This document shows positions 1 through 64,000 of a DNA stretch of 64,000 nucleotides, in pieces. The DNA is from an uncultured Bacteroidota bacterium. Its GTDB lineage: Bacteria > Bacteroidota > Bacteroidia > Bacteroidales > SZUA-534. The notes under the pieces were generated by a model that was not told the DNA's origin, did no database searches, and worked only from the letters and a program-made list of their open reading frames with translations. Numbering within the stretch: the stretch's first letter is position 1; each line of letters opens with the position of its first letter. The stretch is from positions 68,086-132,085 of the forward strand of contig CAMKOM010000003.1 of assembly GCA_946414435.1 (NCBI GenBank). The letters run 5' to 3'. The position numbers were made by a program, and so were the translations under genes.

Positions 1-100
1 CTATTTTCATTTCCTTGATATTTAATATTTTAAAATTGTTTGACTTTCTGTTTTATTGTTTAATTGGTGAATCGTTGAATCGTTCTGCCGTTTGTCTCTT

Positions 101-125
101 CGGACGCGGCACGCCACGTCCCTAC
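101..125 (-). repeat. GC hairpin repeat (family H1) GTAGGGACGTGGCGTGCCGCGTCCG, located 3' of the SusC-like gene
   Basis: The string is the exact reverse complement of 42143-42167. Related copies lie at 6395-6422 and 51297-51321. All sit at gene 3' ends. Confidence 0.8.
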
Positions 126-250
126 CAACACCCAAAACCTAACACCCAATACCATTCACCCCTTTTCATTGTTAATTATTAATTGTTAATTGTTAATTCC
201 GTGTCAATCAGTGTTATCTGTGTTATCCGTGCGAAAAATCCACGTTCAAA

Positions 251-3200
251 TCAAAGTGTCAGTTTCACCCCCGCAATCACGCTTCGCGAAGCAGGATAAA
301 CGCCTGAATCAGTGCCACTTGCCACTTCGGGGTCGTAGCCCTTGTAGCGTGTGGCGGTGAACAGGTTGCTGCCCGTGGCAAACACCCGCAACTGCGCGTT
401 GTATTCCTTTGGAAGCGGCACGTTGTAACCGATGGTCAGTTCGCGAAGTTTCAGATAACCAGCATTTTGCACATATCGGCTGTCGATGTGGGCGAACGGC
501 CGCGGACGGCTTGCCAGCGGCAGCGTGTTGCCGCCGTTTTCGGGTGTCCACGAGTCCTTGACGGTTGCCAGAACATTGTACGAATCGCCCGTCAGTTCGA
601 GCCTGCGGCCCAGCGCGTTATACACCTTGTTGCCCACGCTGAACCCGAACGATGCCGAAAAATCGATGCCTTTCCAGTTCACTTGCGTCGAGAACCCGCC
701 AGTCAGTTTCGGTTGGATGCTGCCCAGAATCACGCGGTCGTTGCCGTCGATGCGGCCGTTGCCGTCGATGTCTTCAAACTTCAGGTCGCCAGGCTGCGGC
801 GTCTGACCGTTGATGGTTGGCAATTTGGTCACGTCCTCGCCGCTCTGCACAATGCCGCCGAACTTCAGCCCGTAGAATGCGCCCAGCGGCTCGCCCTTGC
901 GCAGAATCTGCTGATTGTCAGAACCTTGAATCACATTATTGGTCGTTCCCATATCGGTGATTCGGTTTTGGTTCAATGCGGCGTTCGCCGATGCCGTCCA
1001 CGACAGCCGTTTGCGCTCAACCAGCGTTGTGTTCACGGCCAGTTCTACGCCTTTATTCACCACATTTCCAACATTTTGCAACTGTGTTGTCACACCCGTC
1101 GAGAAGCCCACAGGCACGTCGAGCAGCAGGTCGCTCGTTTTCTTGTAATAGATGTCGAAAACAAAGTCTAACTTATTGTTATACAGTCCCAAATCGAAAC
1201 CAGCATTGTAACTTGCCGTTGTTTCCCACTTCAAGTTGTCGTTGGCCGTGTTCTTCTTTGCGTAACTGCTCGAACCGCCGTAAGAGCCTGTGGCATACGA
1301 AGTTGTGAAAGCGTAATCGCTGATTTCCTGATTGCCCACAACGCCGCCCGTCAAGCGGATTTTCAGGTAGGTCACCTTGCTGAAAGTGCTCATAAACGCT
1401 TCTTTATCAACGTTCCACGACAGTCCGAGCGATGGGAAATAGCCCCAGCGGTGGCTGTGCGCAAAGCGGCTCGAATTGTCGGCGCGGAAAGTGGCCGTCA
1501 GGTTGTATCTGTCACTCAATGTGTAGTTTACGCGAGCGATGAGCGAATTCAGTTTCGCCTCGCTGATGCCCGTTTGCGGCGTGTAGATGCCCGAGCCGTC
1601 GCCCAAATTGTACTGTTTCAGCACCTCGTTTGTGAAGTGATTGGTGCGCACAACGCTGTTGGTCGATGTTGATGTCTGACGTGTGAAACCTGCCAGAAAA
1701 TCAATCGATTGGCTGCCGCCCAAATCCTTCTGATAGGTGGCTGTGTATTCCTGCTGCCAAACGTCGGTCTGACGGTTGCCCGTGCCGCCCACGCCTTCAG
1801 TGGCAAGGCCCAGCGACGTGTACGCACCCGAAAAAGTGTTCTGCGTCAAGTGCTCGCTGTTCAGCCCGACCGACGCTTTAAGTGTCAGATTGCCAACCGT
1901 ATAACTACTCCAAACATTCGAGAGCAGATAGTTGTTCAGGTTTTCGGCCACGCTTTCGCGAAGGTCGTAAACAGGGTTGGCCGCGTGGTCGCCGATGGCG
2001 AAATAGGCGTACTCGTATGGGTTGCTGAAATTGTAGTCGCCGTTGGCGTTATAAACCTCAACCACAGGCGGCATAAGCAGCGCATAGACGAAACTGTTGG
2101 TGATTCCTGCCGAGAATGGCGACGAGTTGAAAACCTGCTTTTCGGTGGTCGTCAGGCCGCGCTGACGGATGCGTCCGTAAGTTGTGTTCACGCCGAAGCG
2201 CACCTGCTTGCGCGGTTCCCATTCCACGTTGGTGTGGAAGTTATATCGTTGAAAACCAGAGTTCAAAACAATGCCGTCTTGGTCGGTGTAGTTGGCCGAG
2301 AAGGTGTAGCGGCTCTTGTCGCCCGCACCCTTCACGCTCAAGTCGTGCACCTGCTGAACGGCTGTCCGCAGAACGGCGTCCTGCCAGTCGGTGCCGTTGC
2401 CCAGAGCCGCAATCTGCTCGTCGGTGTAACCGCCCTTGTTGCTGAAATATTTCTTCTGAAAATCAGCCCATTCACGCGCGTTTAAAAGGTCGAGTTTGTG
2501 GCTCACGCGGCTCAAGCCGATGCTGTAGCCATAGACAATGCCGCCGAATTTCTCGCCCGCCTTGCCCTTTTTGGTCGTTATCAGAATCACGCCGTTCGCA
2601 CCGCGCGACCCGTAAATGGCTGTCGCAGAGACGTCTTTCAGCACCTCAACCGACTCAATGTCGTCGGGGTTCACCGTCGAGAGCGGATTCAGGCTGCCCT
2701 CAATCGAGCCCAGACCCGTGCCCGTGTTGGCCGCGTCCTTGAAATAGATGAAACCGTCAATCACGTAGAGCGGCTCGTTGCTCGCATTCACCGAGTTGCC
2801 GCCGCGGATGCGGATGTGGCTGTCGGCGCCAGGCTGTCCGCTGCTTGCCGTAACGGCCAGTCCCGCAACCTTTCCGCTCAACGCCTTGTCAACCGATGGC
2901 GCCGCCGTGCGGCTGATGGCTTCGGCCTTGACCGTGGCCACACTGCCCGTCAGTTGCGTGCGTTTCTGCGTGCCGTAGCCCACAACAACCACCTCGCTCA
3001 ACTTGTTCAGGTTCTCTGTCAGTTGAACCTCAATAGGTTCCGATGCCTCGTACACGTCGATTTCCTGCGAGCGGTAGCCCACAAACTGAATCAGCAGCGT
3101 GAGCGGAAGTTTCACTTTTGTTTTGAGCGTGAAGTTGCCGTCAAGGTCGGCCACCGTGCCCAATTCGTTGCCCGTTGTCGGCACAATGGTTGACCCGATG

Positions 3201-3313
3201 AGCGGGTCGCCCGTCCGAGCGTCGGTCACGCGGCCAGTTATGGTGGTGGTCTGCGCCGACGCCGAACTTGCTGACACAAAAGCAATTATAATTATGAGTA
3301 ATATCTTTTTCAT
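251..3313 (-). CDS. SusC/RagA-family TonB-linked outer membrane receptor
   Basis: Long ORF. I place the start at the ATG at 3311-3313, giving the signal peptide MKKILLIIIIAFVSASSASAQ. It has an N-terminal carboxypeptidase-D-like regulatory domain (TITGRVTDARTGDPLIGSTIV) and a plug motif (IESVEVLKDVSATAIYGSRGANGVILITTKKGK). The C-terminus is beta-barrel-like. Confidence 0.9.
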   Translation of the reverse strand: MKKILLIIIIAFVSASSASAQTTTITGRVTDARTGDPLIGSTIVPTTGNELGTVADLDGNFTLKTKVKLPLTLLIQFVGYRSQEIDVYEASEPIEVQLTENLNKLSEVVVVGYGTQKRTQLTGSVATVKAEAISRTAAPSVDKALSGKVAGLAVTASSGQPGADSHIRIRGGNSVNASNEPLYVIDGFIYFKDAANTGTGLGSIEGSLNPLSTVNPDDIESVEVLKDVSATAIYGSRGANGVILITTKKGKAGEKFGGIVYGYSIGLSRVSHKLDLLNAREWADFQKKYFSNKGGYTDEQIAALGNGTDWQDAVLRTAVQQVHDLSVKGAGDKSRYTFSANYTDQDGIVLNSGFQRYNFHTNVEWEPRKQVRFGVNTTYGRIRQRGLTTTEKQVFNSSPFSAGITNSFVYALLMPPVVEVYNANGDYNFSNPYEYAYFAIGDHAANPVYDLRESVAENLNNYLLSNVWSSYTVGNLTLKASVGLNSEHLTQNTFSGAYTSLGLATEGVGGTGNRQTDVWQQEYTATYQKDLGGSQSIDFLAGFTRQTSTSTNSVVRTNHFTNEVLKQYNLGDGSGIYTPQTGISEAKLNSLIARVNYTLSDRYNLTATFRADNSSRFAHSHRWGYFPSLGLSWNVDKEAFMSTFSKVTYLKIRLTGGVVGNQEISDYAFTTSYATGSYGGSSSYAKKNTANDNLKWETTASYNAGFDLGLYNNKLDFVFDIYYKKTSDLLLDVPVGFSTGVTTQLQNVGNVVNKGVELAVNTTLVERKRLSWTASANAALNQNRITDMGTTNNVIQGSDNQQILRKGEPLGAFYGLKFGGIVQSGEDVTKLPTINGQTPQPGDLKFEDIDGNGRIDGNDRVILGSIQPKLTGGFSTQVNWKGIDFSASFGFSVGNKVYNALGRRLELTGDSYNVLATVKDSWTPENGGNTLPLASRPRPFAHIDSRYVQNAGYLKLRELTIGYNVPLPKEYNAQLRVFATGSNLFTATRYKGYDPEVASGTDSGVYPASRSVIAGVKLTL

Positions 3314-3332
3314 AGATAAAATCCGAGTGAAA

Positions 3333-3358
3333 GGGTTGCGGACCGAGCGGCCCGCCCC
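3333..3358 (-). promoter_or_regulatory. Intercistronic GC-rich hairpin between the binding-protein gene and the SusC-like gene
   Basis: On the minus strand, GCGGGCCGCUCGGUCCGC (3355-3338) folds into a 7-bp stem (one G-U pair) with a 4-nt loop. It is flanked by GGG/CCC and has no U-tract. Confidence 0.45.
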
Positions 3359-3393
3359 TGTATTCAAAAACTTTTATGATGTTGGTAATCAGA

Positions 3394-4239
3394 CTATTCC
3401 TGTGCCAGGTCTTTCGATGGTAGTTTCAGCAGGCCGTATTGGTGCAGATACTGCGCGCCGTTGGTCAGGGTCCACTGCACAAAATTGTTGAGCAGCGCGT
3501 TCGAGTGGTCGTAGGCGAAAGCCGCATTGCCCACAGGAATCTCGCTGTAGCGTGCGTGCTCGAGCAGAGTCAGAATCTCGTCGAGTTGGCCGTCGGCCAG
3601 CACCTGCTCACCCTGTTTGTCAAGGTCGAGCGGCAGCAGAGCGATGTCTTTCTTCAGTTGGCGGCTCTCAAGGTCGAAAATATTTGACAATGTGCTGATT
3701 GTGACGCCCCACGGGTCGCGGCTCACGGCCACAGTCAGGTAAGAGTCGTCGCCCGAAATCTTCTTTCCGCGATAGTCGGCAGCCGCCTCGTCGAAATGCT
3801 CGGCATAGAACCGCGACACCGACTGTTGGCCAGTTGCGGTGTAGATGTGGATTTTCTGCTCGGTGGCTGTCGGCTCGTCGTCCTCAAACAGGTCCTCAAC
3901 AAAGAAGAGCGCCTTAATCCGTTTTGCGTTCAGGCGGCGACCAATCAGCCCCGCCGCTTCCGACTCTTTGGCCGAAACGGGCAACACCGCGTAGCGCGCA
4001 AAGTTCACACCGTCGGCGCTGTTGCTCACAACCGAAAGGCTGTTCTTCTCGCCAGCCTGCGCCTTGCCAGCCTTAAACACAAACTCAACGCCCGTGTTGG
4101 TTTTGCTGTATTCGTCGGCCCACTTCTCAACAAGCGGTTTGACCGAATTTGGCACGTGCACCGTAACTTGTTGGCTTTGAGCCAAAACCGATGCCTGAAA
4201 TCCTAAAACTATTGCTACTGTATATATTATCTTTTTCAT
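3394..4239 (-). CDS. Secreted periplasmic-binding-protein-fold protein (PstS / PBP type 2-like); ligand unknown
   Basis: ATG at 4237-4239 and signal peptide MKKIIYTVAIVLGFQASVLAQ. The N-terminus (VTVHVPNSVKPLVEKWADEYSKTNTGVEFVF) and C-terminus (FVQWTLTNGAQYLHQYGLLKLP) resemble PstS-type binding proteins from memory. It is the first gene of an operon with the SusC-like gene. Confidence 0.55.
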   Translation of the reverse strand: MKKIIYTVAIVLGFQASVLAQSQQVTVHVPNSVKPLVEKWADEYSKTNTGVEFVFKAGKAQAGEKNSLSVVSNSADGVNFARYAVLPVSAKESEAAGLIGRRLNAKRIKALFFVEDLFEDDEPTATEQKIHIYTATGQQSVSRFYAEHFDEAAADYRGKKISGDDSYLTVAVSRDPWGVTISTLSNIFDLESRQLKKDIALLPLDLDKQGEQVLADGQLDEILTLLEHARYSEIPVGNAAFAYDHSNALLNNFVQWTLTNGAQYLHQYGLLKLPSKDLAQE

Positions 4240-4332
4240 TGTATTTTCGTTTTTAAAGTATTGATATTGTATTTATTAAAGATTGTTGTGGCCTTCGTTT
4301 CTACAGCGGCGCCACGGTCCGCACTTCCAATC

Positions 4333-4407
4333 TCACTCGTTGCAACAGCAACACATTCGCATTCGTTTTGTCATTTCCATTGTTTTAATCCGTTTCATTT
4401 CTCTCAT
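4333..4407 (-). CDS. Candidate regulatory leader peptide MREMKRIKTMEMTKRMRMCCCCNE
   Basis: A 24-codon ORF begins about 10-20 nt after the predicted -7 box and ends 93 nt before the binding-protein ATG. It has four consecutive Cys codons (TGT TGC TGT TGC, 4353-4342) and six ATG codons. Coding status is unproven. Confidence 0.45.
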   Translation of the reverse strand: MREMKRIKTMEMTKRMRMCCCCNE

Positions 4408-4423
4408 CACATTTTTGACGATG

Positions 4424-4557
4424 CAAAAGTGCAATGTTTGGAAATATCCACCAAATAGTTTAATTATAACGGAAAATATAACTACAAAATCCACTTTCAT
4501 AGAATCTAATTCTTTGCACCCCCTCAAATAAGGCGGGTGCGTAGAATAATATTCTAC
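4424..4557 (-). promoter_or_regulatory. Promoter plus upstream operator module of the binding-protein/SusC operon
   Basis: On the minus strand there is a -7-like box TGCACTTTTG (4433-4424) and a 15-nt block GAAATATCCACCAAA (4441-4455) identical to 13745-13759. Two 13-bp palindromes are present: AGAATCTAATTCT (4501-4513) and AGAATAATATTCT (4543-4555, inside the 17-bp perfect palindrome 4541-4557). Their centres are 42 bp apart. Confidence 0.6.
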
Positions 4558-4660
4558 CAACACGGTAGATTGGTAGGTTGATAGAACGTTTTTTGTGGTG
4601 TTTTTATTGGGATTTTGTAGGGTTGCACAGCGCGGTTTGTAGGACTGACGCACAAATTAT

Positions 4661-4778
4661 GTAGGGCTGTCACACCGTGGCAGCCGCAAATTGCAAATGC
4701 AAACCGCAATTTATCGCAATCAACCATTCATTACGCGGCTGCCGTAATACGACAGCCCTATAGCCCGGATGATAATCA
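4661..4778. repeat. Composite repeat: arm A (GTAGGGCTGTCACACCGTGGCAGCCGC, 4661-4687) plus 77-nt arm B (4702-4778)
   Basis: Arm B is repeated directly at 6108-6184 with a few mismatches, and arm A at 6196-6221. Parts of A and B are mutually complementary (TAGGGCTGTC/GACAGCCCTA and GCAGCCGC/GCGGCTGC). Arm B overlaps the stop codon of the ATPase gene. Confidence 0.8.
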
Positions 4779-5948
4779 ATAGTTTAATCCAAAAGCCCAG
4801 AGCGGCACAACGTTGCCTGAACCATATTCAATGTCGTCTTTCACCACAAAACCATCGTTCACACTAGCAATCTGCCGCAGCCCCTTACTCTTGCCGCCGA
4901 CTTCGAATGTAATATTATCTATTTTGAAATCAGCAACTTCCGATGCTGTAACTTTATGATTGACTCTCATCTGATTAAAGAAAATCGTCTCTCGGACATT
5001 GCCGATGTATGTTGCATTGCCGCCCAAAACGTATGCTAAATTGGTGTTATCCAGATAAATTTTCTCAACCTTGCCCAACCCGATTATTCCGCCTGTCGCA
5101 TCGCGCAACTGACCAATCATTCCGGCGCGTTCCATATAGTAGAAATAGTTGCCAACGTCGTTACGGCTCACGTTTATCATTTTCGAAATCTTGTCCAAAA
5201 CCGGCTTGAACGGCGAGCTTTCGGCAACAATCGCAAGTAGTTTTTTCAGCTTCTGCCCTGTTGCAACGTTCATTTTGGCAAACTGCGGAATGTCCACTTC
5301 CATAGTAAAATTTATCACTTGATTCAGTTCAACATCGAACCGGCTGTCTGTGGCAAACGGATAGTAGCCGCGTTGCAGATAGTCGCGGAACAGTGGCAGC
5401 GGATGACGCTCGGCGGCTATCTCGGCGCGATTTGCAAGAATATCTTCCAACTCGTATTTCGGAACCGTAATCTTATGAAACATAGCAAGATACTCACGAA
5501 ACGACAGACCTTGCATATAATACATTGGCGCACGACGGCTTAAGTCGGCCTCACCTTTGTTGATGTCGAGTATCGACGAGCCTGTGAAAGCGATTTTCAA
5601 ATCGGGGTGAGTGTCGTAAATCTGCTTCAGTTCTCTCGACCAATTCGGATATTTATGTATCTCATCTATAAACAAATGCTGCCCGCCCTCGCGGCTGAAC
5701 TCATCGGCAGTATCGACTAACGAATGAGCGGCAAAATAGGTGTTGTCGGCCGAAATGTAGAGAATCCGCTCACGGTCGAAGTTTTGCTTGATATATTGCA
5801 GAAACAGAATTGTCTTGCCAACACCGCGCGGCCCAACCAAACCGAAAAGTCGGTCATTCCAATTGATTCGCTCGTACATATATCGCTGAAAATCAACAGG
5901 CACATTTGCCAACTGATTCCTCATATACGTGATTAGGTTCGTATCCAT
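4776..5948 (-). CDS. AAA+ ATPase with DUF4143-type C-terminal domain (COG1373-like)
   Basis: Start placed at the ATG at 5946-5948 (MDTNLITYMRNQL). Walker A is GPRGVGKT and Walker B-like is HLFIDEIH. The C-terminal region is typical of DUF4143 proteins, from memory. Confidence 0.8.
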   Translation of the reverse strand: MDTNLITYMRNQLANVPVDFQRYMYERINWNDRLFGLVGPRGVGKTILFLQYIKQNFDRERILYISADNTYFAAHSLVDTADEFSREGGQHLFIDEIHKYPNWSRELKQIYDTHPDLKIAFTGSSILDINKGEADLSRRAPMYYMQGLSFREYLAMFHKITVPKYELEDILANRAEIAAERHPLPLFRDYLQRGYYPFATDSRFDVELNQVINFTMEVDIPQFAKMNVATGQKLKKLLAIVAESSPFKPVLDKISKMINVSRNDVGNYFYYMERAGMIGQLRDATGGIIGLGKVEKIYLDNTNLAYVLGGNATYIGNVRETIFFNQMRVNHKVTASEVADFKIDNITFEVGGKSKGLRQIASVNDGFVVKDDIEYGSGNVVPLWAFGLNY

Positions 5949-5980
5949 AGCATTAGTTTTTTTGCAAATATAAGCGATAT

Positions 5981-6060
5981 TGCACTTCGTAGGTGCAGTT
6001 TTGTATAATAATTTGCACTTCGTGGGTGCAAATTTAAGAGAAGATTGCACCTTCCGGGTG
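5981..6060 (-). promoter_or_regulatory. Three phased hairpin or palindromic operator-like sites upstream of the ATPase gene
   Basis: The sites are TGCAC-TTCGTAG-GTGCA (5981-5997), TTTGCAC-TTCGTGG-GTGCAAA (6012-6033) and a degenerate CACC-TTCCG-GGTG (6048-6060). Their centres are about 32-33 bp apart. The first abuts the -7 box TATATTTG (minus strand, 5972-5965). Confidence 0.55.
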
Positions 6061-6107
6061 AAATTATTAGGTTTTACTTACGAGAACAACGCTTATTTTG
6101 GAACACC

Positions 6108-6221
6108 AACCGCAAATTAACGCAATCAACCATTCATTACGCGGCTGCCGTAATACGACAGCCCTACGGCCGCGAATGATAATTACAACCAATCCGTAGG
6201 GTGTCACACCGTGGCAGCCGC
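6108..6221. repeat. Second copy of repeat arm B (6108-6184) followed by arm A' (6196-6221)
   Basis: This is a direct repeat of 4702-4778 and 4661-4687, with the order of arms inverted relative to the left copy. Together the two copies bracket the ATPase gene. Confidence 0.8.
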
Positions 6222-6286
6222 ACACCGCCACAACGCGCCAAAATTGGGAACATTGCCATCAATTACCAACATTTCACACCGCCAAA

Positions 6287-6422
6287 CGCCGAAGGCGTGA
6301 CATACCACAGGCCGGGGTGTAAACCCCGGTTGGGCGCCAGCGCATAAAATGAACGCCGAAGGCGTGGCACGAAATCATCGGCGGCATTAAACACGTAGAG
6401 ACGCGATTAATCGCGTCTCTAC
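6287..6422. repeat. Cluster of small GC hairpins (REP/BIME-like)
   Basis: CGCCGAAGGCG occurs at 6287-6297 and 6354-6364. CCGGGGTGTAAACCCCGG is at 6312-6329. A perfect 28-nt palindrome, GTAGAGACGCGATTAATCGCGTCTCTAC, is at 6395-6422. Confidence 0.75.
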
Positions 6423-6482
6423 ACACATTATCAATATTTTGCCGCTTTATACAGATTCACAAACACCCAGAATAAGGCAATA

Positions 6483-7529
6483 TTATATCTCGTTCAATAT
6501 TATCTTAAGTTCCTGACTATTATTGTTTTCAATCAGTTGCTCTTTCCAAACTTCAATTTTATTATTTTGATTTACTGCGCAATTCCAACTTTCCGCAAGT
6601 TTGTCTGCATTAAACTGACATAGCATTTCTTTTATGTTGTTCAAGTTCATATACAATCGTAAAAATATTTGTGGAACGTTATATAGTCTTTGGTCATTGA
6701 TAATAATATCGGACTTACCACCTGCAGTGAATTGGTCTCGAACATTCGGACAAACCACACCTTTTTCCATTGCCAACCACATTGCTAAACGATTGAACTT
6801 GTCACCGTGATAACCAAACATTTCGGGGAACAAACAATATGCCTGTAATTTGAGATTTTCCTTTTCTTCTTCTTTTAGATAATTCCACAAACGTAGTATA
6901 ATGTTGCTTGCTTGTTTTTCTTGTTCATCATCATCATCCCCCATCCACCATAGGCGTTCCCCTTGTTGAAGTTGGCTTTTGTAAAACTTAACAACAGTTT
7001 TTATTGGGTTGTCTTGCTTCCTTAATTCATCGTACGGTACGTGTATTTTATCGAAGAACGTTTCACCTTGCCCAAGTTCCATATTTATCAAATACCGGGG
7101 TGAGTGGGTTACAACAACGTCAGACAAACATTCTTCATAAGGGCGACAACGGAATTGTATCGGGTCGCACATTTTACCGAACAACATATAAATTCGTTCT
7201 ACACTATCTACTCTTGTTCCCTCCGCCACGCTACTACCGGTGCTTCGCCAATGGTTTTCTTTTGTGGTCTTAACTTCTATTCCATAAAAATCGTTCGCAA
7301 CAATGTCAGGAAATCTTTGTCCGGAAATCAATTTAATTGAATTTTCAAACGGTGTGTGCAATGAGTTTTCTGTCAAAACATCCAAAACCTCATCCTCTAA
7401 TTTGTTTCCCAATAATTTGACATATTTTTCCGGTTTCTCTGTCGCCCGTCGGTGTAATGTCAACAGAGAATCGTTTAGCAAACTTTCAAAAGCTTGTTTT
7501 TGGGGTTCCGGATTAACTGAAACTATCAT
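6483..7529 (-). CDS. Putative Type II restriction endonuclease (PD-(D/E)XK)
   Basis: Its start overlaps the stop of the upstream C5-methyltransferase by 4 nt (ATGA at 7526-7529). The motif FPDIVANDFYGIEVKTTK fits PD...E-x-K. The gene is AT-rich relative to its neighbours by eye. Confidence 0.65.
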   Translation of the reverse strand: MIVSVNPEPQKQAFESLLNDSLLTLHRRATEKPEKYVKLLGNKLEDEVLDVLTENSLHTPFENSIKLISGQRFPDIVANDFYGIEVKTTKENHWRSTGSSVAEGTRVDSVERIYMLFGKMCDPIQFRCRPYEECLSDVVVTHSPRYLINMELGQGETFFDKIHVPYDELRKQDNPIKTVVKFYKSQLQQGERLWWMGDDDDEQEKQASNIILRLWNYLKEEEKENLKLQAYCLFPEMFGYHGDKFNRLAMWLAMEKGVVCPNVRDQFTAGGKSDIIINDQRLYNVPQIFLRLYMNLNNIKEMLCQFNADKLAESWNCAVNQNNKIEVWKEQLIENNNSQELKIILNEI

Positions 7530-8860
7530 TCTTCACCAAAATAAAGTGGCCAAACTTGTTGTAAGCGACGCGCTATGTTGTATGCCAAAACAGGCGGAAC
7601 GGCATTCCCAATAATTTTGTAGGCGCCAGAAGGGCTGACTGCGAATTTTTTCCCATTGTATGAATTAGAAAAGACGAAATCGTAATCGGGCGGAAATGTC
7701 TGTATCATAGCGCATTCGCGCGGTGTCAAACGGCGCTCTGATTTTCCTGCTTTCAATTCGTCGGTATATTTGCCTCCGTGTTCAGCGGATAATCTGCGGT
7801 ATTCAATGTTGCCGTGGTGTTCGGAACGAATTGTCGGACCAATGTCGTCAAGATTCACTTCATTTTGCCCTTGACAATGCGCCCCCATATACTTGGCTTG
7901 CGAATAGTATTTTTGAGAATCGTCATTTGAATCCGATGGCTCATCTAATGATTCAAAAACATTCCTAACAGTCTGAAATTGAGCCAAACGTTTGTCTTTT
8001 ATATGGTAGTTATGCGTTGGCTTTGGGTAAGGATTGTATTTTTCGGGTATACTTTCTTTTTCAAGATTTTTTAATGCAGTTGGGTTTAACAAATCCTTAC
8101 GGATTCCTATAAATATAACTCTCTCGCGAGACTGCGGCACACCATAATCGGCGGCGTGCAATACTTGTGGCGGCAAAACAATATAATCGTTCCCTGCTGC
8201 AGAAGAAAAATCCTTTTGTATAATATCTTTTACATTGCCTAAATTTGTAAGTCCTTTAACATTCTCTGCAACAAATATTTTCGGCCGAGTAATATCAATT
8301 ACTTCCTTCATCCAAAAATACAATTTGCCACGAGTCTCTTCTGTTGCAATCTCGCTAGTAATATAATTCCCGTTGTGGTCTTTGTGCGATTCAAAACCCC
8401 TTCTTTTGCCAGCCACACTAAAATCCTGACAAGGGAAACCGCCTGTTACCACATCAATGTTTTTAGGGAAAATATCATTGCAATCACGGTGCATTTTTAC
8501 CAAATCCACCACACTTTCTGTACGATATATACCGTCATCGTCATTTGATTTGGAAAAATAGTGTACCCAAGCAGCCCTTGCATCAGGCAGAATATCGTTT
8601 GCAAATACTGTTTGAAATATTGTAGGGGTCAGCCTTACAAAATCGTTGTCTAAATGTTCCGCAACAAAATCGGGACACATTTTTTCATTTACGCTGCCCT
8701 TATGAGTAATAAAGCCGCCTTCAAAGCCCAAATCCATTCCTCCGCATCCAGAGAAAAGGGATAATACTCGTAATTTTTTGCCTTCCCCTAGTTTAATATC
8801 CTTGCTGAAAGGATATGAAAATTGTGGCTCCTCAACATTGTTTTTTGATTCGTCTTCCAT
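7526..8860 (-). CDS. DNA (cytosine-5)-methyltransferase
   Basis: The canonical motifs are present: I LFSGCGGMDLGF, IV GGFPCQDFSVAGKR, VI ENVKGL, VIII QSRERVIFIG and X GNAVPP. Confidence 0.95.
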   Translation of the reverse strand: MEDESKNNVEEPQFSYPFSKDIKLGEGKKLRVLSLFSGCGGMDLGFEGGFITHKGSVNEKMCPDFVAEHLDNDFVRLTPTIFQTVFANDILPDARAAWVHYFSKSNDDDGIYRTESVVDLVKMHRDCNDIFPKNIDVVTGGFPCQDFSVAGKRRGFESHKDHNGNYITSEIATEETRGKLYFWMKEVIDITRPKIFVAENVKGLTNLGNVKDIIQKDFSSAAGNDYIVLPPQVLHAADYGVPQSRERVIFIGIRKDLLNPTALKNLEKESIPEKYNPYPKPTHNYHIKDKRLAQFQTVRNVFESLDEPSDSNDDSQKYYSQAKYMGAHCQGQNEVNLDDIGPTIRSEHHGNIEYRRLSAEHGGKYTDELKAGKSERRLTPRECAMIQTFPPDYDFVFSNSYNGKKFAVSPSGAYKIIGNAVPPVLAYNIARRLQQVWPLYFGEE

Positions 8861-8923
8861 TTTTGCGCTAATGCTTTTTGCGCTTGCTTATCTGTATTCA
8901 GGTACAAACGGACAATCCAAAAC

Positions 8924-8957
8924 GGCAAAAAAATGTGGACTTGAACTTTATCCACAT
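8924..8957 (-). terminator. Rho-independent-type terminator
   Basis: Minus strand has the stem ATGTGGA/TCCACAT (8957-8951 / 8939-8933) followed by a T7 run. Confidence 0.6.
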
Positions 8958-9122
8958 CCTAGGCCGTCAGAATTGCCCGTTATCACAGATAAGTCAAGCC
9001 CACGCAATAGCGCAGGCATCTTTTTTGACTTATTCGTGTGATAACATTTCTAAAATTTCTGACGTTTTAGGATATGCCGAATTATCAAAGCAAACGCTTG
9101 ATTAATAATATGTTATTTAAAA

Positions 9123-9160
9123 ATTACTTTCTGTTTCTTACAGTTCGTTTAATGTTTTAT
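9123..9160. repeat. About 40-nt direct repeat, copy 1 (ATTACTTTCTGTTTCTTACAGTTCGTTTAATGTTTTAT)
   Basis: It matches 10193-10233 (ATTTACTTTCTGTTTCTTATACTATTCGTTTAATTATTTAT) with a few mismatches and indels. The two copies bracket the DUF1016 gene. Confidence 0.75.
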
Positions 9161-10137
9161 ATCTCTTTTAATTTGTTTTCAAATAGTTTTTTATCAGGCA
9201 GTTGCAATTGATATTGCGCCACCAGTGTTGGCGACAGGCTTCGTGATAAAGCGTACTCCACAACTTCGTCGTCTTTGTCGTGGCACAAAAGTATGCCAAT
9301 ACTTGGATTCTCGTGCGGTTTCTTTACGTCGCGGTCCAATGCTTCAAGATAAAAATCCAATTGGCCAAGGTATTCAGGCTTGAATTTGCCAACTTTCAAT
9401 TCAAATGCCACCATTGCGCCAATGCCTCGGTGAAAGAACAGCAAATCGACGTAAAAATCCTGGCAGCCTACTTGCAACCGAAATTCTTCCGCCATAAATA
9501 TGAAATCGTTACCAAGTTCAAGTATGAACTGCTTCATATTCGCAACCAATGCTTTTTGCAATTCAGATTCGGAATGCGATTCGGGCAGCCCCAAAAACTC
9601 AAGCACGTATGTGTCTTTAATATCGGGCACGTTCATTTCTCTCACCGCTGGTGAGAGTTTTGCCGATGTCAGGCTTCTCTCATATTGAGCCGCATCAATC
9701 TGCCGTTCCAATTCTCTCTTTGTCAAATGATTACGACGGCACATATCAATGTAAAACAACCTTTCCTCGTCGGTTTTACATCTCGACATAATAGTGATAT
9801 TATGTGTCCACGACAATTCTCTCACCGCTGGTGAGAGTTTTTCGTCGGAACTATACAACTCATAGAATTGCTTCATACGCCAAAGGTTCTTGTCGCTAAA
9901 TCCTTTGGCATCAGTAATTTCAGTTGCAATGTATGCCGCCAATTGTGTTACAACTCCTTTTCCCCAACTGGCTTCTTTAACTTTTATGCTTATCACCTGC
10001 CCAATCTGCCAATATAAATCAACAAGCGTTCGATTGGCCACTTCAAATACCGTCTGCCGCGCGGCTCGAATTCGTTGCGCCAGAAATTCAAACACATCTT
10101 TTGTCGTTGCATCGATATTTGATATTTCAGTGTTCAT
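9157..10137 (-). CDS. PDDEXK nuclease, YhcG / DUF1016 family
   Basis: The N-terminal region (LVDLYWQIGQ...GKGVVTQLAAYI...FSDKNLWRMKQFYELY) and the C-terminal motifs (DLLFFHRGIGAMVAFELKVGKFKPEYLGQLDFYL) match this family from memory. Confidence 0.85.
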   Translation of the reverse strand: MNTEISNIDATTKDVFEFLAQRIRAARQTVFEVANRTLVDLYWQIGQVISIKVKEASWGKGVVTQLAAYIATEITDAKGFSDKNLWRMKQFYELYSSDEKLSPAVRELSWTHNITIMSRCKTDEERLFYIDMCRRNHLTKRELERQIDAAQYERSLTSAKLSPAVREMNVPDIKDTYVLEFLGLPESHSESELQKALVANMKQFILELGNDFIFMAEEFRLQVGCQDFYVDLLFFHRGIGAMVAFELKVGKFKPEYLGQLDFYLEALDRDVKKPHENPSIGILLCHDKDDEVVEYALSRSLSPTLVAQYQLQLPDKKLFENKLKEI

Positions 10138-10192
10138 AGTTGGACTTTTATTCCTGCAACTGCTCTAATTTCTTGAGTAGTTGATTATTAGG

Positions 10193-10233
10193 ATTTACTT
10201 TCTGTTTCTTATACTATTCGTTTAATTATTTAT
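10193..10233. repeat. About 40-nt direct repeat, copy 2
   Basis: See 9123-9160. The preceding 10183-10200 (GATTATTAGGATTTACTT) also resembles 6063-6079 (ATTATTAGGTTTTACTT) upstream of the ATPase gene. Confidence 0.7.
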
Positions 10234-10326
10234 GCTTCTTCAACTATTTATGCTAATTGCGAAACTGTCAGTTTCGTAATTGATTCCTAATTTTTCAATA
10301 TTTTACTAAAACCCTGCAAGTTATAT

Positions 10327-11175
10327 CTAAATCAATTTCGTTATCATTTCATCGGCTTGCAACTGCATCTTGCAGAAAGCAAACCATCGCTTTCCCAAAT
10401 CCTTGATTGAAGCGCCAATGTGGTACACATCGCTATCGATAATCAGGAACCTGTCGTGCGACTTGGTAAAGATACACAAATCTATTGGTTCGTACTGCTT
10501 ATTGTGCTGCGCCAGCGCCACATTTAATGACGGCGAAGTCTGTTGCGTGTAGATTTTGGCCGTTACATTTTTGGCGCGCTCGGCCAACCGCAGCAAGACT
10601 GTTTCATCAACATAGTTATCTATCAGCACAATACGTTTCCTTGCCGAGCGAATCAGATTGTTGACAAAAGCGAACGGCTCAAGCATCTGTCCATCGTAAA
10701 AAATTCCCTCGACAGGCGGCAGCGAAGTGCGCACAAAGAAGTCGATTTTGTTAGAATGCTCTTCAAGTATTTTTTGTTGTGTTTCAAGTTGGCCCTCAAT
10801 GTTGGCCAGTCGGTTGTTAAATGCGTATCCTCTTAAAAGATAATCTTTTAATATACCTGTTGCCCATATTCTAAATAGTGTGCCTCTCTGACTTTTAACA
10901 CGATAGCCAACGGAAATAATTACATCGAGATTGTAATATTGGGTTCGGTATTTTTTCCCGTCTGCGGCAGTTGTCAAGTAATCCTTGACAACTGAATTTT
11001 TATCTAACTCTTTCTCTCTGAATATGTTATTAATATGAAGGCTGATATTTTGTTTTGTGGTTTCAAAAAGCACAGTCATTTGTTGCTGTGTCAGCCACAC
11101 AGTTTCCTCACTCAACCGCACTTCAAGCTTTACGGCATCGTCGGGTTGGTATAATATGATTTCGTTCCCTGTCAT
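10327..11175 (-). CDS. RhuM-family protein with a conserved C-terminal module
   Basis: The N-terminus carries YNLDVIISVGYRVKSQRGTLFRIWATGILKDYL, typical of Virulence_RhuM. The C-terminus carries IVLIDNYVDETVL...HDRFLIIDSDVYHIGASIKDLGKRWFAF. Confidence 0.8.
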   Translation of the reverse strand: MTGNEIILYQPDDAVKLEVRLSEETVWLTQQQMTVLFETTKQNISLHINNIFREKELDKNSVVKDYLTTAADGKKYRTQYYNLDVIISVGYRVKSQRGTLFRIWATGILKDYLLRGYAFNNRLANIEGQLETQQKILEEHSNKIDFFVRTSLPPVEGIFYDGQMLEPFAFVNNLIRSARKRIVLIDNYVDETVLLRLAERAKNVTAKIYTQQTSPSLNVALAQHNKQYEPIDLCIFTKSHDRFLIIDSDVYHIGASIKDLGKRWFAFCKMQLQADEMITKLI

Positions 11176-11335
11176 AAAATGCTAAATCTTCGCCTTAACG
11201 CGAACTACCAAGTTTTTATCGGTAGTTGATATTTAGTTTCGCCCCACACAAAAGGCTACCAAATATAGAAACAAAATGAAAACAAAAAAGGCCCGCAACT
11301 TTCGCCACGAGCCCGTCAAAACACAGAAATTAACA

Positions 11336-12520
11336 TCATTTCAAGGCTAAAGCAATTCTTTCCAGAGCCTCACGCAAAACAACGCGCGGCGTGGCCACGT
11401 TGAGCCGCATAAATCCTTCGCCGCCGGGGCCGAACATTTCGCCGTCGTTCAGGGCAAGGCGGGCGCGGTTTATAAATAGGTCGTTCAGTTGGGTGTGGTT
11501 GAGTCCGAGCTGTCGGCAGTCGAGCCAGACAAGAAACGATGCCTGCGGACGCAACGGCCTGATTCCCGGCAGGTTATAGGCGCAGAAGTCTTCAACCAGG
11601 CAGATATTATCTTCAACATAATCAAGCATTTGGCGGCGCCACTCTTCGCCTTGCGCGAAGGCCGCAATGGTGGCAATGGGCGCAAAAAGCGTCGGTTCGT
11701 CGAACTCGTTGGCCGACATCCACTTGAACAGCGGGCGGCGCAGAGCCGGGTTGGGCACAATGGCGTATGAGCTCACAATTCCGGCAATGTTGAACGTTTT
11801 CGACGGCGCGCCAAGCGTGATGCTGCAACGCGCGGCAGCCTCGGACACGGTGGCAAACGGAATGTGGCGGTGGCCGAAAAGAGCCAGGTCGCAGTGAATC
11901 TCGTCGCTGATGACGATGACGTTGTTGCGGTCGCAGATGTCGGCCACGCGCTCAAGCGTTGCGCGGTCCCAGACAATGCCGCCGGGGTTGTGCGGATTGC
12001 TTATCACCAGCATCCGGTTGCGCGGGTCAGCAGCCTGACGCTCAAGCAGTTCAAGGTCCATACGGTAGCCGGTGAGCGCGCCGTTGGCGGTTACTTCGCA
12101 AAGCTGATTGTTCACCACTTCGCGGCCGTTGCCAAGCGTGGTCAGGCGGAACGGATGATAGACCGGCGGCTGAATGATGACGCGCTCGTCGGGTTTCAGC
12201 AAGGCATTGATTGCCATACCGATACCTTTCACAACACCCGGCACGTAAGTCAGCCATTCGCGCTCAACCTGCCACTGATGGTGGTCCAGAATCCAGCGCT
12301 GAATCGACGTCCAAAGCTCGTCGGGCGTGGCGGTGTAGCCGTAAATGGGGTGCTCAACGCGTCGCCGAAGAGCGTCAACAACAAAAGGCGGCGTGGCAAA
12401 ATCCATATCGGCCACCCAGAGCGGAAGCAAATCGGCTCGACCGTAACGCTGCTGCAAAACGCTGTGTTTAAGGTCGTTGCTGCCCGCGCGGTCAATCACT
12501 TCATCAAAATTATATTTCAT
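11336..12520 (-). CDS. patB: MalY/PatB-type cystathionine beta-lyase (class I/II aminotransferase fold)
   Basis: The N-terminus is MKYNFDEVIDRAGSNDLKH...LPLWVADMDF and the PLP-lysine region is APSKTFNIAG. There is a 4-nt overlap with the upstream metY-like gene. Confidence 0.85.
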   Translation of the reverse strand: MKYNFDEVIDRAGSNDLKHSVLQQRYGRADLLPLWVADMDFATPPFVVDALRRRVEHPIYGYTATPDELWTSIQRWILDHHQWQVEREWLTYVPGVVKGIGMAINALLKPDERVIIQPPVYHPFRLTTLGNGREVVNNQLCEVTANGALTGYRMDLELLERQAADPRNRMLVISNPHNPGGIVWDRATLERVADICDRNNVIVISDEIHCDLALFGHRHIPFATVSEAAARCSITLGAPSKTFNIAGIVSSYAIVPNPALRRPLFKWMSANEFDEPTLFAPIATIAAFAQGEEWRRQMLDYVEDNICLVEDFCAYNLPGIRPLRPQASFLVWLDCRQLGLNHTQLNDLFINRARLALNDGEMFGPGGEGFMRLNVATPRVVLREALERIALALK

Positions 12521-13704
12521 CCCAAAGCCTGTTTAATATCTTTAAAAATGTCGTTAACATCTTCAAGACCAACGCTTAAGCGGATGGTTGTCTGCTTGAC
12601 GTCCACTTCGCTCAGCTGCCTGTTGGTGAAGTTTCCAAAGATAGTTGATGCCGGGTGAATTGCCAGCGTCTTGTTGTCGAACAGGTTGGTGGCGCGCAGA
12701 ATGAGCTGCAGGCGGTTCAGGAAGCTGAAACAGGCGTCGCGGTCGGCAAGGTCGATGGTGAGCATTGCGCCGCCCGTCGGGCCAAACTGCCGTTGCGCCC
12801 GCTCGTAGTACGGATTGTCGGGCAAACCGATATAATTTACTGATTTTATGCTTTTTAACTTTTGCAGTTTCTTTGCAAGTTTAAGCGCGTTGGCCGACTG
12901 CACACGGTAGCGCGCGTCCAGCGTCTCAAGGCCGAGAGTCTGCATATAGGCGGCGTGCGGAGTCATATACGAGCCCAGATTGAACAGAATCTCGTACGCA
13001 ATCCGCTCGTGAAAGCCGGGAACCGTGCCATAATCGATGACCAGTCCGCCGAGCGATGTGGCGCCACCCGAGACATATTTGGTGCTCGAAACCAACTCAA
13101 TATCAACGCCGAAGTCGGCCAAGTGCGTCTCGGTGAACGGAATGGCCGTGGAATCGACAATCAGCGGAACATTACACGCGTGAGCCACTTGCGCAATCTG
13201 CTGCAAGTCAGCCACTTCGAGCTGCGGATTCGACACTGCTTCAAGAAAAACGCAGCAGGTGTTATCGTCGATTTTAGAGCGCAGCTGTTCAACATCGTTC
13301 ATATTACAGACGCGCGCTTCAACGCCAAATCGCGCCAGCGTGCGGGTTATCAGGTTGAAAGTGTTGCCGAAAAGGTGTTTCGACGCCACAATATTCTTCC
13401 CATTCCCCGCAAGGGCGATGAACGTTGACGCGATGGCCGCCATACCCGAATTGAAAGCCGTCACGTGGGTCGCCCCGGTGATTGCCTTCACCTTCGACTC
13501 GAAGTAGGTAACTGTCGGATTTTCAACGCGCGAGTAGTCAGGTGCTTCAATGCGGCCGCAGAACGCGTCGGACATTGTCTTGGCGTCGTCAAACTGATAG
13601 GCCACCGTGTTATAAACCGGCATACTTATTGCCCCGTAGGCGTCGCGCCGCGCAAACTGCGTATGTATCGCTTTTGTCTGTCTTTTAATAGTTTTCTGTG
13701 ACAT
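12517..13704 (-). CDS. metY: O-acetylhomoserine/O-acetylserine sulfhydrylase-type PLP enzyme (MetY-like)
   Basis: Start placed at the ATG at 13702-13704 (MSQKTIKRQTKAIHTQF). The PLP region is SSTKYVSGGATSLGG, with Cys/Met-metabolism PLP family features. Confidence 0.85.
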   Translation of the reverse strand: MSQKTIKRQTKAIHTQFARRDAYGAISMPVYNTVAYQFDDAKTMSDAFCGRIEAPDYSRVENPTVTYFESKVKAITGATHVTAFNSGMAAIASTFIALAGNGKNIVASKHLFGNTFNLITRTLARFGVEARVCNMNDVEQLRSKIDDNTCCVFLEAVSNPQLEVADLQQIAQVAHACNVPLIVDSTAIPFTETHLADFGVDIELVSSTKYVSGGATSLGGLVIDYGTVPGFHERIAYEILFNLGSYMTPHAAYMQTLGLETLDARYRVQSANALKLAKKLQKLKSIKSVNYIGLPDNPYYERAQRQFGPTGGAMLTIDLADRDACFSFLNRLQLILRATNLFDNKTLAIHPASTIFGNFTNRQLSEVDVKQTTIRLSVGLEDVNDIFKDIKQALG

Positions 13705-13726
13705 ATTTTTTCTGTGTTTTGACAGG

Positions 13727-13858
13727 CAAAAGTACAATGCGACAGAAATATCCACCAAACAACAATTCAATTATGGAAAATACAACCACAATTAGCCTGA
13801 TAATAGAATTTATATCTAAACCACCCCTAAAAATGCCTTACGTATAGAATGACATTCT
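13727..13858 (-). promoter_or_regulatory. Promoter plus upstream operator module of metY-patB, paralogous to 4424-4557
   Basis: The -7 box TACTTTTG lies on the minus strand at 13734-13727. An identical 15-mer lies at 13745-13759. The palindromes are AGAATGACATTCT (13846-13858, perfect) and AGAATTTATATCT (13805-13817, imperfect), with centres 41 bp apart. Confidence 0.6.
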
Positions 13859-14024
13859 GCCTACCGAACTTTTTTCGGGCTAAAATCGCCGAAAAGTTTT
13901 TAAAGTTAGCCGCCTATAGGTATCTTTGGCCGCCGATTTTTTGAATAGTGACCGAGCAAAACGGTTGCCAACAGAAAACCGACTTAAAACTTATAACTTC
14001 AGAACTTAAAACTTATATAAAGAT

Positions 14025-15374
14025 ATGGAACTCAACGAACTGACAGCAATAAGCCCCATTGACGGCCGCTATCGCTCAAAAACCGAATCGCTCGACAACT
14101 ATTTCTCGGAATTTGGACTCATCCGCTACCGCGTTTTGGTTGAATGTGAGTATTTTATAGCACTTTGCAACATTCCGCTCAAGAATTTGGCGGGCGTTGA
14201 CAAAAACTGCTTCGACAAAATCCGCAAAATCTACAACAACTTTTCGTTCGACGACGCACTGCGTATCAAGGAGATAGAGAAGACAACCAACCACGATGTG
14301 AAGGCGGTTGAGTATTTCCTGAAAGAGAAGTTCGACGGCCTTGGATTGGCTGATTACAAGGAATTTATCCATTTCGGTCTGACATCGCAGGACATCAACA
14401 ACACGGCTATCCCCTACTCGCTGCGCGATGCGATAAAAGATGTTTACTATCCGCTCATCGAGCAGATTATCAACACTTTGGCCGATATGGCCGAGCAGTG
14501 GAAGCACGTGGCAATGCTGGCTCACACTCACGGTCAGCCCGCTTCACCGACGCGACTTGGCAAAGAGTTGATGGTGTTTGTTGAAAGACTCAACAAGCAG
14601 TTGGAACTGCTCAAGAGCATTCCGTGCTCGGCAAAATTCGGCGGCGCCACAGGCGGCTTCAACGCCCATATGGTAGCCTATCCCGAGATTGACTGGGTTG
14701 AGTTCGCCAACAATTTCGTGGGCAACATTCTGCATCTGGAACGTTTGCAAACAACCACGCAAATTGCTCATTACGACGACCTTGGCGCCATCTTCGACAA
14801 CTTCAAACGCATCAACACCATACTCATCGACCTTTGCCGCGACATCTGGACATACATCTCGATGGAGTATTTCAAGCAGAAAATCAAGGCGGGCGAAGTT
14901 GGCTCGTCGGCAATGCCGCACAAGGTGAACCCAATCGATTTTGAGAACGCTGAAGGCAACCTGGGCGTGGCAAACGCTGTGTTTGAGCACTTCTCGGCCA
15001 AACTGCCCATCTCGCGTATGCAGCGCGACCTGACCGACTCGACCGTTCTGCGCAACATCGGCGTGCCGCTCGGCCACACCGTCATCGCACTCAAATCGCT
15101 GCAGAAAGGCCTTGGAAAACTGATACTTAACGAAGACAAACTGAAGAGCGACCTTGAAGCCAACTGGAGCGTGGTTGCCGAAGCCCTGCAGACCATTCTG
15201 CGCCGCGAAGGCTACCCGAAACCTTACGAAACGCTCAAGGAACTGACGCGCACCAACTCGAAAGTTACCGAGCAATCGATTCACGAATTCATTCAGACAC
15301 TGAACGTTAGCGATTCGGTGAAAGAAGAAATGATGAAGATTACACCGCACAACTACACTGGTATTTATTTCTAA
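14025..15374 (+). CDS. purB: Adenylosuccinate lyase
   Basis: The N-terminus ISPIDGRYRSKT and the signature GSSAMPHKVNPIDFEN are present. Confidence 0.95.
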   Translation: MELNELTAISPIDGRYRSKTESLDNYFSEFGLIRYRVLVECEYFIALCNIPLKNLAGVDKNCFDKIRKIYNNFSFDDALRIKEIEKTTNHDVKAVEYFLKEKFDGLGLADYKEFIHFGLTSQDINNTAIPYSLRDAIKDVYYPLIEQIINTLADMAEQWKHVAMLAHTHGQPASPTRLGKELMVFVERLNKQLELLKSIPCSAKFGGATGGFNAHMVAYPEIDWVEFANNFVGNILHLERLQTTTQIAHYDDLGAIFDNFKRINTILIDLCRDIWTYISMEYFKQKIKAGEVGSSAMPHKVNPIDFENAEGNLGVANAVFEHFSAKLPISRMQRDLTDSTVLRNIGVPLGHTVIALKSLQKGLGKLILNEDKLKSDLEANWSVVAEALQTILRREGYPKPYETLKELTRTNSKVTEQSIHEFIQTLNVSDSVKEEMMKITPHNYTGIYF

Positions 15375-15384
15375 AAAGCTGATA

Positions 15385-17208
15385 ATGAAAGGACTAAAGC
15401 GAATACTGCAATATGTTTTTCCGAAATACACAGGGCAAGCCATATTGAATTTTCTGTTTGTCGGCATATCGGCCATAGCCGGATTGTGCTCATTTACAAT
15501 GGTTATTCCGTTTCTGAATGTGCTGTTCGACCAGACAATCGAGACGCCCGAGCTTGTTGAGTTCGACTGGACCGGCGAGTCGGTTATAAACATATTCAAC
15601 TATCACTTAGTCAATGTGATAAACACCTACGGCAAGTCAACGGCGCTGCTCTATCTGTCGGCGTTTATTATGGCGGCCATCTTCCTGAAAACCGGATTCT
15701 GGTACACATCGAAACTGGCGATGATAAACATCCGCTACGGCATCATCCGCGACCTGCGTAACTCGCTGTATAACAAGATTACACGCCTGTCGCTCGGTTT
15801 CTATTCCGATGAGCACAAGGGCGATGTGATGTCGCGAATGACCAACGATGTGAACGAAGTTGAGACATCGGTTCTGCGCTCGTTCGACGTAATTTTCAAA
15901 GACCCGATAACGCTGATTGCATCGATGGTGCTGCTCGTTTATATGAGCCCCAAACTCACCATTTTTGTGCTGATTATGCTGCCAATTTCGGGTGGAATTG
16001 TTGGCCGGATAGGCAGCTCGCTGCGCAAAAAATCCACTGTGGTTCAGAGCAAGTTGGGCAGCCTTATGTCGCTGATTGAAGAGACTTTGGGCGGTTTGCG
16101 AATCATCAAGTCGTTCAACGCGCACGACAAAGTTTACGGCAGCTTCCGCGAAGAGAACCGGCAGTTTATCTACGAATCGAAGCGGATGATGCGCCGCCGC
16201 GACCTTGCCGGCCCAATCAGCGAGTTCCTTGGCTCGCTCATTCTGATTATTGTTCTGTGGTTTGGCGGAAGCCTTGTGTTGAGCGGCGACAGCACCTTGT
16301 CAAGCTCGCAACTCATTGGTTATCTGGTAATTTTCTCGCAGATGATTTCACCGGCAAAGCAACTCATCGATGCTTGGTACGGCATTCAGAAAGGTCTTGC
16401 TTCGAGCGACCGCATTGACGCTCTGCTGAATGCCGAAATCGCCATCCGCGACAGCGAGAACCCGAAACCGATAGCCAAATTCGACAACGACATTGAGTAC
16501 CGCAACGTATCATTCAAATATGTTAACGAACTGGTTCTGAAAGACATAAACCTGACCATCAAGAAGGGGCAGACGGTTGCGCTCGTTGGGCAGTCGGGCT
16601 CGGGCAAATCAACAATGGTTGACCTTCTGCCGCGGTTCTACGATGTGGTGGGCGGCGGAATCTACGTTGACGGCACCAACATCAAAGACTTGAAAATCGT
16701 TGACTTACGGCGGTTGATGGGCATCGTGGGACAAGAGAGTTTCCTGTTCAACGACACCATTTTCAACAACATCGCCTTTGGCGTTGAGCACGCCACGATG
16801 GAGCAGGTGATTGAAGCCGCCAAAATCGCCAACGCGCACGATTTTATTATGGAAACGCCCGACGGCTACCAAAGCACCGTGGGCGACCGCGGCGGCAAGC
16901 TCTCAGGCGGTCAGCGGCAGCGCATCAGCATTGCGCGTGCCATCCTGGCCAACCCGCCGATTATGATTTTGGACGAAGCCACTTCGGCGCTCGACACCGA
17001 GTCGGAAAAACTGGTTCAAGACGCGCTCTTCCGCCTGATGGAAAACCGCACGTCAATCGTCATCGCCCACAGGCTCTCAACGGTTGTGAACGCCGACCTG
17101 ATTTGCGTTCTGCAAGACGGCGAGATTATTGAGCGCGGCACCCACGCCGAACTGATGGCTCTGGGCGGCCAATACAAGAAACTGCACGATATTCAGACAT
17201 TTGCGTAA
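15385..17208 (+). CDS. ABC transporter permease/ATPase fusion (MsbA-like exporter)
   Basis: There is a six-TM-like N-terminal half. Walker A is GQSGSGKST, the signature is LSGGQRQRISIARA and Walker B is IMILDEATSALD. Confidence 0.9.
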   Translation: MKGLKRILQYVFPKYTGQAILNFLFVGISAIAGLCSFTMVIPFLNVLFDQTIETPELVEFDWTGESVINIFNYHLVNVINTYGKSTALLYLSAFIMAAIFLKTGFWYTSKLAMINIRYGIIRDLRNSLYNKITRLSLGFYSDEHKGDVMSRMTNDVNEVETSVLRSFDVIFKDPITLIASMVLLVYMSPKLTIFVLIMLPISGGIVGRIGSSLRKKSTVVQSKLGSLMSLIEETLGGLRIIKSFNAHDKVYGSFREENRQFIYESKRMMRRRDLAGPISEFLGSLILIIVLWFGGSLVLSGDSTLSSSQLIGYLVIFSQMISPAKQLIDAWYGIQKGLASSDRIDALLNAEIAIRDSENPKPIAKFDNDIEYRNVSFKYVNELVLKDINLTIKKGQTVALVGQSGSGKSTMVDLLPRFYDVVGGGIYVDGTNIKDLKIVDLRRLMGIVGQESFLFNDTIFNNIAFGVEHATMEQVIEAAKIANAHDFIMETPDGYQSTVGDRGGKLSGGQRQRISIARAILANPPIMILDEATSALDTESEKLVQDALFRLMENRTSIVIAHRLSTVVNADLICVLQDGEIIERGTHAELMALGGQYKKLHDIQTFA

Positions 17209-17247
17209 AAAATCTTTATATTTACAAACAACTAATATTAAATCGAA

Positions 17248-17832
17248 ATGAAAACAAAACAACTTTTGGCAATATGCCTGATGATTGCGACAACACTGAC
17301 CGCAACAGCACAAAAACATCAAACTTTCAAAAGCGTACCCATCGACGGCAAAACAAGCACCTTCATCAATCAGCTGAAACAGAAAGGTTTTAATGCGGTT
17401 GACGATTCAGAAACACTAACCGGCACCTTCGCCGGCTATGACGATTGCGAAGTGACGGTGCTCTCATCGGCGCAGACCAATAATGTTTACGGCGTCAGGG
17501 TGAAAATTCCGATGTGCGCGCCACTATCGATTTATGCCGAATACAAAAAGCTGCAAGCTGCACTGACCGAAAAATATGGCGAACCGCTGAAACCCGAAAA
17601 TGAGCAAACGACTAAAGAAGATGACTTTATTACAGCACTTTACAAATTGATTGCCGATGTGAAAGAGACTTTCGAATTCCCGTATAACAGCGTTTTCGAC
17701 ACCGGCAACGGCAATGTTCTGCTGAATGGTGCTTGGATTGCATCGGAATGCGGTGGCGGTTACATTATTATGACTTACATCGATAAAGTCAACAACGACT
17801 TGCAACAGAAAAGCATCTACGACGATTTGTAG
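17248..17832 (+). CDS. Hypothetical secreted protein
   Basis: ATG start and signal peptide MKTKQLLAICLMIATTLTATAQ. No family recognised. Confidence 0.6.
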   Translation: MKTKQLLAICLMIATTLTATAQKHQTFKSVPIDGKTSTFINQLKQKGFNAVDDSETLTGTFAGYDDCEVTVLSSAQTNNVYGVRVKIPMCAPLSIYAEYKKLQAALTEKYGEPLKPENEQTTKEDDFITALYKLIADVKETFEFPYNSVFDTGNGNVLLNGAWIASECGGGYIIMTYIDKVNNDLQQKSIYDDL

Positions 17833-17840
17833 ATAAACCC

Positions 17841-18557
17841 CTATCCTCGCCGCTGATTCTTCACAAACGCATCAAAAAACTCGTCTCTAAAACTCTCGCC
17901 GATAGCGATTTCGTGCGGGCCAATGTAAATGTCGTTGTTGTCGAAGGCATCGATATGGGTGGTGTTGACAATGTACGACTTGCTGACGCGCATAAACATC
18001 GACGGCGGCAGCAAGGCTGATATGCCTTTCAGGTTCATTCGGGTGATAATCTTCTGATTTTCAAGTTGAAGCACCACGTAATCCTTCAGGCCTTCGACAA
18101 ACAGAATGTCGGCAAAGCAGACCTTGCAATACTTGCGGTCCGACTTGACGAAAAAGTAATCGTCGGCACCTGGCTCAATGTTCTGCTTGTCGCCCTGCGT
18201 GAGCAGTTTGAAGTAACTGACTGCCTTGTCGACAGCCTTCAGAAAACGCTCTTTTTCAACTGGTTTTACAAGGAAATCAACGGCATCAACCTCGTAACTG
18301 TCAATAGCGTATTCGGAATAGGCGGTGGTGAAAATCACGAGCGTCTGCGGCGAAATGGTGCGGGCGAACTCAATGCCCGTCAGGCCTGGCATCTGAATGT
18401 CGAGAAAGGCCAAATCGACCTGCGTCTGCGACAGGAAGCGCTGCGCCGCCAATGCGCTGCCGAACGTCCCTACAAGCGTCAGTTCGGGCGCCGACTCAAG
18501 CAGAATCTCTATCGCCTCGCGGGCAAGGGGCTCATCATCAACTATTATGCAGTTCAT
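17841..18557 (-). CDS. LytTR-family response regulator
   Basis: The receiver domain has IIVDDEPLAREAI...DLAFLDIQMPGLTG. The C-terminal LytTR DNA-binding domain has KVCFADILFVEGLKDYVVLQ. Confidence 0.9.
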   Translation of the reverse strand: MNCIIVDDEPLAREAIEILLESAPELTLVGTFGSALAAQRFLSQTQVDLAFLDIQMPGLTGIEFARTISPQTLVIFTTAYSEYAIDSYEVDAVDFLVKPVEKERFLKAVDKAVSYFKLLTQGDKQNIEPGADDYFFVKSDRKYCKVCFADILFVEGLKDYVVLQLENQKIITRMNLKGISALLPPSMFMRVSKSYIVNTTHIDAFDNNDIYIGPHEIAIGESFRDEFFDAFVKNQRRG

Positions 18558-18606
18558 TGTGTGTCAGTTTAACAAGTTGAACAGGTTGATACATATTTAT
18601 TTGGAC

Positions 18607-18714
18607 GTCAGACATCAGACTACAGACAACAGACTTTTCACTTCTGCCTTTTAACTTATGCCTTTTATCTAAATTGTTCATTGTCAATTTTCAACTTTCA
18701 ATTTTCAATTCAAT
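18607..18714. repeat. Periodic word block (CAGACA-type, then CAATTTT-type)
   Basis: GTCAGACATCAGACTACAGACAACAGAC is at 18607-18634 and TCAATTTTCAACTTTCAATTTTCAATTCAAT at 18684-18714. A similar two-part block lies at 25442-25543. The right part overlaps the last codons of the kinase gene. Confidence 0.75.
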
Positions 18715-19752
18715 CGTCAACCTCACCGTAAATATACCATTTTCATCGGTAATGGAAAGCGTGTGCCGATTATTATAGAGCAGTTCGAGCCGTCGGCTGA
18801 TATTTTTCAGGCCAATGCCGCTGGCTTTGGTGGGCACGGGCGCAACGGCGGGCTTCGAGTTCTGGCATACAAACGTCAGCAAACCATCTGCAAGACAGAA
18901 ACTTATGTTCACCCACGAGCCGTTTTCGCCATCGCTGTTGTGCTTCACGGCGTTCTCGACAAACGGAATGAAAAGCAGCGGCGGCACCTCAACGCCATCG
19001 GTAATACCGTCAGTATCAATCTTATAAGTGAAGCCCGTGCGGCGCACCTGCTCAAGGTCGAGAAAATCGCGAAGGAACTGTATGTCGGTCAGCAGGTTGA
19101 CGCGCTCGCGGCGGCTGTCGGCAAACTGGTAGCGAATTAGGTCCTCGAGCCTGTAGAGTAGCGCCGACGCCTGCGCGGGCTCGCGGCGCACAAGCACGTT
19201 GACGTTGTTTATCATATTGAACAGAAAATGCGGATTTATCTGTTGCTTAAGCATTTTCAACTCCGTCTGCGCCGTGGCGGCCTGCAATTCGCGGTTGCGC
19301 AGGTTCTGCAGCGCCGTCCGTCGGAACAGCAGCAGACTAGTTGGCGCCACCGACAGCAAAACCATCGACAGAAAACTCGACGCGACGTTTATTGAACTTA
19401 TAATCAGCGAATTATGAACGGCGTAATTCACAAAAACTTCCGACAGCACCTTCAAAACGCCGAACGGCAGCGAAAGCAGAATTGTGGAAATGGTGAATTT
19501 CAGAATCTTGTCTTTGAAGAAGAATCGTGGTGTGAGTATGTAAATATTTACGTACCAACACGTTAGCAGATAGGCGTACATTATCAGCCACTGCGGCACG
19601 TTCTGGCGGCTGAAATCGAAAATCCGTCCGTCGGCGGCACCGAATGCGTTGAGCGACATCATAAATATCGGCAATTGGAACAGCAAATGTCTGACAATCC
19701 GATACTTGCCACTGAAAAGCACTTTGTTGAAGAAACTGTCGAAGGTGGCCAT
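18691..19752 (-). CDS. Sensor histidine kinase, LytS/YehU type (His_kinase + HATPase)
   Basis: H-box QQINPHFLFNMINN, N-box PFVENAVKHN and G-box SGIGLKNISRRL are present, with a multi-TM N-terminus. The ATG at 19750-19752 is preferred because the 19779 start in the ORF track is a TTG. Confidence 0.85.
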   Translation of the reverse strand: MATFDSFFNKVLFSGKYRIVRHLLFQLPIFMMSLNAFGAADGRIFDFSRQNVPQWLIMYAYLLTCWYVNIYILTPRFFFKDKILKFTISTILLSLPFGVLKVLSEVFVNYAVHNSLIISSINVASSFLSMVLLSVAPTSLLLFRRTALQNLRNRELQAATAQTELKMLKQQINPHFLFNMINNVNVLVRREPAQASALLYRLEDLIRYQFADSRRERVNLLTDIQFLRDFLDLEQVRRTGFTYKIDTDGITDGVEVPPLLFIPFVENAVKHNSDGENGSWVNISFCLADGLLTFVCQNSKPAVAPVPTKASGIGLKNISRRLELLYNNRHTLSITDENGIFTVRLTIELKIES

Positions 19753-19754
19753 AA

Positions 19755-20771
19755 CTAACGGATTGGAATTGTTAGACAAATGTGTGCGGGACTGATTGTC
19801 AGCGAGTAACGGTCGGCATAGAGCAGCGACAGACGCTTGCGGGCATCGGCAAAATCGGCATCGGCGCGACCATCGGCAAGCGTAAACCGCAGATTATCAG
19901 CATCTACCGTGAACAGGCAATCGATATTGCCAACTGGCTGGCTGTACTGCATCAGCGACGTGAAGACGAGCGGCGGCACCATAACGCCCATTATCGAGCC
20001 TTCGACATTGATTGTGAACGATTTACAAACGCCATCGAACTGCAGGACGGCGAGATATTCGCGCACGAAATCAATCTCGCTCTTGAGCAGCGACCGCTCG
20101 CGGCGGCTGTCGTAGAGTTGGTATCGCAGCACCTTGCTGAACTGCAGCAGCGCGGCCGACGTGGCTTCGGCATCGCTTTGCGTGCGCTGCCCGCAGGTGT
20201 GAAGCGTGGTGCAGAGCATTTCGGGCGAAATCTGCTGTTTTATCAGCGCCGACTCCATCTGCGCCTGCTCCGCCTGCTGCTGCTGGCTGCACTGTTGCTC
20301 CTGCGCCATTTGCTTTATGCAAAGTCCTAATAATACGCCAATTACAACTATAAACCACTGCATATTGAGCACCATCGCGTCGAGCGCAATGTAGTGCAGC
20401 GGGGCCGAGTAGCGCGACGCAATGTGGCTTTGGGCGCAAATGCCGCCTTCAATCACATACTGCAGCACCACAAACACCGTGGAAACGGCTATCAGCGTAA
20501 TGGTGAACAGCCCGTAGCGGCCGCGGTTGAGAATGCGCGGCACAAGCACCTCGACAAGCGCCGCAAGCAGCGCTACCTTGCAAAGAAAACAATTGCTAAT
20601 CAGCAATATAACGACAAATCGGTGGGCCGCGTCGCCGAGCAGCATACTGTAGTTGAACGTTATCTCGGAAACGCTGAAAACGAGCATCGCAACGCACAGG
20701 CTGGCGTACCGCAACCAATGGAAGCGGCGGTCGAGAAGCAGGGCGGTGATTATGGAATTTTGTGTTAACAT
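19755..20771 (-). CDS. Degenerate LytS-type sensor kinase paralog (predicted catalytically inactive)
   Basis: The architecture matches the neighbouring kinase, but the H-box reads QQISPEMLCTT (no His). The N-box reads FTSLMQYSQP (no Asn or His), and there is no glycine-rich lid. Its stop lies 2 nt before the ATG of the intact kinase. Confidence 0.7.
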   Translation of the reverse strand: MLTQNSIITALLLDRRFHWLRYASLCVAMLVFSVSEITFNYSMLLGDAAHRFVVILLISNCFLCKVALLAALVEVLVPRILNRGRYGLFTITLIAVSTVFVVLQYVIEGGICAQSHIASRYSAPLHYIALDAMVLNMQWFIVVIGVLLGLCIKQMAQEQQCSQQQQAEQAQMESALIKQQISPEMLCTTLHTCGQRTQSDAEATSAALLQFSKVLRYQLYDSRRERSLLKSEIDFVREYLAVLQFDGVCKSFTINVEGSIMGVMVPPLVFTSLMQYSQPVGNIDCLFTVDADNLRFTLADGRADADFADARKRLSLLYADRYSLTISPAHICLTIPIR

Positions 20772-20861
20772 TTCAATTTCGATTCAGACAAATTTAGTGT
20801 TTTTTGTCAAGCAACAACCTCACGCGCCTTCAGTTATTCAATCAATCAGTCCTTCAATCCT

Positions 20862-23207
20862 TTAAAACTCAATCTTATAAGCGATATTCGGCAACGAGAG
20901 TTTCACGGTGTACGGCTCAATTTCGTGGGTGCGCAGGTTGCAGACGTGGTCGTAGTAGCCCTTGTTGTTGGTCATATCGATAACGAAACTGTGCGACACG
21001 CGGCGCTTGTTGATTGTGAGACGGGCCGAGTAGTTGTAGGCGATTGCCGTTCCGTACTGCTCGCTGAAGGCGCGGGTTTCGTCAAGGCGGGCGGCGCCAT
21101 CAATCGAGTGGATAATCTCGTAGGGCGTCACATCGTCGGCCACGGGCGCGTGGCGGTCGCCACCCTGGACGGTGACTTTCGCGCTCAACGCAAAAACGTT
21201 CTGTTTCTCGCTTCCAAACATCCATTCCTTACCGCCTAACACATTGATAACGTAGTTTCTATCGTAGCGCGAGTGGTACCAATGACCGTCGCCGCCGCGG
21301 TAGCGCGAACTGAAAATGGAAGCCGTGGTCATTCCGTACCAACCATTATTCAGGTAGCGCTCAAGGGTGACATCAACGCCGTAGTTTCGGCCCAAGCCTT
21401 TGTTAACCAACGCTTTGTCGATATAATACTCGATATGGTTGAGCACCGAGAACGACGTGCCTTCCTCAACTGGAACATCGAACAAATGCTGATAGAACGG
21501 CTCGATTTTGAGCAACGAGTTCTCGGTGAGTTTCAGGCTGTACGACAGCATAAAGTGGTGTGCGCGAGTGAATTGCAAATCATCGTTGACAAGTTCGCCG
21601 CCGATTTTAACGAAATAGACATCGGTCTTCTCGCGACGGCTGTGAAGGCCGTAGGCAGCGGCAAAAGTTGAGCGCGCGGTCGGCTGCCAACGCAGTCCCA
21701 CGCGGGGCTCAAGGCTGACGGCACCGTTCAGGCGCAGGCTCTCGAGATTCAGTCCCGCGGTGAGCGTCAACTCGTTGCTCAAACTCAACTGGTGGCTGGT
21801 GTAGGCCGACAGCAAACCCGACGCGCCATCGGCTTCAAACACCGTGTAGAGCGGCTGGCCGATAGTGTCGCCGCGCTGCATCTGAATGTCGTACAGAAAA
21901 TGCGTGTAGTGAACGCCGTTTTTCATTGTGTAGCGTGCCGACACCTTGCGGCTATGTGCCACATCCACAATCAAATCGGTGTACGTTGTCGACATTTCAA
22001 CCGCAGGAAGGTCGTAGGCGTTGGTGCTGAAATTGTACGCTTTTCGGTCGGCTTCCATTGTGTTGGCGGTGGCGGCCAAAGTGGTTGTGAGTTGCCCGCC
22101 GCGCGGCAGTAAAATATGGTGTTTCAGGCCGATAGCACCCATTTTCTGTTTCGATTTGCCTTGATTTATGTCGAAACTGGTTTCCCATTCGGCGGTGTCG
22201 GAAACGGTTTTCTCATCGCTGTCGATAAGCCCCGTGCCCCAAACAGAGAACGTTCCCGCCGATTTTGTGGGCAGATTCACCTTGAAGTTTATATCCTGAT
22301 AATCAACCACTTCGCCGCCCATATCAACCCAATCCATTTTCGACGCCAAACCAAGCGACGAATATCGGTAATTGATTATGTATGAAGCATTTCGATCTTT
22401 GCCGATAGGGCCTTCCGAAGCAAAATCGATACCCAACGTGCCGAACTGGAAGGTGTGCTCATATTTCTCGTTGTTGCCTTGGCGCATTTTCATATCGAAA
22501 ACACCCGAAACAGCGTCGCCATACTCGGCAGGGAAAGCGGCTGTGAAGAAATCGGAATTGCCTAACACAAAAGCACTTAGCGATGACATCAGTCCGCCGC
22601 CCGCCACCGAAATGTCGGCAAAGTGGTTCGGGTTCGGAATCTCGACGCCCTCAATGCGCCACGAGAGCAGGCGCGGCGCGTTGCCGTGGATTGAAATGCC
22701 GTTGGTGCAGCCGTCTTGCGACACGCCCGCAAACGAACTTGCCAAGCGCGCGGGGTCGCCGAAACCGCCTGCATAGCGGCTTGCTTCCTCAATCGAGAGC
22801 ATCCGCGCGCCCGTCGAAGCCATCTTGTTGAGTGGCTGTTGCTTGTTGATTTGTGGACGGACGGTCACCTCGCCCAATGTCGTCACCGACTCGTGCAAGC
22901 CTGCCTCAACATAGGTCTCTTTTGCCGACGACACCATCAACTCTTTCATTATCAGAGGTTCGTAGCCGACAGCCTGCGCCACAACCGTATGGCGGCCAAC
23001 GGGCACGTTCTTAATCACAAACCGTCCGTCGGCATCGGCTGCGGTGCCCTGCGTAGGCTGGTCGTCAAGGAAAACCGTGGCAAACGGCACTGGTCCGCCC
23101 GACGCCGCGTCGAAAACCAACCCCCTAATGTTCTGTGTGAACGACTGCGCTTCAACCAACTGATTCTGAAGCAATAAGCAAACTGCAAAGATTAAAATCT
23201 GTTTCAT
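20862..23207 (-). CDS. TonB-dependent receptor with N-terminal carboxypeptidase-D-like regulatory domain
   Basis: The ATG at 23205-23207 gives the signal peptide MKQILIFAVCLLLQNQLVEAQ (the track start at 23213 is a TTG). It has an IRGLVFDAASGGPVPFATVFL domain, a plug-like region and a beta-barrel-like C-terminus ending YKIEF. Confidence 0.8.
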   Translation of the reverse strand: MKQILIFAVCLLLQNQLVEAQSFTQNIRGLVFDAASGGPVPFATVFLDDQPTQGTAADADGRFVIKNVPVGRHTVVAQAVGYEPLIMKELMVSSAKETYVEAGLHESVTTLGEVTVRPQINKQQPLNKMASTGARMLSIEEASRYAGGFGDPARLASSFAGVSQDGCTNGISIHGNAPRLLSWRIEGVEIPNPNHFADISVAGGGLMSSLSAFVLGNSDFFTAAFPAEYGDAVSGVFDMKMRQGNNEKYEHTFQFGTLGIDFASEGPIGKDRNASYIINYRYSSLGLASKMDWVDMGGEVVDYQDINFKVNLPTKSAGTFSVWGTGLIDSDEKTVSDTAEWETSFDINQGKSKQKMGAIGLKHHILLPRGGQLTTTLAATANTMEADRKAYNFSTNAYDLPAVEMSTTYTDLIVDVAHSRKVSARYTMKNGVHYTHFLYDIQMQRGDTIGQPLYTVFEADGASGLLSAYTSHQLSLSNELTLTAGLNLESLRLNGAVSLEPRVGLRWQPTARSTFAAAYGLHSRREKTDVYFVKIGGELVNDDLQFTRAHHFMLSYSLKLTENSLLKIEPFYQHLFDVPVEEGTSFSVLNHIEYYIDKALVNKGLGRNYGVDVTLERYLNNGWYGMTTASIFSSRYRGGDGHWYHSRYDRNYVINVLGGKEWMFGSEKQNVFALSAKVTVQGGDRHAPVADDVTPYEIIHSIDGAARLDETRAFSEQYGTAIAYNYSARLTINKRRVSHSFVIDMTNNKGYYDHVCNLRTHEIEPYTVKLSLPNIAYKIEF

Positions 23208-23269
23208 ATCCAATTGTTTTTAAGTTTCTGGTGCCAAAAGTAGGTTGGCCGCCATCACCAATTTTTAAT

Positions 23270-23306
23270 TGTATACGAAACGGGGTGTGCTGTATACGAA
23301 ACGGGG
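23270..23306 (-). promoter_or_regulatory. Tandem direct repeats TGTATACGAAACGGGG x2 (21-bp period) upstream of the receptor promoter
   Basis: Exact 16-mers lie at 23270-23285 and 23291-23306. The -7 box TACTTTTG is on the minus strand at 23242-23235. The repeats therefore sit at roughly -40 to -80. Confidence 0.55.
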
Positions 23307-23349
23307 AATTTTGAGAGAAATGAATATATTGATGGAATATGTACTAGAC

Positions 23350-23381
23350 GGAAACACAAAGGGCGAATTGAGATTCGCCCA
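23350..23381 (-). terminator. Hairpin terminator downstream of the Fic gene
   Basis: The hairpin is GGGCGAAT-TGAG-ATTCGCCC (23361-23380), followed on the minus strand by TTTGTGTTT. Confidence 0.65.
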
Positions 23382-23417
23382 TATTTTAAATTCGCATTAT
23401 TTTTTGTCTGCGACCAA

Positions 23418-24512
23418 CTAATCGTTCACTACCCAAAATCCGTTGCGCTTGCCGTTTATACGGCGAATGATGCCAAGTTTTGCCAAACGAACGGTGAGCG
23501 TTTTCACCGTGCGCTCCGATTTGCCAATTTGTTCTGCTATCTCTTTTTGTGTGGCATTTGGCTTCTGCTTAATAATTTTCAGAACCGCCAATTCGTCCAA
23601 AGTGCAATTTTTGCACTTTGAAAATAGTTTTTCATCAGTTTTTGCACTTTGAATTGCACTTTGGAACATTTTTTCGTCCCAATCAACGTGTAACTCACGA
23701 TTCGACAACGGATTGTGCTCATCTAAAAGCATATTGCGGAAGAAACGCACAAGAAAAGATATGTCGAAATTGATGTTTCTCAGCACGTTGGTATAATTTG
23801 CCCTTACGAGTGCGTTCCGGAAGAACCATGAATTATCTGCAAAAATAACGTTGTCAGCATCAAACCCCAATGTCCGCAGATATTTTATAATAAACACAGC
23901 CGTAGTGCGTGTGTTGCCTTCACCAAAAGGGTGAATCTGCCAAATGTTGCTGCAGAATCGCGCAATATGCTCAATTGCGGCAGCAATATCAACCATTGAA
24001 TAATCGAACGTCCGTTCTTGCTCAAAATCATATTCGAGCGTTTGCCTGATGACATCGGCGCTCGCATAATAAACTGATTCGCCATTGAGCACCCACTCGC
24101 GTTTGGTGATATTATAGTCACGGATGCGTCCTGCGAATTTATATATGCCAAAGAACAGATGTTTGTGAATTGCAGTGAGTTGCGTTGGATTAAAGGTGAA
24201 TGTTTGTTCCGACAGTAATTCAGCAATCCGCACCGACACTTTGTCGGCTTCTTCGGTGTCTTCTGTTTCGCTGCCATGACGCTGTTGTGCTGATTGGTAA
24301 TAACTTTCAATCAGTTCGTTAGCTTTACGAATGGTAATATTTCCGTCAATATGCTGACGCGCAGTTTCAAGCAGATAATCTGACGTGTGCAAACCGTCAA
24401 CCTGTTGCAAACCAATAGCAGTTTGCCATATACGACCGCGCTCCTGCTGAGCTGGCTCTCTTTGGCGGATATATTCTTCAAGATTAAACGTTTGTTTCAG
24501 ATTGTCAGTCAT
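23418..24512 (-). CDS. Fic/DOC-family protein with C-terminal winged-HTH
   Basis: The Fic motif reads HPFGEGNTRTTAVF (GNTR in place of the canonical GNGR). The C-terminus is ATQKEIAEQIGKSERTVKTLTVRLAKLGIIRR. The ATG at 24510-24512 is preferred because the track start is a TTG. Confidence 0.85.
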   Translation of the reverse strand: MTDNLKQTFNLEEYIRQREPAQQERGRIWQTAIGLQQVDGLHTSDYLLETARQHIDGNITIRKANELIESYYQSAQQRHGSETEDTEEADKVSVRIAELLSEQTFTFNPTQLTAIHKHLFFGIYKFAGRIRDYNITKREWVLNGESVYYASADVIRQTLEYDFEQERTFDYSMVDIAAAIEHIARFCSNIWQIHPFGEGNTRTTAVFIIKYLRTLGFDADNVIFADNSWFFRNALVRANYTNVLRNINFDISFLVRFFRNMLLDEHNPLSNRELHVDWDEKMFQSAIQSAKTDEKLFSKCKNCTLDELAVLKIIKQKPNATQKEIAEQIGKSERTVKTLTVRLAKLGIIRRINGKRNGFWVVND

Positions 24513-24582
24513 CTGCAATATTGTAAAAACTTTTGCCTAAACCGCGCAAAAGCATCGTAAAGATACGAATAATTTGGATTTA

Positions 24583-25431
24583 TCAATTCCCAAGAAACCG
24601 CCTGATTTCATCGATTTGCGCTAATGCAATGCGGCGCCCTTCGTCGTAAACTCTCTGCATCTCGTCGGGATTTTTTGACGTACGGCTGATGTTGAGCGGC
24701 TTGTCGGGACAGATGACGAGCACATCTCCCTGCGCGGCACGCTGGCGGATGGCCGCCGTGGTGCGGTTATACTCGATGTGGCGATCGCGCATAGCTTTGA
24801 TAATCATCGGATAACGCCGCAGAAACAGGCGCATCAGCCACATAAGGCGGTTGGGGCTCTTGCGGTAGGTTTCGGGTTGCGTCAGCACCACCACGTTGCG
24901 GTTGTAGCCGATGCTCTCGAAATAATCCAACGGAATGGAATCGGTCATTCCGCCGTCGAGCAGATGGTAGCCGTCAACTTCCACAATGCGGCTTGCAAGC
25001 GGCATCGAAGCACTGGCGCGCATCCACGCCAAGTCTCGCTCGTCGCAGGTGTCGAGCCGCTTGTAGACGGGCTTGCCGGTCTCGCAGTCCGACGCCACAA
25101 CCCAAAATTCCATCGGGTTCGCACGGTAAGTGTCAAGGTCGAAAATGTCGAGCTGATGCGGCAGAACGTTGTAGCAGAAATCGGCACCGTAAAGATCGCC
25201 GGTGGTGAAGAGTGAGCGAAGTGAGCAGTAGCGCCAATCGTGTGAGTAGCGTTTGTTGTAGCGGATGGCGCGGCCCGGCTGTCGCGATTTGATGTTGCAG
25301 CCGAATGTCGCACCGGCCGACACGCCAATGGCACCGTCGAACTCAATGCCGTTTTCCATCAGCACATCGAGCACACCCGACGTGAACATTCCGCGCATTG
25401 CACCACCTTCGAGAATCAAGCCTTTTTTCAT
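24583..25431 (-). CDS. Patatin-like phospholipase
   Basis: The oxyanion motif GGAMRG, the nucleophile elbow GVSAGA and the Asp motif LLDGGMTD are present. Confidence 0.9.
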   Translation of the reverse strand: MKKGLILEGGAMRGMFTSGVLDVLMENGIEFDGAIGVSAGATFGCNIKSRQPGRAIRYNKRYSHDWRYCSLRSLFTTGDLYGADFCYNVLPHQLDIFDLDTYRANPMEFWVVASDCETGKPVYKRLDTCDERDLAWMRASASMPLASRIVEVDGYHLLDGGMTDSIPLDYFESIGYNRNVVVLTQPETYRKSPNRLMWLMRLFLRRYPMIIKAMRDRHIEYNRTTAAIRQRAAQGDVLVICPDKPLNISRTSKNPDEMQRVYDEGRRIALAQIDEIRRFLGN

Positions 25432-25441
25432 TCTTTTTTAT

Positions 25442-25543
25442 GACATCAGACAACAGACTAAAGACAACGGACGGATGTGGTTCGTCCCCACTATAGCCCG
25501 TCACTTTCCTATAATGTCTTTCAATTTTCAATTTTCAATTTTC
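25442..25543. repeat. Periodic word block plus small hairpin, paralogous to 18607-18714
   Basis: It contains GACATCAGACAACAGACTAAAGACAACGGACGG, then the hairpin GGACG...CGTCC (25469-25487), then TCAATTTTCAATTTTCAATTTTC (25521-25543). Confidence 0.75.
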
Positions 25544-25548
25544 TGCAT

Positions 25549-26610
25549 TTACTTCTTCACAAACTCAACCTGAAACACTGCCGGCCACAGCTTACCGGTC
25601 ACAAACCAACGGTTGGTTGACGGCTGATAGGCGATTCCGTTCAGTACATCAACCCTTTGCGTGAGTTTCGACATATCGAGCAGATTGCGCATATCGATGA
25701 TTTTCAAAACCTTGCCCGTTGCGGGGTCGATAGCCACAATGTTGTCGGTGCAGTAGATGTTGGCATAAATCAGACCATCAACATACTCAAGTTCGTTCAG
25801 CGCGGTCACGGGGCCTTCGGTGTCACACACTTCAATGCGGTGGTGTTCCTGCATTGTGGCGGTATCGATGAAATGGATTGTTTCCGTTCCATCGCTCATA
25901 ATCAGCCATTTGCCATCGTTGGTCAGGCCCCAACCTTCAGTTGAGTAGCTGAATTCGCCCAATCGGTTGAGAGTCTGTTTGTTATAGATGAATCCGATGC
26001 AAGTGCGCCACGTGAGTTGGTAGAGTTTTTCGCCCATGATGGTGACGCCTTCGCCAAAATAGTTGTTGGGCAGATTGGTGTTTGTCAAAACGGTTTGCCG
26101 CTCAAAATCAATCTTGTATATTGCCGATTGCCCTTCAATTCCGGTGCCTTCGTAGAGCGTGCCGCCGTCGAATTCAAGCCCCTGAGTGTAGTAGTGGCTG
26201 TTATGCGGCAACTGCTTTATCACTTTGTAAGTCAGCCGTTCAGGCTCGATGTCCGACTTGATGCTGAAGCGCGCGCGTCCTTCGGCCACCTGTCCGCCGC
26301 TGTGCCAAGCCTTTACTGCGACGACCTTCTGCCCTACCGTCAATCCGGCTGTTTCAATATCGGTTTGCGCCGAGCCCGCACCAAACCGGAATTTGCGGCC
26401 ATCGATGGTAGCCACAGCCGAGTCGGGCACAGCATTGTCGGGCGCGGTGATTTTCAGGCCGATGGTTTGTCCCGATGTGATTTCAGCGCCACAAGTAAGC
26501 TGAACCGTCAGCTTATCCGCAACATTTTGAGCCGTCGGTCGGGTTGGCGTTGGCTGTCCGCTGCAACCCACCATCACAATCGCGGCCGCTATAAGTTTGA
26601 ATTGCTTCAT
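25549..26610 (-). CDS. Glutaminyl-peptide cyclotransferase-like beta-propeller lipoprotein with an N-terminal Ig-like region
   Basis: Start placed at the ATG at 26608-26610 (MKQFKLIAAAIVMVGCSG, with a lipobox). The C-terminal half carries YTQGLEFDGGTLYEGTGIEGQS and LNGIAYQP, typical of plant/bacterial-type glutamine cyclotransferases. Confidence 0.75.
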   Translation of the reverse strand: MKQFKLIAAAIVMVGCSGQPTPTRPTAQNVADKLTVQLTCGAEITSGQTIGLKITAPDNAVPDSAVATIDGRKFRFGAGSAQTDIETAGLTVGQKVVAVKAWHSGGQVAEGRARFSIKSDIEPERLTYKVIKQLPHNSHYYTQGLEFDGGTLYEGTGIEGQSAIYKIDFERQTVLTNTNLPNNYFGEGVTIMGEKLYQLTWRTCIGFIYNKQTLNRLGEFSYSTEGWGLTNDGKWLIMSDGTETIHFIDTATMQEHHRIEVCDTEGPVTALNELEYVDGLIYANIYCTDNIVAIDPATGKVLKIIDMRNLLDMSKLTQRVDVLNGIAYQPSTNRWFVTGKLWPAVFQVEFVKK

Positions 26611-26769
26611 TGTGTCAGAATTTTTGCGCAAGGTGCGAAATTTTGGCGAATTCCGACCTTCAACTTTAATTTGTCCGCAACAATTATTATTGTAATTTTG
26701 TCTCAATAAATCAAGCAATTGACAATGCCGACCCAATGGTGGCAAAACGTTGCTGCAAAACATTATTCT

Positions 26770-28836
26770 ATGAAAACAATCAAATTTATTGGCCTGATGG
26801 CTACAATTGCGGCAATGACCGCACTATTCAACTCTTGCGACCTGCAGAGTCTGCTCGACGAAGCCAACGAAGAAGAAGAAAGCGAAGGCTACTCTTACAC
26901 TTTCGACAACGACTACGGCGGGAAATCAACCTACTACAGCAGTGCATCATGGGCCACGCTGGCCGACAAAGCCGCGTTTATCAACAAGTTTGAAAGCATC
27001 GGCGGCAAGTTGAGCGAGAGCGTTGTATCGAACGGCGTGTATGAAGGCGACAAGGTGGAAGAAGTCCGTTTCAACCACGCAGCAACCGATGACGAAGCTT
27101 CCGCCTACGTCAAAAAAATGGCTGCCGACGGCTATATTTTTTCATACGACGATGGAATGCTGACCGGATACAAAGTTGAAAGCGATGGCATCAAATATGA
27201 GTTTATACTCGACGGGAACGACTACTGCTACCGCAAAACTGTAATCAGCAGTCTCAAGAAGGAAGAAGCGCTGAAAGATTATGCCGAAGAGTTGAAAGGC
27301 GCGTCGCGAATCAAAGTCTACACCAACTGGACTCAAACCAAAACAACATCGCCTTGGATACAGGTATTCCCCGAAGTGGGCGGCATCTACAAAGTTGCAA
27401 CCACTGATGTTGCCGGCAACATAGTCACCATCTACGGCGTGAAATACGATGACCTTGCCAAACTGGCTGCAAAAGCCGTGGCTGAAGGCTTTACTGATGA
27501 CGGTTGGTCATACAGCGATTCGTTCGAGAAGGAAATCAACGGCAACCGCTACACCATGAGCATCGACTACGACGGCAGCGTAACCTTCCAACGCTATCTG
27601 AAAGATGGCAGCGATGGCAGTGGCGATTACGTTGACAGACCTTCATCGTCTGAAAATCAAGAGAACAACAACGAACAGAACCAAGAAGCGCCTGTTGACA
27701 ACGGCAATCCGGGCGAAAATGAGAATGAGAACAATAATAACGGCGGAAACGGTCAGGCAGTCTCGGCCGATGACTTCAACGCTGACGGTGACATCGACTG
27801 GCGCGACAAATTTTATAAGCTGGTAGCAACAAGCGGTGTCAGCACCAAAACCCGCAAAACCTATGATGGTGAAGTTTCGCTCTATAATTTCACTTCGGTT
27901 TACGGCGCAATCCAAGTTTATGACTCGGCTGCCGGGTACGAACCCAATCAGTATTACTACGACCTTTCGGTCAATGGCGGACTGATGTACCAATATGAAA
28001 ACGGTGCATGGCGCTACAAGAGCCGCATCTACAAAGACCGCAACAAACCGGCCGACGAAGGCTTTAAGAGCCAATTCAGCACTTTGGTTTATTTTGCGCC
28101 ACCATCATGGGGCGTGGCTGACATATATTTGGGGACATCGTTTTTCACTAAAGTAGGCAGCAAAACTTATGCTGGCCGCCAATGCACTGAATACACCTAC
28201 AATGACTATCGGTATTATATTGATAACGAAACCGATGTGTGCCTGTATTACAATGGCGCCGGTGTCGAGTTTGAGACATTGGACTTTACGGTTGGCGCGA
28301 AACTGTCGGTTCCCAACTACCGCAGATATCAAGCCGATTTCCCCACTAACGTGCAAATCATATCAACCGAAACTACTTTTGGAATGACTTCCAATCTGAC
28401 TATTACAAAAATAGGCAACGAATGGATGTGCACCAACGGCAAGGGAACATATCAGTATTGGAAGTTCGACAGCAACGGCGTGACGCTTAAAGCCATGGTG
28501 AAAGATGATGGTGACGAAAGCTGGACATCGGTTTTGGACGACAGCCATTGGCAGGATTTCGACTACTTCGCGCAAAAATGCGATTTCAGTTTCATTTTCA
28601 GTAACTCAACACCCAAAGGCACATGCTACAGCGAGTGCAACCCAACGAGCGAGACGCTTACAGTTTGCGGCGTTGAGTGCGTTAAATATGATGGCACAAG
28701 TGTTTTGAACACAAGTTACGAGTTCTACGTCAACGAAAGTAACAATGTGGTTTACAAGGCGAAAGACATTTCGACAAGCGAGATAACCGGTTGGGATACA
28801 TCGGTTTCGAGTTTTGAGATTGCCGCACCAAACTAA
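26770..28836 (+). CDS. Large hypothetical lipoprotein with an acidic, Asn-rich linker
   Basis: ATG at 26770 and lipobox LFNSC. The low-complexity segment is ENQENNNEQNQEAPVDNGNPGENENENNNNGGNG. No family recognised. Confidence 0.65.
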   Translation: MKTIKFIGLMATIAAMTALFNSCDLQSLLDEANEEEESEGYSYTFDNDYGGKSTYYSSASWATLADKAAFINKFESIGGKLSESVVSNGVYEGDKVEEVRFNHAATDDEASAYVKKMAADGYIFSYDDGMLTGYKVESDGIKYEFILDGNDYCYRKTVISSLKKEEALKDYAEELKGASRIKVYTNWTQTKTTSPWIQVFPEVGGIYKVATTDVAGNIVTIYGVKYDDLAKLAAKAVAEGFTDDGWSYSDSFEKEINGNRYTMSIDYDGSVTFQRYLKDGSDGSGDYVDRPSSSENQENNNEQNQEAPVDNGNPGENENENNNNGGNGQAVSADDFNADGDIDWRDKFYKLVATSGVSTKTRKTYDGEVSLYNFTSVYGAIQVYDSAAGYEPNQYYYDLSVNGGLMYQYENGAWRYKSRIYKDRNKPADEGFKSQFSTLVYFAPPSWGVADIYLGTSFFTKVGSKTYAGRQCTEYTYNDYRYYIDNETDVCLYYNGAGVEFETLDFTVGAKLSVPNYRRYQADFPTNVQIISTETTFGMTSNLTITKIGNEWMCTNGKGTYQYWKFDSNGVTLKAMVKDDGDESWTSVLDDSHWQDFDYFAQKCDFSFIFSNSTPKGTCYSECNPTSETLTVCGVECVKYDGTSVLNTSYEFYVNESNNVVYKAKDISTSEITGWDTSVSSFEIAAPN

Positions 28837-28859
28837 TAATTTGAAAATGACACGATAAG

Positions 28860-29342
28860 ATGGATTACATTCTTCTAACCCTTGGCGTTTTTCTAGCTTT
28901 GGCGGGATTTTTCGGCTGCTTTGTGCCGGTCATTCCCGGACCGCCATTGAGTTTTCTGTCGCTGCTGATGCTGCAATTCACACGATGGGGCAATTTCAGC
29001 ACTGCGTTTATGGTTACCATGGCTGTGCTGGCTGTGGCCGCCGTGGTGCTCGACTACATTGTGCCGGCATGGGGCACAAAAAAATTCGGCGGAACCAAGC
29101 GCGGAACCTGGGGCGCCACAATCGGTGTTTTTGTGGGGATGTTTTTCGGTTTGCCCGGAATTGTGTTCTGCCCGCTCATTGGCGCTTTCATTGGCGAGTA
29201 CACCGGCAACAATGACACTGACCGCTCGTTGTACGCAGCTATGGGGTCGTTTGTCGGCATAATGACCGGACTAGTTTTGAAACTCATTCTGTCAAGCGCG
29301 ATGATTTACTATTTTATAAAAGAGTTTCTTGCAAACATTTAG
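28860..29342 (+). CDS. DUF456-family membrane protein
   Basis: It has four hydrophobic segments. The motifs are FVPVIPGPPLSF and WGTKKFGGTKRGTWGATIG...IGAFIGEY. Confidence 0.75.
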   Translation: MDYILLTLGVFLALAGFFGCFVPVIPGPPLSFLSLLMLQFTRWGNFSTAFMVTMAVLAVAAVVLDYIVPAWGTKKFGGTKRGTWGATIGVFVGMFFGLPGIVFCPLIGAFIGEYTGNNDTDRSLYAAMGSFVGIMTGLVLKLILSSAMIYYFIKEFLANI

Positions 29343-29355
29343 CCGTCCGCAACCG

Positions 29356-29595
29356 ATGCAAAACCGCAATCCGCTATCGCCAAAAGAGTTATCGCTGCTC
29401 GACCAAATGCAGCGGCTTCGGTACAGCCAAGGGCTGATAACCATGGCGTTGTCCATTCTCAAGCAATCGCGTGAAGCGCAAGACGAAATGCTGCTCTACA
29501 TGTACGAGAAACACCCGTCGGAACGGAAATTTGTGGAACGGCTGGCGGCCATCTGCGCCACCGACCCCAATATGCAAAAAACAAATTCATTTTAG
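29356..29595 (+). CDS. Small hypothetical protein
   Basis: ATG at 29356 (the track start at 29329 is a TTG). No family recognised. Coding status is uncertain. Confidence 0.35.
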   Translation: MQNRNPLSPKELSLLDQMQRLRYSQGLITMALSILKQSREAQDEMLLYMYEKHPSERKFVERLAAICATDPNMQKTNSF

Positions 29596-29649
29596 GCCGA
29601 CTGACAATAATTTATAGATTTGCAGGTTTTTTAGAAAAAGGGAAAAACG

Positions 29650-32085
29650 ATGTCTAAAAAAATAGCGCTTGGCCTGCTGCTGATGGTCTGCTCGCTTGTT
29701 AGCACGGCACAGCAGAGTGTGGCCCGGAAAATATACCATATCGAAGGCGAAGCAATGTCGGCGACAACACAGATTGACCCCGGCGAATTCTACCCCAAGC
29801 TGCTCGACAGCATCATCATCGACCAACTGAACTTCATTCTTGACGAGCGCGACTGCGAACCGCTGCAGTTCCGTCAGCTGATGTTCTCGGTGGCCAACGA
29901 GCAGTCGGAATATATGGCGATGATGGCCAAAGACGACCCCAACGCCAAACTGGAACAACCCGTCGGCAACCGCATGCAGGCTTTCGGCGGTTCAACCGAA
30001 GCAGCCGAGATTACCGCAAAAATCAATGTAATCAAAGGCAAGCAGGAACTCACCTACTTCCAAATGGCCGAAGAGCTGGTTTTCCGATGGATGTCGAACA
30101 GCAAGATGGCCGCAATGTTCGAAAGCACAAACTATCAATACATTGGTGTGTCGTCACACATCGATTTCGACGGCAAGCGCGTCTACGTGACCGTGGTTCT
30201 TGGCAATTTCCGCTCGTTCAACGAAGGAATGCGCAACCGCAGCCAACTGAAAGTGCCGTACACCGAGAAAAACATGGGGCTCGACGTCTACGACCCCGAA
30301 GTGTGCAAGCGCGTGAACCGCATGACCAACCTGCACGAGTTCCGCGACGCGCTTGTGATTGAAGACAGGCAGGTTTACATCGATATGGAAAACGCCAAGC
30401 CGCTGCAAAAGCTGCTGCGCAACAACACCGACGCGCTGGCTCTCGACATTCTGCAAAAAGAACAATACGACTGCAGTCTCGAACGCAACATTCTGGATTA
30501 CAACCGTTTCAACCGCGGCGTGCTGACCAAGCCGGTGAAAGCAAAAAAACTTTTCAAGAAGAATCTGGCAGCCAAAGAAGGCCGGCCAAAAGCCATCAAG
30601 ACGAAAGTTGCCGATTTGCCGCCCGAAGTGGATTTGGCCAACAGCGAGATAAACCTGCTCATTGTGCAGGATGGCGCAGTTTGCACAAGTGTGCCGAAAT
30701 CGTTCATCTACCCGATTAAAGGCACCTACAAAAACAACGTGAAACTGCTGGCCGACACCATCTCAATCAACTCGCGATTCGGCGGCTACAAACCCGTGCC
30801 CGACAGCGCCGACCTTGAGTTTGTTATCCCGTTCAAAGGCAACAAGGCCGATTACAACGAAGCTGACATTGAGCCGTTTCTGGAAGCACTCGAGCAACGC
30901 GACTTTAAAATCCTGAACATGAGCATCACGGCCTACTCGTCGGTTGAAGGCAGCGACTCGGTGAACCGCAACCTGCAGCGCCGCCGCGCCGAGAGCATTG
31001 TGAAGGCTCTCGAGAAAAGGCAGATGGACTCAACCGAAACCGAGATAATAACCGACTATAACTGGGACGATTTCGCAGCCGACATCAAATCAACAAAATA
31101 CAGTTATCTGGCGCACATGAGCATTGAGCAGGTTCAGGACACCATTCTGAAGAAGAATCTTGCAAAAGAACTTGAGCCGATTCTGCAGAAACACCGTTTC
31201 GCGCGCATTAGCATGCGAATTGTTTACGATGTAACCGGCAAGAACGAGCGTCCGTTCGTACTGCGCAAGTTCAGCGAAGCGTGCGACTCGTCGGACCGCG
31301 TGCTGGCGCTGTCGATACAAAAACTGGTTATGAAGCGCATTCTGACCGGCGATTACACACCCGACGCACTCGATGAGATGCGGATTCCGGCAACACCCGA
31401 ATTTGCCGGCCTGGCCATGAACGACCTTTGGCTGCGCCATAGGCTGGGACTGGTAAAGGATGCCGAGCTGAAAGAGAAAATCAGCGCTTTGGCCGAAATG
31501 AGCCCCTACAACGAGTACATCGCCTTCAACGACTTGCTGATGCAAATCACCTACCCCGACGGACTGTTCAAAGACATCGGCAGCCGCCTGCAATCGGGCA
31601 TCGACAGACTCTACTCAACAACACTGAAGAAGGAAACCATCGACAAGCTGAACCTTCGCCTGCAACTCAAAACCATCAGCGAAGTGGACTCGGTTACGCA
31701 TGTGCGCTCGGTGAAAACCGCCTGCGTCGACCGCATAAAAAAGATTGTTGATGTAAAAACAGAGTCGATGGACAACAGCCTGAAACTGGCGGAACTGTTT
31801 CTCGACAACAAAGACTACATGCTGACAATCAAAACATTGGAACCATGGGTTGGCAGCACCACCAATATGCAGATTCTGCTCACATACGTGTCGCTCTGCT
31901 CGCTTTTTGAGAATTTGATGCACACAGCGGCCTTCGATACAGCCATGTCACGCATTCAACAGATTGAACCCGAGACATACTGCAAACTGTTGAGCGACAA
32001 GGGCGAAGGATTCTCACTTCGCGTGTTCGAGAATGAAAATATCAAATCGGACTACTGCAAATACTGCACAGGCGCAAAACAATAA
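29650..32085 (+). CDS. Large hypothetical secreted protein with an OmpA-C-like segment
   Basis: The signal peptide is MSKKIALGLLLMVCSLVSTAQQ. The central ITAYSSVEGSDSVNRNLQRRRAESIVKAL resembles the OmpA-like peptidoglycan-binding motif. The rest is unrecognised. Confidence 0.6.
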   Translation: MSKKIALGLLLMVCSLVSTAQQSVARKIYHIEGEAMSATTQIDPGEFYPKLLDSIIIDQLNFILDERDCEPLQFRQLMFSVANEQSEYMAMMAKDDPNAKLEQPVGNRMQAFGGSTEAAEITAKINVIKGKQELTYFQMAEELVFRWMSNSKMAAMFESTNYQYIGVSSHIDFDGKRVYVTVVLGNFRSFNEGMRNRSQLKVPYTEKNMGLDVYDPEVCKRVNRMTNLHEFRDALVIEDRQVYIDMENAKPLQKLLRNNTDALALDILQKEQYDCSLERNILDYNRFNRGVLTKPVKAKKLFKKNLAAKEGRPKAIKTKVADLPPEVDLANSEINLLIVQDGAVCTSVPKSFIYPIKGTYKNNVKLLADTISINSRFGGYKPVPDSADLEFVIPFKGNKADYNEADIEPFLEALEQRDFKILNMSITAYSSVEGSDSVNRNLQRRRAESIVKALEKRQMDSTETEIITDYNWDDFAADIKSTKYSYLAHMSIEQVQDTILKKNLAKELEPILQKHRFARISMRIVYDVTGKNERPFVLRKFSEACDSSDRVLALSIQKLVMKRILTGDYTPDALDEMRIPATPEFAGLAMNDLWLRHRLGLVKDAELKEKISALAEMSPYNEYIAFNDLLMQITYPDGLFKDIGSRLQSGIDRLYSTTLKKETIDKLNLRLQLKTISEVDSVTHVRSVKTACVDRIKKIVDVKTESMDNSLKLAELFLDNKDYMLTIKTLEPWVGSTTNMQILLTYVSLCSLFENLMHTAAFDTAMSRIQQIEPETYCKLLSDKGEGFSLRVFENENIKSDYCKYCTGAKQ

Positions 32086-32232
32086 AGTTTGATTTATAGT
32101 CTCACATGGCCAATTTCCGGCAAACCGGAAGCCGTGACACATATTAACCGTGCTGTGTCAATAAAATTGAGAAATCAGAAAAACTTTTTTTTGAGTTTCG
32201 CATGATATTGCAATCAGTTAATCTGCACAAAA

Positions 32233-33360
32233 GTGGAACAATATCTTAACTCGCTTGACCAATGGCAACTGATTGTGCTATTGGTGTTTGCTTTCGCTCT
32301 ACTGATTCAGGTAGTGTACTATTTGAGTGTCGGGCTGCGACCTGTCTGCAACAAACAGCCGCAACCGGGCGACAATCTGCCACCGGTGTCAGTCATCATC
32401 TGCGCCCGCAACGAAGGCGAGAATCTTAAACAGTTTCTTCCGAAAATCCTGACACAGGACTACCCCGATTTTGAAGTTATTGTGGTGAATGACTGCTCGG
32501 AAGACGACACGCTGATGATTCTGGCAGAAATGGAACTCACCTACAAGAACCTGCGCCACACAAGCATCGAGATTGACCGCAAATTCTCGCATGGCAAGAA
32601 ACTAGCCGTCACTGTTGGCTTGAAATCGGCAAAAAACGAGCATGTTGTGCTGACCGACGCCGACTGCTACCCTGCTAGCAACCAATGGCTTGCTAATATG
32701 ATGGCCTGCTACACCGACGGCACTCAAATTGTTCTGGGCTACGGCGGCTACGAACCGCGCAAAGGATTGCTCAACAAGATTATACGCTTCGACACACTGA
32801 CTATTGCAATGCAGTATATGGGCTGGGCCAAAGCCGGCCACCCCTATATGGGCGTGGGGCGCAATATGTCGTACACCCGAAGCATTTTCTTCGAGAAAAA
32901 AGGCTTTCAGTCACACTACTACCTGATGTCGGGCGACGATGACCTATTTGTGAACGAACGCGCCACAAAACGCAACACACGGATCGCCACATCAAACGAA
33001 AGCCGCACACTGTCAATCCCTTGTGAGAGCTTCGCACAATGGGTGAGTCAGAAAAAACGCCACCTTTCAACATGGACATACTACCGGCTTGGAACAAAAA
33101 TTATTTTGAGTTACGAACTGATGAGCCGACTGCTATTCTATGCGGTTTTGATTGTGGCAATATACCCGTTCGGCCTTTACATTGAAGCCGCAGCGGCATT
33201 CGGATTTCGTTTGCTGATTCAGTTACTTGTTTACAAACTGAATATGCGCAAATTCGGAGAACGCGGTTTTTTATTTTTAATTCCTATATTTGACATCGTT
33301 TTGCCAATTTTGCAAACGGCATTCAATATATTGATTTTGAGAGATAAACGCAGCCAATGA
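32233..33360 (+). CDS. Family 2 glycosyltransferase (membrane-associated)
   Basis: The motifs VSVIICARNEGENL...VIVVNDCSEDDT and LTDADC are present, with TM segments at the C-terminus. The start is a GTG at 32233 and no in-frame ATG lies nearby. Confidence 0.8.
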   Translation: MEQYLNSLDQWQLIVLLVFAFALLIQVVYYLSVGLRPVCNKQPQPGDNLPPVSVIICARNEGENLKQFLPKILTQDYPDFEVIVVNDCSEDDTLMILAEMELTYKNLRHTSIEIDRKFSHGKKLAVTVGLKSAKNEHVVLTDADCYPASNQWLANMMACYTDGTQIVLGYGGYEPRKGLLNKIIRFDTLTIAMQYMGWAKAGHPYMGVGRNMSYTRSIFFEKKGFQSHYYLMSGDDDLFVNERATKRNTRIATSNESRTLSIPCESFAQWVSQKKRHLSTWTYYRLGTKIILSYELMSRLLFYAVLIVAIYPFGLYIEAAAAFGFRLLIQLLVYKLNMRKFGERGFLFLIPIFDIVLPILQTAFNILILRDKRSQ

Positions 33361-33989
33361 ACGCGAATCCTGATTTTTCGGACAAAGCCAAACGCGACTA
33401 TGCGTTAGTTGAACGTGCCCAAAGGGGCGACGAGAAGGCATTTGCCGAATTGCTTGCCATTTACAAGGATTCCATCTATTTCACGATTTTCAAAATGGTG
33501 AAGAGCAAAATCGATGCCGAAGACCTAACCATTGAAGCGTTCGGCAAGGCTTTCCGCAACATCGACCAATACTCGCCCGAATACGCCTTCAGCACTTGGC
33601 TGTTCAGAATTGCTTCGAACAACTGCATCGACTTTCTGCGCCGGCAGAAAACCCGCCAAATCGACATTGTAAGCACATCGTCTTCAGACGAAGAGAACCG
33701 CATTGGCGATGTATTTGCAAAAGAAGCCACAATGGCATTGAAATACGACGCACCCGATCCCGAAGAGAGCATCATCCTTCAGCAGAAGCACGCTATGCTG
33801 CGAAATGTGGTGGCAAATTTGAAACCGCGCTACCGTGAACTTGTTCAACTTCGTTACTTCGATGAACTATCATATGAAGAAATTTCCGACAGGCTCGGCT
33901 TCCCGTTAGGAACTGTCAAAGCGCAATTGTTCAGGGCTCGCGAGATGCTATACGAGATGCTGAAAGACCGCAACGACCATTTAGTATGA
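33357..33989 (+). CDS. ECF-type RNA polymerase sigma-70 factor
   Basis: Region 2 has FSTWLFRIASNNCIDFLRR. Region 4 has LRYFDELSYEEISDRLGFPLGTVKAQLFRARE. There are 4-nt overlaps with both neighbouring genes. Confidence 0.9.
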   Translation: MNANPDFSDKAKRDYALVERAQRGDEKAFAELLAIYKDSIYFTIFKMVKSKIDAEDLTIEAFGKAFRNIDQYSPEYAFSTWLFRIASNNCIDFLRRQKTRQIDIVSTSSSDEENRIGDVFAKEATMALKYDAPDPEESIILQQKHAMLRNVVANLKPRYRELVQLRYFDELSYEEISDRLGFPLGTVKAQLFRAREMLYEMLKDRNDHLV

Positions 33990-34612
33990 CCATAGATTGC
34001 ATTCTCAAATACTTCCCGGACTTGTCAAACGGCCAAATTGAGCAATTCACGAAATTGCAACCGCTCTACGCTGAATGGAACGCCAAAATCAACGTTATAT
34101 CACGAAAAGACATTGATAATCTGTATATCAACCATGTTCTTCACTCGCTTGCCATTGCCAAAGTTGTGAACTTCGCTGACGGCACGCGGGTATTAGATGT
34201 TGGTACAGGCGGTGGATTCCCTGGCATTCCGCTGGCCATTATGTTTCCAAACTGCCAATTCAAACTTGTCGACAGCATAGGCAAAAAAATAACCGTTGTG
34301 AATGCCGTTGCCGATGCGCTTGGGCTGAAAAACGTTGAAGGTGTACACACCCGTGTTGAACAGGTGACCGACAAGTTCGATTTTGTGGTAAGCCGCGCCG
34401 TCACTCGTCTCGACACTTTCTACAATATGACAAGGAAATGCGTGGCGCCCGGCGGCGCAAACTCAATCGCAAACGGAATCATCTATCTGAAAGGCGGCGA
34501 TTTTGACGATGAATTGAACCGAATAAACAGAAAAAACAACATCTACAATATTCCCAACTTTTTTGACGAACCTTTTTTCGAAACCAAAAAAGTTGTTCAT
34601 TTGGAAATGTGA
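33986..34612 (+). CDS. rsmG: 16S rRNA (guanine527-N7)-methyltransferase
   Basis: The SAM motif is VLDVGTGGGFPGIPLAI and the length is GidB-like. Confidence 0.9.
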   Translation: MTIDCILKYFPDLSNGQIEQFTKLQPLYAEWNAKINVISRKDIDNLYINHVLHSLAIAKVVNFADGTRVLDVGTGGGFPGIPLAIMFPNCQFKLVDSIGKKITVVNAVADALGLKNVEGVHTRVEQVTDKFDFVVSRAVTRLDTFYNMTRKCVAPGGANSIANGIIYLKGGDFDDELNRINRKNNIYNIPNFFDEPFFETKKVVHLEM

Positions 34613-34665
34613 TTTGGATAATTGAACAGATACATTATAATTGCAGTGTCAAAAAAATAACTGAG

Positions 34666-34908
34666 ATGGAAACTAAAGACATAAAGGAAAAGGTTGAACA
34701 TTTGGAGCATCTGCTTTTCAGAGCCACACTTGAAGAATACCCGCAGCTGGCGCGCGAATACTCATACTGGGCCGAGAAACTGGCCGAACGCGAGAAAGTT
34801 TCAACAAAACGACGTCTTGACGATGATGATGACGAAGATGATGATGAAGAAAAGGATAACGATGAAGAAATAACCGACAGCGACGATGATGATGAAGACG
34901 GCGAATAA
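34666..34908 (+). CDS. Small, highly acidic hypothetical protein
   Basis: ATG at 34666 (METKDIKEKVEHLEHLL). The C-terminal Asp/Glu tract is DDDDDEDDDEEKDNDEEITDSDDDDEDGE, and a terminator follows. Confidence 0.45.
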   Translation: METKDIKEKVEHLEHLLFRATLEEYPQLAREYSYWAEKLAEREKVSTKRRLDDDDDEDDDEEKDNDEEITDSDDDDEDGE

Positions 34909-34933
34909 TCTGCCGCAACCAACCATAAAACAC

Positions 34934-34972
34934 AAAGGCTCAGACGAATAACCGTCCGAGCCTTTATTTTTT
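34934..34972 (+). terminator. Rho-independent terminator
   Basis: The hairpin is GGCTCAGACG-AATAAC-CGTCCGAGCC, followed by TTTATTTTTT. Confidence 0.75.
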
Positions 34973-35048
34973 AAGCACACCATAAGCAGAAAAGCACAAC
35001 CGATTCAGAAAAACACTATCTTGCAAAGTAATGTCTCACTAAAACTAA

Positions 35049-35336
35049 ATGAACATGACACCTACCGAAATCATCACTCTCATTGTAGTCGGCGCATTGG
35101 CCGGCTGGTTGGGCAGCCTGCTTTTCAAAGGTAAAGGCATGGGGCTCGTGGTTAACTTCATTGTCGGCATTGTCGGCTGCTTTTTCGGCGGCTGGCTGTT
35201 CGATGTTTGCGACCTTAGCCTAAGGCTGTTCAAAGGCGACTGGAAATGGCTGAACAACGTCATCATTGGCGCTATCGGTGCATTTATCATTCTGCTTGTC
35301 ATCAATCTGGTTTTCAAAAAAGGAAAAAAGAAATAA
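35049..35336 (+). CDS. GlsB/YeaQ/YmgE-family stress membrane protein
   Basis: The sequence IVVGALAGWLGSLLFKGKGMGLVVNFIVGIVGCFFGGWLF is typical of the transglycosylase-associated family. Confidence 0.85.
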   Translation: MNMTPTEIITLIVVGALAGWLGSLLFKGKGMGLVVNFIVGIVGCFFGGWLFDVCDLSLRLFKGDWKWLNNVIIGAIGAFIILLVINLVFKKGKKK

Positions 35337-35351
35337 CAGGCAACCGATTCA

Positions 35352-35386
35352 AAAAAAAGGCCGGACAACTCGTTTGGCCTTTTTTA
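35352..35386 (+). terminator. Probable terminator
   Basis: The stem is AAAAAGGCC...GGCCTTTTT, followed by a T run. Confidence 0.55.
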
Positions 35387-35441
35387 ATGGACAATGGACA
35401 GTTGACAATGAATAATTAACAGTATATCAAATCAACACCCA

Positions 35442-36155
35442 ATGCCTAGTACCCAACATCTAACACCAATGTCAATGACCATTACAGACCAACTCTTTAC
35501 CCTTCAAGATACTGCATACGGTGATTTTCAAGCCAAACTGATGCCAACCATCGACCGCGGCACCATCATAGGTGTACGCACACCGGCTCTGCGGACGTTG
35601 GCACGCAAGATTGCCAAAACCGAAGCAGCACAGGAATTTATTAAGCAATTGCCGCACCGATATTTTGAGGAGAACAACCTGCATGCTTTCATCATAGCGC
35701 AAACATCTGATTTTGAAGAAGCTATGCGGCAAACAGAACTATTTCTGCCACATATCGACAATTGGGCAACTTGCGACCAATTCACGCCCGCGGTGTTCAA
35801 AAAGCATCCCGACAAATTGTTGATAGCAGTTAGGCGGTGGATTGAAAGTAGCCACACATATACTGTCCGTTTTGCCATTAAAATACTGATGACATTCTAT
35901 TTAGACAATCTTTTCAGCGATGAATATCCCAAAATGGTGGCTGCAGTAAAATCCGATGAATACTACATTAAAATGATGATTGCGTGGTATTTCGCTACTG
36001 CATTAGCAAAGCAATACAATGCCGTTGTAGGCTACTTGACAAGCCCTCGGCTCGACACTTGGTGCCATAACAAGGCCATCCAAAAAGCTATTGAAAGTTA
36101 CCGTATTACGGACGAGCAAAAGGTGTTTTTGCGATCGTTAAAGGCTAAAATGTAA
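35442..36155 (+). CDS. DNA alkylation repair protein (AlkD-like HEAT repeat family)
   Basis: The sequences QAKLMPTIDRGTIIGVRTPALRTLARKI and NWATCDQF resemble family PF08713. Alternative starts exist at 35469 and 35475. Confidence 0.75.
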   Translation: MPSTQHLTPMSMTITDQLFTLQDTAYGDFQAKLMPTIDRGTIIGVRTPALRTLARKIAKTEAAQEFIKQLPHRYFEENNLHAFIIAQTSDFEEAMRQTELFLPHIDNWATCDQFTPAVFKKHPDKLLIAVRRWIESSHTYTVRFAIKILMTFYLDNLFSDEYPKMVAAVKSDEYYIKMMIAWYFATALAKQYNAVVGYLTSPRLDTWCHNKAIQKAIESYRITDEQKVFLRSLKAKM

Positions 36156-36193
36156 GGGTGTGGCACGTGTAAGAACAAGTATATGCCCAATAT

Positions 36194-37975
36194 CTATTCC
36201 TCGGCAAAATTCAACAACACCTTGCGATACGCAGTGTAAATCTTTGATTTTGAAATATATCCCACATACAACCCATTCTTGATGACAGGCAGGTTCCAAG
36301 CTCCCGATTTCTCGAATTTCTCCATCACAACGTCCATCGTATCGGTAGTTTTCACGGTGTCGGGCGGCATTACCATCAGTTCATAAATATATGTGTTGTC
36401 ATACATCTCGGTGTTGAACATTATCTGGCGGATGTCGTCGAGCAGCACAATTCCCATCAGTTTACCTTCCTCGTCGACAACGGGGAAAATGTTACGGCGC
36501 GAGTGCGAAATGGCATTCACAAGGTCGCGCAGAGTTTGGTCGGGGCCCACTTCGGTCAGGTCGTGCTCAACTTCCTTCTCGAGTCGCATCAGCGTCAGGG
36601 CGGCGCGGTCTTTGTTGTGGGTTATCAGGTCGCCGCTTTGCGCCAGACGCTTGGTGTAGATGCTGTGCGGCTCAAAATAATAGATTGTGACATAAGCACT
36701 TACCGAAGCCACCATCAGCGGGACAAACAGATTGTAGCCACCCGTGATTTCGGCAATCAGGAAGATGCCTGTCAGGGGCGCGTGCATCAGTGCCGACATA
36801 AAGGCCGCCATCCCGACAAGGGCAAAGTTCACTTCACTTACATTAATGAATCCCAAGCAGTTAAGCATCCGAGCCATCATATAGCCAAGTATTCCGCCCA
36901 TAAACAACGATGGCGCAAACACGCCGCCAATACCGCCCGCACCGGTTGTTGCCGATGTGGCTATCACCTTGAAAACCAACATTAAAGCACAATAACCGAC
37001 CACAATCCAGACACCGCCGCCGAATTGGCCAAACATCGAGTGGTCGAGAATATGTTGTCCGTTGCCTGTAAGTATCTCGCGCAGAGCATCGTAACCCTCA
37101 CCGAAGAGTGGTGGGAACAGCCATATTAGTATGCCCAGAATGATGCCGCCAATGGCGATTTTCTTCCACGGGTTCAGAATCTTACTGAACCATTTCTCCA
37201 TTCTCATCGATGTGGCTGTGAAATACCAGCCGATGAGCCCCGCGGCAACGCCCAGAATCAAGTAGAGCGGAATATTGTGCAACTCGAATGTTGGCGGTTG
37301 CGGAAGTGTGCAGAGCGTGGCATCACTACCGAGAAAAAAGTATGACATCAGCGTGGCTGTGACGGCCGAAATGAGCAGTGGTGCGAGTGACGCCATTGTC
37401 ATATCAAGCATCAGGACTTCCAAAGTGAAGACCAAGCCGGCTATCGGGGCCTTGAAAATGCCTGCCACCGCACCAGCCGCGCCGCAGCCAATCATCAGTA
37501 TAACTTGCTTATAATTAAGTTTGAGCAACCGCGCCAGATTGCTGCCAATAGCCGCTCCTGTGAGCACTATCGGAGCCTCTGCTCCCACCGAACCGCCAAA
37601 CCCGATGGTGAGCGAACTGCCCACAATGCCGGTGTAGGTGTTGTGACCTTTGATAATGCCGTTTTTTCTTGATATACAGAATAATACGCGGGTTATTCCG
37701 TGTGAGATGTTATCCTTTACGTGATATTTTATCCAAATGGTCGTCAGCAAAATACCAATAGCGGGAAGCGCCAGATAGATGTAACTTCCAAAGCCCGAAT
37801 TGATGGCCTTGAGCACTAGCGTGTAAGTCAAATGAATGGTGTTTTTCAGAACCACTGCGGCCAGTCCACTCAACAGGCCTACCACAAAACTCAAAACCAG
37901 AATAAACTGATTTTCAGTAAGGTGTATGCCACGCCAAATGTGAAGCCGTCCGATCAGTGGTATCTTGATTTTCAT
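36194..37975 (-). CDS. ClC-family chloride channel with two C-terminal CBS domains
   Basis: The motifs GGSVGAEAPIV, GIFKAPIAG and GGVFAPSLFMG are present, with CBS-like repeats at the C-terminus. Confidence 0.9.
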   Translation of the reverse strand: MKIKIPLIGRLHIWRGIHLTENQFILVLSFVVGLLSGLAAVVLKNTIHLTYTLVLKAINSGFGSYIYLALPAIGILLTTIWIKYHVKDNISHGITRVLFCISRKNGIIKGHNTYTGIVGSSLTIGFGGSVGAEAPIVLTGAAIGSNLARLLKLNYKQVILMIGCGAAGAVAGIFKAPIAGLVFTLEVLMLDMTMASLAPLLISAVTATLMSYFFLGSDATLCTLPQPPTFELHNIPLYLILGVAAGLIGWYFTATSMRMEKWFSKILNPWKKIAIGGIILGILIWLFPPLFGEGYDALREILTGNGQHILDHSMFGQFGGGVWIVVGYCALMLVFKVIATSATTGAGGIGGVFAPSLFMGGILGYMMARMLNCLGFINVSEVNFALVGMAAFMSALMHAPLTGIFLIAEITGGYNLFVPLMVASVSAYVTIYYFEPHSIYTKRLAQSGDLITHNKDRAALTLMRLEKEVEHDLTEVGPDQTLRDLVNAISHSRRNIFPVVDEEGKLMGIVLLDDIRQIMFNTEMYDNTYIYELMVMPPDTVKTTDTMDVVMEKFEKSGAWNLPVIKNGLYVGYISKSKIYTAYRKVLLNFAEE

Positions 37976-38544
37976 TTTCGCTTCTTTTCAACTGTCCATC
38001 CGAATTTACCGATCCGCTCGCCTAACTTGTAATATTGGCCGTGCATATAAGCTATCATATCAGCCGCGCCAAGGTCGAAGGCGCCGGTTTCGGGGTTCAT
38101 ATATTTTTCGTCGGCGTTCACGGCCACCACGTTGGCAATGAACATATCGTGTGAGCCAAGTTCTTTAATCTCAACCACTTTACACTCAATATTGACTGGC
38201 GATTCCTCAATCATCGGGGCGTCAATCTGCGTGGCTTTGACAGGTGTCAGCCCCATTGCCTCAAATTTGTCAACCTCGCGTCCCGATTTCACCCCGCACC
38301 AGTCGGTGGCTTTCGCCAATTTGCTGTTTGTCAAGTTAATGACAAACTCGCCGGTCTCTTTAATAATATTGTATGAGTGGCGGCTCTTGCGAATTGAAAC
38401 GTAGCACATTGCCGGGTCGGAACAGATGGTGCCCGTCCACGACGCGGTGAAAACATTGCGTTCGCCGTCCATTCGGCCGCTGCTCACCAGCACCGCCGGC
38501 AGCGGATAAATCATTGTTCCAGGTCGCCAAGTCTGTTTCGCCAT
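37972..38544 (-). CDS. Flavin reductase-like (FMN-binding split barrel) protein
   Basis: The ATG at 38542-38544 (MAKQTWRPG) follows the -7 box TATATTTG. It overlaps the ClC start by 4 nt. Confidence 0.7.
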   Translation of the reverse strand: MAKQTWRPGTMIYPLPAVLVSSGRMDGERNVFTASWTGTICSDPAMCYVSIRKSRHSYNIIKETGEFVINLTNSKLAKATDWCGVKSGREVDKFEAMGLTPVKATQIDAPMIEESPVNIECKVVEIKELGSHDMFIANVVAVNADEKYMNPETGAFDLGAADMIAYMHGQYYKLGERIGKFGWTVEKKRK

Positions 38545-38783
38545 TTTTGCTTTTTTTGTTAGAGGTTGCAAATATAATTTCTATGGTAAAAGATGAAAGC
38601 GAAAAGTTGGATGAGGTGATTAGCTGAAAAATATAAGATTGAATTCTAATGTGTTGAAAGAAAGATTTTACTAGGCGATTAAACTGATTCATAATGAATT
38701 TTAATTTCATTAATTCTCAATATCTAGTCGAAGACAAAAACAGAATCAAATATTAGTGATTTACCACGTAATGTGCGCAAAAA

Positions 38784-39833
38784 TCATTTCTCCGCTTCTC
38801 CTGAAAAATCTATTGCCGCCGACCTACGCTGCCAACGTTCTTTGGCGAATTTCTGCATATCAATCTGAGTATCAGACTCATCGGTAATTTCCATACCAAG
38901 CAGCGTTTCAACCACATCTTCCATTGTGGCAATGCCTTCCATACCGCCATACTCGTCAATCACAAGGGCAATCTGCTGCTTGCGGGTTATCAGAATGTTG
39001 TAGAAATTGTAAATCGACGTGTTCTCGTAGCAGTTGATAATCGGTCGGCGCAAGTTCTTGAGTTTCACGTTCTTTTTTCCATCGGCAAGATATAGCAGAA
39101 TGTCCGACTTGAGTACAAAGCCTGTGATGTCGTCGATTGAATCTTTGTAGACTGGGATTCGCGAGTAGCGCAGATTCTCTTTATTGCTGAAAAAACGCTC
39201 GAGAGTGGTGTTCTCGTTGGCGGCCACAACCACCGTTCGTGGCGTCATCACGCTCTTCACTTTCAGCGATTTAAGTTTCACAAGGTTGTTGATAATCTTG
39301 CCTTCGCTCGACTCGAAAACACCTTCGCGCTCACCAATGTTGGCCAAAGCCGCAATCTCTTCGCGGCTCACCGTCTGTCCGCGGCGGCGCGCGAAAAGTT
39401 TGGTCAGCGACTCCGACACAATCACTATCGGATAGATGATATATATCAGTCCCTGAATAACATACGCTATCGGGACGCAAAGTTCGCGCCAATAGTTTGA
39501 GCCGATTGACTTTGGGATTATCTCTGAAAAGACCAAAATCAGCACCGTGAGCACGCCCGAAGCGATGCCGAAAAACTCGCTTCCAAACACCGCAACCGCT
39601 TGTGCACCAACGCCTGCAGCGCCAATGGTGTTGGCAATGGTGTTGAGCGACAATATGGCCGCCAACGGACGGTCAGTGTTGCGCTTGAGTCGCACCAAAA
39701 TGCGTCCGCCCCTGCCCTTGTGCGCCACTGATTCGGCATAAGAAATTGATGTTGAGAGTATTACCGATTCCGATACTGAACACAGAAACGATACCAACAG
39801 CGCAGTTGAAAGATAAACTATAAGCAGAAACAT
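38784..39833 (-). CDS. CNNM/DUF21 + CBS-pair membrane protein (hemolysin-family annotation class)
   Basis: It has an N-terminal multi-TM DUF21-like region followed by a CBS pair (VMTPRTVVVAANEN...). Confidence 0.8.
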   Translation of the reverse strand: MFLLIVYLSTALLVSFLCSVSESVILSTSISYAESVAHKGRGGRILVRLKRNTDRPLAAILSLNTIANTIGAAGVGAQAVAVFGSEFFGIASGVLTVLILVFSEIIPKSIGSNYWRELCVPIAYVIQGLIYIIYPIVIVSESLTKLFARRRGQTVSREEIAALANIGEREGVFESSEGKIINNLVKLKSLKVKSVMTPRTVVVAANENTTLERFFSNKENLRYSRIPVYKDSIDDITGFVLKSDILLYLADGKKNVKLKNLRRPIINCYENTSIYNFYNILITRKQQIALVIDEYGGMEGIATMEDVVETLLGMEITDESDTQIDMQKFAKERWQRRSAAIDFSGEAEK

Positions 39834-39857
39834 CTGAATATCAACAAGAAAACTTTC

Positions 39858-40253
39858 CTATGCCTGAGCCGTCAGTTTTTTAAATTCGAACGGCACTTTC
39901 ACAATCTGCTGATAATCACTGCCCAAATCGAGCATGTCTTCATCGGAATAGTACCATACAATTGTAACATCGGCACCTTTTTCAAATAAAAGTTCAAACT
40001 GTTGCATAATTTGAAGCAGATATTTCGATGTACTGGTGTTAAAATATTCAAGCTCCATGTGAAACTCTGTTTTTTCAGCAGGATTCTTAATGTACTGTTC
40101 AATCCACTTTGTTATAGGCTCATAAAAACGGATGGAATTTTCAAGAATTGAACGCCCCAATAGCCTAAACTGGCCTGTTGCGGCATTAAATATAACTGTA
40201 GGGCGGCTTGTGTTGCCCTCTATCTGAAAAACGGTTGCTGTTATTGTATCCAT
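39858..40253 (-). CDS. DUF1987 (SiaC-like) protein
   Basis: The sequences FQIEGNTSRPTVIFNAATGQFRLLGRSILEN...FYEPITKWIEQY and LEYFNTSTSKYLL are typical of DUF1987, from memory. Confidence 0.7.
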   Translation of the reverse strand: MDTITATVFQIEGNTSRPTVIFNAATGQFRLLGRSILENSIRFYEPITKWIEQYIKNPAEKTEFHMELEYFNTSTSKYLLQIMQQFELLFEKGADVTIVWYYSDEDMLDLGSDYQQIVKVPFEFKKLTAQA

Positions 40254-40450
40254 TCTATAATTATTTCGACAAAAATACTAAATATTGCAACATTTCAAAC
40301 GTTTGCATAAATTGATTACGGAAAAAAATCTGTTTTGTTTCAAACAATTCGCCATTGCACACAAACATTTCAAAAAAAAATTTCGCAACATACATTTATC
40401 ACTCAAGATGTCTATATTTGGCTACGATTTTTCGTGATAAACACAAAACA

Positions 40451-41095
40451 ATGAAACACAATTTTTTATTTGTTGCAATGGCCGCTTTCGCATTTGCTGC
40501 GTGCGGTGGCAACGAGCAGATTAAGGTGGCTTGCGTGGGCGACAGCATCACCGAAGGCCACGGCATCAAAATCCAAAGCCGCGACGACTATCCCGTGGTG
40601 CTGAACCGCATTTTGGGCGACGGCTACAGCGTGCAGAACTGCGGAAAAAGCGGCACTACGGTGCAAAAAGATGCCGATTATCCGTACTGGATTTGCAAGG
40701 AATTCTCGAACGCCGTGGCGCTCAACGCCGACATTGTGGTCATCAAACTTGGCACCAACGACACCAAGCCGCAGAACTGGAATGCCGAGCGTTTCAAAAC
40801 TGACTATCAGTCGCTTATCGACACTTTGAAAACGAACGGACGCAATCCGCAGATTTTTGTCTGCACACCCGCGCCCGCGTTCAGCCACGGCTGGGGCATC
40901 AACGACTCGGTGATTGTGGCGGGCGTGATTCCGGCTGTGACCGAAATCGCGAAAGCAAACAATCTGACAATCATTGATTTGCACAAGGCTTTCGCCGACA
41001 AGCAGGATTACTTCAAGGTTGACGGCATCCATCCCGACGAAGCCGGTGCGGCGTTTATGGCCGAAGTAATCGCAAAAGCAATAAAAAAAGACTAA
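40451..41095 (+). CDS. SGNH/GDSL hydrolase lipoprotein
   Basis: The ATG at 40451 gives MKHNFLFVAMAAFAFAACGG. Block I is VACVGDSITEG and block V is DGIHPDEAG. Confidence 0.85.
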   Translation: MKHNFLFVAMAAFAFAACGGNEQIKVACVGDSITEGHGIKIQSRDDYPVVLNRILGDGYSVQNCGKSGTTVQKDADYPYWICKEFSNAVALNADIVVIKLGTNDTKPQNWNAERFKTDYQSLIDTLKTNGRNPQIFVCTPAPAFSHGWGINDSVIVAGVIPAVTEIAKANNLTIIDLHKAFADKQDYFKVDGIHPDEAGAAFMAEVIAKAIKKD

Positions 41096-41115
41096 CAACT
41101 TAATACAATAAAGTA

Positions 41116-42072
41116 ATGAAAACCACTATTTTATCAGCAATGGCAGCCATCTGCCTGACAGCCGCTACACAAACGGCAAACGCGCAGTTCCCCGGGCAAC
41201 CCGCACCGAAGGAACCCCAAAAAATCATCGACCTTTGGAATGGCAAGATTCCGGGCGCAAAAAACGTTGACGCAAGCAAACTCGACGAAGTAAGTACCAA
41301 ATCTTTCTTTGCGAGAGATATTAAGGTGCCGTCGATAGCCTACTATCCTGCCGACGAGAACCCGACAGGCACGGCTGTTGTTGTCTGCCCCGGCGGCAGC
41401 TATGCAGGTCTGTCGTACGCTTTTGAAGGCGTCAACCAAGCAGCCTGGCTCAACTCTATCGGCATCTCGGCTTTTGTTTTGCGCTATCGCATGCCAAAAG
41501 ATGAGTTTATGGAAAAACGCTGCGACGGCCCGCTGCAGGACGCTCAGCAGGCTATTCGCTACGTGCGCAGCCACGCCGCTGAGTACGGTATCAACCCTGA
41601 CCACATCGGCATTGTGGGCTTCTCGGCTGGCGGACATCTGGCTTCGGTGGCATCGACTCACTTCAACGACGAAGTGTACAAACCGGCTGAAAATGTGAGC
41701 GCAAGACCCGATTTCGCAGTACTCGTCTACCCTGTCATCACCATGGAACCGAGCTACAGCGAAAAAGGCACGCGCGAGTCTCTTATCGGCCCCGACGCTG
41801 ACCAAGCTTTAATCGATCGTTTCTCGAGCGAGAAACAAGTTACCAATGAAACTCCGACGACGTTCCTGGCTCACGCTATGAACGACAAACTGGTGCCTTA
41901 CACAAACAGCGTCAATTACGCCAACGCTTTGCGCGAAAAGGGCGTTGAGTGCGAGCTGCACCTTTATGCCCGCGGCGATCATGGTCTTGGCGCAAGAAAC
42001 CCGATTGAAACTCAAGCCTTCTGGCACGACGCATGCGAGAAATGGCTGCGTATGAACGGATGGACGAAATAA
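41116..42072 (+). CDS. Alpha/beta hydrolase (esterase)
   Basis: A signal peptide is present. The nucleophile elbow is GFSAGGHLA, and VVCPGGSY plus a C-terminal His region (RGDHG) are present. Confidence 0.8.
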   Translation: MKTTILSAMAAICLTAATQTANAQFPGQPAPKEPQKIIDLWNGKIPGAKNVDASKLDEVSTKSFFARDIKVPSIAYYPADENPTGTAVVVCPGGSYAGLSYAFEGVNQAAWLNSIGISAFVLRYRMPKDEFMEKRCDGPLQDAQQAIRYVRSHAAEYGINPDHIGIVGFSAGGHLASVASTHFNDEVYKPAENVSARPDFAVLVYPVITMEPSYSEKGTRESLIGPDADQALIDRFSSEKQVTNETPTTFLAHAMNDKLVPYTNSVNYANALREKGVECELHLYARGDHGLGARNPIETQAFWHDACEKWLRMNGWTK

Positions 42073-42167
42073 GGTAGAAGTTAGGAGTTAGGAGTTAGGA
42101 TTTAGAAGTTAGAAGTTAGGATTTTGAAAATTGAAAAACTCTGTAGGGACGTGGCGTGCCGCGTCCG
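42073..42167. repeat. Periodic GTTAGRA word block followed by an H1 hairpin repeat
   Basis: The block reads GGTAGAAGTTAGGAGTTAGGAGTTAGGATTTAGAAGTTAGAAGTTAGGATTTTGAAAATTGAAAAAC. It is followed by GTAGGGACGTGGCGTGCCGCGTCCG (42143-42167). Confidence 0.8.
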
Positions 42168-42194
42168 TTGTTAGGATTTAGAATTATACAGAAA

Positions 42195-42228
42195 AGGTCG
42201 GAAGATTATTGATTTTCCGGCCTTTTTT
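42195..42228 (+). terminator. Hairpin terminator between convergent genes
   Basis: The stem is GGTCGGAA...TTCCGGCC (one mismatch), flanked by an A run and a T run. Confidence 0.55.
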
Positions 42229-42237
42229 GTGGTGTTT

Positions 42238-42723
42238 TCAATATGCAGTTTCAGCATGCATTAACCTATCAATCAACCCATTGCAAGCGTCATCGAGTAA
42301 ATCGAGCACAAGTTCAAAATCGCTGTCGCCGCCATAGTACGGGTCGGGCACGGAATTGACTTTATGCGTTTTGCAATAATCGCTCATCTTACTGATTTTC
42401 TGGCATGATTGTTCATCTGGTGCAATGTCGAGCAGACGGCGGATGTTGTCGTCATCCATACCTATAATATAATCGAAGTGGCTGAAATCGGCGGTGGTAA
42501 TCTTCCGAGCGATGCTGGTGATGTCGATTCCGCGTTTGGCGGCGTGATGGCGCATCCGCGGGTCGGCCTTCTCGCCTGAATGATAACTGATTAGCCCCGC
42601 CGAATCAATCTCAAAATCGGATTCCATACCGCGTTGAGCAACAACTTGTTTCATCACGGCTTCGGCGCAGGCTGAGCGGCAGATGTTGCCCAAGCAGACA
42701 AAAAGAATTTTCGTTTTACCCAT
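42238..42723 (-). CDS. Low-molecular-weight protein-tyrosine phosphatase
   Basis: The ATG at 42721-42723 gives MGKTKILFVCLGNICRS (CX5R P-loop). The Asp loop is DPYYG. Confidence 0.9.
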   Translation of the reverse strand: MGKTKILFVCLGNICRSACAEAVMKQVVAQRGMESDFEIDSAGLISYHSGEKADPRMRHHAAKRGIDITSIARKITTADFSHFDYIIGMDDDNIRRLLDIAPDEQSCQKISKMSDYCKTHKVNSVPDPYYGGDSDFELVLDLLDDACNGLIDRLMHAETAY

Positions 42724-42809
42724 CGATGTCAGATTTTGCGGCAAATTTCAATAAAATCGGCATAACCTTGCTGTAATTCGAAGCAAAAAATTACTTTTGC
42801 GCCGCGTTT

Positions 42810-42882
<73 letters not shown>

Positions 42883-42891
42883 CAGGCAAAG

Positions 42892-42928
42892 GCTGAACCT
42901 GATTGGGTTCAGTCTTTTGTTTTTTTTG
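42892..42928 (+). terminator. Rho-independent terminator after the tRNA
   Basis: The hairpin is CTGAACC-TGATTG-GGTTCAG, followed by TCTTTTGTTTTTTTT. Confidence 0.8.
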
Positions 42929-42992
42929 CGCGTTCGGTTTGCTTGAGAGCCGATTGTTTTGTATTTTTCCACCATAAAAATTCGAAGAAAAA

Positions 42993-43754
42993 ATGGGAAA
43001 ATTGGTATTGATACGTCATGGCGAGTCGGTGTGGAACGGCCGCAGTTTGTTCACAGGTTGGGTTGATGTGCCGCTCACGCAGGCTGGAATTGTTGAAGCT
43101 TCTCGAGCAAGCCACAAAATTGCCAATATTGATTTCGATGTCGTTTATGCATCGGCACTCATCCGCTCACTACAGACAGCATTCATTGTTTTGCTCAGCG
43201 ACTCACGCCGCCGCACCCCCTATCTGGTTCACTCTTCCGATTTTTTCCATCGAAAATGGTATCATACGTTCAGCCACACTGAGCAGAAAAATATGATTCC
43301 CGTGTACCGCTGCTGGCAGTTGAACGAGCGTTTTTACGGTGAATTACAAGGTCTTAGCAAATCAAAGATTGCCGATATTTTTGGTGTCGACAAAGTGGTG
43401 AGCTGGCGTCGCGGTTACACTGAGCGTCCGCCAAAGGGCGAGAGTCTTCAGGACACATCACGCAGAGTTATCCCATTCTTTAACAAAGAGATAGTCAAGC
43501 AATTGGAAGCCGGCAAAAACGTTCTTGTATCGGCGCATTCAAACACTCTGCGCTCAATTGTGATGAATATTGAACAAATGGATGAAGCGCAAGTGGTTGG
43601 TTTGGAAGTGGATACAGCAAATTTGATAATTTACGACTATAGTGGTGGCGAATACATTCGCGAAACTTTGCCCGAAATGCCAATAGAAATGCCGAACGGT
43701 CCAAGAGATGGAATGTCTGGCAAACCAAACGATGAAATGCCCGAGCAGAATTAA
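42993..43754 (+). CDS. gpmA: Histidine-phosphatase superfamily protein, GpmA-like phosphoglycerate mutase
   Basis: The motifs LVLIRHGESVWNGRSLFTGWVDVPLT, WQLNERFYGELQG and VSAHSNTLRS are present. It also has an internal insertion and a Pro/Met/Glu-rich tail that I do not recall in canonical GpmA. Confidence 0.7.
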   Translation: MGKLVLIRHGESVWNGRSLFTGWVDVPLTQAGIVEASRASHKIANIDFDVVYASALIRSLQTAFIVLLSDSRRRTPYLVHSSDFFHRKWYHTFSHTEQKNMIPVYRCWQLNERFYGELQGLSKSKIADIFGVDKVVSWRRGYTERPPKGESLQDTSRRVIPFFNKEIVKQLEAGKNVLVSAHSNTLRSIVMNIEQMDEAQVVGLEVDTANLIIYDYSGGEYIRETLPEMPIEMPNGPRDGMSGKPNDEMPEQN

Positions 43755-43805
43755 AATACAAGAAATCAAAGGCTAAAAAAAACAAATAGACATTCATTCT
43801 CGCAT

Positions 43806-43836
43806 TCAGTTAATCAATCCATCAGTTAATCAATCC
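43806..43836 (+). repeat. Tandem 15-mer TCAGTTAATCAATCC x2 (16-nt period) ending 5 nt before the asnB-like ATG
   Basis: Exact copies lie at 43806-43820 and 43822-43836. Confidence 0.85.
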
Positions 43837-43841
43837 TTGTA

Positions 43842-45728
43842 ATGTGCGGAATAGCAGGAATTTATGCGGTTACCCCCGAAGGGGCTGAAAAATTTCCGTT
43901 AGTGAACGATGCCGTGCGGCTATTGTCGCGGCGCGGCCCCGACTGCCAAAAAGTTTATACCGACAAGCGCATCTGTCTGGGACACGCGCGGCTGTCGGTC
44001 ATCGACTTGAGCGAAAAAGCCAATCAGCCGATGCACGATTCCACGGGGCGCTACACCATAGTATATAATGGCGAAGTGTTCAACTACAGGCGTCTGCGCG
44101 AAAAACTCATCGACAAAGGATACAAGTTTTCATCTGAAAGTGACGCTGAAGTTGTTTTGTACCAATACATTAACGACGGCCCGAAATGCCTTGACAAGTT
44201 TGTGGGCTTTTTTGCCTTCGCCATCTACGACAAGGTTGACGACGTGCTTTTCATTGCCCGCGACCGCATGGGGCAGAAACCGCTGCTCTACTGGCAGGGC
44301 CACGACCGCATTGTGTTTGCGTCGGAAATGAAGGCAATGATGGCGCTCGGCGTGCCACGAAAACTTGACATGACTTCGCTTTTCGCCTATCTGCAGTTCA
44401 ATTATATCCCGTCGCCCGACACCATTTTTGAGAACGTGAAAAAACTCAATCCTGGGCATTACCTGATGGTGAGCAACGGACAGACGAAGGAAGTCAGATA
44501 TTACTCAATACCATACAATTACAGTAATCTGGAAGTGATGGATTACGAGCACGCGCAGCGGATGTTGCGCGAACTCATTGAGCAGTCGGTGGCAGAGCGT
44601 CTGGCGGCCGATGTGCCTGTCGGTGCGTTTTTGAGCGGTGGCATCGACTCATCGGTGATTGTGGCCGAAGCATCGAAGCACGTTGATCAACTCGACACAT
44701 TCTCAATTGGTTATGCCGATGAGCCGTTCTTCGACGAGACTCGCTACGCGCAACTGGTGGCCGACAAGTTCCACACCAACCATCACGTTTTCAAACTCAC
44801 CAATAACGACCTTTTCGAGTGCCTTTACAATGTTCTCGACTACCTTGATGAGCCGTTCGCAGACTCATCGGCCATTGCCGTCAACATTTTGAGCCGCGAG
44901 ACGCGCAAGCACGTAACGGTGGCGCTTTCGGGCGATGGCGCCGACGAAGTTTTTGGCGGCTACAACAAGCATCTGGCGCATTACAGAGCGCTCAAGGGCG
45001 GTCTTGCAAACACGCTTGTCAGGATGGCAGGCCCGCTTTACGAGTTGTTGCCGCAATCGCGCAACACAAAGTTCAGCAACAAGATACGCCAACTGAACAG
45101 ATTCGCCAAAGGTCTGAAACTCAACGAGCAGGACCGCTACATGGCGTGGGCGTCGCTGATGGACGAAGACACCGCATCGCGAATGCTAAACCGAAAAGTG
45201 TTGATTCAGAACAATAATCGCCGCAAGTTCAACATTATCAGTTGTATACGCGACGACAAACAGATTGGCGACATTCTGTACGCCGATATGCAACTGGTGC
45301 TGGTGAGCGATATGCTTTTCAAGGTTGACATGATGAGTATGGCCGAGAGTCTCGAAGTGCGCAGTCCGTTCCTTGACCATCGATTGGTAAATTTTGCATT
45401 CTCGCTACCTTGCAACTATTTGGTAAACAGTCGAAAACGCAAAATGATTCTGCAGGACGCATATCGTCAGCAACTGCCATACGAACTCTACAACCGTCCG
45501 AAACACGGATTCGAAGTGCCGCTGCTCAACTGGTTCCGCGGCGAGTTGCGCTCAACCATCGAGACTGATTATCTGAACGATGACTTCATCCGTGAGCAGA
45601 ATATTTTCAACCCCGAAATGGTGCGGCAACTCAAGGAACAGATGCTTTCGAAAAGCCCTGCCGACTCGCAGGCACACATCTGGGCGCTCATCGTCTTTCA
45701 GCATTGGTGGAAGAAATATATGCTTTAG
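43842..45728 (+). CDS. Asparagine synthase (glutamine-hydrolysing) family amidotransferase
   Basis: The N-terminal nucleophile is MCGIAG and the PP-loop is SGGIDSS. It sits at the head of a polysaccharide locus. Confidence 0.9.
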   Translation: MCGIAGIYAVTPEGAEKFPLVNDAVRLLSRRGPDCQKVYTDKRICLGHARLSVIDLSEKANQPMHDSTGRYTIVYNGEVFNYRRLREKLIDKGYKFSSESDAEVVLYQYINDGPKCLDKFVGFFAFAIYDKVDDVLFIARDRMGQKPLLYWQGHDRIVFASEMKAMMALGVPRKLDMTSLFAYLQFNYIPSPDTIFENVKKLNPGHYLMVSNGQTKEVRYYSIPYNYSNLEVMDYEHAQRMLRELIEQSVAERLAADVPVGAFLSGGIDSSVIVAEASKHVDQLDTFSIGYADEPFFDETRYAQLVADKFHTNHHVFKLTNNDLFECLYNVLDYLDEPFADSSAIAVNILSRETRKHVTVALSGDGADEVFGGYNKHLAHYRALKGGLANTLVRMAGPLYELLPQSRNTKFSNKIRQLNRFAKGLKLNEQDRYMAWASLMDEDTASRMLNRKVLIQNNNRRKFNIISCIRDDKQIGDILYADMQLVLVSDMLFKVDMMSMAESLEVRSPFLDHRLVNFAFSLPCNYLVNSRKRKMILQDAYRQQLPYELYNRPKHGFEVPLLNWFRGELRSTIETDYLNDDFIREQNIFNPEMVRQLKEQMLSKSPADSQAHIWALIVFQHWWKKYML

Positions 45729-45833
45729 TCCATTTTTGGTGGTTTGCCATAAAATAAAAGTCCGCGGCAGACGCAAAAAATGCAGTTTTTTAGCAAATTG
45801 CGAAGCATTTGCACGAAAAACGGGGGGAAGATT

Positions 45834-47081
45834 ATGCCGCGTATTTTGAGAATAATAAACAGGTTTAATTTGGGTGGACCGACATACAATGCGGCATATC
45901 TATCGCGCTATATGCCAAGCAATTACGAGACACTACTCGTGGGCGGCATCAAAGAAGACGACGAAGAAAGTTCGGAATACATTGTGCGGGGGCTGGGCAT
46001 TGAGCCGATTGTGATTCCCGAAATGCGCCGCCAACTGAACGCACAAAACGATTTGGCGGCCTATCGCAAAATAACGGAACTGATTCACGACTTCAAACCC
46101 GACATTGTGCACACGCACGCGTCGAAGGCGGGAACAGTCGGGCGTTTGGCGGCCATCCGCAGCCACGTGCCCGTCATTGTCCACACCTTTCACGGACACG
46201 TTTTTCACTCGTATTTCGGCAAGAAACAGACGAAAATGTTCCTGAACATTGAACGCGGGCTGGCCGAACACACGTCGCGCATCATCGCCATCAGTCAAAA
46301 GCAGAAAGATGAGTTATGCGACACCTTCAAAATAGCACCGTCAGACAAGTTCAGCATTATTCCACTTGGTTTTGATTTACAGCGGTTTACCGAAGATAAG
46401 GAACAGCGCCGACGCAAGTTCCGCTCAACATTCAATCTGGCCGACGACGAAGTGGCCATCGGCATTGTGGGGCGACTGGCGCCTGTCAAAAACCACAAAC
46501 TTTTCATTAATGCCATCGCGAAAGCGAAACAGCAGACAACGTGCAAGTTACGTGCATTCATCATTGGCGATGGCGAGTTAAAGGCCGACCTGATGGCGCA
46601 GTGCGCCGAACTTGGATTGAGCACGGCCACAACTGACGGTTACGAGTCTGCCACGGTGGCCGATGTCACCTTCACGTCATGGATTCGGAACGTTGAAGTG
46701 GTCTATCCTGGACTCGACGTGGTGGCAATGACATCGCTCAACGAAGGCACGCCCGTGAGCCTGATTGAAGCGCAGGCGGCCAACGTGCCGATTGTCACCA
46801 CTAATGTTGGCGGAATTGAAAATATTGTAATACAGAACGATACAGCCGTGCTCGCGGCCAACGGCGATGCCGATGATTTTGTCGAAAAACTGCTGCCCGT
46901 GGTCGAAAGCGCCGAAATGCGCCAACGAATGTCGGCCAACGGATGGACTTACGTGAAAGACAAATTCCACTACACGCGGCTTGTGGCCGATGTGGACAGG
47001 CTATATCAGGAACTGCTTGCCGACGCCGAAAAACAAAGCAAGCGGCAAAGGCATTTTTTTATAAATTCGCAACCTGAATGA
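45834..47081 (+). CDS. GT4-family glycosyltransferase
   Basis: The ATG at 45834 gives MPRILRIINRFNLGGP. The C-terminal motif is EGTPVSLIEAQAANVPIVTTNVGG. An alternative ATG is at 45780. Confidence 0.85.
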   Translation: MPRILRIINRFNLGGPTYNAAYLSRYMPSNYETLLVGGIKEDDEESSEYIVRGLGIEPIVIPEMRRQLNAQNDLAAYRKITELIHDFKPDIVHTHASKAGTVGRLAAIRSHVPVIVHTFHGHVFHSYFGKKQTKMFLNIERGLAEHTSRIIAISQKQKDELCDTFKIAPSDKFSIIPLGFDLQRFTEDKEQRRRKFRSTFNLADDEVAIGIVGRLAPVKNHKLFINAIAKAKQQTTCKLRAFIIGDGELKADLMAQCAELGLSTATTDGYESATVADVTFTSWIRNVEVVYPGLDVVAMTSLNEGTPVSLIEAQAANVPIVTTNVGGIENIVIQNDTAVLAANGDADDFVEKLLPVVESAEMRQRMSANGWTYVKDKFHYTRLVADVDRLYQELLADAEKQSKRQRHFFINSQPE

Positions 47082-47842
47082 AACGTTTAAAATCAATATC
47101 GCTAATTGTTGCCGCGCTTTGCGGATTGAACCTGATGCAAAGTTGCAAAGTATTGTATCCCAATCAGATGCTTAAAACCGATTCGGGCTACAATTTCGAC
47201 GATGTTGAAGAGAACCAACCCGAATACGTCATCAATCTTTACGACAAACTCGATGTGCGCGTCTACACTAACAATGGCGTGCAACTAATTAATACAGAAC
47301 AAGGTGGCGGGGCTGTTCAGCAGCATACAAACACTGTGGGCTATCTGGTCGACAGCGACAGCACTGTGAAACTGCCAACCATCGGACGCGTGAAAGTGGC
47401 GGGAATGACCGTCACTGCCGCCGAAACGCTGCTTGAAGGAATGTACAAGCAGTATTATCAGGAACCATTTGTAAAAGTGAACGTTACCAACCGCCGCGTG
47501 ATAATTTTCCGTTCAGGAAGCAGCAGCGGCAGCGTGCTCAACATCAACAACGAAAAGTTCACCCTGATTGAAGCACTGGCACAGGCTGGCGGCATCGACG
47601 ACTTGGGCAAAGCCTACAGAATCAAGGTTTTGCGTGGCAATCTGAAGAACCCGAAAGTCTTTCTCTACGACATTTCGAGCATCGAAGACGTAAAAAAATC
47701 GAACCTTGTACTGCAATCGAACGACATAATCTACGTTGAAAGGCGTCCGCGATACGTCAACCGCACCCTTTCCGAAATAATGCCATACGTGTCGATATTC
47801 AATACGGCGATACTTATCTATCTGACAGCAAAGAATTTATAA
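47078..47842 (+). CDS. Polysaccharide export protein (Wza-like: Poly_export + SLBB)
   Basis: The lipobox is NLMQSC. The sequences DKLDVRVY...GYLVDSDSTVKLPTIGRVKVAGMT are present. There is a 4-nt overlap with the upstream gene. Confidence 0.8.
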   Translation: MKRLKSISLIVAALCGLNLMQSCKVLYPNQMLKTDSGYNFDDVEENQPEYVINLYDKLDVRVYTNNGVQLINTEQGGGAVQQHTNTVGYLVDSDSTVKLPTIGRVKVAGMTVTAAETLLEGMYKQYYQEPFVKVNVTNRRVIIFRSGSSSGSVLNINNEKFTLIEALAQAGGIDDLGKAYRIKVLRGNLKNPKVFLYDISSIEDVKKSNLVLQSNDIIYVERRPRYVNRTLSEIMPYVSIFNTAILIYLTAKNL

Positions 47843-47845
47843 TAA

Positions 47846-50230
47846 ATGAAACAAACACGCATACCGCTGATTAACGACAATTTCGACTTGTCAATCTTTC
47901 TGCAGATTCTGCGCAAAGGCTGGTGGGTGTGCGCTGCGATGCTTCTGCTGTCGGGCACGGCCGCATTCTTGTATATGCGCTACACAGCGCCGCTATACGA
48001 GTCGTCGTGCGTGATTCAAATCAACGAAGAAGACCGCAACGCAAGTATGCTCAACTTCTCGAATCAGTACAACAAAACCGACCTGTCGAAAGTGCTTGAG
48101 TTGATGCGCTCGAAAGAGTTTCTGAAAAAGGCTCTGAGCGAGTTGCCGCTTGAGATTTCGTACTTCAACGAAGGCACATTCATGTCGTTTGAGATGTACC
48201 CCGACACGCCTTTCAAAATTGAACTGGCATCGCATAATGGCGACCTTTACAACAAGCCGTTTTATGTTGATTTCGTTGATTCGCTGTCAGCAAAAATCAC
48301 TTTTAAAAACGCAAGAAATGCTGGTTCACAAACAATTAAACTCGATGAGTGGGAACAAGTGGGCAACACCATGCTCAAGTGCTCGGTGAACAACCGAAAG
48401 GCCATCGACGAGCACGCATCGCGCCTTGGCGAACGCTATTTTGTGATTATCAACAACCCGAACAACATCATCAGCGAGCATAGCCGCAACCTTGACATCA
48501 CGCTGCTCAACTCGGCCGCGCAGACCATCAAGATTACCTACGCAAGCCACAACGCCAACAAAACCTGGCACATTGTGAACACCATTGCTGAAGAGTATCT
48601 GAAATACGATGTTCGGAACAAGCGCGAGAGTTCGGCTAACATTCTGGCTTTCATCGACGAGCAACTGAAGTCGATTTACAGCAGCCTTGACGAGACCGAA
48701 AAGCAGATTCAGTCGTTCAAAAAAGAGAACAAGATTAAGTCGCAAAACGGCCCCGCAGTGAGCGCATCGACACAGAAAATTGAGAGCCTTGAAGAAAAAG
48801 TCAGTGAGATTGACTACGAACTGCTTGCTATTGAGCAAATTAAGGCAAAACTTGAAGCGGGCGGCGACATCAACACCTACGAGATGCAGGCGGCGCTGGC
48901 TGGAACCAAAGCCGCACAGACAATGGGCAACATCCTGGCCAATCTGCAACGCATAATCGACGAACGTCAGCAACTGCTTAACAGCCTGACAATCGACAAC
49001 ATAAAGGTGAAACAAGTTGAGAAGCAACTCGACAATCAGATTACGCTCACCATCGATTTTGTGAGTACCATTCTCACCCGTATGCGCGAGCAACGCGCTG
49101 AATATCAAGTGCAAATCAGCGAACTTGAAAAATGGCTGTTCAACGAGAAAAACTACGACGAACTTGAATACGCACGTCTGCAACGGATGTACGATGTGAA
49201 TAAGACCTACTATAACCAACTGATTGACAAGAAGGCAGAGTATCTGATTTCGCAGGCGGGCTACATCTCGCGCAACACCATTCTTGAATCGGCCACAATG
49301 CCTGTTGAGCCTATATCGCCCAAAGCGGGCAGCATCTATCCCGTATTCATTCTGCTTGGGTTGATTATTGGTTGCATCTACTTGATTATCCGCTATTTAG
49401 TATACAATGAAATTACATCGGCGAGCATGGTGCAAAACTACACCAAGGCACCGATTCTGGGTGTGATTCCGCAATATGAAAGCCCCGTTGAAGTGTCGCA
49501 ACTGCTGGTGATGAAAGACCCGCATTCGCCTTTCTCTGAAGCATTTAGGTCGATACGGTCGAATCTGCAATTCATTTCGCACGGCGCCGAAGCCAACATC
49601 TTGACCGTGTCGTCGACCATCTCGGGCGAAGGCAAGACGTTTGTGGCCATCAACCTTGCGGGCATCATCGCCACATCGGGCAAAAAGGTGGTTCTGCTCG
49701 ACCTTGACTTGCGCCGCCCGCGCATCCATCAGGGTTTCAAAGTTGAGAACCTATGCGGCATCAGCACCATTCTGATTGGCCGAAACAAGATTGAAGATTG
49801 CATCCATCACACTGAAATTGAGAACTTTGATTTCATTACGGCTGGACCGATTCCGCCCAATCCGTCGGAGCTGGCGGGTAGCAAAGAGATGGACAATCTG
49901 GTTGACGAACTTCAGAAAAAGTACGACATCATCATCATCGATACACCGCCTGTGGGCATTGTGTCGGACGCTGTAGTTAGTTTGCACAGAGCCACTTACC
50001 CGATTTATGTGATGAAAGTGGGCGTGTCGAAACGGCAGTTTATTGAGAACGTGAACCTGCTGCGCACCGAAAAAGGAATGGAATATCTGTCGATAATTCT
50101 GAACGGCGCCAACATAAAAACGCATTCCTACAACGGTTACGGATACGGCTATGGTTACGGATACGGCTATGGCTACGGCGAGACAAAAAAGAAAACTCGG
50201 CACTTGTTCGGTGCCAAAAAATCGGTTTAG
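47846..50230 (+). CDS. Chain-length determinant / BY-kinase fusion (Wzc-like)
   Basis: It has a Wzz-like N-terminus with a long coiled coil. Walker A is SGEGKTFVAINLA and Walker B is IIIIDTPP. The C-terminal Tyr cluster is YNGYGYGYGYGYGYGYG. Confidence 0.9.
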   Translation: MKQTRIPLINDNFDLSIFLQILRKGWWVCAAMLLLSGTAAFLYMRYTAPLYESSCVIQINEEDRNASMLNFSNQYNKTDLSKVLELMRSKEFLKKALSELPLEISYFNEGTFMSFEMYPDTPFKIELASHNGDLYNKPFYVDFVDSLSAKITFKNARNAGSQTIKLDEWEQVGNTMLKCSVNNRKAIDEHASRLGERYFVIINNPNNIISEHSRNLDITLLNSAAQTIKITYASHNANKTWHIVNTIAEEYLKYDVRNKRESSANILAFIDEQLKSIYSSLDETEKQIQSFKKENKIKSQNGPAVSASTQKIESLEEKVSEIDYELLAIEQIKAKLEAGGDINTYEMQAALAGTKAAQTMGNILANLQRIIDERQQLLNSLTIDNIKVKQVEKQLDNQITLTIDFVSTILTRMREQRAEYQVQISELEKWLFNEKNYDELEYARLQRMYDVNKTYYNQLIDKKAEYLISQAGYISRNTILESATMPVEPISPKAGSIYPVFILLGLIIGCIYLIIRYLVYNEITSASMVQNYTKAPILGVIPQYESPVEVSQLLVMKDPHSPFSEAFRSIRSNLQFISHGAEANILTVSSTISGEGKTFVAINLAGIIATSGKKVVLLDLDLRRPRIHQGFKVENLCGISTILIGRNKIEDCIHHTEIENFDFITAGPIPPNPSELAGSKEMDNLVDELQKKYDIIIIDTPPVGIVSDAVVSLHRATYPIYVMKVGVSKRQFIENVNLLRTEKGMEYLSIILNGANIKTHSYNGYGYGYGYGYGYGYGETKKKTRHLFGAKKSV

Positions 50231-50236
50231 CGGACT

Positions 50237-51295
50237 ATGACTTTGTATTTTATCATATTTTTTCTGTCGGTTTTTTGTTTGACAATGGGCGTGCACGCTT
50301 TTTTCTTGTCGCGTTCGCAACGTCAAAACATTAAGAAACACAACATTACGGGCGAGCGATGGGCGTCGCAGCGCAAACCGATGCTTGGCGGCGTCGGTTT
50401 TTTTGCGGGCTTTGCGATAGGTGTCCTGGGATGGATTAGCTTTGGCTCTCGTTCGGCGCAAACGGTTGACGGGCAACTGGTTGCTGGTATTTTGGCGGCT
50501 GTCAGCCTGGCGTTTGTGATGGGGCTGATTGACGATGTTTTCAACACTTCGCCAATGTTCAAGTTTGCGATGCAGTTTGCCGTGGGCGCGATTTTGATTG
50601 TGTGCGGAATCTATATTCAGATATTTGATAATCAGTGGCTTAATTATGTGTTGACGCTGTTTTGGATTGTCGGCATAATGAACTCGCTCAATATGCTCGA
50701 CAATATGGATTCCGTCACCAACACAATGTGCGTGATTGTGCTTGCGGGCATTCTGGTGATGCTTCTTTCGCCTGTGCGCGATATGTTTTTTGTTCTGCTG
50801 ATTTTGTCCACACTTGCTTCAATGATAGCCTTTTACAAGTTTAACTGGCATCCGTCGAAAATGTATATGGGCGACAACGGCTCGCAGTTTTTGGGCGCGT
50901 TTATGGCCATTATGAGCATCCGCTACCTGTGGAATCCTGCGGCAGCCGAACTGTCGAACCCCGTTTATCCGTTTCTGATTGTCTATCTGGCATTTCTGGT
51001 GCCCATCACCGATACCGCCACCGTCACCATCAACCGCCTGATGCGCGGTCAGTCGCCGTTTGTTGGCGGCACCGACCATACCACGCATCACCTGTCGTAC
51101 CGCGGCTTGAGCGACCGTCAGGTGGTTTGCCTGCTGGGCGCCATCAACATTGTTTCGGCGTCGGTGGCAGTGTGGTTCCTGCTGATGCCGCCAAAACAAG
51201 CGTGGCCGCTGTGGTTGGCAGGCTGCGCCGCAGTTGTGGTGTCGGGGTTGCTTTATGCCAACACAAAGGTTACCAAACCCAAACAGAAAAAATAA
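50237..51295 (+). CDS. MraY/WecA-family polyprenyl-phosphate sugar-1-phosphate transferase
   Basis: The motifs GLIDDVF, NSLNMLDNMD and MGDNGSQFLG are present, with multiple TM segments. Confidence 0.9.
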   Translation: MTLYFIIFFLSVFCLTMGVHAFFLSRSQRQNIKKHNITGERWASQRKPMLGGVGFFAGFAIGVLGWISFGSRSAQTVDGQLVAGILAAVSLAFVMGLIDDVFNTSPMFKFAMQFAVGAILIVCGIYIQIFDNQWLNYVLTLFWIVGIMNSLNMLDNMDSVTNTMCVIVLAGILVMLLSPVRDMFFVLLILSTLASMIAFYKFNWHPSKMYMGDNGSQFLGAFMAIMSIRYLWNPAAAELSNPVYPFLIVYLAFLVPITDTATVTINRLMRGQSPFVGGTDHTTHHLSYRGLSDRQVVCLLGAINIVSASVAVWFLLMPPKQAWPLWLAGCAAVVVSGLLYANTKVTKPKQKK

Positions 51296-51296
51296 T

Positions 51297-51321
51297 GTAG
51301 GGACGCGATTCATCGCGTCCG
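51297..51321 (+). repeat. H1-family hairpin GTAGGGACGCGATTCATCGCGTCCG directly after the stop codon
   Basis: The stem is GGACGCGAT/ATCGCGTCC. It has the same GTAGGGACG...CGTCCG frame as 42143-42167. Confidence 0.8.
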
Positions 51322-51340
51322 TTCGTGCAATTCGCAAATT

Positions 51341-52297
51341 ATGAAAAATCAGATAATTACGATTATAGTTTCAGCATTGGTTTCGGCCGCCGTGGCGTTT
51401 GCCGTGGTGCGGTTTTTCAATACGCCCAACGAGTTCACCGTCAGTCAGGTTACCGACGCAGTGCCAATGCCTGACAATCTGACTTTTATGGGCGAGACGG
51501 TGCCAATCCACAACTTCGACACTCGCGAGAGTCTTGACCGCGAGTTGCAGGTGAACCGCCTGTGGCACTCGCAAACCATTCTGATGCTCAAGCGCGCTCA
51601 CCGCTATTTTCCTGTCATTGAGCCAATTCTGAAAGAAAACGATGTGCCCGACGACCTGAAGTACATTGCCGTTATTGAGAGTTCGCTGATGAACGTGGTG
51701 TCGCCGTCGGGCGCCAAAGGATTCTGGCAGTTTCTGGGCGGTACGGCAAAAGATTTCGGCCTTGAAGTGAACGACGAAGTGGACGAACGCTACAATCTTG
51801 AAAAATCGACCATCGCCGCAATCGCGTACTTCAAGCGGATGAAAGAAAAGTTCGGCTCGTGGACAATGGCCGCGGCGTCGTACAACATCGGTGGCAACGG
51901 CCTGGCCAAATTCGCGGGGCAGCAGAAGAGCAACAACTACTACGACCTTGTGCTTGGCGAAGAAGCGGGGCGCTACGTTTTTCGCGCCATCGCCATCAAA
52001 CAGATAATGGAAAATCCTGAAACATACGGATTTGCAATGCCCAAAGACGAACTCTATCAGCCGATTCCCTACTCGGTTGTGGAAGTTGACAGCACCATTG
52101 CCGATATGGCCGACTTCGCCTTTGAGCACGGCACTAACTACAAGATGCTCAAACTGATGAACCCCTGGCTTCGCAGCACAAAACTCACCAATCCGAAGCG
52201 CAAAACGTACTCGATAAAAATCATCGACCCGAAGTATCGGATTGTTGAAACTGACACGTCGCTGTTCGTCTTGCCGCAAGACATCGAACTGAATTAG
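51341..52297 (+). CDS. Lytic transglycosylase (SLT domain) protein
   Basis: An N-terminal TM anchor is present. The catalytic region is YIAVIESSLMNVVSPSGAKGFWQF...AASYNIG. Confidence 0.85.
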   Translation: MKNQIITIIVSALVSAAVAFAVVRFFNTPNEFTVSQVTDAVPMPDNLTFMGETVPIHNFDTRESLDRELQVNRLWHSQTILMLKRAHRYFPVIEPILKENDVPDDLKYIAVIESSLMNVVSPSGAKGFWQFLGGTAKDFGLEVNDEVDERYNLEKSTIAAIAYFKRMKEKFGSWTMAAASYNIGGNGLAKFAGQQKSNNYYDLVLGEEAGRYVFRAIAIKQIMENPETYGFAMPKDELYQPIPYSVVEVDSTIADMADFAFEHGTNYKMLKLMNPWLRSTKLTNPKRKTYSIKIIDPKYRIVETDTSLFVLPQDIELN

Positions 52298-52553
52298 CCC
52301 CGATTTGGCGCCCGCCGCCGCCGAACAATGCCCCAATTCATCGAAAAAAATCATCGCCACGCGCTATAAACGATTGATTTTTTGACTAATATCGCCAATC
52401 GATTTTCTAATCGAAAAAACAGCGCTTATTGATAAATAGTAAAAAATACAATTTATATTTGAGTGGCTGATTTTCGGTTACGAGAGTCGGATTAAAAAAA
52501 AACAAACGTTTGCTTTGGCAGACACAATTACTACTAAACTAAATACTTTTAAA

Positions 52554-53735
52554 ATGAAAAAGGTTTTATTTGCATTGAGTGCCTTGGCTATGGTTGCCTG
52601 CACTTCGAAACAGCAATGCCAACTTCCGCTTGCCGACAAGGCGAATTTCGCGAAAGAAGTTGACGGAAAACAAGTTAGTTTGTTCACCATTAAGAACGAT
52701 GCTGGCGTGACAGCACAAATCACCAACTACGGCGGACGTATTGTCAATCTTTTCGTTCCCGACAAAAACGGTGCTTTTCAGGATGTTGTGATGGGTTTCG
52801 ACAACCTTGACCAATATCAGTCATCGAATGACGGCCTTTACTTTGGCGCGCTCATCGGCCGCTACGGCAACCGCATCGGTGGCGCATCGTTCAAGATTGG
52901 CGAAGAAACTTTCAATGTTGACGCCAACGAACGCCGCAACTCGCTGCACGGTGGCAAGAAAGGTTATTTTGCAGTGGTTTGGGACGGCAAACAACTCAAC
53001 GACAGCACTTTGGAACTGTCTTACCTGTCGGCTGACGGCGAAGCAGGATTCCCTGGAAACCTGAACGTTAAGGTTGTCTACACCATCACCAAATGCAACG
53101 CCATCAAGATTGAGTACTTTGCAGAGACTGACAAACCGACTGTTTGCAACCTTACAAACCACTCATTCTTCAACCTTTCGGGCGACGCTTCGACAACAAT
53201 CAACGACCACGTGCTGATGATTAACGCCGACAGCTACACTCCGGTTGACTTCTTCTTGATTCCGACTGGTGAAATCGCATCGCTTGACAACACACCGCTC
53301 GACTTTCGCACACCGACTGCCGTTGGTGCCCGCATCGACAGTGTTCGTGGCGGTTACGACCACAACTACGTTCTTAACGACTATGCAAAATGCTGCAAGA
53401 GCGGTTTGACACTTGCTGCCACAGTTACAAGCCCTGTTTCTGGCATCACAATGAAGGTGCTGACCAACGAGCCGGGTCTGCAATTCTATGCAGGTAACTT
53501 CATCTCTGGCAAGGAAACTGGCAAATACGGCAAACTCTATCCGCGCCGCGGCGCTCTCTGCCTTGAGACTCAACACTTCCCCGACAGCCCGAACAAAGAG
53601 AACTTCCCGTCGGTTGTGCTGAATCCTGGTGAGAAATACTACAGCGTCTGCGTTTACGCCTTCTGCAACAAAGAGTGCTGCGAGAAAGACGGCAACAAAG
53701 AATGCTGCGAGAAAGAAAATTGCGAGAATAAGTAA
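52554..53735 (+). CDS. galM: Aldose 1-epimerase (galactose mutarotase) lipoprotein with a Cys-rich C-terminal tail
   Basis: The ATG at 52554 gives MKKVLFALSALAMVACTS. The motifs FGALIGRYGNRI, NSLHGG and LETQHFPDSPN are present. The tail is CNKECCEKDGNKECCEKENCENK. Confidence 0.9.
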   Translation: MKKVLFALSALAMVACTSKQQCQLPLADKANFAKEVDGKQVSLFTIKNDAGVTAQITNYGGRIVNLFVPDKNGAFQDVVMGFDNLDQYQSSNDGLYFGALIGRYGNRIGGASFKIGEETFNVDANERRNSLHGGKKGYFAVVWDGKQLNDSTLELSYLSADGEAGFPGNLNVKVVYTITKCNAIKIEYFAETDKPTVCNLTNHSFFNLSGDASTTINDHVLMINADSYTPVDFFLIPTGEIASLDNTPLDFRTPTAVGARIDSVRGGYDHNYVLNDYAKCCKSGLTLAATVTSPVSGITMKVLTNEPGLQFYAGNFISGKETGKYGKLYPRRGALCLETQHFPDSPNKENFPSVVLNPGEKYYSVCVYAFCNKECCEKDGNKECCEKENCENK

Positions 53736-53775
53736 ATCAACAATTTACAATACGTAATAATCAAAACAATTTTTT

Positions 53776-55734
53776 ATGAGACAAATTTTAGACAGTTTGG
53801 CTAACAACGGTTTCGCGGTTGCCGACTACGCTGTGTTCATCGTCTACATTTTGATTCTTGTGGGCTGCGGCGTGTTCATCCCGAAATGGATGGCCAAAAA
53901 GAAAGGTGCCAACGGCGCCGAAAACTCAAAGGACTACTTCCTTGCAGGTAACTCATTGACTTGGTGGGCGGTAGGTGCTTCGCTGATTGCAGCCAACATC
54001 TCGGCTGAACAGTTCATCGGAATGTCGGGCTCGGCTTACGCATCGGGCATCGCCATTGCGGCTTATGAACTGATGGCCGCCGCAACTCTGCTTGTTGTGG
54101 CCAAATTCCTTCTGCCTGTGATGATTAAAAAGAACATCTTCACCATCCCGCAGTTCTTGAGCGACCGCTACAACTGGGGCGTTGGTCTGGCGTTCTCGTC
54201 GTTCTGGCTGTTCCTTTATGTGTTCATCAACCTGACATCGGTGGCTTGGCTTGGCGCTTTGGCAATCAAACAGATTCTCGGTCTGCCGACAATCATCGGA
54301 ATGTTCGGAATGGATATGACGCTGGTGGGTATCATCCTGATTCTCTACCTGATAGCAGGCGCCTATTCAATCTACGGCGGTCTGGCTTCAGTTGCCTGGA
54401 CCGACGTTATGCAGGTTACCTTCCTGGTTGGTGGCGGCCTTATCACGGCTTACTTCACACTCGATTTCATTGCACCTCTTCTGGGTGCCGACGGCGCAGT
54501 TTCGGCTCTTGGCGCGGTTATGGACAAACTTGGAACCATCGAAGGCGACAAGCACTTCAACCTTGTGGTTGACCGCAACAGCGCACTTTATCCGAACATC
54601 ACCGACGACCCGTACTTCACACTGCCTGGTCTGGCTCTGATTATTGGCGCGCTCTGGCTGACTAACATCGGCTACTGGGGCTTCAACCAATACATCATTC
54701 AGAAAGGTCTGGCAGCAAAGAGTCTCGACGAAGCAAAGAAGGGCCTTTTGTTCGCCGCTTTCCTGAAGATTTTGATACCGTTCATCGTCTGCATTCCTGG
54801 TGTTTGCGCATTCCTTATCTGGCAACATCCCGACTTGCTGAGCGGCTCAATCGACCTGCACGGAACCATCGAACGCTCTGACGACGCTTATCCGTTCCTT
54901 ATCCGCAACTTCACGCCTGTTGTTGTGAAAGGTCTGTCGTTTGCCGCATTGACCGCCGCTGTCATCTCGTCGCTGGCTTCAATGTTCAACTCAACATCGA
55001 CCATCTTCACAATGGACGTTTACAAGAAGTTCATCAACAAGGAAGCATCGGAACGCAAACTCGTAAGCGTTGGCCGTATCACTTCAATCGTGGCTCTGCT
55101 GCTGGCTTTGGTGGCTGTTTACCCGATTATGGGCGGTGCCGACCAAGCGTTCCAAATCATTCAGGAATACTCTGGATTCGTTTATCCTGGCGTAGTTGTA
55201 ATCTTCGGACTTGGCCTGCTGTGGAAACGTTCGTCGGGTCCTGCCGCTGTTGTGGCAGCCATCGGCACGTTCTTCTTCAGCATCCTGTTCAAGTTCATTA
55301 TGCCTGAAACGCCGTTCCTGCTTCGTATGGGCTACGTGTTTATGGTTTTGGTTGTTCTGTTCATCGGAATTTCGATTTTCTGCAACAAGAAGAACGAAGT
55401 TGCCGCTGCCGAAATGGACGGTCAGACTGTCGAAATGCAGCGCACCTGGTCGAACATTCTGCTCGGTGTTGGTGCTATCTGCCTGATACTCGGCATTGTA
55501 CAGTTGATTGCTAAAATTGAATTCCTGCAGATTTACGGCTTCGAAGCCATCTTCTTCCTTGCCGCAATGCTGCTCACGCTGGGCTTCTACCTGCGTTCGA
55601 ACGCCAACGACTCGGTTCAGGACCACAAGGCTGTTGGTACCGACCTTGAACTGTTCCACACCGACAAGGTGTTCAACATTGGCGCTCTGGCAGTTATAGC
55701 AATTTTGGCTGTTCTCTACATTGCTTTGTGGTAG
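53776..55734 (+). CDS. Sodium:solute symporter (SSF/SGLT-like)
   Basis: It has about 14 hydrophobic segments. The sequence DYFLAGNSLTWWAVGASLIAANISAEQFIGMSG is typical of the SSF family. Confidence 0.9.
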   Translation: MRQILDSLANNGFAVADYAVFIVYILILVGCGVFIPKWMAKKKGANGAENSKDYFLAGNSLTWWAVGASLIAANISAEQFIGMSGSAYASGIAIAAYELMAAATLLVVAKFLLPVMIKKNIFTIPQFLSDRYNWGVGLAFSSFWLFLYVFINLTSVAWLGALAIKQILGLPTIIGMFGMDMTLVGIILILYLIAGAYSIYGGLASVAWTDVMQVTFLVGGGLITAYFTLDFIAPLLGADGAVSALGAVMDKLGTIEGDKHFNLVVDRNSALYPNITDDPYFTLPGLALIIGALWLTNIGYWGFNQYIIQKGLAAKSLDEAKKGLLFAAFLKILIPFIVCIPGVCAFLIWQHPDLLSGSIDLHGTIERSDDAYPFLIRNFTPVVVKGLSFAALTAAVISSLASMFNSTSTIFTMDVYKKFINKEASERKLVSVGRITSIVALLLALVAVYPIMGGADQAFQIIQEYSGFVYPGVVVIFGLGLLWKRSSGPAAVVAAIGTFFFSILFKFIMPETPFLLRMGYVFMVLVVLFIGISIFCNKKNEVAAAEMDGQTVEMQRTWSNILLGVGAICLILGIVQLIAKIEFLQIYGFEAIFFLAAMLLTLGFYLRSNANDSVQDHKAVGTDLELFHTDKVFNIGALAVIAILAVLYIALW

Positions 55735-55764
55735 AATTGGCCCGACTTATTGTTGAATAATAGT

Positions 55765-55810
55765 GACTGCTGTTTTCGATGTCGCAATGTCGGGAACAGC
55801 AGTCTTTTTT
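55765..55810 (+). terminator. Rho-independent terminator
   Basis: A 10-bp stem GACTGCTGTT/AACAGCAGTC is followed by T6. Confidence 0.8.
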
Positions 55811-55839
55811 AAGTGGAATATACTTTTTGCAAGATGTTA

Positions 55840-55943
55840 AGGATGAGAAAGTTAGAACAGTTTAAAGGTTTAGAAAGTTGAGAAGGTTGAGAGAGTTGAG
55901 TTGTTTAGAAAACTAAACAGCGAAGCCCCCGATAGTTATCGGG
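55840..55943. repeat. Periodic GTTAGAA/GTTGAGA word block plus near-palindrome CCCGATAGTTATCGGG
   Basis: The block reads AGGATGAGAAAGTTAGAACAGTTTAAAGGTTTAGAAAGTTGAGAAGGTTGAGAGAGTTGAGTTGTTTAGAAAAC. The near-palindrome at 55928-55943 recurs as the perfect CCCGATAGCTATCGGG at 61508-61523, in the inverted flank context. Confidence 0.75.
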
Positions 55944-56020
55944 ATAAACTTCTTAACTCTAACCCTTTTAAACATCGAATCGCTCAACCTTAAAATCTTG
56001 CATAACAAAAAAATGACGAT

Positions 56021-56725
56021 ATGTTAGAAGAATTAAAAGAAAAAGTGTTCAAGGCCAATCTCGACCTTGTGAAACAGGGACTCGTGATTTTCACCTGGGG
56101 CAACGTTTCGGGCATCGACCGCGAAAAAGGCCTTGTGGTTATCAAGCCTTCGGGCGTGTCGTACGATGAAATGAAGGCTTCAGATATGGTGGTTGTCGAT
56201 TTGCAGAGCGGCAAGGTTGTCGAAGGCGACTTGAATCCGTCGAGCGACACCCCAACGCATCTGGCTCTGTACAAGGCTTTCCCGAACATCAAGGGTGTTG
56301 TGCACACACACTCAACCTATGCTACAGCGTTTGCGCAGGCTGGCCGCGACATTCCGAATATCGGCACCACTCACGCCGACTATTTCTACAAGGACATTCC
56401 CTGCACCCGCGATATGACAAAGGCCGAAGTTGAAGGTCAGTATGAGTTGGAAACAGGCAATGTGATTGTTGACGAGTTCTTGAATATCAGAAAGATAAAT
56501 CCCGACCACACGCCTGGCGTTCTGGTCAAGAACCACGGTCCGTTCTCGTGGGGCACATCGCCCGACAACGCCGTTTACAACGCAAAAGTTATGGAACAGT
56601 GTGCTAAAATGGCGTTTGTAGCGTTCTCGGTGAATCCCGAACTTACTATGAATCCTTATTTGATTGAAAAGCATTACCAAAGGAAACACGGACCAAACGC
56701 TTACTACGGACAGAAAAAACATTAA
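56021..56725 (+). CDS. araD: L-ribulose-5-phosphate 4-epimerase
   Basis: The sequences [27 protein letters not shown] and [14 protein letters not shown] are present. Confidence 0.95.
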
Positions 56726-56760
56726 AATATTAGTTATAAACAATTTAAATAATCAAAGAA

Positions 56761-58296
56761 ATGACATTTGAAAATCTTGAAATCTGGTGGGTAACTGGTG
56801 CGCAGTTACTGTATGGTGGCGACGCTGTTGTTGCAGTTGACGGCCACTCGAAGGAAATGGTTGAAGGCTTGAACAAGAGCGGCAACATTCCCGTGAAAAT
56901 AGTTTATAAAGGCACGGCCAACTCTTCGAAGGAAGTTGAAGACGTGATGAAGGCCGCCAACAACGACGCAAAGTGCGCGGGCATTATCACTTGGATGCAC
57001 ACTTTCTCGCCCGCAAAAATGTGGATTAAAGGTCTGCAGGCGCTCGAGAAACCGCTGCTGCACTTCCACACACAGTACAACGCCGAAATTCCTTGGGACA
57101 AAATCGATATGGATTTTATGAATCTGAACCAATCGGCTCACGGCGACATTGAGTTCGGACATATCTGCACCCGTATGCGCGTGGCTCGCAAGGTGGTTTG
57201 CGGCTATTGGAAAGATGCGCAGGCTCAGAAGCAGATTGCCGTTTGGGCGCGCGTTGCCGCTGGCGTGGCCGACGCTCACAACGTCCGCTGCCTGATGTTC
57301 GGTATGAATATGAACAACGTTGCCGTTACCGATGGCGACCGCGTCGAGTTCGAGCAACGTCTGGGCTATCACGTTGATTACTATCCTGTTTCGTCGTTGA
57401 TGGAATACTTCAAGAAAGTAACCGACAAGGAAGCCGACGAACTTGTTGAAGAATACAAGAAACTGTATACCATTAAGATAGACGAGTCGGGCGAAAAGGT
57501 TTACTGGGAGAAGGTAAAGAACGCCGCTAAAGCCGAAATCGCTCTGCGCCGCGTGCTCAAAGACGAAGGCGCAACAGCCTTCACAACCAACTTCGACGAC
57601 CTTGGCGACGCCAATATCGACGACCCGAACTTTGTCGGCTTCGACCAAATACCTGGTCTGGCATCGCAGCGCTTGATGCAGGAAGGTATCGGCTTTGGCG
57701 CTGAAGGCGACTGGAAGACAGCCTGCCTCTGCCGCACTCTGTGGGTTATCCAACAGGGAATGCCGAAGGGCTGCTCGTTCTTGGAAGACTACACGCTGAA
57801 CTTTGCTGGCGACCGCAGTTCGTGCCTGCAGAGCCATATGCTTGAAATCTGCCCGCTTATTGCTGTCGACAAACCGAAATTGGAAGTTCATTTCCTCGGC
57901 ATCGGCATCCGCAAGCAGCAGACAGCCCGTCTGGTGTTCACATCGAAGACAGGTCGCGGCATCAAGGCCACCGTTGTCGACCTTGGCAACCGCTTCCGTC
58001 TTATCAGTCAGGAAGTTGAGTGCATCGAGCCGAAACCTATGCCCAAACTGCCTGTTGCATCGGCCTTGTGGGTTCCGCAACCGACATTCGAGATTGGCGC
58101 AGGCGCCTGGATTCTGGCTGGCGGCACGCACCACAGCGCATTCTCGTACGACATCGACGAAGAGTATTGGGAAGATTTTGCTGAAATGACTGGCATCGAG
58201 TATGTCCGCATCAACAAAAACACCAACCTCGGCGACTTCAAGCAGACACTGCGCAACAACGAAGTGTACTATATGCTGAATAAATCACTGAAATAG
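56761..58296 (+). CDS. araA: L-arabinose isomerase
   Basis: The N-terminus is LEIWWVTGAQLLYG. It is about 510 aa and sits in an ara context. Confidence 0.95.
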   Translation: MTFENLEIWWVTGAQLLYGGDAVVAVDGHSKEMVEGLNKSGNIPVKIVYKGTANSSKEVEDVMKAANNDAKCAGIITWMHTFSPAKMWIKGLQALEKPLLHFHTQYNAEIPWDKIDMDFMNLNQSAHGDIEFGHICTRMRVARKVVCGYWKDAQAQKQIAVWARVAAGVADAHNVRCLMFGMNMNNVAVTDGDRVEFEQRLGYHVDYYPVSSLMEYFKKVTDKEADELVEEYKKLYTIKIDESGEKVYWEKVKNAAKAEIALRRVLKDEGATAFTTNFDDLGDANIDDPNFVGFDQIPGLASQRLMQEGIGFGAEGDWKTACLCRTLWVIQQGMPKGCSFLEDYTLNFAGDRSSCLQSHMLEICPLIAVDKPKLEVHFLGIGIRKQQTARLVFTSKTGRGIKATVVDLGNRFRLISQEVECIEPKPMPKLPVASALWVPQPTFEIGAGAWILAGGTHHSAFSYDIDEEYWEDFAEMTGIEYVRINKNTNLGDFKQTLRNNEVYYMLNKSLK

Positions 58297-58397
58297 TTCT
58301 CTAATTGTCACCGAATTGAACGAATAAAACTAATATTTGTTCATTCGGTGATTTTTTAACGAATGCGCTAACGCGCTGACGAATCAGGCAAATAGTT

Positions 58398-58783
58398 ATG
58401 GAAAGTGTTTTGTACAAGTCCGAATCATACAACATTGTTGGGGCATTGTATGCTGTCCATAACGAACTTGGTTGCGGTTCCTCGAACCCGTTTATCAAGA
58501 AGCACTTGAAATAGAATTACGTTCGCGGGGAATACCATTTGAAAGAGAAAAGGAATTCGATGTTTTCTATAAATCGGAAAAACTCGACAAAAAATATAGG
58601 GTTGATTTTTTATGTTACAACAAGATAATCGTTGAGTTAAAAGCCGTTACAGAGATGCGTCCCGAATTTCAAGCGCAGACGCTTAATTATATGAAAATGT
58701 CGAAAACCAAACTGGGCTTGCTCGTTAATTTTGGTTTGCCAAAATTGGATATTCAACGTTTGGTTCGTTTGCAAGGTTGGTAG
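58398..58783 (+). pseudogene. GxxExxY-family (PD-(D/E)XK superfamily) gene disrupted by a 1-nt frameshift
   Basis: Frame 1 gives MESVLYKSESYNIVGALYAVHNELGCG and then stops at 58512-58514. Frame 2 continues FLEPVYQEALEIELRSRGIPFEREKEF... to 58783. Adding one T at GGTTCC (58476-58481) restores ELGCGFLEPVYQEAL, which is the family signature itself. Confidence 0.8.
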
Positions 58784-58972
58784 TTTGCCGATTCGTTCAA
58801 TTTGTCATATCCGCTTGCGGATATTCGTTAAACAGGAATAAGAATTTGTTAAAATTCGTTTAATTTGGTGATTAAAATATAAGCAATGGATATTGTAATG
58901 GATAAAGAAAATCCTAAAATGGATGATGCAGCAGTCATTCAATGGAATTTAATTACTAATAGTGAACAAAAT

Positions 58973-60565
58973 ATGGGTGCTAAAAATACAATTGAGCAAG
59001 GAAAAGCCATCTTGGGAATTGAATTTGGTTCCACAAGAATCAAAGCCGTACTGATTGACGGTGACAACAAACCTATCGCGCAGGGCTCGCACGAGTGGGA
59101 AAACCAACTCGTCGACGGTCTGTGGACATACAGCATCGACGCCATTTGGGGCGGATTGCAAGATTGCTACGCCAACCTTCGCGCCGACGTTAAGCAACAG
59201 TATGGTGTTGAGATTGAGAACCTTGCGGCCATCGGCATTAGTGCAATGATGCACGGCTATATGGCTTTCGACAGCAAACAGCAGATTCTGGTGCCGTTCC
59301 GCACTTGGCGCAACACCAATACTGGTCAGGCGGCTGCCGAACTGTCGAAGTTATTCAACTACAACATTCCGCTTCGCTGGTCGATTTCGCACCTCTATCA
59401 GTGCATTCTGAATGGCGACAAGCACGTTTCCGACATCGATTTTCTGACCACGCTGGCTGGTTACATTCACTGGCAACTCACTGGCGAGAAGGTTCTTGGC
59501 GTGGGCGATGCGTCGGGAATGATTCCTGTCGACCCGAAGACCAAAACCTACGATGCCACAATGGTTGAGAAGTTCGACAAACTGATTGCACCGAAGAAAT
59601 TGGGCTGGAAATTGCTCGACATTCTGCCGAAATCGCTCAACGCTGGCGCTGATGCCGGAAAACTCACCGTCGAAGGTGCCAAACGTCTCGATCCATCGGG
59701 ACACTTGAAGGCAGGCATTCCACTCTGCCCGCCCGAAGGCGACGCAGGAACGGGAATGGTGGCCACCAACGCCGTGAAGCAGCGCACTGGCAACGTTTCG
59801 GCTGGAACATCATCGTTCTCGATGATTGTCCTCGAAAAAGAACTCTCGAAACCTTACGAGATGATTGATATGGTGACAACCCCCGATGGCAGCCTGGTTG
59901 CAATGGTTCACTGCAACAACTGCACGAGCGACCTGAACGCTTGGGTGGGCCTGTTCCGCGAGTTTGAAGAGCTGATGGGTATGAAAGTTGATATGAACGA
60001 GCTCTTTGGCAAACTCTACAACAACGCGCTCACTGGCGATGCCGACTGCGGCGGACTGCTCTCGTACAACTACATTTCGGGTGAGCCCGTTACTGGCCTT
60101 GCCGAAGGACGACCGCTGTTTGTGCGCTCGGCAAACGACAAGTTCACACTTGCCAACTTTATGCGCGCGCACCTTTACGGCTCGGTTGGCGTGCTCAAAC
60201 TCGGCAACGACATCCTGTTCAAGCAGGAGAACGTGAAGGTTGACCGCATCACCGGTCACGGAGGTTTGTTCAAGACCAAAGGTGTGGGCCAGCGTGTGCT
60301 TGCAGCCGCTATCAACTCGCCAATCTCTGTTATGGAAACTGCTGGCGAAGGTGGTGCCTGGGGTATTGCCCTATTGGCCGCTTATGCCGTCAACAATGCT
60401 CAAAACCAAACACTTGCCGACTGGCTCGATGCAAAAGTGTTTGCAGGAAACACTGGCGTCGAGATTGCCCCGACCGCCGAAGATGTTGCAGGTTTCAACC
60501 GCTACATCGAGAACTACAAAGCGGGCTTGGCCATTGAGAAAGCCGCTGTTGAGGCGAAGAAGTGA
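58973..60565 (+). CDS. araB: FGGY-family kinase, ribulokinase by context
   Basis: The N-terminus is [16 protein letters not shown] and FGGY C-terminal motifs are present. The ATG at 58973 is preferred, and the upstream ATG at 58886 is possible. Confidence 0.9.
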
Positions 60566-60592
60566 TTCTGAAGAAACACTGATACAAAAAAA

Positions 60593-60622
60593 AGCAACCC
60601 CGGCTTCGGGGTTGCTTTTTTG
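60593..60622 (+). terminator. Rho-independent terminator of the ara operon
   Basis: A 10-bp stem AGCAACCCCG/CGGGGTTGCT with loop GCTT is followed by T6. Confidence 0.9.
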
Positions 60623-60642
60623 GTACAACAAACTATAATGAC

Positions 60643-60673
60643 ACAAAAAAAGCCGTCCTTTCGGGACGGCTTT
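60643..60673 (-). terminator. Rho-independent terminator of the yebC-like gene
   Basis: The stem is GCCGTCC/GGACGGC, and the minus strand continues with T8. Confidence 0.85.
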
Positions 60674-60693
60674 AGTATTATATTTGACAAGGA

Positions 60694-61404
60694 TTAGGCG
60701 ATATTTGTATAAACAGCCTGAACGTCATCGTCTTCTTCAAGCTTATCAATCAGTTTGTCGATGTCGGCAATCTGCTCTTCAGTGAACTCAACCGGATTCT
60801 GCGGGAAACGTTGCAGAGTAGCTTTCTTAATCTCGATTCCGGCTTTTTCAATGGCCTGGGTGAGATTGCCAAATTCGGTGTATTCGGCGTAAGCGTAAAC
60901 GGTGTTCTCATCAACATCGAAGCTTTCCAAACCTGCGTCAATCAGTTCAAGCTCAAGGTCTTCGAGATTGATGTCCGGCTTTTTCTCGAACTCAACCACA
61001 GCCTTGCGTGAGAACATAAACTCGAGCGAACCTGTCGGAACCAAGCCTCCGTCGTGCTTGTTGAAGTACGATTTCACATTGGCCACGGTGCGGGTTGTGT
61101 TGTCGGTCATGCACTCAACAAACACCAATACCCCGTGCGGGCCTTTGCCTTCGTAATTGACTTCGGTGTATGCGTCAACATCCTTGCCTGCAGCACGTTT
61201 GATAGCGGCATCGATGTTGTCTTTAGGCATATTCTCAGCTTTGGCATTCTGGATGGCAGTCCTCAGTTTCGGGTTCATATCCGGGTCCATTCCGCCTTCT
61301 TTTGCTGCGGCAGTTATCTGTTTTGCCAATTTCGGAAACATCCGCGACATGTGTCCCCAACGTTTCTCTTTGGCGGCTCTACGGTATTCAAACGCGCGTC
61401 CCAT
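60694..61404 (-). CDS. YebC/PmpR-family transcriptional regulator
   Basis: The N-terminus is [38 protein letters not shown]...[21 protein letters not shown]. Confidence 0.95.
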
Positions 61405-61531
61405 ATTGTATTCTGTTTAGATTTTGTAATTTTTTTTGACGGCGCAAAAATATATTTTTTTAGAAAAAACCGCAAGACCACACGCATTCAATCCGTCATG
61501 CATCCATCCCGATAGCTATCGGGGCTTCATT

Positions 61532-62503
61532 TTATACCACAAACTGTATGATTTGCCGCACTACAACTGAATAGAGCACCCCTAACAGCATCACCACCTT
61601 CAACAATGTGCTTATGCGATGGTAATGCTTGACATCCTGCGCCGTGAGCGTAAGAACAATGGCCAAGACAAGTGGCACAATCAGGAACACGCATATATAA
61701 ATGAAGGTGAGTGACTCGTGCAGATAAAAATCATAAACGGCCAATAATGCAGCTATTGTCAAAGCAATCAGCGCGACAACAACAATCTTTGAAACTCTCA
61801 TTCCGAATGCCATTGGCAAGGTGTTGCAGCCGCAACTAGCATCGCCTTCAAGGTCTTCCATGTCCTTCACAATCTCACGTATCAAGTTGGTTATGAATGC
61901 GAAAAATGCAAATCCAACCATCCAATACATTATCGGCATGAATGACAAGCTGTTGAGCAGCATCTCATACCCATATTCGCGCGTAAGCGTAAGATACTCA
62001 AACAGCCCCACCTGAAGCGGAATGGTAGCTGTGACGATGGCCACAACCAGATTGCCAACAAGCAATTGCCGTTTGTATGTAGTTGAGTATAACCAGAATA
62101 TGCCTGCAATCATCATATAAAGCAACACTATTGAGAACAACTTTAGATGCCAGGCGAAAATGACAGCCAGCACAATGGCGGCGGCATTGAGCGCCCAATG
62201 ATAGATGATGGCGTGGCGCTGAGGAATCGATTTGCCGACAATTACGCTCTCAGGATGGTTCAGTGTGTCGATACGGCGGTCGTAATAATCGTTGATGACA
62301 TACCCCGCCGCCCCAAGCAGCACATTAATCATCACTAGAATAAGGAAATAGCCGTCCGACAACTGTAGTCGCAGCTGCGAGCCTAGTTGGATGGAAAACT
62401 GATAGTCGAGCATTGGCTGCACAATGCAGTAGCGCATCAAATACATGGTGAGCGGCACCATCAGCAGATTCGGCCATCTGATAATTGACAAATACTTTCC
62501 CAT
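61532..62503 (-). CDS. UbiA-family prenyltransferase
   Basis: The Asp-rich motif is NDYYDRRID, with multiple TM segments. Confidence 0.85.
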   Translation of the reverse strand: MGKYLSIIRWPNLLMVPLTMYLMRYCIVQPMLDYQFSIQLGSQLRLQLSDGYFLILVMINVLLGAAGYVINDYYDRRIDTLNHPESVIVGKSIPQRHAIIYHWALNAAAIVLAVIFAWHLKLFSIVLLYMMIAGIFWLYSTTYKRQLLVGNLVVAIVTATIPLQVGLFEYLTLTREYGYEMLLNSLSFMPIMYWMVGFAFFAFITNLIREIVKDMEDLEGDASCGCNTLPMAFGMRVSKIVVVALIALTIAALLAVYDFYLHESLTFIYICVFLIVPLVLAIVLTLTAQDVKHYHRISTLLKVVMLLGVLYSVVVRQIIQFVV

Positions 62504-62795
62504 TGCATATACAATTATTTAGCACAAAAATGCGATTTAAAGAATACAAATGCAAATGCTGACACTGACGCGAACGTAAACCAATTGTTATTGACACACA
62601 ATCCCGCAACGAACTAAAAATCGTCAATGACTATGCATCGATTATCCCCTGCGAATTGCCAACCATCAATTGTTAATTAAAAAAATGTTTGTGGTATGTT
62701 ATTTTTTTTACTTTTGCAATTGGAATGACAGTGTGGTTATTCTAAATGTGTTATTAAATAACCAAATAAAAATTAAACATTAAATTTTCAAAGAG

Positions 62796-64000
62796 ATGAA
62801 AAAGAGTTTTTTATTGATGGGTGCTCTTTGCGTGGGTGCCGCATTTGTATCTTGCGTTGACGATTCTGAGTCAAGCGAAGTAAAAGAGTTGCGTCAAGTT
62901 CAACTTGACACCAAAAAAGCTGATTTGGACAAACAGTATTGGAACTTCTACAACGATGCTGTTGCCAAAGTGAAAACCTACCAAGCAGATTTGAAAGATC
63001 AGCAGACTTATTTGGATGCCGCAAAAGACAACAAACTTACGCTTGAAGCCGGCAAAGCAGCTGCCGTTGCTTACCAACAGCAAGTAATTGCCCGCAACCA
63101 AAAAGACATTGAAGACTTGAATGCTGAAATTGAAGCTCAAAAATCTTTGTCAGGCAAAACATATGAAGAGATTCAAGAAGCAAAGAGAAAAGCAGCAAAC
63201 GCTAAAGAGGAAGCCAACAAAGCTGCCGCTGACTACTGGATTGACCTGACCAGCAAAGGCTACAACAAGAACTACGATGGTAATGCTGTTGCACTGGGCT
63301 CACCTGTAAGCAATAAAATTGACATGTTGCTTAAAGATTATTCTACTGGCGTTAAGTACAACAACAACAAACTTGACGAGCTTCCGTTTGTTAAGGCTAT
63401 GAATGCTATTTACAGCAATACCAAAATTTGGTATGAGTTTGAGGGCGAACAACAGAGCACTAGCGTTTATGAGTTTACTAATAGCAGTTCTGACAACTAC
63501 AAAGCAACAGAAATGTTCAAAACCAGCACATACGTGCTTGAAGATGCAAATGGCAAACAAATCACCACTTATAAAGTATATCAATTCAGCAATCGTGCAT
63601 TGAAGAAAGCTGGTTCAGAGACTTTAAGCTACACCGCCGCATTAAACGAATTCATCACCAACGATCTTTCTGACGATGCAGACAAAGCACAATACAATGC
63701 TTTGAAGGGCAAAATCGGTGAATTAACTGCAATTTTGGGCGATGAGAGCAATTACAAAGCTTACACTGATCTTATCAACGAGTATGCTGAACATGTTAAG
63801 AAGCTCTATGCTTTGAACGCTGAAGCAACTAAAGCTACTGCCATTTCAGATGCTTATGCCGCTTACACTGTAGGTAACAACGAGAATACAATTGCCGGTC
63901 TTCAGGATAAGATTAAAACTAATCTCTCCAATATTGATAATGCCAACAAGGCTATCAATGAGACTATCAACAACGGTATTACCGATGATGAGACTTTGAT
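62796..64000 (+). CDS. Hypothetical coiled-coil-rich lipoprotein (partial, runs off the window)
   Basis: It is not in the ORF track because no stop is reached. The ATG at 62796 gives MKKSFLLMGALCVGAAFVSC (lipobox). I translated it by hand to 64000 without hitting a stop. A -7 box TACTTTTG lies at 62709-62716. Confidence 0.7.
   Translation, partial: MKKSFLLMGALCVGAAFVSCVDDSESSEVKELRQVQLDTKKADLDKQYWNFYNDAVAKVKTYQADLKDQQTYLDAAKDNKLTLEAGKAAAVAYQQQVIARNQKDIEDLNAEIEAQKSLSGKTYEEIQEAKRKAANAKEEANKAAADYWIDLTSKGYNKNYDGNAVALGSPVSNKIDMLLKDYSTGVKYNNNKLDELPFVKAMNAIYSNTKIWYEFEGEQQSTSVYEFTNSSSDNYKATEMFKTSTYVLEDANGKQITTYKVYQFSNRALKKAGSETLSYTAALNEFITNDLSDDADKAQYNALKGKIGELTAILGDESNYKAYTDLINEYAEHVKKLYALNAEATKATAISDAYAAYTVGNNENTIAGLQDKIKTNLSNIDNANKAINETINNGITDDETL

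Follow-up and report, generated by a model that had tools for sequence, protein, structure and literature searches.

The locus described here raises the question of what is imported by an operon in which a secreted protein with the fold of type-II binding proteins (PBP-like) is encoded directly ahead of a SusC-type receptor. We analysed it within a window of 64,000 nt from an uncultured member of the Bacteroidota, to which all positions refer, and compared it with related loci. The two genes of the region are probably the first structural genes of an import operon of the SusCD type that is induced by sulfur limitation, a 'sulfur utilisation locus'. This front end of an import operon is kept among rumen and termite-gut Bacteroidales and is so far undescribed. 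The operon appears to be switched on by shortage of Cys or Met and to scavenge an organic sulfur compound. On the minus strand, the proposed order is promoter, leader upstream ORF (uORF) rich in Met codons and carrying a Cys run, PBP-like gene, hairpin, SusC and, just beyond the window, SusD.

The first gene (3394–4239, minus strand) encodes a secreted protein of 281 aa, as the preliminary description had stated. The N-terminus resembles a signal peptide of the signal peptidase I type and carries no lipobox Cys; the mature protein of approximately 260 aa, predicted to reside in the periplasm, contains neither Met nor Cys. In a Foldseek search of the PDB, the AlphaFold2 model (pLDDT 79, pTM 0.78) matched PstS phosphate-binding proteins best, followed by ModA (probability 1.0, TM 0.5–0.6, identity 10–14 %), and effector domains of LysR were also among the matches. 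The Pfam PBP_like_2 match was sub-threshold (16.8 bits vs 27) and was confined to 1 of 34 family members, and the earlier term 'PstS-fold binding protein' is thus valid at the level of the fold but not of the sequence. No sequence membership in the PstS, Sbp or ModA families, no PDB sequence match and no enzyme family match was detected. Judged by sequence, the PBP-like proteins are a separate new family without a Pfam domain, with 1,710 relatives in 381 clusters at 50 % identity. The polar residues conserved throughout the family are mostly acidic and are accompanied by aromatic residues (D165, D175, D189, D220, E227, W40, Y133 and W256), while the phosphate-ligand positions of PstS were not conserved in a weak hhalign alignment. 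H131, D164, D165 and H266 are conserved within the clade of the window, His131 and His266 not family-wide. The aromatic and acidic character of the conserved residues argues against a pocket for sulfate, thiosulfate or phosphate, and the analogy to sulfate- and thiosulfate-binding proteins drawn earlier finds no counterpart in family membership, PstS ligand positions or an oxyanion-pocket pattern.

The second gene lies in an ORF spanning 251–3367 (minus strand). Translation probably begins at the ATG at 3313 (MKKILLIII...), giving a TonB-dependent outer-membrane transporter of the SusC/RagA family of 1,020 aa (251–3313) with three Met and no Cys after the signal peptide. The assignment as a SusC-type receptor was borne out by TIGR04056 (813 bits vs a cut-off of 368), together with matches to TIGR04057 and to the Plug, barrel and CarboxypepD_reg domains. 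The reported lack of an adjacent SusD proved to be an artefact of the window edge. Positions 1–250 (minus strand) cover the initial ~250 nt of a SusC–SusD spacer of unusual length (~360 nt), inside which the window stops. In locus L011, which is 97 % identical to the window and collinear with it to position 3, a SusD lipoprotein of 546 aa begins ~110 nt beyond position 1; SusD was also present at loci whose PBP-like proteins are 98 % identical. The ATG at 10–8, formerly taken as the next possible gene start, belongs to this spacer, and its equivalent in L011 opens an ORF of only 19 codons. The repeat-filled DNA noted after SusC was recovered as short direct repeats in 1–250, along with a 10-nt inverted repeat at 66–75/151–160. 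Spacers of 244–363 nt were found only in the Salinivirgaceae clade, vs 9–81 nt elsewhere. The gene order is kept: SusC followed the PBP-like gene in 67 of 73 related loci, and SusD was in place in 55 of 66. Among the carriers are the cultured Prevotella sp. tf2-5, Dysgonomonas gadei and D. termitidis.

The 96-nt spacer between the PBP-like and SusC genes contains a GC-rich hairpin (GGGGCGGGCC-GCUC-GGUCCGC..CCC; 3332–3358, minus strand) and folds at −25 kcal/mol (z = −2.3), in agreement with the stable intercistronic hairpin described before. A dG of −15 or lower was predicted at this junction in 77 % of 62 distinct loci vs 2 % of shuffles and 12 % of SusC–SusD junctions; across these loci the hairpin is kept in position and stability, not in sequence.

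Upstream of the operon, a promoter-like box, CACTTTTG (4424–4431, minus strand), lies just ahead of the leader ORF and resembles the Bacteroidetes −7 element TAnnTTTG; by its likeness to this Bacteroides consensus, we presume the box to be the promoter. The block GCACTTTTGCATCG is invariant in the Salinivirgaceae relatives, including one with a PBP-like protein only 54 % identical; in other lineages, a corresponding ..TTTGCA.. box stands ahead of the leader or the gene. The leader uORF, MREMKRIKTMEMTKRMRMCCCCNE* (4333–4407, minus strand), contains seven Met and four consecutive Cys codons and may be a ribosome-stalling sensor of Cys/Met supply. It is the sole Cys-run uORF of the window. Among the related loci, a Cys-run uORF was found at most 300 nt upstream of 39 of 75 PBP-like genes vs 2 of 900 other genes of the same loci (Fisher p ~3e-46), indicating that the Cys/Met leader of the preliminary description is both conserved and specific to the PBP-like gene. 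Such uORFs occurred in Salinivirgaceae, Prevotella, Dysgonomonas and termite-gut lineages, between which the PBP-like proteins are only 35–55 % identical. Beyond the runs of Cys/Met codons, the encoded peptides are variable in both length and sequence. About half of the loci have no run of at least three Cys codons upstream; some of these carry shorter Cys/Met uORFs and some none, the gene then following directly after patB. Terminator hairpins of 12–14 bp, each with a run of U (z = −3.4 to −6.2), stand behind the Cys/Met uORF in three loci (L071, L084 and L086), and a uORF segment, GGACAGC, duplicates the 3′ arm of the terminator. In Prevotella, the uORF overlaps the start of the PBP-like gene out of frame. 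A small hairpin, GUGGC...GCCAC (4288–4315, minus strand), located in the window after the uORF stop and ahead of the PBP-like gene, forms part of the predicted fold and shows a compensatory change, AUGGC...GCCAU, in L028 and L013; no convincing terminator/antiterminator pair was detected in the leader of this lineage, and the whole-leader fold was no better than shuffles (z = +0.97).

The composition of the encoded proteins also points to sulfur. The median Met+Cys content of the mature proteins was 0 for PBP-like, 0.3 % for SusC and 0.4 % for SusD, vs 3.7 % for background ORFs (p 1e-33 to 1e-43), and the PBP-like and SusC proteins of the window are the two most sulfur-poor of its 47 ORFs. The depletion extended to 107 distant family representatives, and a starch-type SusC/SusD pair from the same Prevotella genome contained 1.7 and 4.0 % Met+Cys. 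Being nearly free of Met and Cys, these proteins can be made under sulfur shortage. Depletion of sulfur amino acids is a known trait of proteins whose synthesis is induced by sulfur starvation (PMC2940859, citing Baudouin-Cornu 2001 and Mazel & Marliere 1989).

Genes of sulfur metabolism lie nearby. The window contains a gene for a PatB-family C-S lyase (11345–12520, minus strand; cluster representative 456 bits vs TIGR04350, cut-off 340) and, upstream of patB, a metY-like gene (12556–13689, minus strand; PF01053, 295 bits) for a PLP enzyme of Cys/Met metabolism resembling O-acetylhomoserine sulfhydrylase, whose best NCBIfam matches were OAH/OAS sulfhydrylases under their cut-offs. A secondary insertion of 6.7 kb separates patB from the leader and operon in the window; in relatives of the same lineage without the insertion, the metY-like and patB genes directly abut the leader. 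The comparison of neighbourhoods across Bacteroidales, proposed in the preliminary description, detected at least one sulfur-metabolism gene within 10 kb in 52 of 80 related loci, which come mostly from MAGs and have common ancestry, so that locus counts are not independent events. MetY-like proteins were encoded within 10 kb in 32 of these 80 loci, PatB in 29, ThiF in 26, JAB in 19, DsrE in 16, SufS in 15, TusA in 13 and ThiS in 12. Accessory operon genes encode M14 and M20 peptidases, a thioredoxin-like lipoprotein of the periplasm, carriers of the SDF and NhaC types, and a protein of the serine dehydratase alpha-chain family (SDH_alpha), which matched no NCBIfam model and which we read as cysteine-desulfidase-like. 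Further accessory proteins are URO-D/MtaA-like with a signal peptide; their only conserved Cys residues are an H-x-C motif (23/23) and a second Cys (17/23), a pattern that we take to resemble the Zn-thiolate motif of thiol alkyltransferases of the MtaA/MetE type. Many operons also include a YtkA-like lipoprotein and a TonB-dependent receptor, which are not sulfur-depleted and for which copper receptors were the best, weak match. As noted before, no ABC permease or ATPase was found in the window, and none recurred among the 80 loci. The earlier proposal of a sulfur-compound uptake route through outer membrane and periplasm, tied to a Cys/Met leader, is strongly supported in its core by independent lines of comparison, all computational: the conserved gene-specific leader, the Cys/Met and sulfur-relay neighbours and the Met/Cys-poor proteins. 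Its SusD-less layout and its sulfate/thiosulfate-binder analogy are not supported.

These observations suggest the following model. A scarcity of charged Cys-tRNA or Met-tRNA would make ribosomes stall in the uORF, which would relieve attenuation and allow the operon to be expressed. The TonB-energised SusCD pair would then move a reduced organic sulfur compound, the most likely ligand of the system, across the outer membrane; Cys-containing peptides or disulfides and S-substituted amino acids or thiols are the most likely substrates. The compound would be captured in the periplasm by the PBP-like protein, whose level the hairpin, stabilising the mRNA segment upstream of it or causing partial termination there, probably raises above that of SusCD. 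The protein may then hand the compound over to processing enzymes in the periplasm and to secondary carriers of the SDF or NhaC type in the inner membrane, in place of an ABC transporter. Finally, the adjoining cytoplasmic enzymes (PatB C-S lyase, MetY-like sulfhydrylase and the SufS/TusA/DsrE/ThiS-ThiF-JAB relay) would convert the sulfur to cysteine and methionine.

The simplest version of the earlier proposal, import of inorganic sulfate or thiosulfate by an oxyanion binder like Sbp or CysP, is compatible with the sulfur-linked regulation and context, as any sulfur source would be, and the nearest folds, PstS and ModA, are those of oxyanion binders. We nevertheless regard it as very unlikely, given the absence of a sequence match to the PstS, Sbp or ModA families, the lack of conserved PstS ligand positions in the weak alignment and the mostly acidic and aromatic conserved residues, since an acidic pocket would repel an oxyanion. 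Porins normally suffice to let small anions through the outer membrane without a SusCD pair, neither the sulfate-reduction genes cysDN/H/IJ nor cysTWA recurred near the operon, and the neighbouring enzymes (C-S lyase, sulfhydrylase and desulfurase) use reduced sulfur. Scavenging of phosphate or organophosphate under Pho control, with a PstS-like binder and a pair like PusCD, would account for the best structural matches, and SusCD pairs induced by phosphate depletion are known in Flavobacterium (PMC8115612); yet no Pst/Pho gene recurred in the 80 neighbourhoods (phosphatase, phosphodiesterase, pstCAB, phoU or phoBR), and the phosphate ligands were not conserved in the same weak alignment. A leader rich in Cys and Met codons and the depletion of sulfur amino acids are not predicted by phosphate limitation, making this reading extremely improbable. 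Neither phosphate-coordinating residues with Pho-type regulation nor a general lack of sulfur links in the orthologous operons was observed, two of the outcomes that the preliminary description had set against its own proposal. That the operon is an ordinary glycan PUL adjoining sulfur genes by chance has a similarly minimal probability: the closest solved structures to SusC and SusD are glycan transporters (components of glycan utilisomes), but no CAZyme cluster (glycoside hydrolase, lyase or esterase) recurred in the related operons, and the Cys-run leader, sulfur-poor composition and cross-family synteny all point to sulfur.

Two further alternatives concern metals and the role of the PBP-like protein. 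Cys and Met are soft-metal ligands, and the small Cys/Met-rich ORF could specify a peptide that binds metal, or could sense metal rather than amino acids, in a system for uptake of a metal or metal-thiolate, such as copper or molybdenum/tungsten species. ModA is among the structural neighbours, the YtkA-like surface lipoprotein carries DCCS and a Met-rich motif, and the operon TonB-dependent receptor weakly matched the NCBIfam TonB-dependent copper receptor (87.8 bits vs a cut-off of 472). This pair, however, occurred in only 24 of 80 loci, and Cys/Met biosynthesis and sulfur-relay genes dominate the neighbourhoods of the operon as a whole; variable uORF peptides, some followed by classical terminators, are expected of a translated sensor rather than a product, and near-absence of Met and Cys from PBP-like, SusC and SusD would be odd for soft-metal handling. 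We consider metal uptake highly improbable. It is unlikely, too, that the system scavenges sulfur with the PBP-like protein as a periplasmic enzyme, sensor or chaperone instead of a transport shuttle. The PBP fold also serves in enzymes and regulators, as the LysR matches illustrate, H131, D164, D165 and H266 could form a catalytic or metal site in the window clade, no ABC, TRAP or TTT membrane partner is encoded in the loci, and we know of no use of binding proteins by SDF and NhaC carriers. Against this, the two histidines vary family-wide, no enzyme family matched, and the gene is always first, ahead of a conserved hairpin, which fits a product needed in excess, like binding proteins.

As a putative sulfur-scavenging SusCD operon, the locus can be set beside known systems. 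It shares with the SusCD/RagAB importers of Bacteroidota (glycan PULs and the RagAB peptide importer) the SusC/RagA barrel with a CarboxypepD_reg N-terminal domain and plug, a SusD lipoprotein gene directly downstream in relatives and, in several loci, surface-lipoprotein genes thereafter. It differs in having a secreted PBP-like protein as conserved first gene, apparent control by a Cys/Met leader uORF and proteins nearly free of sulfur amino acids, and in lacking CAZymes and a hybrid two-component, SusR or ECF-anti-sigma regulator. The PstS/ModA/Sbp-CysP type-II (cluster D) binding proteins are likewise secreted, two-lobed, of similar mature size and first in a transport operon, but are paired with ABC membrane and ATPase genes; here the partner is SusCD.

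Protein-thiocarboxylate-dependent Met/Cys biosynthesis, with a ThiS-like carrier bearing a C-terminal extension, a JAB protease, a ThiF-like E1 and MetY, operates in Wolinella succinogenes and Mycobacterium. The corresponding genes (ThiS, whose representative ends in ...GGGAL, Prok-JAB, ThiF, SufS, TusA, DsrE and MetY-like) cluster beside the operon in many loci, but here the module is joined physically to an operon for uptake across the outer membrane, a link for which no description was found in the literature searched or is known to us. PusCD of Flavobacterium acquires limiting phosphorus and is co-localised with enzymes for its organic forms (Lidbury et al., PMC8115612). The present pair likewise would serve a limiting element rather than carbon, beside processing enzymes, but the element is apparently sulfur, the neighbours are Cys/Met and sulfur-relay genes instead of phosphatases, and a periplasmic PBP-like component and leader-peptide control are added. 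Experiments in mycobacteria have established polycysteine leaderless short ORFs as Cys-responsive attenuators (the 'Cys ribulon') that act by RBS sequestration (Canestrari et al., bioRxiv 10.1101/834739). As in that case, consecutive Cys codons occur in a short ORF preceding a sulfur- or cysteine-related operon, and sensing is proposed via ribosome pausing at these codons. In this other phylum, however, the uORF is not leaderless, is also rich in Met codons and would control an outer-membrane importer; the intrinsic terminators behind it in some lineages point to transcription attenuation, and in Prevotella it instead runs out of frame into the PBP-like start.

Based on a genome scan, we identified 80 loci related to the operon (handles beginning with L) in Salinivirgaceae, Prevotella, other Bacteroidaceae, Dysgonomonas, Tannerella, Parabacteroides and termite-gut MAGs; ORFs were called and the neighbouring genes clustered. 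SusC followed the PBP-like gene in 67 of the 73 loci long enough to show it, and SusD followed SusC in 55 of 66 related loci. In the window, the large ORF at 251–3367 (−), for which the ATG at 3313 is the probable true start, encodes a SusC/RagA TonB-dependent transporter, as had been proposed in the preliminary description. Among the NCBIfam models, TIGR04056 was matched at full length (813.5 bits vs a cut-off of 368.25) and the signature TIGR04057 at 64.6 bits (vs 46.2), and the Pfam domains stood in the expected order: CarboxypepD_reg-like (PF13715), Plug (PF07715) and 22-strand-type barrel (PF00593).

The same description had found no SusD next to SusC. This absence is an artefact of the window edge, because locus L011, which is 97% identical to the window and collinear with it as far as window position 3, has a SusD lipoprotein (MNKRIFLAVIASALLAGFSSC...) just beyond, starting at its position 14351, about 110 nt past the window edge. 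SusD also lay directly downstream of SusC in three other loci (L001, L002 and L004), and a 546-aa SusD-like gene followed SusC in loci whose PBP-like protein is 98% identical to that of the window; such a relative was used because look-up of the exact 281-aa sequence in the protein collection gave no hit. The closest genome was that of L014, a MAG of Salinivirgaceae from sheep rumen, with 97% identity across 13.8 kb. The ATG at 10–8, suggested as the next possible start, was rejected as the SusD start: the L011 counterpart of the window's final ATGAAAATAG is spacer, with an ORF of only 19 codons. The SusC–SusD spacer measured 244–363 nt in the Salinivirgaceae clade only and 9–81 nt elsewhere, and in the window it contains short direct repeats and a 10-nt inverted repeat. 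About 100 nt of it (60–165) is missing from L001 and L009; the ends of this segment are marked by the inverted repeat (66–75/151–160), and a GC hairpin (GGGACGTGGCGTGCCGCGTCC) lies inside. The segment was considered as a MITE, but it is present once in the window and elsewhere only at the orthologous site of L008 and L011, and is therefore not a repeated mobile element but a single-copy, lineage-specific indel.

The first gene of the operon (3394–4239, −) encodes a secreted protein of 281 aa with a signal-peptidase-I type signal (MKKIIYTVAIVLGFQASVLA, followed by QSQQ) and no lipobox Cys. It had been described as a PstS-fold protein, a claim that held for the fold but not for the sequence. Its sole Pfam match, to PBP_like_2 (PF12849), scored 16.8 bits against a threshold of 27, and membership was not reached in the family either, as only one of 34 members gave any match, also sub-threshold. 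NCBIfam gave no match to the window protein, and searching PDB sequences with the family profile brought up nothing beyond noise. The family comprises 1,710 relatives in a 90%-clustered database, all devoid of Pfam domains, and a set of 1.84 billion proteins contained 381 clusters of it at 50% identity; at the sequence level it is discrete and does not merge with the PstS superfamily. An AlphaFold2 model built from the 34-sequence alignment was usable (pLDDT 79, pTM 0.78), and its best Foldseek matches were 4pqj, 4omb, 4gd5 and 1twy (E 1e-9 to 1e-11, TM 0.5–0.62), with PstS phosphate binders ranked first and ModA next, at 10–14% identity. The model firmly supports a type-II (cluster D) two-lobe PBP fold. 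Polar and aromatic positions conserved across 107 distant members of the family were W40, Y133, D165, D175, D189, R193, D220, E227, F253 and W256. This acidic and aromatic set is suggestive of something unlike an oxyanion pocket, and would argue against an oxyanion ligand.

Comparison of the neighbourhoods across Bacteroidales indicated that the orthologous operons are linked to sulfur, with one or more genes of sulfur metabolism lying no further than 10 kb away in 52 of the 80 loci. Genes recurring upstream encode a MetY-like Cys/Met PLP enzyme, a PatB-family C–S lyase (456 bits vs a cut-off of 340), a SufS-family cysteine desulfurase, ThiF, Prok-JAB, ThiS, TusA and a DsrE-like protein. In the window, patB (11345–12520) and the metY-like gene (12556–13689) lie upstream of the operon and are separated from it by a 6.7-kb insertion (about 4582–11283) that is absent from L008, L009 and L011. 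Recurrent downstream genes encode an SDF symporter, an NhaC-type carrier with an SDH_alpha-family protein that we read as cysteine-desulfidase-like, a DUF4369–thioredoxin-like lipoprotein, M14 and M20 peptidases, up to three URO-D/MtaA-like proteins, and a YtkA-like lipoprotein with a second TonB-dependent receptor. The ThiS-like carrier (for example L053, 7234–7446) ends in ...GGGAL instead of GG and its gene adjoins that of Prok-JAB; presumably this end fits thiocarboxylate-dependent Met/Cys synthesis with proteolytic maturation of the carrier.

The proteins of the operon are themselves nearly free of sulfur. The mature PBP-like protein of the window contains neither Met nor Cys, and its SusC has three Met and no Cys in 995 residues, making these the two most sulfur-poor of the 47 window ORFs (median 3.5%). 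Across the loci, the median Met+Cys content was 0% for the PBP-like protein, 0.3% for the adjacent SusC and 0.4% for the adjacent SusD, against 3.7% for background ORFs (p 1e-33 to 1e-43 for the three); the starch-type SusC and SusD of the same Prevotella genome contained 1.7 and 4.0%, respectively. The depletion was kept in the 107 distant representatives of the PBP-like family, and the URO-D-like, M14, thioredoxin-like, SufS and JAB proteins were also depleted. A low content of sulfur amino acids is a known trait of proteins induced by sulfur starvation (PMC2940859 and references therein). The composition of the operon proteins matches this sulfur-sparing pattern, and this evidence is independent of both synteny and leader. 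A lipoprotein-like ORF without a Pfam match at 62796–64000 (+), which runs past the window end, is the third most sulfur-poor of the window (0.8% Met+Cys) and has no Cys-run uORF upstream.

All 23 distinct URO-D/MtaA-like proteins carry a signal peptide and keep essentially two Cys, one in an invariant H-x-C and one at a second position found in 17 of the 23. We take this pattern to resemble the Zn-thiolate site of MtaA/MetE-type thiol alkyltransferases; by its look, a periplasmic site of this type would hint that the substrate in the lineages concerned is a thiol or thioether. These proteins (for example L018, 15786–16832) occur in 19 Prevotella-type loci, with up to three copies in tandem, some with a lipobox.

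A Cys/Met leader had been noted upstream of the PBP-like gene, and this element proved to be a recurrent one. The uORF of 24 codons at 4333–4407 (MREMKRIKTMEMTKRMRMCCCCNE), which follows a conserved promoter-like box and precedes the PBP-like gene, includes four consecutive Cys codons and seven Met codons. Similar uORFs precede orthologues in Prevotella (MKTMSMRQMQMCCCCCSS...), Dysgonomonas (...GMRMSMCCC) and other lineages. Of 75 PBP-like genes, 39 had a short ORF with a run of at least three Cys codons in the 300 nt before the gene, compared with two of 900 other genes taken from the same loci (p about 3e-46), and a search of the 64-kb window for a wider 'Cys regulon' yielded no other genuine Cys-run uORF. 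The Cys-run uORF is specific to the PBP-like gene and has the codon content of a leader peptide, with its translation predicted. Polycysteine uORFs have been experimentally shown to be Cys-responsive attenuators in mycobacteria (10.1101/834739).

The structure that accompanies the uORF varied among lineages. In three loci of Tannerella/Dysgonomonadaceae (L071, L084 and L086), the Cys/Met uORF is followed by a terminator hairpin of 12–14 bp with a U-run (z = −3.4 to −6.2), and the 3′ arm of the terminator recurs in a stretch within or close to the uORF, a candidate antiterminator; the predicted arrangement is that of a classical attenuator. The L084 terminator, with its 9-nt loop, was missed by a simple terminator scan and recovered by folding. 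The leader of the window lineage contains only a small hairpin, which lacks a U-tract and shows one compensatory change; in the window itself, the leader region folded no better than shuffled sequences and the simple terminator scan gave no convincing result. In Prevotella (L005, 9875–10050, and equivalents in L017–L040), the uORF runs on past the Cys codons, out of frame, beyond the point at which the PBP-like gene starts, and its stop lies about 50 nt inside that gene; this points to interference or coupling in translation and not to termination of transcription. In a Symbiothrix MAG (L064, ~4350), the PBP-like gene comes first and a short uORF encoding MSMRMRMCCC lies behind it, separated by 88 nt from the M14 peptidase gene, which is followed by SusC. 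The leader is therefore able to occupy a different point of the cluster. Rfam detected no riboswitch or known leader in the region, the whole window or seven related loci, the only local match being a spurious sub-threshold miRNA model. Operator-like palindromes were observed just upstream of the promoter box in the window (~4542–4576, −) and in L084, L071, L086, L077, L016, L050, L043 and L005; these read TACC-N8-GGTA in many lineages and GTAGAAT-N(1–3)-ATTCTAC in the window and L052-type loci, and may serve to bind a transcription factor of sulfur metabolism that acts beside or in place of the uORF.

The intercistronic hairpin previously noted between the PBP-like gene and SusC (3332–3358) is real, and a stable hairpin at this junction is conserved, being present in 77% of 62 distinct loci compared with 2% of shuffled sequences and 12% of SusC–SusD junctions, with stems that differ from lineage to lineage. 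REP hairpins between malE and malF set a higher yield of the upstream binding protein, and by analogy we infer that the junction hairpin may raise the yield of the binding protein over SusCD.

The leader, the synteny and the Met/Cys depletion argue for the uptake of a sulfur compound, as the preliminary description had supposed; the likeness to sulfate- and thiosulfate-binding proteins in that proposal was not supported, given the lack of a PstS or Sbp match and the acidic and aromatic residues. We consider it probable that the operon is a sulfur-limitation uptake system, a conclusion that, like all of those presented here, is computational and draws on sequences largely from MAGs. In the proposed mechanism, shortage of Cys or Met would stall ribosomes in the uORF and de-attenuate the operon; SusCD would bring in an organic compound of reduced sulfur; in the periplasm, the abundant PBP-fold protein would capture it and hand it on to periplasmic enzymes and secondary carriers; and its sulfur would be assimilated by PatB, the MetY-like enzyme and the SufS–ThiS relay enzymes. 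Confidence in any particular substrate is much lower, with Cys-containing peptides or disulfides fitting best because of the thioredoxin-like, M14 and M20 genes. More tentatively, and with more doubt than belief, the operon could represent an unrecognised element-scavenging class of Bacteroidota, in which SusCD works with an obligatory PBP-fold shuttle that delivers a community organosulfur substrate to non-ABC carriers, under a Cys/Met leader and with sulfur-free proteins. Candidate substrates of such a class would be glutathione-like Cys peptides or disulfides, plant S-methylated amino acids or thiol cofactors such as the coenzyme M of methanogens, the last proposed solely on account of the periplasmic MtaA-like proteins with the Zn-thiolate motif in the Prevotella versions. 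That the PBP-fold protein plays some role other than that of a shuttle, still inside the sulfur frame, seems improbable.

Other kinds of importer conflict with several observations. For a phosphate system, the nearest structural matches are PstS proteins; the 80 neighbourhoods contained no recurrent ABC importer, Pst/Pho gene or CAZyme cluster, and the window region had no ABC importer genes, so that the PBP-like gene lacks a pstCAB/phoU-type partnership there. This bears out the earlier statement that ABC permease and ATPase are missing. An ABC ATPase of any sort occurred in only nine of the 80 loci, mostly as fused types of 590–640 aa several genes off or on the opposite strand. An alignment (hhalign) of the family with an E. 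coli PstS sequence, at a probability of 2.8%, was too weak to map the pocket; in it, Thr10 and Asp56 of PstS fell on variable positions and Ser38 on a gap, and the C-lobe, with Arg135 and Ser139-Gly140-Thr141 among the phosphate ligands, was unaligned. Import of inorganic sulfate or thiosulfate would share the link to sulfur genes; neither SBP_bac_11 (Pfam) nor the NCBIfam sulfate-binding models matched the PBP-like protein or its family, and cysTWA-like clusters were absent from the 80 neighbourhoods.

An ordinary glycan PUL would combine SusCD with CAZymes and a glycan-sensing regulator. The closest solved SusC and SusD are glycan utilisome components, followed by RagA, matches that do not settle the substrate; the scanned recurrent neighbour clusters gave no match to a glycoside-hydrolase, lyase or esterase family, a LuxR/GerE regulator lay nearby in only 16 loci, and the operon does not qualify as a glycan PUL. 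A metal system is likewise at odds with several observations. The preferred reading of sulfur uptake leaves unexplained the YtkA-like lipoprotein and the copper-receptor-like TonB receptor of many operons, which show no Met/Cys depletion, unlike the rest of the operon. The pair was found between SusD and the SDF carrier in 24 of the 80 loci (representatives in L052, 15744–16703, and L051, 16510–18471); the surface-type lipoprotein has a DCCS motif and a Met-rich stretch, and the best, weak match of the 653-aa receptor was a TonB-dependent copper receptor.

SusCD systems are the defining nutrient importers of gut Bacteroidota and have been studied almost wholly for glycans, with peptides and organic phosphorus as exceptions. 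Sulfur acquisition by rumen and gut Bacteroidales is poorly understood, and many are unable to reduce sulfate. If the sulfur reading is true, a conserved operon dedicated to sulfur scavenging would offer a testable route of sulfur cross-feeding in rumen and termite-gut communities. It would also provide a new binding-protein family, a case in which a periplasmic binding protein serves a TonB-dependent SusCD pair without an ABC transporter, and a Cys/Met leader-peptide control element in a phylum with such regulation barely documented. The near-zero Met/Cys content of three large proteins shows elemental sparing in strikingly clean form. Each part taken singly belongs to a known kind: SusCD, a type-II PBP fold, control by a leader peptide. 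In the literature searched, we found no earlier sulfur-linked SusCD system, no Cys leader of Bacteroidetes and no description of this combination of a PBP-led SusCD operon lacking ABC genes, a link to Cys/Met metabolism, a Cys/Met leader and sulfur-free proteins. Should the class with an obligatory shuttle prove true, neither a SusCD system assisted by a binding protein nor a Cys leader attenuator would have an earlier report in the phylum. The nearest conceptual precedent is PusCD, for phosphorus (PMC8115612).

The 6.7-kb insertion of the window contains genes for an AAA_14 ATPase (4776–6050), a C5 cytosine DNA methylase (7526–8860) and a RhuM-family protein (10327–11175), together with a 348-aa ORF without a Pfam match (6483–7529), and is probably a mobile restriction-modification or defence islet that split metY–patB from the leader and operon. 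A repeat of about 76 nt flanks the AAA_14 gene (4702–4776 and 6108–6183, by BLAST of L014), and its hairpin is probably the source of a sub-threshold 'mir-449' Rfam match at 4664–4758. An Acido-Lenti-1 RNA was matched at 6285–6330 (−), barely above the gathering threshold (40.9 vs 37 bits).

Follow-up and report, generated by a model that had tools for sequence, protein, structure and literature searches.

A short open reading frame (ORF) crowded with methionine and cysteine codons precedes a transporter operon in a 64,000-nucleotide stretch of DNA from an uncultured Bacteroidales bacterium (hereafter, the window). Judging from sequence comparison, this ORF probably serves as a cis-acting, ribosome-read sensor of sulfur amino acids for a sulfur acquisition operon (PstS-like protein, SusC, and SusD). 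A Cys/Met-sensing leader for a binding-protein/SusC operon had been proposed in the initial annotation of the locus, and the proposal is supported by orthologous loci, by the attenuators of relatives, by the scarcity of Met and Cys in the downstream proteins, and by the gene neighborhood.

The leader ORF and its conservation

The leader ORF, MREMKRIKTMEMTKRMRMCCCCNE followed by TGA, occupies positions 4333 to 4407 on the minus strand and is 24 codons long (stop codon at 4335-4333); it is also present in related loci. Direct reading of the sequence gives 6 Met and 4 Cys among the 24 residues, and the Cys codons (TGT TGC TGT TGC) lie at 4353-4342 of the minus strand. The initial annotation had placed all of this correctly (a 24-codon ORF at 4407-4333, 10 of 24 residues Met or Cys, and four Cys codons near the stop), along with a spacing of about 185 nt upstream of the first structural gene: the -7 box at 4433-4424 and the ATG of the 281-amino-acid (aa) gene at 4239 are 185 nt apart. 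The start codon conserved among relatives is probably the ATG at 4395, which gives a conserved core of 21 codons (4395-4333, minus strand); the ATG at 4407 is missing in three loci (L002, L006, and L091). Within the core lies the proposed stall stretch, CGA-AUG-CGA-AUG-UGU-UGC-UGU-UGC (R-M-R-M-C-C-C-C; 4342 to 4365, minus strand), which does not vary among close orthologs.

In-frame runs of at least three Cys codons with an upstream ATG occur only twice on both strands of the 64-kb window. The other such ORF (17319-17077) runs antisense to a 607-aa ORF and was rejected as a candidate, as was a Met-rich ORF at 34823-34873 that is an alternative frame of an acidic GAT-repeat tail. The combined Met and Cys fraction of the leader ORF (10/24, or 0.42) exceeds the 99th percentile of 356 short ATG-initiated ORFs in the window (0.287). 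The rarity of Cys runs, the Met+Cys fraction, and above all the conservation in related loci indicate that the leader ORF exceeds what chance would produce.

The binding-protein family has 1,710 members at an E value of ≤1e-5, and we collected 92 related Bacteroidales loci. A short Met/Cys-rich ORF with two to eight consecutive Cys codons was found between the promoter and the first gene in 74 of these 92 loci, and its carriers reach down to 33% identity in the binding protein. Proteins 97 to 99% identical to those of the window occur in metagenome-assembled genomes named as rumen Salinivirgaceae, which suggests that the source is a Salinivirgaceae-like rumen bacterium. In all close orthologs (seven to eight), the block AAACGAATGCGAATGTGTTGCTGTTGCAAC is invariant amid diverging flanks: the start codon shifts (MRTIEKRMRMCCCCNG in L003), and the last residue is E, G, or K. 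Approximately 30 nt are identical across the eight close orthologs, with zero synonymous changes.

In the wider family, the peptides range from 13 to 70 aa, always begin with ATG, and drift outside the Cys run and its surroundings. Among 58 distinct short ORFs, the Cys run is written in 25 different TGT/TGC patterns, and the residues around it are 25.7% Met and 23.1% Cys. The motif RMRMCC(C)(C) is repeated in distant loci, L009 among them. Arg codons before the Cys runs are CGA in 64 of 71 cases, compared to 7% in the downstream genes. The CGA bias and the 30-nt invariance show some constraint at the nucleotide level for which a simple sensor model does not account. The ORF and its Cys run, which the initial annotation had expected to persist in orthologous leaders as other residues drifted, were retained in both close and distant leaders, which differ in their remaining residues, in length, and in how many Cys codons they have. 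This comparison shows that the short ORF is maintained as a coding frame whose conserved content consists of the Cys run and the Met codons.

Promoter, operon, and gene neighborhood

The predicted promoter upstream of the leader ORF has a Bacteroidota-type -7 box, CACTTTTG, within tgcacttttg (4424 to 4433, minus strand), a motif kept in close orthologs. In all eight of them GCACTTTTGCATCGT is retained while the flanks diverge, and the family consensus of the box is CGCCGTACCTTTGCA. The box lies 17 to 29 nt from the leader ORF, and the 5' untranslated region predicted from the promoter motif is approximately 8 to 20 nt in the window and approximately 60 nt in Prevotella-like leaders. Farther upstream, we found a palindrome, TACCAATCTACCGTGTTGGTA (4555 to 4575), that is a candidate transcription factor operator, and a second palindrome, GTAGAATATTATTCTAC (4541 to 4557), with half-sites TATTCTAC. 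Palindromes of the form TACCA-N5-8-TGGTA or ATACC...GGTAT recur 5' of the -7 box in most related loci, including those lacking the leader ORF, and the promoter regions of leader-less relatives also contain the ATTCTAC motif. Operator-like motif copies at 63.3 to 63.4 kb in the window were attributed to chance because they lie inside a coding region. Regulators with a GerE domain are encoded nearby in some relatives: a response regulator inside the operon of L009 and a GerE protein after the operon in L094 and L095. Binding of a transcription factor to the conserved palindromes upstream of the promoter probably provides a second layer of control.

The first structural gene (3394 to 4239, minus strand) encodes a secreted, PstS/ModA-like binding protein of 281 aa with a weak PBP_like_2 match. 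When the binding-protein family was searched against PDB sequences, no significant hit was obtained. The AlphaFold2 model (pLDDT of 70.7) had its best PDB fold matches in the phosphate-binding PstS and the molybdate-binding ModA. It is followed by a SusC/RagA-type TonB-dependent transporter gene (251 to 3367, minus strand; TIGR04056, 813 bits) with plug and barrel domains. SusD comes next after SusC in orthologous loci and here falls past the edge of the window.

The proteins of this operon are nearly devoid of sulfur amino acids. Among the 281 aa of the binding protein there is neither an internal Met nor a Cys, and SusC has three to four Met and no Cys in approximately 1,020 to 1,038 aa. With Met+Cys contents of 0.00% and 0.29%, respectively, these two rank below all others of the window's 38 long ORFs, for which the median is 3.42% and the next-lowest value is 1.65%. 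The SusD of an orthologous locus (L007) has no internal Met and two Cys in 546 aa, and approximately 52 members of the binding-protein family together contain 3 Cys in 14,451 codons, with Met essentially limited to the initiator. Sulfur starvation usually induces proteins in which sulfur amino acids are depleted (PMC2940859). The near-absence of Met and Cys from the putatively regulated proteins fits expression during shortage.

Genes of sulfur amino acid and sulfur transfer metabolism occur beside the operon in several relatives. Three lineages (L091, L103, and the sister genome L001) have Cys_Met_Meta_PP and Aminotran_1_2 genes immediately upstream and on the same strand, and the neighbors in L096 include TusA, DsrE, ThiS, ThiF, and JAB. 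In L009 (Prolixibacteraceae), a leader ending in MCCCTPMRMRMCC, with similar palindromes upstream of it, directly precedes a Cys_Met_Meta_PP gene (E = 1.5e-141) whose product has one internal Met and no Cys; the gene order there is Cys_Met_Meta_PP, response regulator, binding protein, SusC, and SusD.

Leader architectures and RNA structure

The leaders fall into three architectures, and a fourth group of relatives has no leader ORF. In type A, to which the window belongs, the ORF ends 2 to 4 codons past the Cys run, and the distance from the stop codon to the ATG of the first gene is 69 to 105 nt (84 to 105 nt in all except L056). In type B, which is Prevotella-like, no stop interrupts the ORF across an AT-rich spacer, and it invariably terminates 50 nt into the first gene. 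Stops are located either 2 to 4 codons past the run or exactly 50 nt into that gene, and no intermediate position occurs. The distance from the Cys run to the ATG in 30 distinct type B leaders is 73 to 91 nt and always 1 mod 3; the frame of the ORF is free of stops in these spacers, whereas the other two frames contain stops in 29 of 30 and 30 of 30 cases. Gene callers annotate the type B ORF as a 53-aa gene. It is plausible that ribosomes reading across the start of the first gene occlude it and that stalling upstream would relieve the occlusion. We also observed a perfect AAGGAGG conserved inside the type B ORFs, approximately 45 nt 5' of the first gene's ATG.

Type C leaders, found in distant relatives (e.g., Proteiniphilum), encode peptides of the CCMTMCCCMAMAVQCRCHVSGKG kind. 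Every short ORF of this type is followed by a strong intrinsic terminator (-14 to -23 kcal/mol), and some loci have tandem pairs. According to fold prediction, when a ribosome sits on the Cys run, the final codons of the ORF (AUCAGG..GGGGU) pair with 10 to 11 of 13 nt of the terminator's 5' arm; when it has reached the stop codon, directly after GGGG, it would cover this strand and leave the terminator free to form. When 11 units are aligned, pairing of the terminator is 95%, with five compensatory pairs. The antiterminator is 81% paired, against 36 to 52% in slid controls, and contains one covarying pair (G-C in five sequences and A-U in four); the observed 81% was reached by 12 of 500 shuffles. 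By these sequence-level measures, type C is a classical attenuator. An intrinsic terminator combined with an antiterminator overlapping the end of the ORF is a feature of these distant relatives that the window lacks.

Eleven loci have no leader ORF. Their promoter box lies 25 to 40 nt from the ATG, and their binding proteins contain just as few sulfur amino acids. One of them, L047, resembles L029 minus the ORF, as if this had been cleanly removed between gatataa(a)g repeats with the operon left intact. Because these eleven homologous operons do without the leader ORF, the leader must be dispensable and another regulator must exist.

In the window, three small structures can be drawn on the minus strand, all at the positions given in the initial annotation. 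The Cys codons themselves make a small hairpin, GUUGC-UGUU-GCAAC (4339 to 4352), by sequence complementarity; in Prevotella-like leaders an equivalent 5-bp hairpin is the sole consensus pairing, and it is weak and mostly invariant. Helix H2, GCGG/CCGC (4306 to 4322, with arms at 4322-4319 and 4309-4306), begins 11 nt past the stop codon and holds no covariation information because it is invariant in all 10 type A leaders. Helix H3, GUGGC/GCCAC (4288 to 4315, with arms at 4315-4311 and 4292-4288), has its 5' arm in the loop of H2. In L001, L006, L091, and L101 it reads (U)AAUGGC/GCCAUU(A), that is, one compensatory change from G-C to A-U plus an extension of the helix. The two helices had been described as mutually exclusive. 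They share no nucleotides, however, and no toggling between them could be demonstrated; each has one arm in the loop of the other, and they are therefore compatible with a pseudoknot rather than strictly exclusive. An H-type pseudoknot 11 nt past the stop codon is a possible form of this arrangement.

Folding and covariation analysis did not bear out a structured leader of the kind that the initial annotation had sketched. The region 4230-4425 folded no better than shuffled sequence (z = +1.1, single-sequence fold), RNAalifold on the ten type A leaders returned invariant pairs only, and Prevotella-like leaders came out essentially structureless (-1.45 kcal/mol); the one compensatory change was that in H3. 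Pairing of the Cys codons (UGUUG) with the conserved CAACA(C)AU box or with other parts of the spacer was no better than in shuffled spacers (mean z of -0.3 to -0.5). The A-rich translation initiation region of the first structural gene (AATACTTTAAAAACGAAA...ATG; 4237 to 4262, minus strand) is conserved, and fold prediction gave no hidden start: the unpaired probability was 0.77 to 0.94 with or without a stalled ribosome. A mechanism of the mycobacterial type (see below) is unsupported in the window because, wherever the ribosome is placed, the first gene's start is predicted to be open. Read-through of the stop codon via the possible pseudoknot was discarded as a candidate, as the frame remains open for only 18 to 22 codons past the UGA, which is not significant. 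As the initial annotation had pointed out, the leader has no canonical U-tract terminator; canonical ones are present elsewhere in the window. The output step of the window variant might be premature (Rho-type) termination or control of RNA fate through the conserved H2 and H3, which we regard as possible and rather doubtful.

Proposed mechanism, alternatives, and known systems

In the model that we favor, charged tRNA-Cys and tRNA-Met would, when plentiful, allow ribosomes to finish the 21 to 24 codons and be released at the UGA (4335-4333), and the operon would stay low. When they are scarce, a ribosome would stall on R(CGA)-M-R(CGA)-M-C-C-C-C (4365-4342), and the stalled ribosome would lead to higher expression of the downstream genes. 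The operon proteins could still be made during the shortage because they need nearly no Met or Cys. We infer both the direction of regulation (on during shortage) and the sensing of Met as well as Cys.

Other readings of the same locus are less probable. The palindromes might hold essential control, bound by a transcription factor (possibly the LuxR/GerE-type neighbor), with the translated ORF only tuning or buffering expression or acting with the opposite sign, so that stalling would reduce expression via polarity. The ATACC...GGTAT palindromes persist even in relatives without the leader ORF, GerE-domain proteins are encoded in or after the operons of L009, L094, and L095, and the window variant yielded no output structure. 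We nevertheless consider this account unlikely: the terminator/antiterminator geometry of relatives predicts read-through upon stalling, regulated proteins with so little Met and Cys are suited to being expressed in a shortage, and simple tuning leaves the conservation of the Cys run unexplained. More improbable still is that the conserved block is a noncoding signal with an incidental frame, either a DNA site or a UG-rich motif in the RNA to which a protein or small RNA binds. Nucleotide-level selection is indeed suggested by the repeated CGAAUG, by the preference for CGA (64/71), and by the identity of some 30 nt in eight close orthologs without synonymous change, but TGT and TGC vary freely in the wider family (25 patterns), indels are multiples of three, the frame remains open through an AT-rich spacer filled with stops in the other frames, every ORF starts with ATG, and no Rfam family matches. 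We therefore give this explanation almost no credence.

The encoded micropeptide could also be functional as a product, as a binder of Cu(I) or other thiophilic metals, a chaperone, or the precursor of a sulfur-rich metallophore imported by the adjacent TonB-dependent system. Its MxM and poly-Cys motifs are typical of soft-metal ligands, and the binding protein is ModA-like as well as PstS-like. An HMA-domain gene lies directly upstream in L096, genes with HMA-like C termini are upstream in L075, L077, and L083, and a YtkA-domain gene comes after SusD in L091 and L096; these neighbors keep a metal-related reading alive at low probability. The ThiS/ThiF/JAB trio of L096 would be able to serve thio-metallophore synthesis as well. 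Against a functional product stand the variable length (13 to 70 aa), the Cys run of 2 to 8 codons, and the drift of the remainder. The only conserved neighbors of the leader ORF are the binding protein, SusC, and SusD, and related loci lack the conserved adjacent maturation enzyme or exporter that would be expected of a precursor of a ribosomally synthesized modified peptide (RiPP) or metallophore (e.g., of the methanobactin MbnA type). An antiterminator overlaps the ORF's end in relatives, where each copy is accompanied by a terminator, the downstream proteins avoid Met and Cys, and L047 shows an L029-like operon intact after what looks like clean removal of the ORF. The peptide is thus very improbable as the functional product, and the ribosome-read sensor remains our preferred explanation.

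The closest functional parallel is found in mycobacteria, where polycysteine leaderless short ORFs (the "Cys ribulon") undo a duplex masking the next gene's ribosome-binding site (Canestrari et al., bioRxiv 10.1101/834739). Sensing there occurs through the stalling of ribosomes in the Cys tract, at least two Cys codons are enough, and several loci are led in this manner (bioRxiv 10.1101/834739). The two systems share consecutive Cys codons (four here) in a short ORF ahead of an operon related (here, putatively) to sulfur or cysteine. They differ in that the phyla are unrelated and the sequences are not homologous, that the window's leader mRNA is predicted not to be leaderless, and that Met is coenriched and the target is an outer membrane SusC/SusD system here. 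The initial annotation knew of no described Cys-codon leader for a TonB-dependent uptake operon. Cys-codon leaders as such are described in mycobacteria (bioRxiv 10.1101/834739); none is known to be described for a TonB-dependent operon or in Bacteroidota, and nothing relevant to a Cys/Met leader or sulfur-regulated SusCD system in Bacteroidota was found in the searchable literature.

Enterobacterial leaders (trp, his, leu, thr, pheA, and ilv) are likewise rich in codons for the regulatory amino acid, and their 1:2/2:3/3:4 logic is complete in the terminator-type relatives L008, L010, L076, L079, L082, L084, L088, and L090, which, like the enterobacterial leaders, have an intrinsic terminator and a stop codon adjoining the antiterminator strand. 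The window variant, in contrast, has no intrinsic terminator. Uptake genes are regulated here rather than biosynthetic genes, and two amino acids that share sulfur are combined rather than a branch of a pathway. Candidate analogs for the window are the Rho-acting leader peptides of the tnaC and mgtL type, in which, after a short ORF without an intrinsic terminator, a ribosome stalled near the stop codon could decide read-through of transcription; tnaC senses the nascent peptide and free tryptophan, not tRNA charging. The Bacteroid-trp leader (RF01692) is thought to be a Trp-codon peptide leader. It differs from the present leader in sequence, amino acid, and gene set and shares with it the standing of a cis-regulatory leader candidate in Bacteroidetes (Weinberg et al. 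2010, PMC2864571). Searches of the window and five related loci with Rfam 15 (cmscan, gathering and permissive thresholds) matched the leader to no family, with only spurious subthreshold hits at 4150-4850, and the Bacteroid-trp, Thr, His, Leu, and Trp leaders had no match in the window or in the five related leaders. In its way of working, the leader appears to resemble the mycobacterial and the trp/his classes, without homology to either.

Tentatively, and with somewhat more doubt than conviction, we extend the sensor model to a "sulfur ribulon" of Bacteroidales, in which Cys/Met leaders would switch on a PstS-like/SusC/SusD outer membrane importer of a sulfur compound and one sensor would be coupled to three outputs: a terminator, a terminator-less form with a possible pseudoknot, and an ORF running across the start of the first gene. 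We know of no SusCD system for which sulfur compounds are the nutrient class. If the extension is true, the ORF-across-start design would amount to translational occlusion in a phylum that, to our knowledge, generally initiates translation without Shine-Dalgarno pairing.

Peptide-leader attenuation is a textbook mechanism that is hardly documented in Bacteroidota and, for cysteine, has been shown only in mycobacteria. A short ORF rich in Met and Cys, with proteins nearly free of these residues encoded after it, offers a simple signature for annotation. The natural variants of one sensor with different outputs could show how attenuation works without Shine-Dalgarno-led initiation. For the bacteria themselves, the locus points to a conserved sulfur sensor, based on the ribosome, in Bacteroidales that are abundant in the rumen and gut and to an uncharacterized TonB-dependent uptake system, nearly free of sulfur amino acids, that probably scavenges sulfur in sulfide-rich anaerobic habitats.

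Codon usage and Shine-Dalgarno-like sequences around the leader ORF

The rare arginine codon CGA accounted for 64 of the 71 Arg codons lying just 5′ of the Cys runs, counted over the R-M-R-M-C-C-C-C stretch of the window leader (4342-4365, minus strand) and the related Bacteroidales loci that carry the same binding-protein gene. In the downstream binding-protein genes, the same codon made up 41 of 570 Arg codons. The excess of CGA 5′ of the Cys runs could mean that the codon is decoded slowly, or that CGAAUG is a motif at the nucleotide level.

Upstream of its binding-protein gene, one related locus (L047) resembles another (L029) from which the entire leader ORF is missing. The gap is bounded by the direct repeats gatataaag/gatataag, and the promoter and start region are intact. 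L047 would thus be a natural leader-less allele.

Shine-Dalgarno-like AAGGAG(G) sequences near gene starts are unusual in Bacteroidota. A perfect AAGGAGG was conserved inside the long, Prevotella-like leader ORFs of loci L016 to L078, about 45 nt 5′ of the binding-protein ATG. In L056 and L059, AAGGAG(G) lies 7 to 9 nt 5′ of the ATG of the first gene, which is the normal Shine-Dalgarno distance.

A putative insertion upstream of the leader

The window contains a Cys_Met_Meta_PP gene (13770-12517) and an Aminotran_1_2 gene (12520-11336). A segment of ∼6.7 kb (about 4600-11285) that separates the terminator of the latter (11314-11289) from the leader's operator/promoter appears to be an insertion; in the sister genome (L001), the Aminotran_1_2 terminator abuts CAACCTACCAA directly. 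The segment contains a C5 DNA methylase gene, an AAA_14 ATPase gene, and ORFs of 282, 326 (10137-9157), and 348 aa. The counterpart of the 326-aa ORF in the related locus L007 had matches to YhcG/DUF1016 nuclease domains.

The 348-aa ORF and the AAA_14 gene flank a match to the Acido-Lenti-1 RNA (RF01687) at 6285-6330 on the minus strand (40.9 bits versus a gathering score of 37), which the C5 DNA methylase gene adjoins. This RNA family was reported from Acidobacteria and Lentisphaerae (PMC2864571); the host here is a Bacteroidales genome.

Directly 3′ of the AAA_14 gene is a long imperfect hairpin, GGCTGTCGTATTACGGCAGCCGC...GCGGCTGCCACGGTGTGACAGCC (4664-4758, minus strand), followed by three CCTACA-containing repeats (two CCCTACA and one TCCTACA; about 4600-4670). 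Among the orthologous loci compared, the hairpin was common to the window and L007 only. Its match to mir-449 (E = 1.6e-4) was judged spurious.

The apparent end of the sulfur-sparing unit

In three related loci (L091, L096, and L103), the genes 3′ of SusD encode a YtkA-domain protein, a ∼655-aa protein, a member of the URO-D family (in L103), and an SDF-family transporter. Unlike the preceding binding protein, SusC, and SusD, the YtkA-domain, ∼655-aa, and SDF proteins measured in L091 and L096 have a normal Met/Cys content (2 to 4%). SusD therefore appears to be the last protein of the sulfur-sparing unit.

What the first reader, a model, noticed from the sequence alone, without database searches (positions are those of the whole stretch)
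4441..4557. Promoter/operator module shared with the metY-patB operon: paired AGAAT-N3-ATTCT palindromes about 41-42 bp apart
About 145 nt upstream of this operon aligns colinearly with the region upstream of metY (13727-13870, same strand). By eye roughly two-thirds or more of positions match; this was not computed. The shared parts include an identical 15-mer (GAAATATCCACCAAA, 4441-4455 = 13745-13759) covering the presumptive -33 region. They also include two 13-bp palindromes per locus: AGAATCTAATTCT and AGAATAATATTCT here, and AGAATTTATATCT and AGAATGACATTCT at metY. The centre-to-centre spacing is four helical turns (42 and 41 bp). That is the signature of a dimeric transcription factor binding two operators upstream of the promoter (about -80 and -120). 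Sharing it with a sulfhydrylase / C-S lyase operon points independently of the Cys/Met leader peptide to sulfur-amino-acid control.
Basis: partly seen in the sequence, partly recalled or inferred. Interest (0 to 1): 0.7.

Follow-up and report, generated by a model that had tools for sequence, protein, structure and literature searches.

The report
Lrp-type operator boxes upstream of sulfur operons
Two sulfur/methionine-related operons in this Bacteroidales genome share a promoter with four evenly phased binding boxes that match the classic Lrp (feast/famine regulator) consensus, so this is an ordinary kind of amino-acid control seen here in a group where it has apparently not been described.

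Summary
The two upstream regions align over 153 columns at 67% identity (z about 19 against shuffles). The exact pattern AGAAT-N3-ATTCT occurs three times in 64 kb, against 0.05 expected, and only in these two regions. The fourth "palindrome" has two mismatches.

AGAATwwwATTCT is the published E. coli Lrp consensus. In related Bacteroidales the same module sits upstream of metY-type genes. In Prevotella-like contigs an Lrp/AsnC gene is transcribed divergently, with its ATG 5-7 bp from the distal box. In 19 Chryseobacterium loci a pair of such boxes abuts an Lrp homologue. In seven loci metE is the divergent neighbour.

Across eight lineages the conservation falls in four phased boxes, spaced 41, 30 and 31 bp, plus the -7 element. 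The spacers are at background. The "identical 15-mer" is box 4 fused to the -33 TTTG.

The best reading is an Lrp-family nucleoprotein promoter tied to methionine and sulfur metabolism. The regulator gene is not in the window. Binding, effector and sign of regulation are untested.

One twist: close relatives drive the same transporter operon from a different operator (ATACCA-N6-TGGTAT), and the junction lies at the -7 box.

This is a new member of a known kind.

The parts
4543..4555 (.). Transporter operon, distal Lrp-type box D (AGAATAATATTCT; extended palindrome GTAGAAT-N3-ATTCTAC)
   Evidence: Exact match to AGAATwwwATTCT. Conserved in L006, L046, L054, L127 and L131 with a changed N3 centre.
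4501..4513 (.). Transporter operon, proximal Lrp-type box P (AGAATCTAATTCT), 42 bp from D
   Evidence: This column block scores 11-12 of 13 against the consensus in all nine promoters scored (two are transporter-operon copies).
4471..4483 (-). Transporter operon, box 3 (AGTTATATTTTCC on the minus strand): a degenerate Lrp-like box 30 bp from P
   Evidence: Mean match 8.3 of 13 against background 5.0; 1.31 bits per column against 0.5-0.9 in the spacers.
4440..4455 (-). Transporter operon, box 4 plus the -33 element (TTTGGTGGATATTTCC on the minus strand). TTTG is at 4452-4455.
   Evidence: It is the most conserved block of the module (1.83 bits) and lies 31 bp from box 3.
4424..4431 (-). Transporter operon, -7 promoter element CACTTTTG, 20 nt downstream of the -33 TTTG
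   Evidence: Sequence. Conserved as TAnnTTTG in all lineages. The promoter consensus is from established knowledge of Bacteroidetes promoters. The transcription start is not mapped.
4333..4380 (-). Leader ORF MEMTKRMRMCCCCNE in the roughly 180-nt 5' leader. A second, separate control layer.
   Evidence: Runs of Cys codons are conserved in the leaders of L001, L003, L133 and L141.
3394..4239 (-). First gene of the transporter operon: a 281-aa lipoprotein-like binding protein with an oxyanion-binding (PstS/ModA-like) fold
   Evidence: No Pfam or PDB sequence hit. AlphaFold model pLDDT 70.6. Foldseek top hits are PstS and ModA, TM 0.5-0.6.
251..3367 (-). SusC-type TonB-dependent receptor, second gene of the operon. 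SusD and GerE genes follow in relatives.
   Evidence: Pfam Plug, TonB_dep_Rec_b-barrel and CarboxypepD_reg. Gene contexts.
13846..13858 (.). metY-type operon, distal box D (AGAATGACATTCT)
13805..13817 (.). metY-type operon, proximal box P (minus strand AGATATAAATTCT). One arm is degenerate. 41 bp from D.
13775..13787 (-). metY-type operon, box 3 (GGTTGTATTTTCC on the minus strand)
13744..13759 (-). metY-type operon, box 4 plus -33 TTTG (TTTGGTGGATATTTCT on the minus strand)
13727..13734 (-). metY-type operon, -7 element TACTTTTG
   Evidence: Perfect TAnnTTTG.
12517..13704 (-). 'metY': a 395-aa Cys/Met-metabolism PLP enzyme of the sulfhydrylase/gamma-synthase family. Exact activity is not assigned.
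   Evidence: Pfam PF01053, 313 bits. Below all NCBIfam equivalog cut-offs.
11336..12520 (-). patB, a PatB-family C-S lyase
   Evidence: NCBIfam TIGR04350, 453 bits against a cut-off of 340.

Best explanation
The module is the control region of an Lrp/AsnC-family (feast/famine) regulator.

Anatomy. It holds four 13-bp boxes on one face of the helix. Their centres lie roughly 131, 90, 60 and 29 nt upstream of the inferred transcription start, spaced 41-42, 30 and 31 bp.
- Boxes D and P, the two distal ones, are near-consensus AGAATwwwATTCT palindromes. They are probably high-affinity nucleation sites.
- Boxes 3 and 4, the two proximal ones, are degenerate. Box 4 sits in the spacer right after the -33 TTTG of a Bacteroidetes-type promoter (-33 TTTG / -7 TAnnTTTG).

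Inferred mechanism. Lrp dimers within an octamer fill the weak proximal boxes cooperatively and wrap about 100 bp of DNA. An amino-acid effector shifts this assembly; methionine is the most plausible candidate. Occupancy of box 4 would then set RNA-polymerase access. I favour effector-dependent repression over activation, roughly 55:45.

Controlled operons. The same module drives the metY-type/patB operon. In this lineage it also drives an oxyanion-binding-protein/SusC-type receptor operon, which additionally carries a Cys-codon leader peptide.

Shown here: the boxes, their phasing, their conservation, their match to the Lrp consensus, and the linkage to lrp genes in relatives.
Inferred: binding, oligomeric state, effector and sign of regulation.
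For: 1. The motif. AGAATwwwATTCT and yAGhAwATTwTdCTr are the published E. coli Lrp consensus sequences (PMC5554404). Box D here matches 13 of 13 positions, and L006 and L046 carry AGAATTTTATTCT.

2. Linkage to the regulator gene.
- In L128 and L132 an Lrp homologue (37-39% identical to E. coli Lrp) is divergent from metY, with its ATG 6-7 bp from box D.
- The Prevotella protein P0174 carries PF13404, PF13412 and PF01037 and is listed in 262 blocks of the collection. In all five places shown it is divergent from a 429-aa MetY across a 190-bp intergenic region (L135-L139). In the one read in full (L139) that region holds the whole module.
- In 19 of 20 Chryseobacterium loci, and in one Flavobacteriales MAG, a perfect pair of boxes directly abuts an Lrp homologue. 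In seven Chryseobacterium loci metE is the divergent neighbour, and in L022 a cobalamin riboswitch precedes it.

3. Recognition helix. It is conserved: E. coli LSPTPCLERVRRLE against Bacteroidales LSPTPVFERQKRLE.

4. Footprint across eight lineages. The boxes carry 1.3-1.8 bits per column, the spacers 0.5-0.9. Spacer similarity between the two window copies is 30 of about 60 matches, against a null of 26.9 +/- 3.4, P = 0.22.

5. Phasing. Scoring every offset against the E. coli consensus gives four phased peaks: 10.4, 11.7, 8.3 and 8.3 of 13, against a background of 5.0 +/- 1.8.

6. Literature. Lrp targets are described as clusters of imperfect, helically phased sites. FL11 is described as switching between an effector-bound octamer on a long DNA stretch and apo dimers on single sites (PMC2995911).

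7. Further lineages. Pairs of boxes also precede MetY in a Cytophagaceae MAG (L072) and a Balneolaceae MAG (L033).
Against: - No Lrp/AsnC gene lies in the 64-kb window or in any fetched Salinivirgaceae locus. The cognate regulator in this genome is therefore assumed, not seen.
- Boxes 3 and 4 match the consensus only moderately (7-10 of 13). Their conservation could reflect another factor or promoter-specific needs.
- The 41-bp D-P spacing is four helical turns. The review I read reports two or three turns as the observed spacings.
- A GerE/LuxR regulator is also linked to these gene clusters.
- There are no expression or binding data, and the transcription start is inferred from consensus only.
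Confidence: 0.72

Rival explanations
1. The boxes are operators for a regulator of another family. The main candidate is the GerE/LuxR-type protein encoded at the end of the transporter cluster and right after MetY in Prevotella. The resemblance to the Lrp consensus would then be coincidental.
For: GerE genes are linked to both gene sets: L001 and L140 for the transporter cluster, L135-L139 for MetY-GerE. No lrp gene is in the window.
Against: The Chryseobacterium, L128, L132 and L047 pairs of boxes abut an Lrp homologue, and no GerE gene was noted beside the boxes there (no dedicated GerE search was run). The box equals the published Lrp consensus, and the Lrp recognition helix is conserved. 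Transporter operons that keep the GerE gene (L001, L140/L141) carry a different palindrome, ATACCA-N6-TGGTAT, which is a better candidate GerE site.
Confidence: 0.1
2. The boxes are bound by a global, leucine-type Lrp acting as a general feast/famine or nucleoid protein. The link to sulfur amino acids would then be incidental and not specific.
For: The box is the generic Lrp consensus. Pairs of boxes also occur beside non-sulfur genes: a 2-oxoacid dehydrogenase E2 gene in L047, and an HMGL-like synthase and biotin synthase in Arcicella L062. Many Chryseobacterium loci have no methionine gene next to lrp.
Against: The homologous four-box module was found only at metY-type and sulfur-transporter promoters in the complete metagenome scan. 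The lrp gene is divergent from metY (Prevotella) or metE (seven Chryseobacterium loci). The window holds no other good box.
Confidence: 0.15
3. The similarity is only the neutral trace of a promoter duplication, a mobile or dispersed repeat, or a transcribed RNA element, with no operator function.
For: The two copies are 67% identical over about 150 nt. The upstream part of the transporter promoter is clearly exchangeable between close relatives.
Against: Spacer similarity is at the level of shuffled sequence, while the boxes are kept across families. There are only two copies in the window and no other contexts in the metagenome scan. No Rfam family reaches threshold in either region. The module lies upstream of a consensus promoter.
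Confidence: 0.03

Closest known systems
E. coli Lrp and its multi-site promoters (ilvIH, gltBDF, pap)
   Same: Same box consensus, AGAATwwwATTCT. Clusters of imperfect sites in helical phase upstream of, and reaching, the core promoter. Control of amino-acid biosynthesis. The regulator's own promoter is also bound. The recognition helix is nearly the same.
   Different: The proteins are only 36-39% identical. The promoter is of the Bacteroidetes -33/-7 type. The D-P spacing is 41 bp, not about 30. The targets are metY, metE and a SusC/D-type uptake operon. The effector is unknown.
Archaeal FL11 and Ss-LrpB (Lrp family)
   Same: FL11 binds a 13-bp palindrome. Sites are regularly spaced and bound cooperatively with DNA wrapping. 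FL11 switches between an effector-bound octamer covering a long stretch and apo dimers on single sites (PMC2995911; PMC3597646).
   Different: Different half-site sequences, an archaeal basal transcription machinery, and different target genes.
Pathway-specific Lrp-family regulators of sulfur amino-acid genes (MdeR of Pseudomonas putida for methionine gamma-lyase; DecR/YbaO of E. coli for cysteine detoxification). Recalled from my own knowledge, not checked here.
   Same: A small AsnC-type regulator encoded next to, and controlling, a Cys/Met PLP-enzyme or sulfur amino-acid operon.
   Different: Those systems are catabolic or detoxifying and proteobacterial. No sequence relationship was tested here.
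MetJ, MetR, CymR and SAM riboswitches (known methionine/cysteine control systems)
   Same: The same physiological job, and the same kind of regulon (metY, metE, sulfur uptake).
   Different: Different protein families or RNA. No SAM riboswitch is present in the window regions. A SAM-I riboswitch co-occurs with Lrp boxes in the Balneolaceae locus L033.

Membership tests
Lrp/AsnC-family operator (cis element) | A 13-15 bp semi-palindromic box with an A/T-rich centre that matches the family member's consensus (for E. coli Lrp, AGAATwwwATTCT / yAGhAwATTwTdCTr) | tested here: met
   Box D of the transporter operon matches 13 of 13, its box P 12 of 13, and the metY boxes D and P 11 of 13 each. The consensus is taken from PMC5554404.
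Lrp/AsnC-family operator (cis element) | Several imperfect sites clustered and aligned on one face of the helix | tested here: met
   Four peaks at fixed offsets, spaced 41, 30 and 31 bp, in nine promoters from eight lineages. The 41-bp step is longer than the two or three helical turns quoted there.
Lrp/AsnC-family operator (cis element) | Cognate Lrp/AsnC gene next to the sites (autoregulated divergon) | tested here: inconclusive
   Met in relatives: L128, L132, L135-L139, 19 Chryseobacterium loci and L047. Not met in the window or in the Salinivirgaceae loci, where no Lrp homologue was found.
Lrp/AsnC-family operator (cis element) | Conservation of the boxes, but not the spacers, in orthologous promoters | tested here: met
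   1.3-1.8 bits per column in the boxes against 0.5-0.9 in the spacers. Spacer similarity is at the shuffle level.
Lrp/AsnC-family operator (cis element) | Demonstrated protein binding and amino-acid effector response | not testable with these tools
   Needs EMSA or footprinting, DAP-seq, or reporter assays.
Bacteroidetes housekeeping promoter (-33 TTTG / -7 TAnnTTTG) | Both elements present with a spacer of about 19-21 nt, upstream of the gene | tested here: met
   TTTG followed 20-21 nt later by CACTTTTG or TACTTTTG. TAnnTTTG is conserved in all lineages. The consensus itself is from established knowledge. The transcription start is not mapped.
Dispersed repeat / MITE | Many copies at unrelated loci and orientations, with the whole element conserved including non-functional parts | tested here: not met
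   Two copies in the window; the best other segment scores 17 against 43. The metagenome scan found eight stretches, all at metY or transporter promoters except one chance hit in a coding region. The spacers are not conserved.
cis-regulatory RNA (riboswitch or leader) | Match to a curated RNA family, or location inside the transcript | tested here: not met
   No Rfam hit in either module. The module lies upstream of the -33/-7 promoter.

The most novel reading that the evidence does not exclude
One Lrp orthogroup, 57-60% identical between Prevotella and Chryseobacterium, is a so-far undescribed master regulator of methionine synthesis across Bacteroidota. It is divergent from metY in Prevotella and from metE in Chryseobacterium, and box pairs also precede MetY in Cytophagaceae and Balneolaceae MAGs.

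In this Salinivirgaceae lineage its four-box control region has replaced the ancestral ATACCA-N6-TGGTAT operator of a sulfur-oxyanion SusC/D-type uptake operon. The replacement occurred by recombination exactly at the -7 element. Both promoter versions still circulate among strains whose transporter proteins are 98% identical. This would be a natural, ongoing regulon-rewiring event, layered on a Cys-codon leader-peptide attenuator.
Probability: 0.45. Interest if true: 0.6.

Novelty: new member of a known kind. Interest (0 to 1): 0.42.

Why it matters
Transcriptional control of amino-acid and sulfur metabolism in gut and rumen Bacteroidales is poorly mapped.

This module gives a concrete, testable regulator-operator pair for methionine synthesis (metY, metE) in Prevotella, Salinivirgaceae and Chryseobacterium. 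It also places a SusC/D-type outer-membrane uptake system with an oxyanion-binding lipoprotein in that regulon.

The natural promoter variants (Lrp module against ATACCA-type operator, on near-identical operons) are a ready-made experiment on how regulons are rewired by swapping upstream modules.

It does not reveal a new kind of mechanism.

Tried and rejected
- Lrp/AsnC gene in the window. tblastn with E. coli Lrp, E. coli AsnC, the Prevotella Lrp and the Chryseobacterium Lrp found nothing. The Salinivirgaceae loci were also negative.
- Pfam scan of all 55 window ORFs through an alignment id. The output lists only the top 25 families, so it could not be used to exclude a regulator.
- Rfam at gathering threshold and at E <= 1 on both modules. 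The only hit was a sub-threshold mir-449 match on an unrelated hairpin at 4664-4758.
- RNA-element and dispersed-repeat readings. Both rejected (see the rival explanations).
It was re-run as its reverse complement.
It is therefore not a complete census. Much of it is unrelated repeat families in Acidobacteriota and Nocardia, plus tandem arrays.
- A PDB sequence search with the binding protein found nothing. Only the fold search was informative.
- Spacer homology between the two window copies was tested as evidence for a recent duplication. None was detectable, so duplication against convergence is left open.
- Literature searches for an Lrp link to metY or metE in Bacteroidetes or Prevotella found nothing relevant. 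This covers only the open-access library.
- ATACCA-N6-TGGTAT was searched in the window. Only one chance-level match was found.

Full report
**Context**

The window comes from a Bacteroidales genome. The best protein matches are rumen "Salinivirgaceae bacterium" MAGs. Both operons in the finding run on the minus strand.

- The transporter operon starts with a 16-codon leader ORF, MEMTKRMRMCCCCNE (4333-4380). A 281-aa lipoprotein-like binding protein follows (3394-4239), then a SusC-type TonB-dependent receptor (251-3367).
- The second operon is a 395-aa Cys/Met-family PLP enzyme (12517-13704) plus a PatB C-S lyase (11336-12520).

**Observation check**

- A local alignment of the two upstream regions gives 103 identities in 153 columns (67%). 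The score is 43, against 10.5 +/- 1.7 for dinucleotide shuffles (z = 18.9). The best of 1424 other window segments scores 17.
- The 15-mer is identical at the stated coordinates.
- Exact AGAAT-N3-ATTCT occurs three times in 64 kb, against 0.05 expected. All three are in the two modules.
- The fourth element (13805-13817) has one degenerate arm.
- The spacings are 42 and 41 bp.

**Identity of the palindrome**

AGAATwwwATTCT and yAGhAwATTwTdCTr are the E. coli Lrp consensus sequences as quoted in PMC5554404. Box D of the transporter operon (tAGAATAATATTCTa) matches the 13-mer perfectly. Orthologous promoters carry AGAATTTTATTCT.

**Related loci**

1. Orthologous transporter promoters in L006, L046, L054, L127 and L131 keep both palindromes while the N3 centres change.

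2. A complete metagenome scan for box P plus the 15-mer returned eight stretches. One is a chance hit inside a coding region. The others lie upstream of the transporter operon, or of metY-type genes from other Bacteroidales lineages (L128, L130, L132, L133, L134). L111, from the genome scan, is another such promoter.

3. In L128 and L132 an Lrp homologue is transcribed divergently, with its ATG 6-7 bp from box D.

4. A widespread Prevotella Lrp/AsnC protein (P0174; PF13404, PF13412, PF01037) is divergent from a 429-aa MetY in all five places shown. The 190-bp intergenic region, read in full for L139, holds AGTATTTTATTCT twice (41 bp apart), then GATATTTTCT, ATTTGGAAGATATTTC and TAACTTTG.

5. 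The strict genome scan for two perfect boxes found 20 Chryseobacterium loci.
   - In 19 of them the pair directly abuts a 153-aa Lrp homologue that is 57-60% identical to the Prevotella protein. The twentieth is cut by the locus end.
   - In seven loci the divergent neighbour is metE. In L022 a cobalamin riboswitch precedes it.

6. Pairs of boxes also precede MetY in a Cytophagaceae MAG (L072) and a Balneolaceae MAG (L033). In L033 a SAM-I riboswitch lies in between.

7. The recognition helix of these proteins (LSPTPVFERQKRLE) is close to that of E. coli Lrp (LSPTPCLERVRRLE).

**Anatomy of the module**

I anchored nine promoters from eight lineages on the 15-mer and scored every offset against the E. 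coli consensus. Four peaks appear at fixed positions.

| Box | Mean match (of 13) | Information (bits per column) |
|---|---|---|
| D | 10.4 | 1.61 |
| P | 11.7 | 1.48 |
| 3 | 8.3 | 1.31 |
| 4 | 8.3 | 1.83 |
| -7 element | not scored | 1.55 |
| background / spacers | 5.0 +/- 1.8 | 0.5-0.9 |

- The centre-to-centre steps are 41 (42 in the transporter copy), 30 and 31 bp. That is four, three and three helical turns.
- Between the two window copies, spacer matches are 30 of about 60. The shuffle null is 26.9 +/- 3.4 (P = 0.22), and other lineage pairs do no worse.
- The 67% identity is therefore carried by the functional blocks. This is what selection on operators at fixed spacing predicts.
The -7 element TAnnTTTG follows 20-21 nt later.

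**Mechanism**

This part is inference. Lrp-family targets are described as clusters of imperfect, phased sites bound cooperatively. FL11 is described as switching between an effector-bound octamer on a long DNA stretch and apo dimers on single sites (PMC2995911).

I propose the same here.
- D and P nucleate binding.
- Boxes 3 and 4 are filled cooperatively.
- Box 4 lies between the -33 and -7 elements and controls polymerase access.
- An amino-acid effector, most plausibly methionine, shifts the assembly.
- In Prevotella the same sites must overlap the lrp promoter, which implies autoregulation.

Binding, effector and sign of regulation are all untested. The regulator gene is not in the window or in any fetched Salinivirgaceae locus.

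**Function of the co-regulated operon**

The 281-aa protein has no Pfam or PDB sequence match. A moderate-confidence model (pLDDT 70.6) resembles the phosphate- and molybdate-binding proteins PstS and ModA, with TM 0.5-0.6. Together with the Cys-codon leader, this fits uptake of a sulfur oxyanion. This too is inference.

**Evolution of the promoter**

- In the same-species contigs L054 and L127, the metY-type gene, patB, the module and the transporter genes are contiguous.
- In the window, a 6.7-kb island (about 4582-11284) sits between the patB terminator and box D.
- Several relatives drive the transporter operon from an ATACCA-N6-TGGTAT palindrome instead of the Lrp module. These are L001/L002 (89% protein identity), L003 (63%), L133 (38%) and L140-L142 (98%).
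- Similarity to the window resumes at the -7 element. L131 and L046 combine the Lrp module with the L141-type leader.
- The upstream module is therefore exchanged by recombination among close relatives. In more distant lineages the Lrp module belongs to metY, so the transporter copy is most likely the derived state.

**Comparison with known systems and verdict**

The element behaves like, and passes the testable criteria of, an Lrp/AsnC operator cluster. It is a new member of a known kind. I found no paper describing an Lrp link to metY or metE in Bacteroidota, but the search covers only the open-access library.

Interest is moderate. The mechanism is conventional. The regulon assignment, the inclusion of a SusC/D-type uptake system, and the naturally segregating promoter swap are worth following up.

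Noticed in passing
window 4582-11284: A 6.7-kb island sits between the patB terminator and box D. It carries a RhuM-like protein, a YhcG/DUF1016 nuclease, a C5 cytosine methylase, a 348-aa ORF and an AAA_14 ATPase. It is absent from the same-species contigs L054 and L127. L131 (about 10.9 kb) and L046 (about 4.5 kb) also have extra DNA between patB and the module, so this looks like an integration hot spot.
   Followed up: partly
window 4600-4760: The island end holds repeated TGTAGGG motifs and a long hairpin at 4664-4758. The hairpin gives a sub-threshold mir-449 Rfam match (29.7 bits against 60.4), presumably a chance match to the hairpin shape.
   Followed up: no
window 6285-6330 (-): An Acido-Lenti-1 RNA match above the gathering score (40.9 bits against 37) lies inside the island, between the AAA_14 gene and the 348-aa ORF.
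   Followed up: no
window 4333-4380 (-); L001 5034-5090; L003 9878-9935; L133 8758-8830; L141 9858-9905: A leader ORF with a run of four or five Cys codons after Met codons (for example MRMCCCCNE, MQMRCCCCDN, MQMQECCCCCMM) is conserved upstream of the binding-protein gene, whichever upstream operator is present. A hairpin follows it. It looks like a Cys-sensing leader-peptide attenuator.
   Followed up: partly
L001 4900-4950; L003 9775-9800; L133 8620-8645; L141 9735-9785: An alternative operator, ATACCA-N6-TGGTAT, often with a second TACCA-N5-TGGTA, precedes the transporter operon in relatives that lack the Lrp module. This includes strains whose binding protein is 98% identical to the window's. 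The junction with the window sequence is at the -7 element.
   Followed up: partly
window 4554-4581: The inverted repeat TACCAA-N9-TTGGTA lies just upstream of, and overlaps, box D of the transporter operon. It is conserved in L006 and L054, and absent from the metY copy. It may be a remnant or variant of the ATACCA-type operator.
   Followed up: no
L001 12861-13541; L140 16795-17508; L139 1882-2523: A GerE/LuxR-type regulator gene closes the binding-protein/receptor/SusD cluster, and directly follows MetY in Prevotella. It is a candidate second sulfur regulator and possibly the protein that binds ATACCA-N6-TGGTAT.
   Followed up: no
L033 6740-7300 (-): A Balneolaceae MAG stacks several elements in front of metY: two perfect and one degenerate Lrp-type box, a Cys/Met-rich small ORF (MKFSIQYRMNKPTCMRKCMCLMRT) with a terminator-like hairpin, and a SAM-I riboswitch (Rfam, 71.5 bits).
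   Followed up: partly
L021, L053, L057, L059, L066, L102, L103 (MAG CTSoil_022); L016, L101, L110, L116 (Bacteroidaceae MAG); L077: Arrays of three AGAAT-N3-ATTCT-like palindromes with a 21-bp period occur at many loci within single genomes. Some copies are identical to each other. They could be a large Lrp-type regulon or a repeat family.
   Followed up: no
L008, L012, L018, L024 and about 30 further Acidobacteriota loci; Nocardia L030, L038, L091, L106, L122: Dispersed repeat families of about 53-57 bp are bounded by AGAATCACATTCT- or AGAATGTGATTCT-type palindromes. They are unrelated to the module and filled much of the genome scan.
   Followed up: no
window 3394-4239 (-): The 281-aa family (1710 homologues, mostly Prevotella, no Pfam domain) has a predicted PstS/ModA-like oxyanion-binding fold, yet sits in a SusC/SusD-type operon rather than next to an ABC transporter.
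   Followed up: partly
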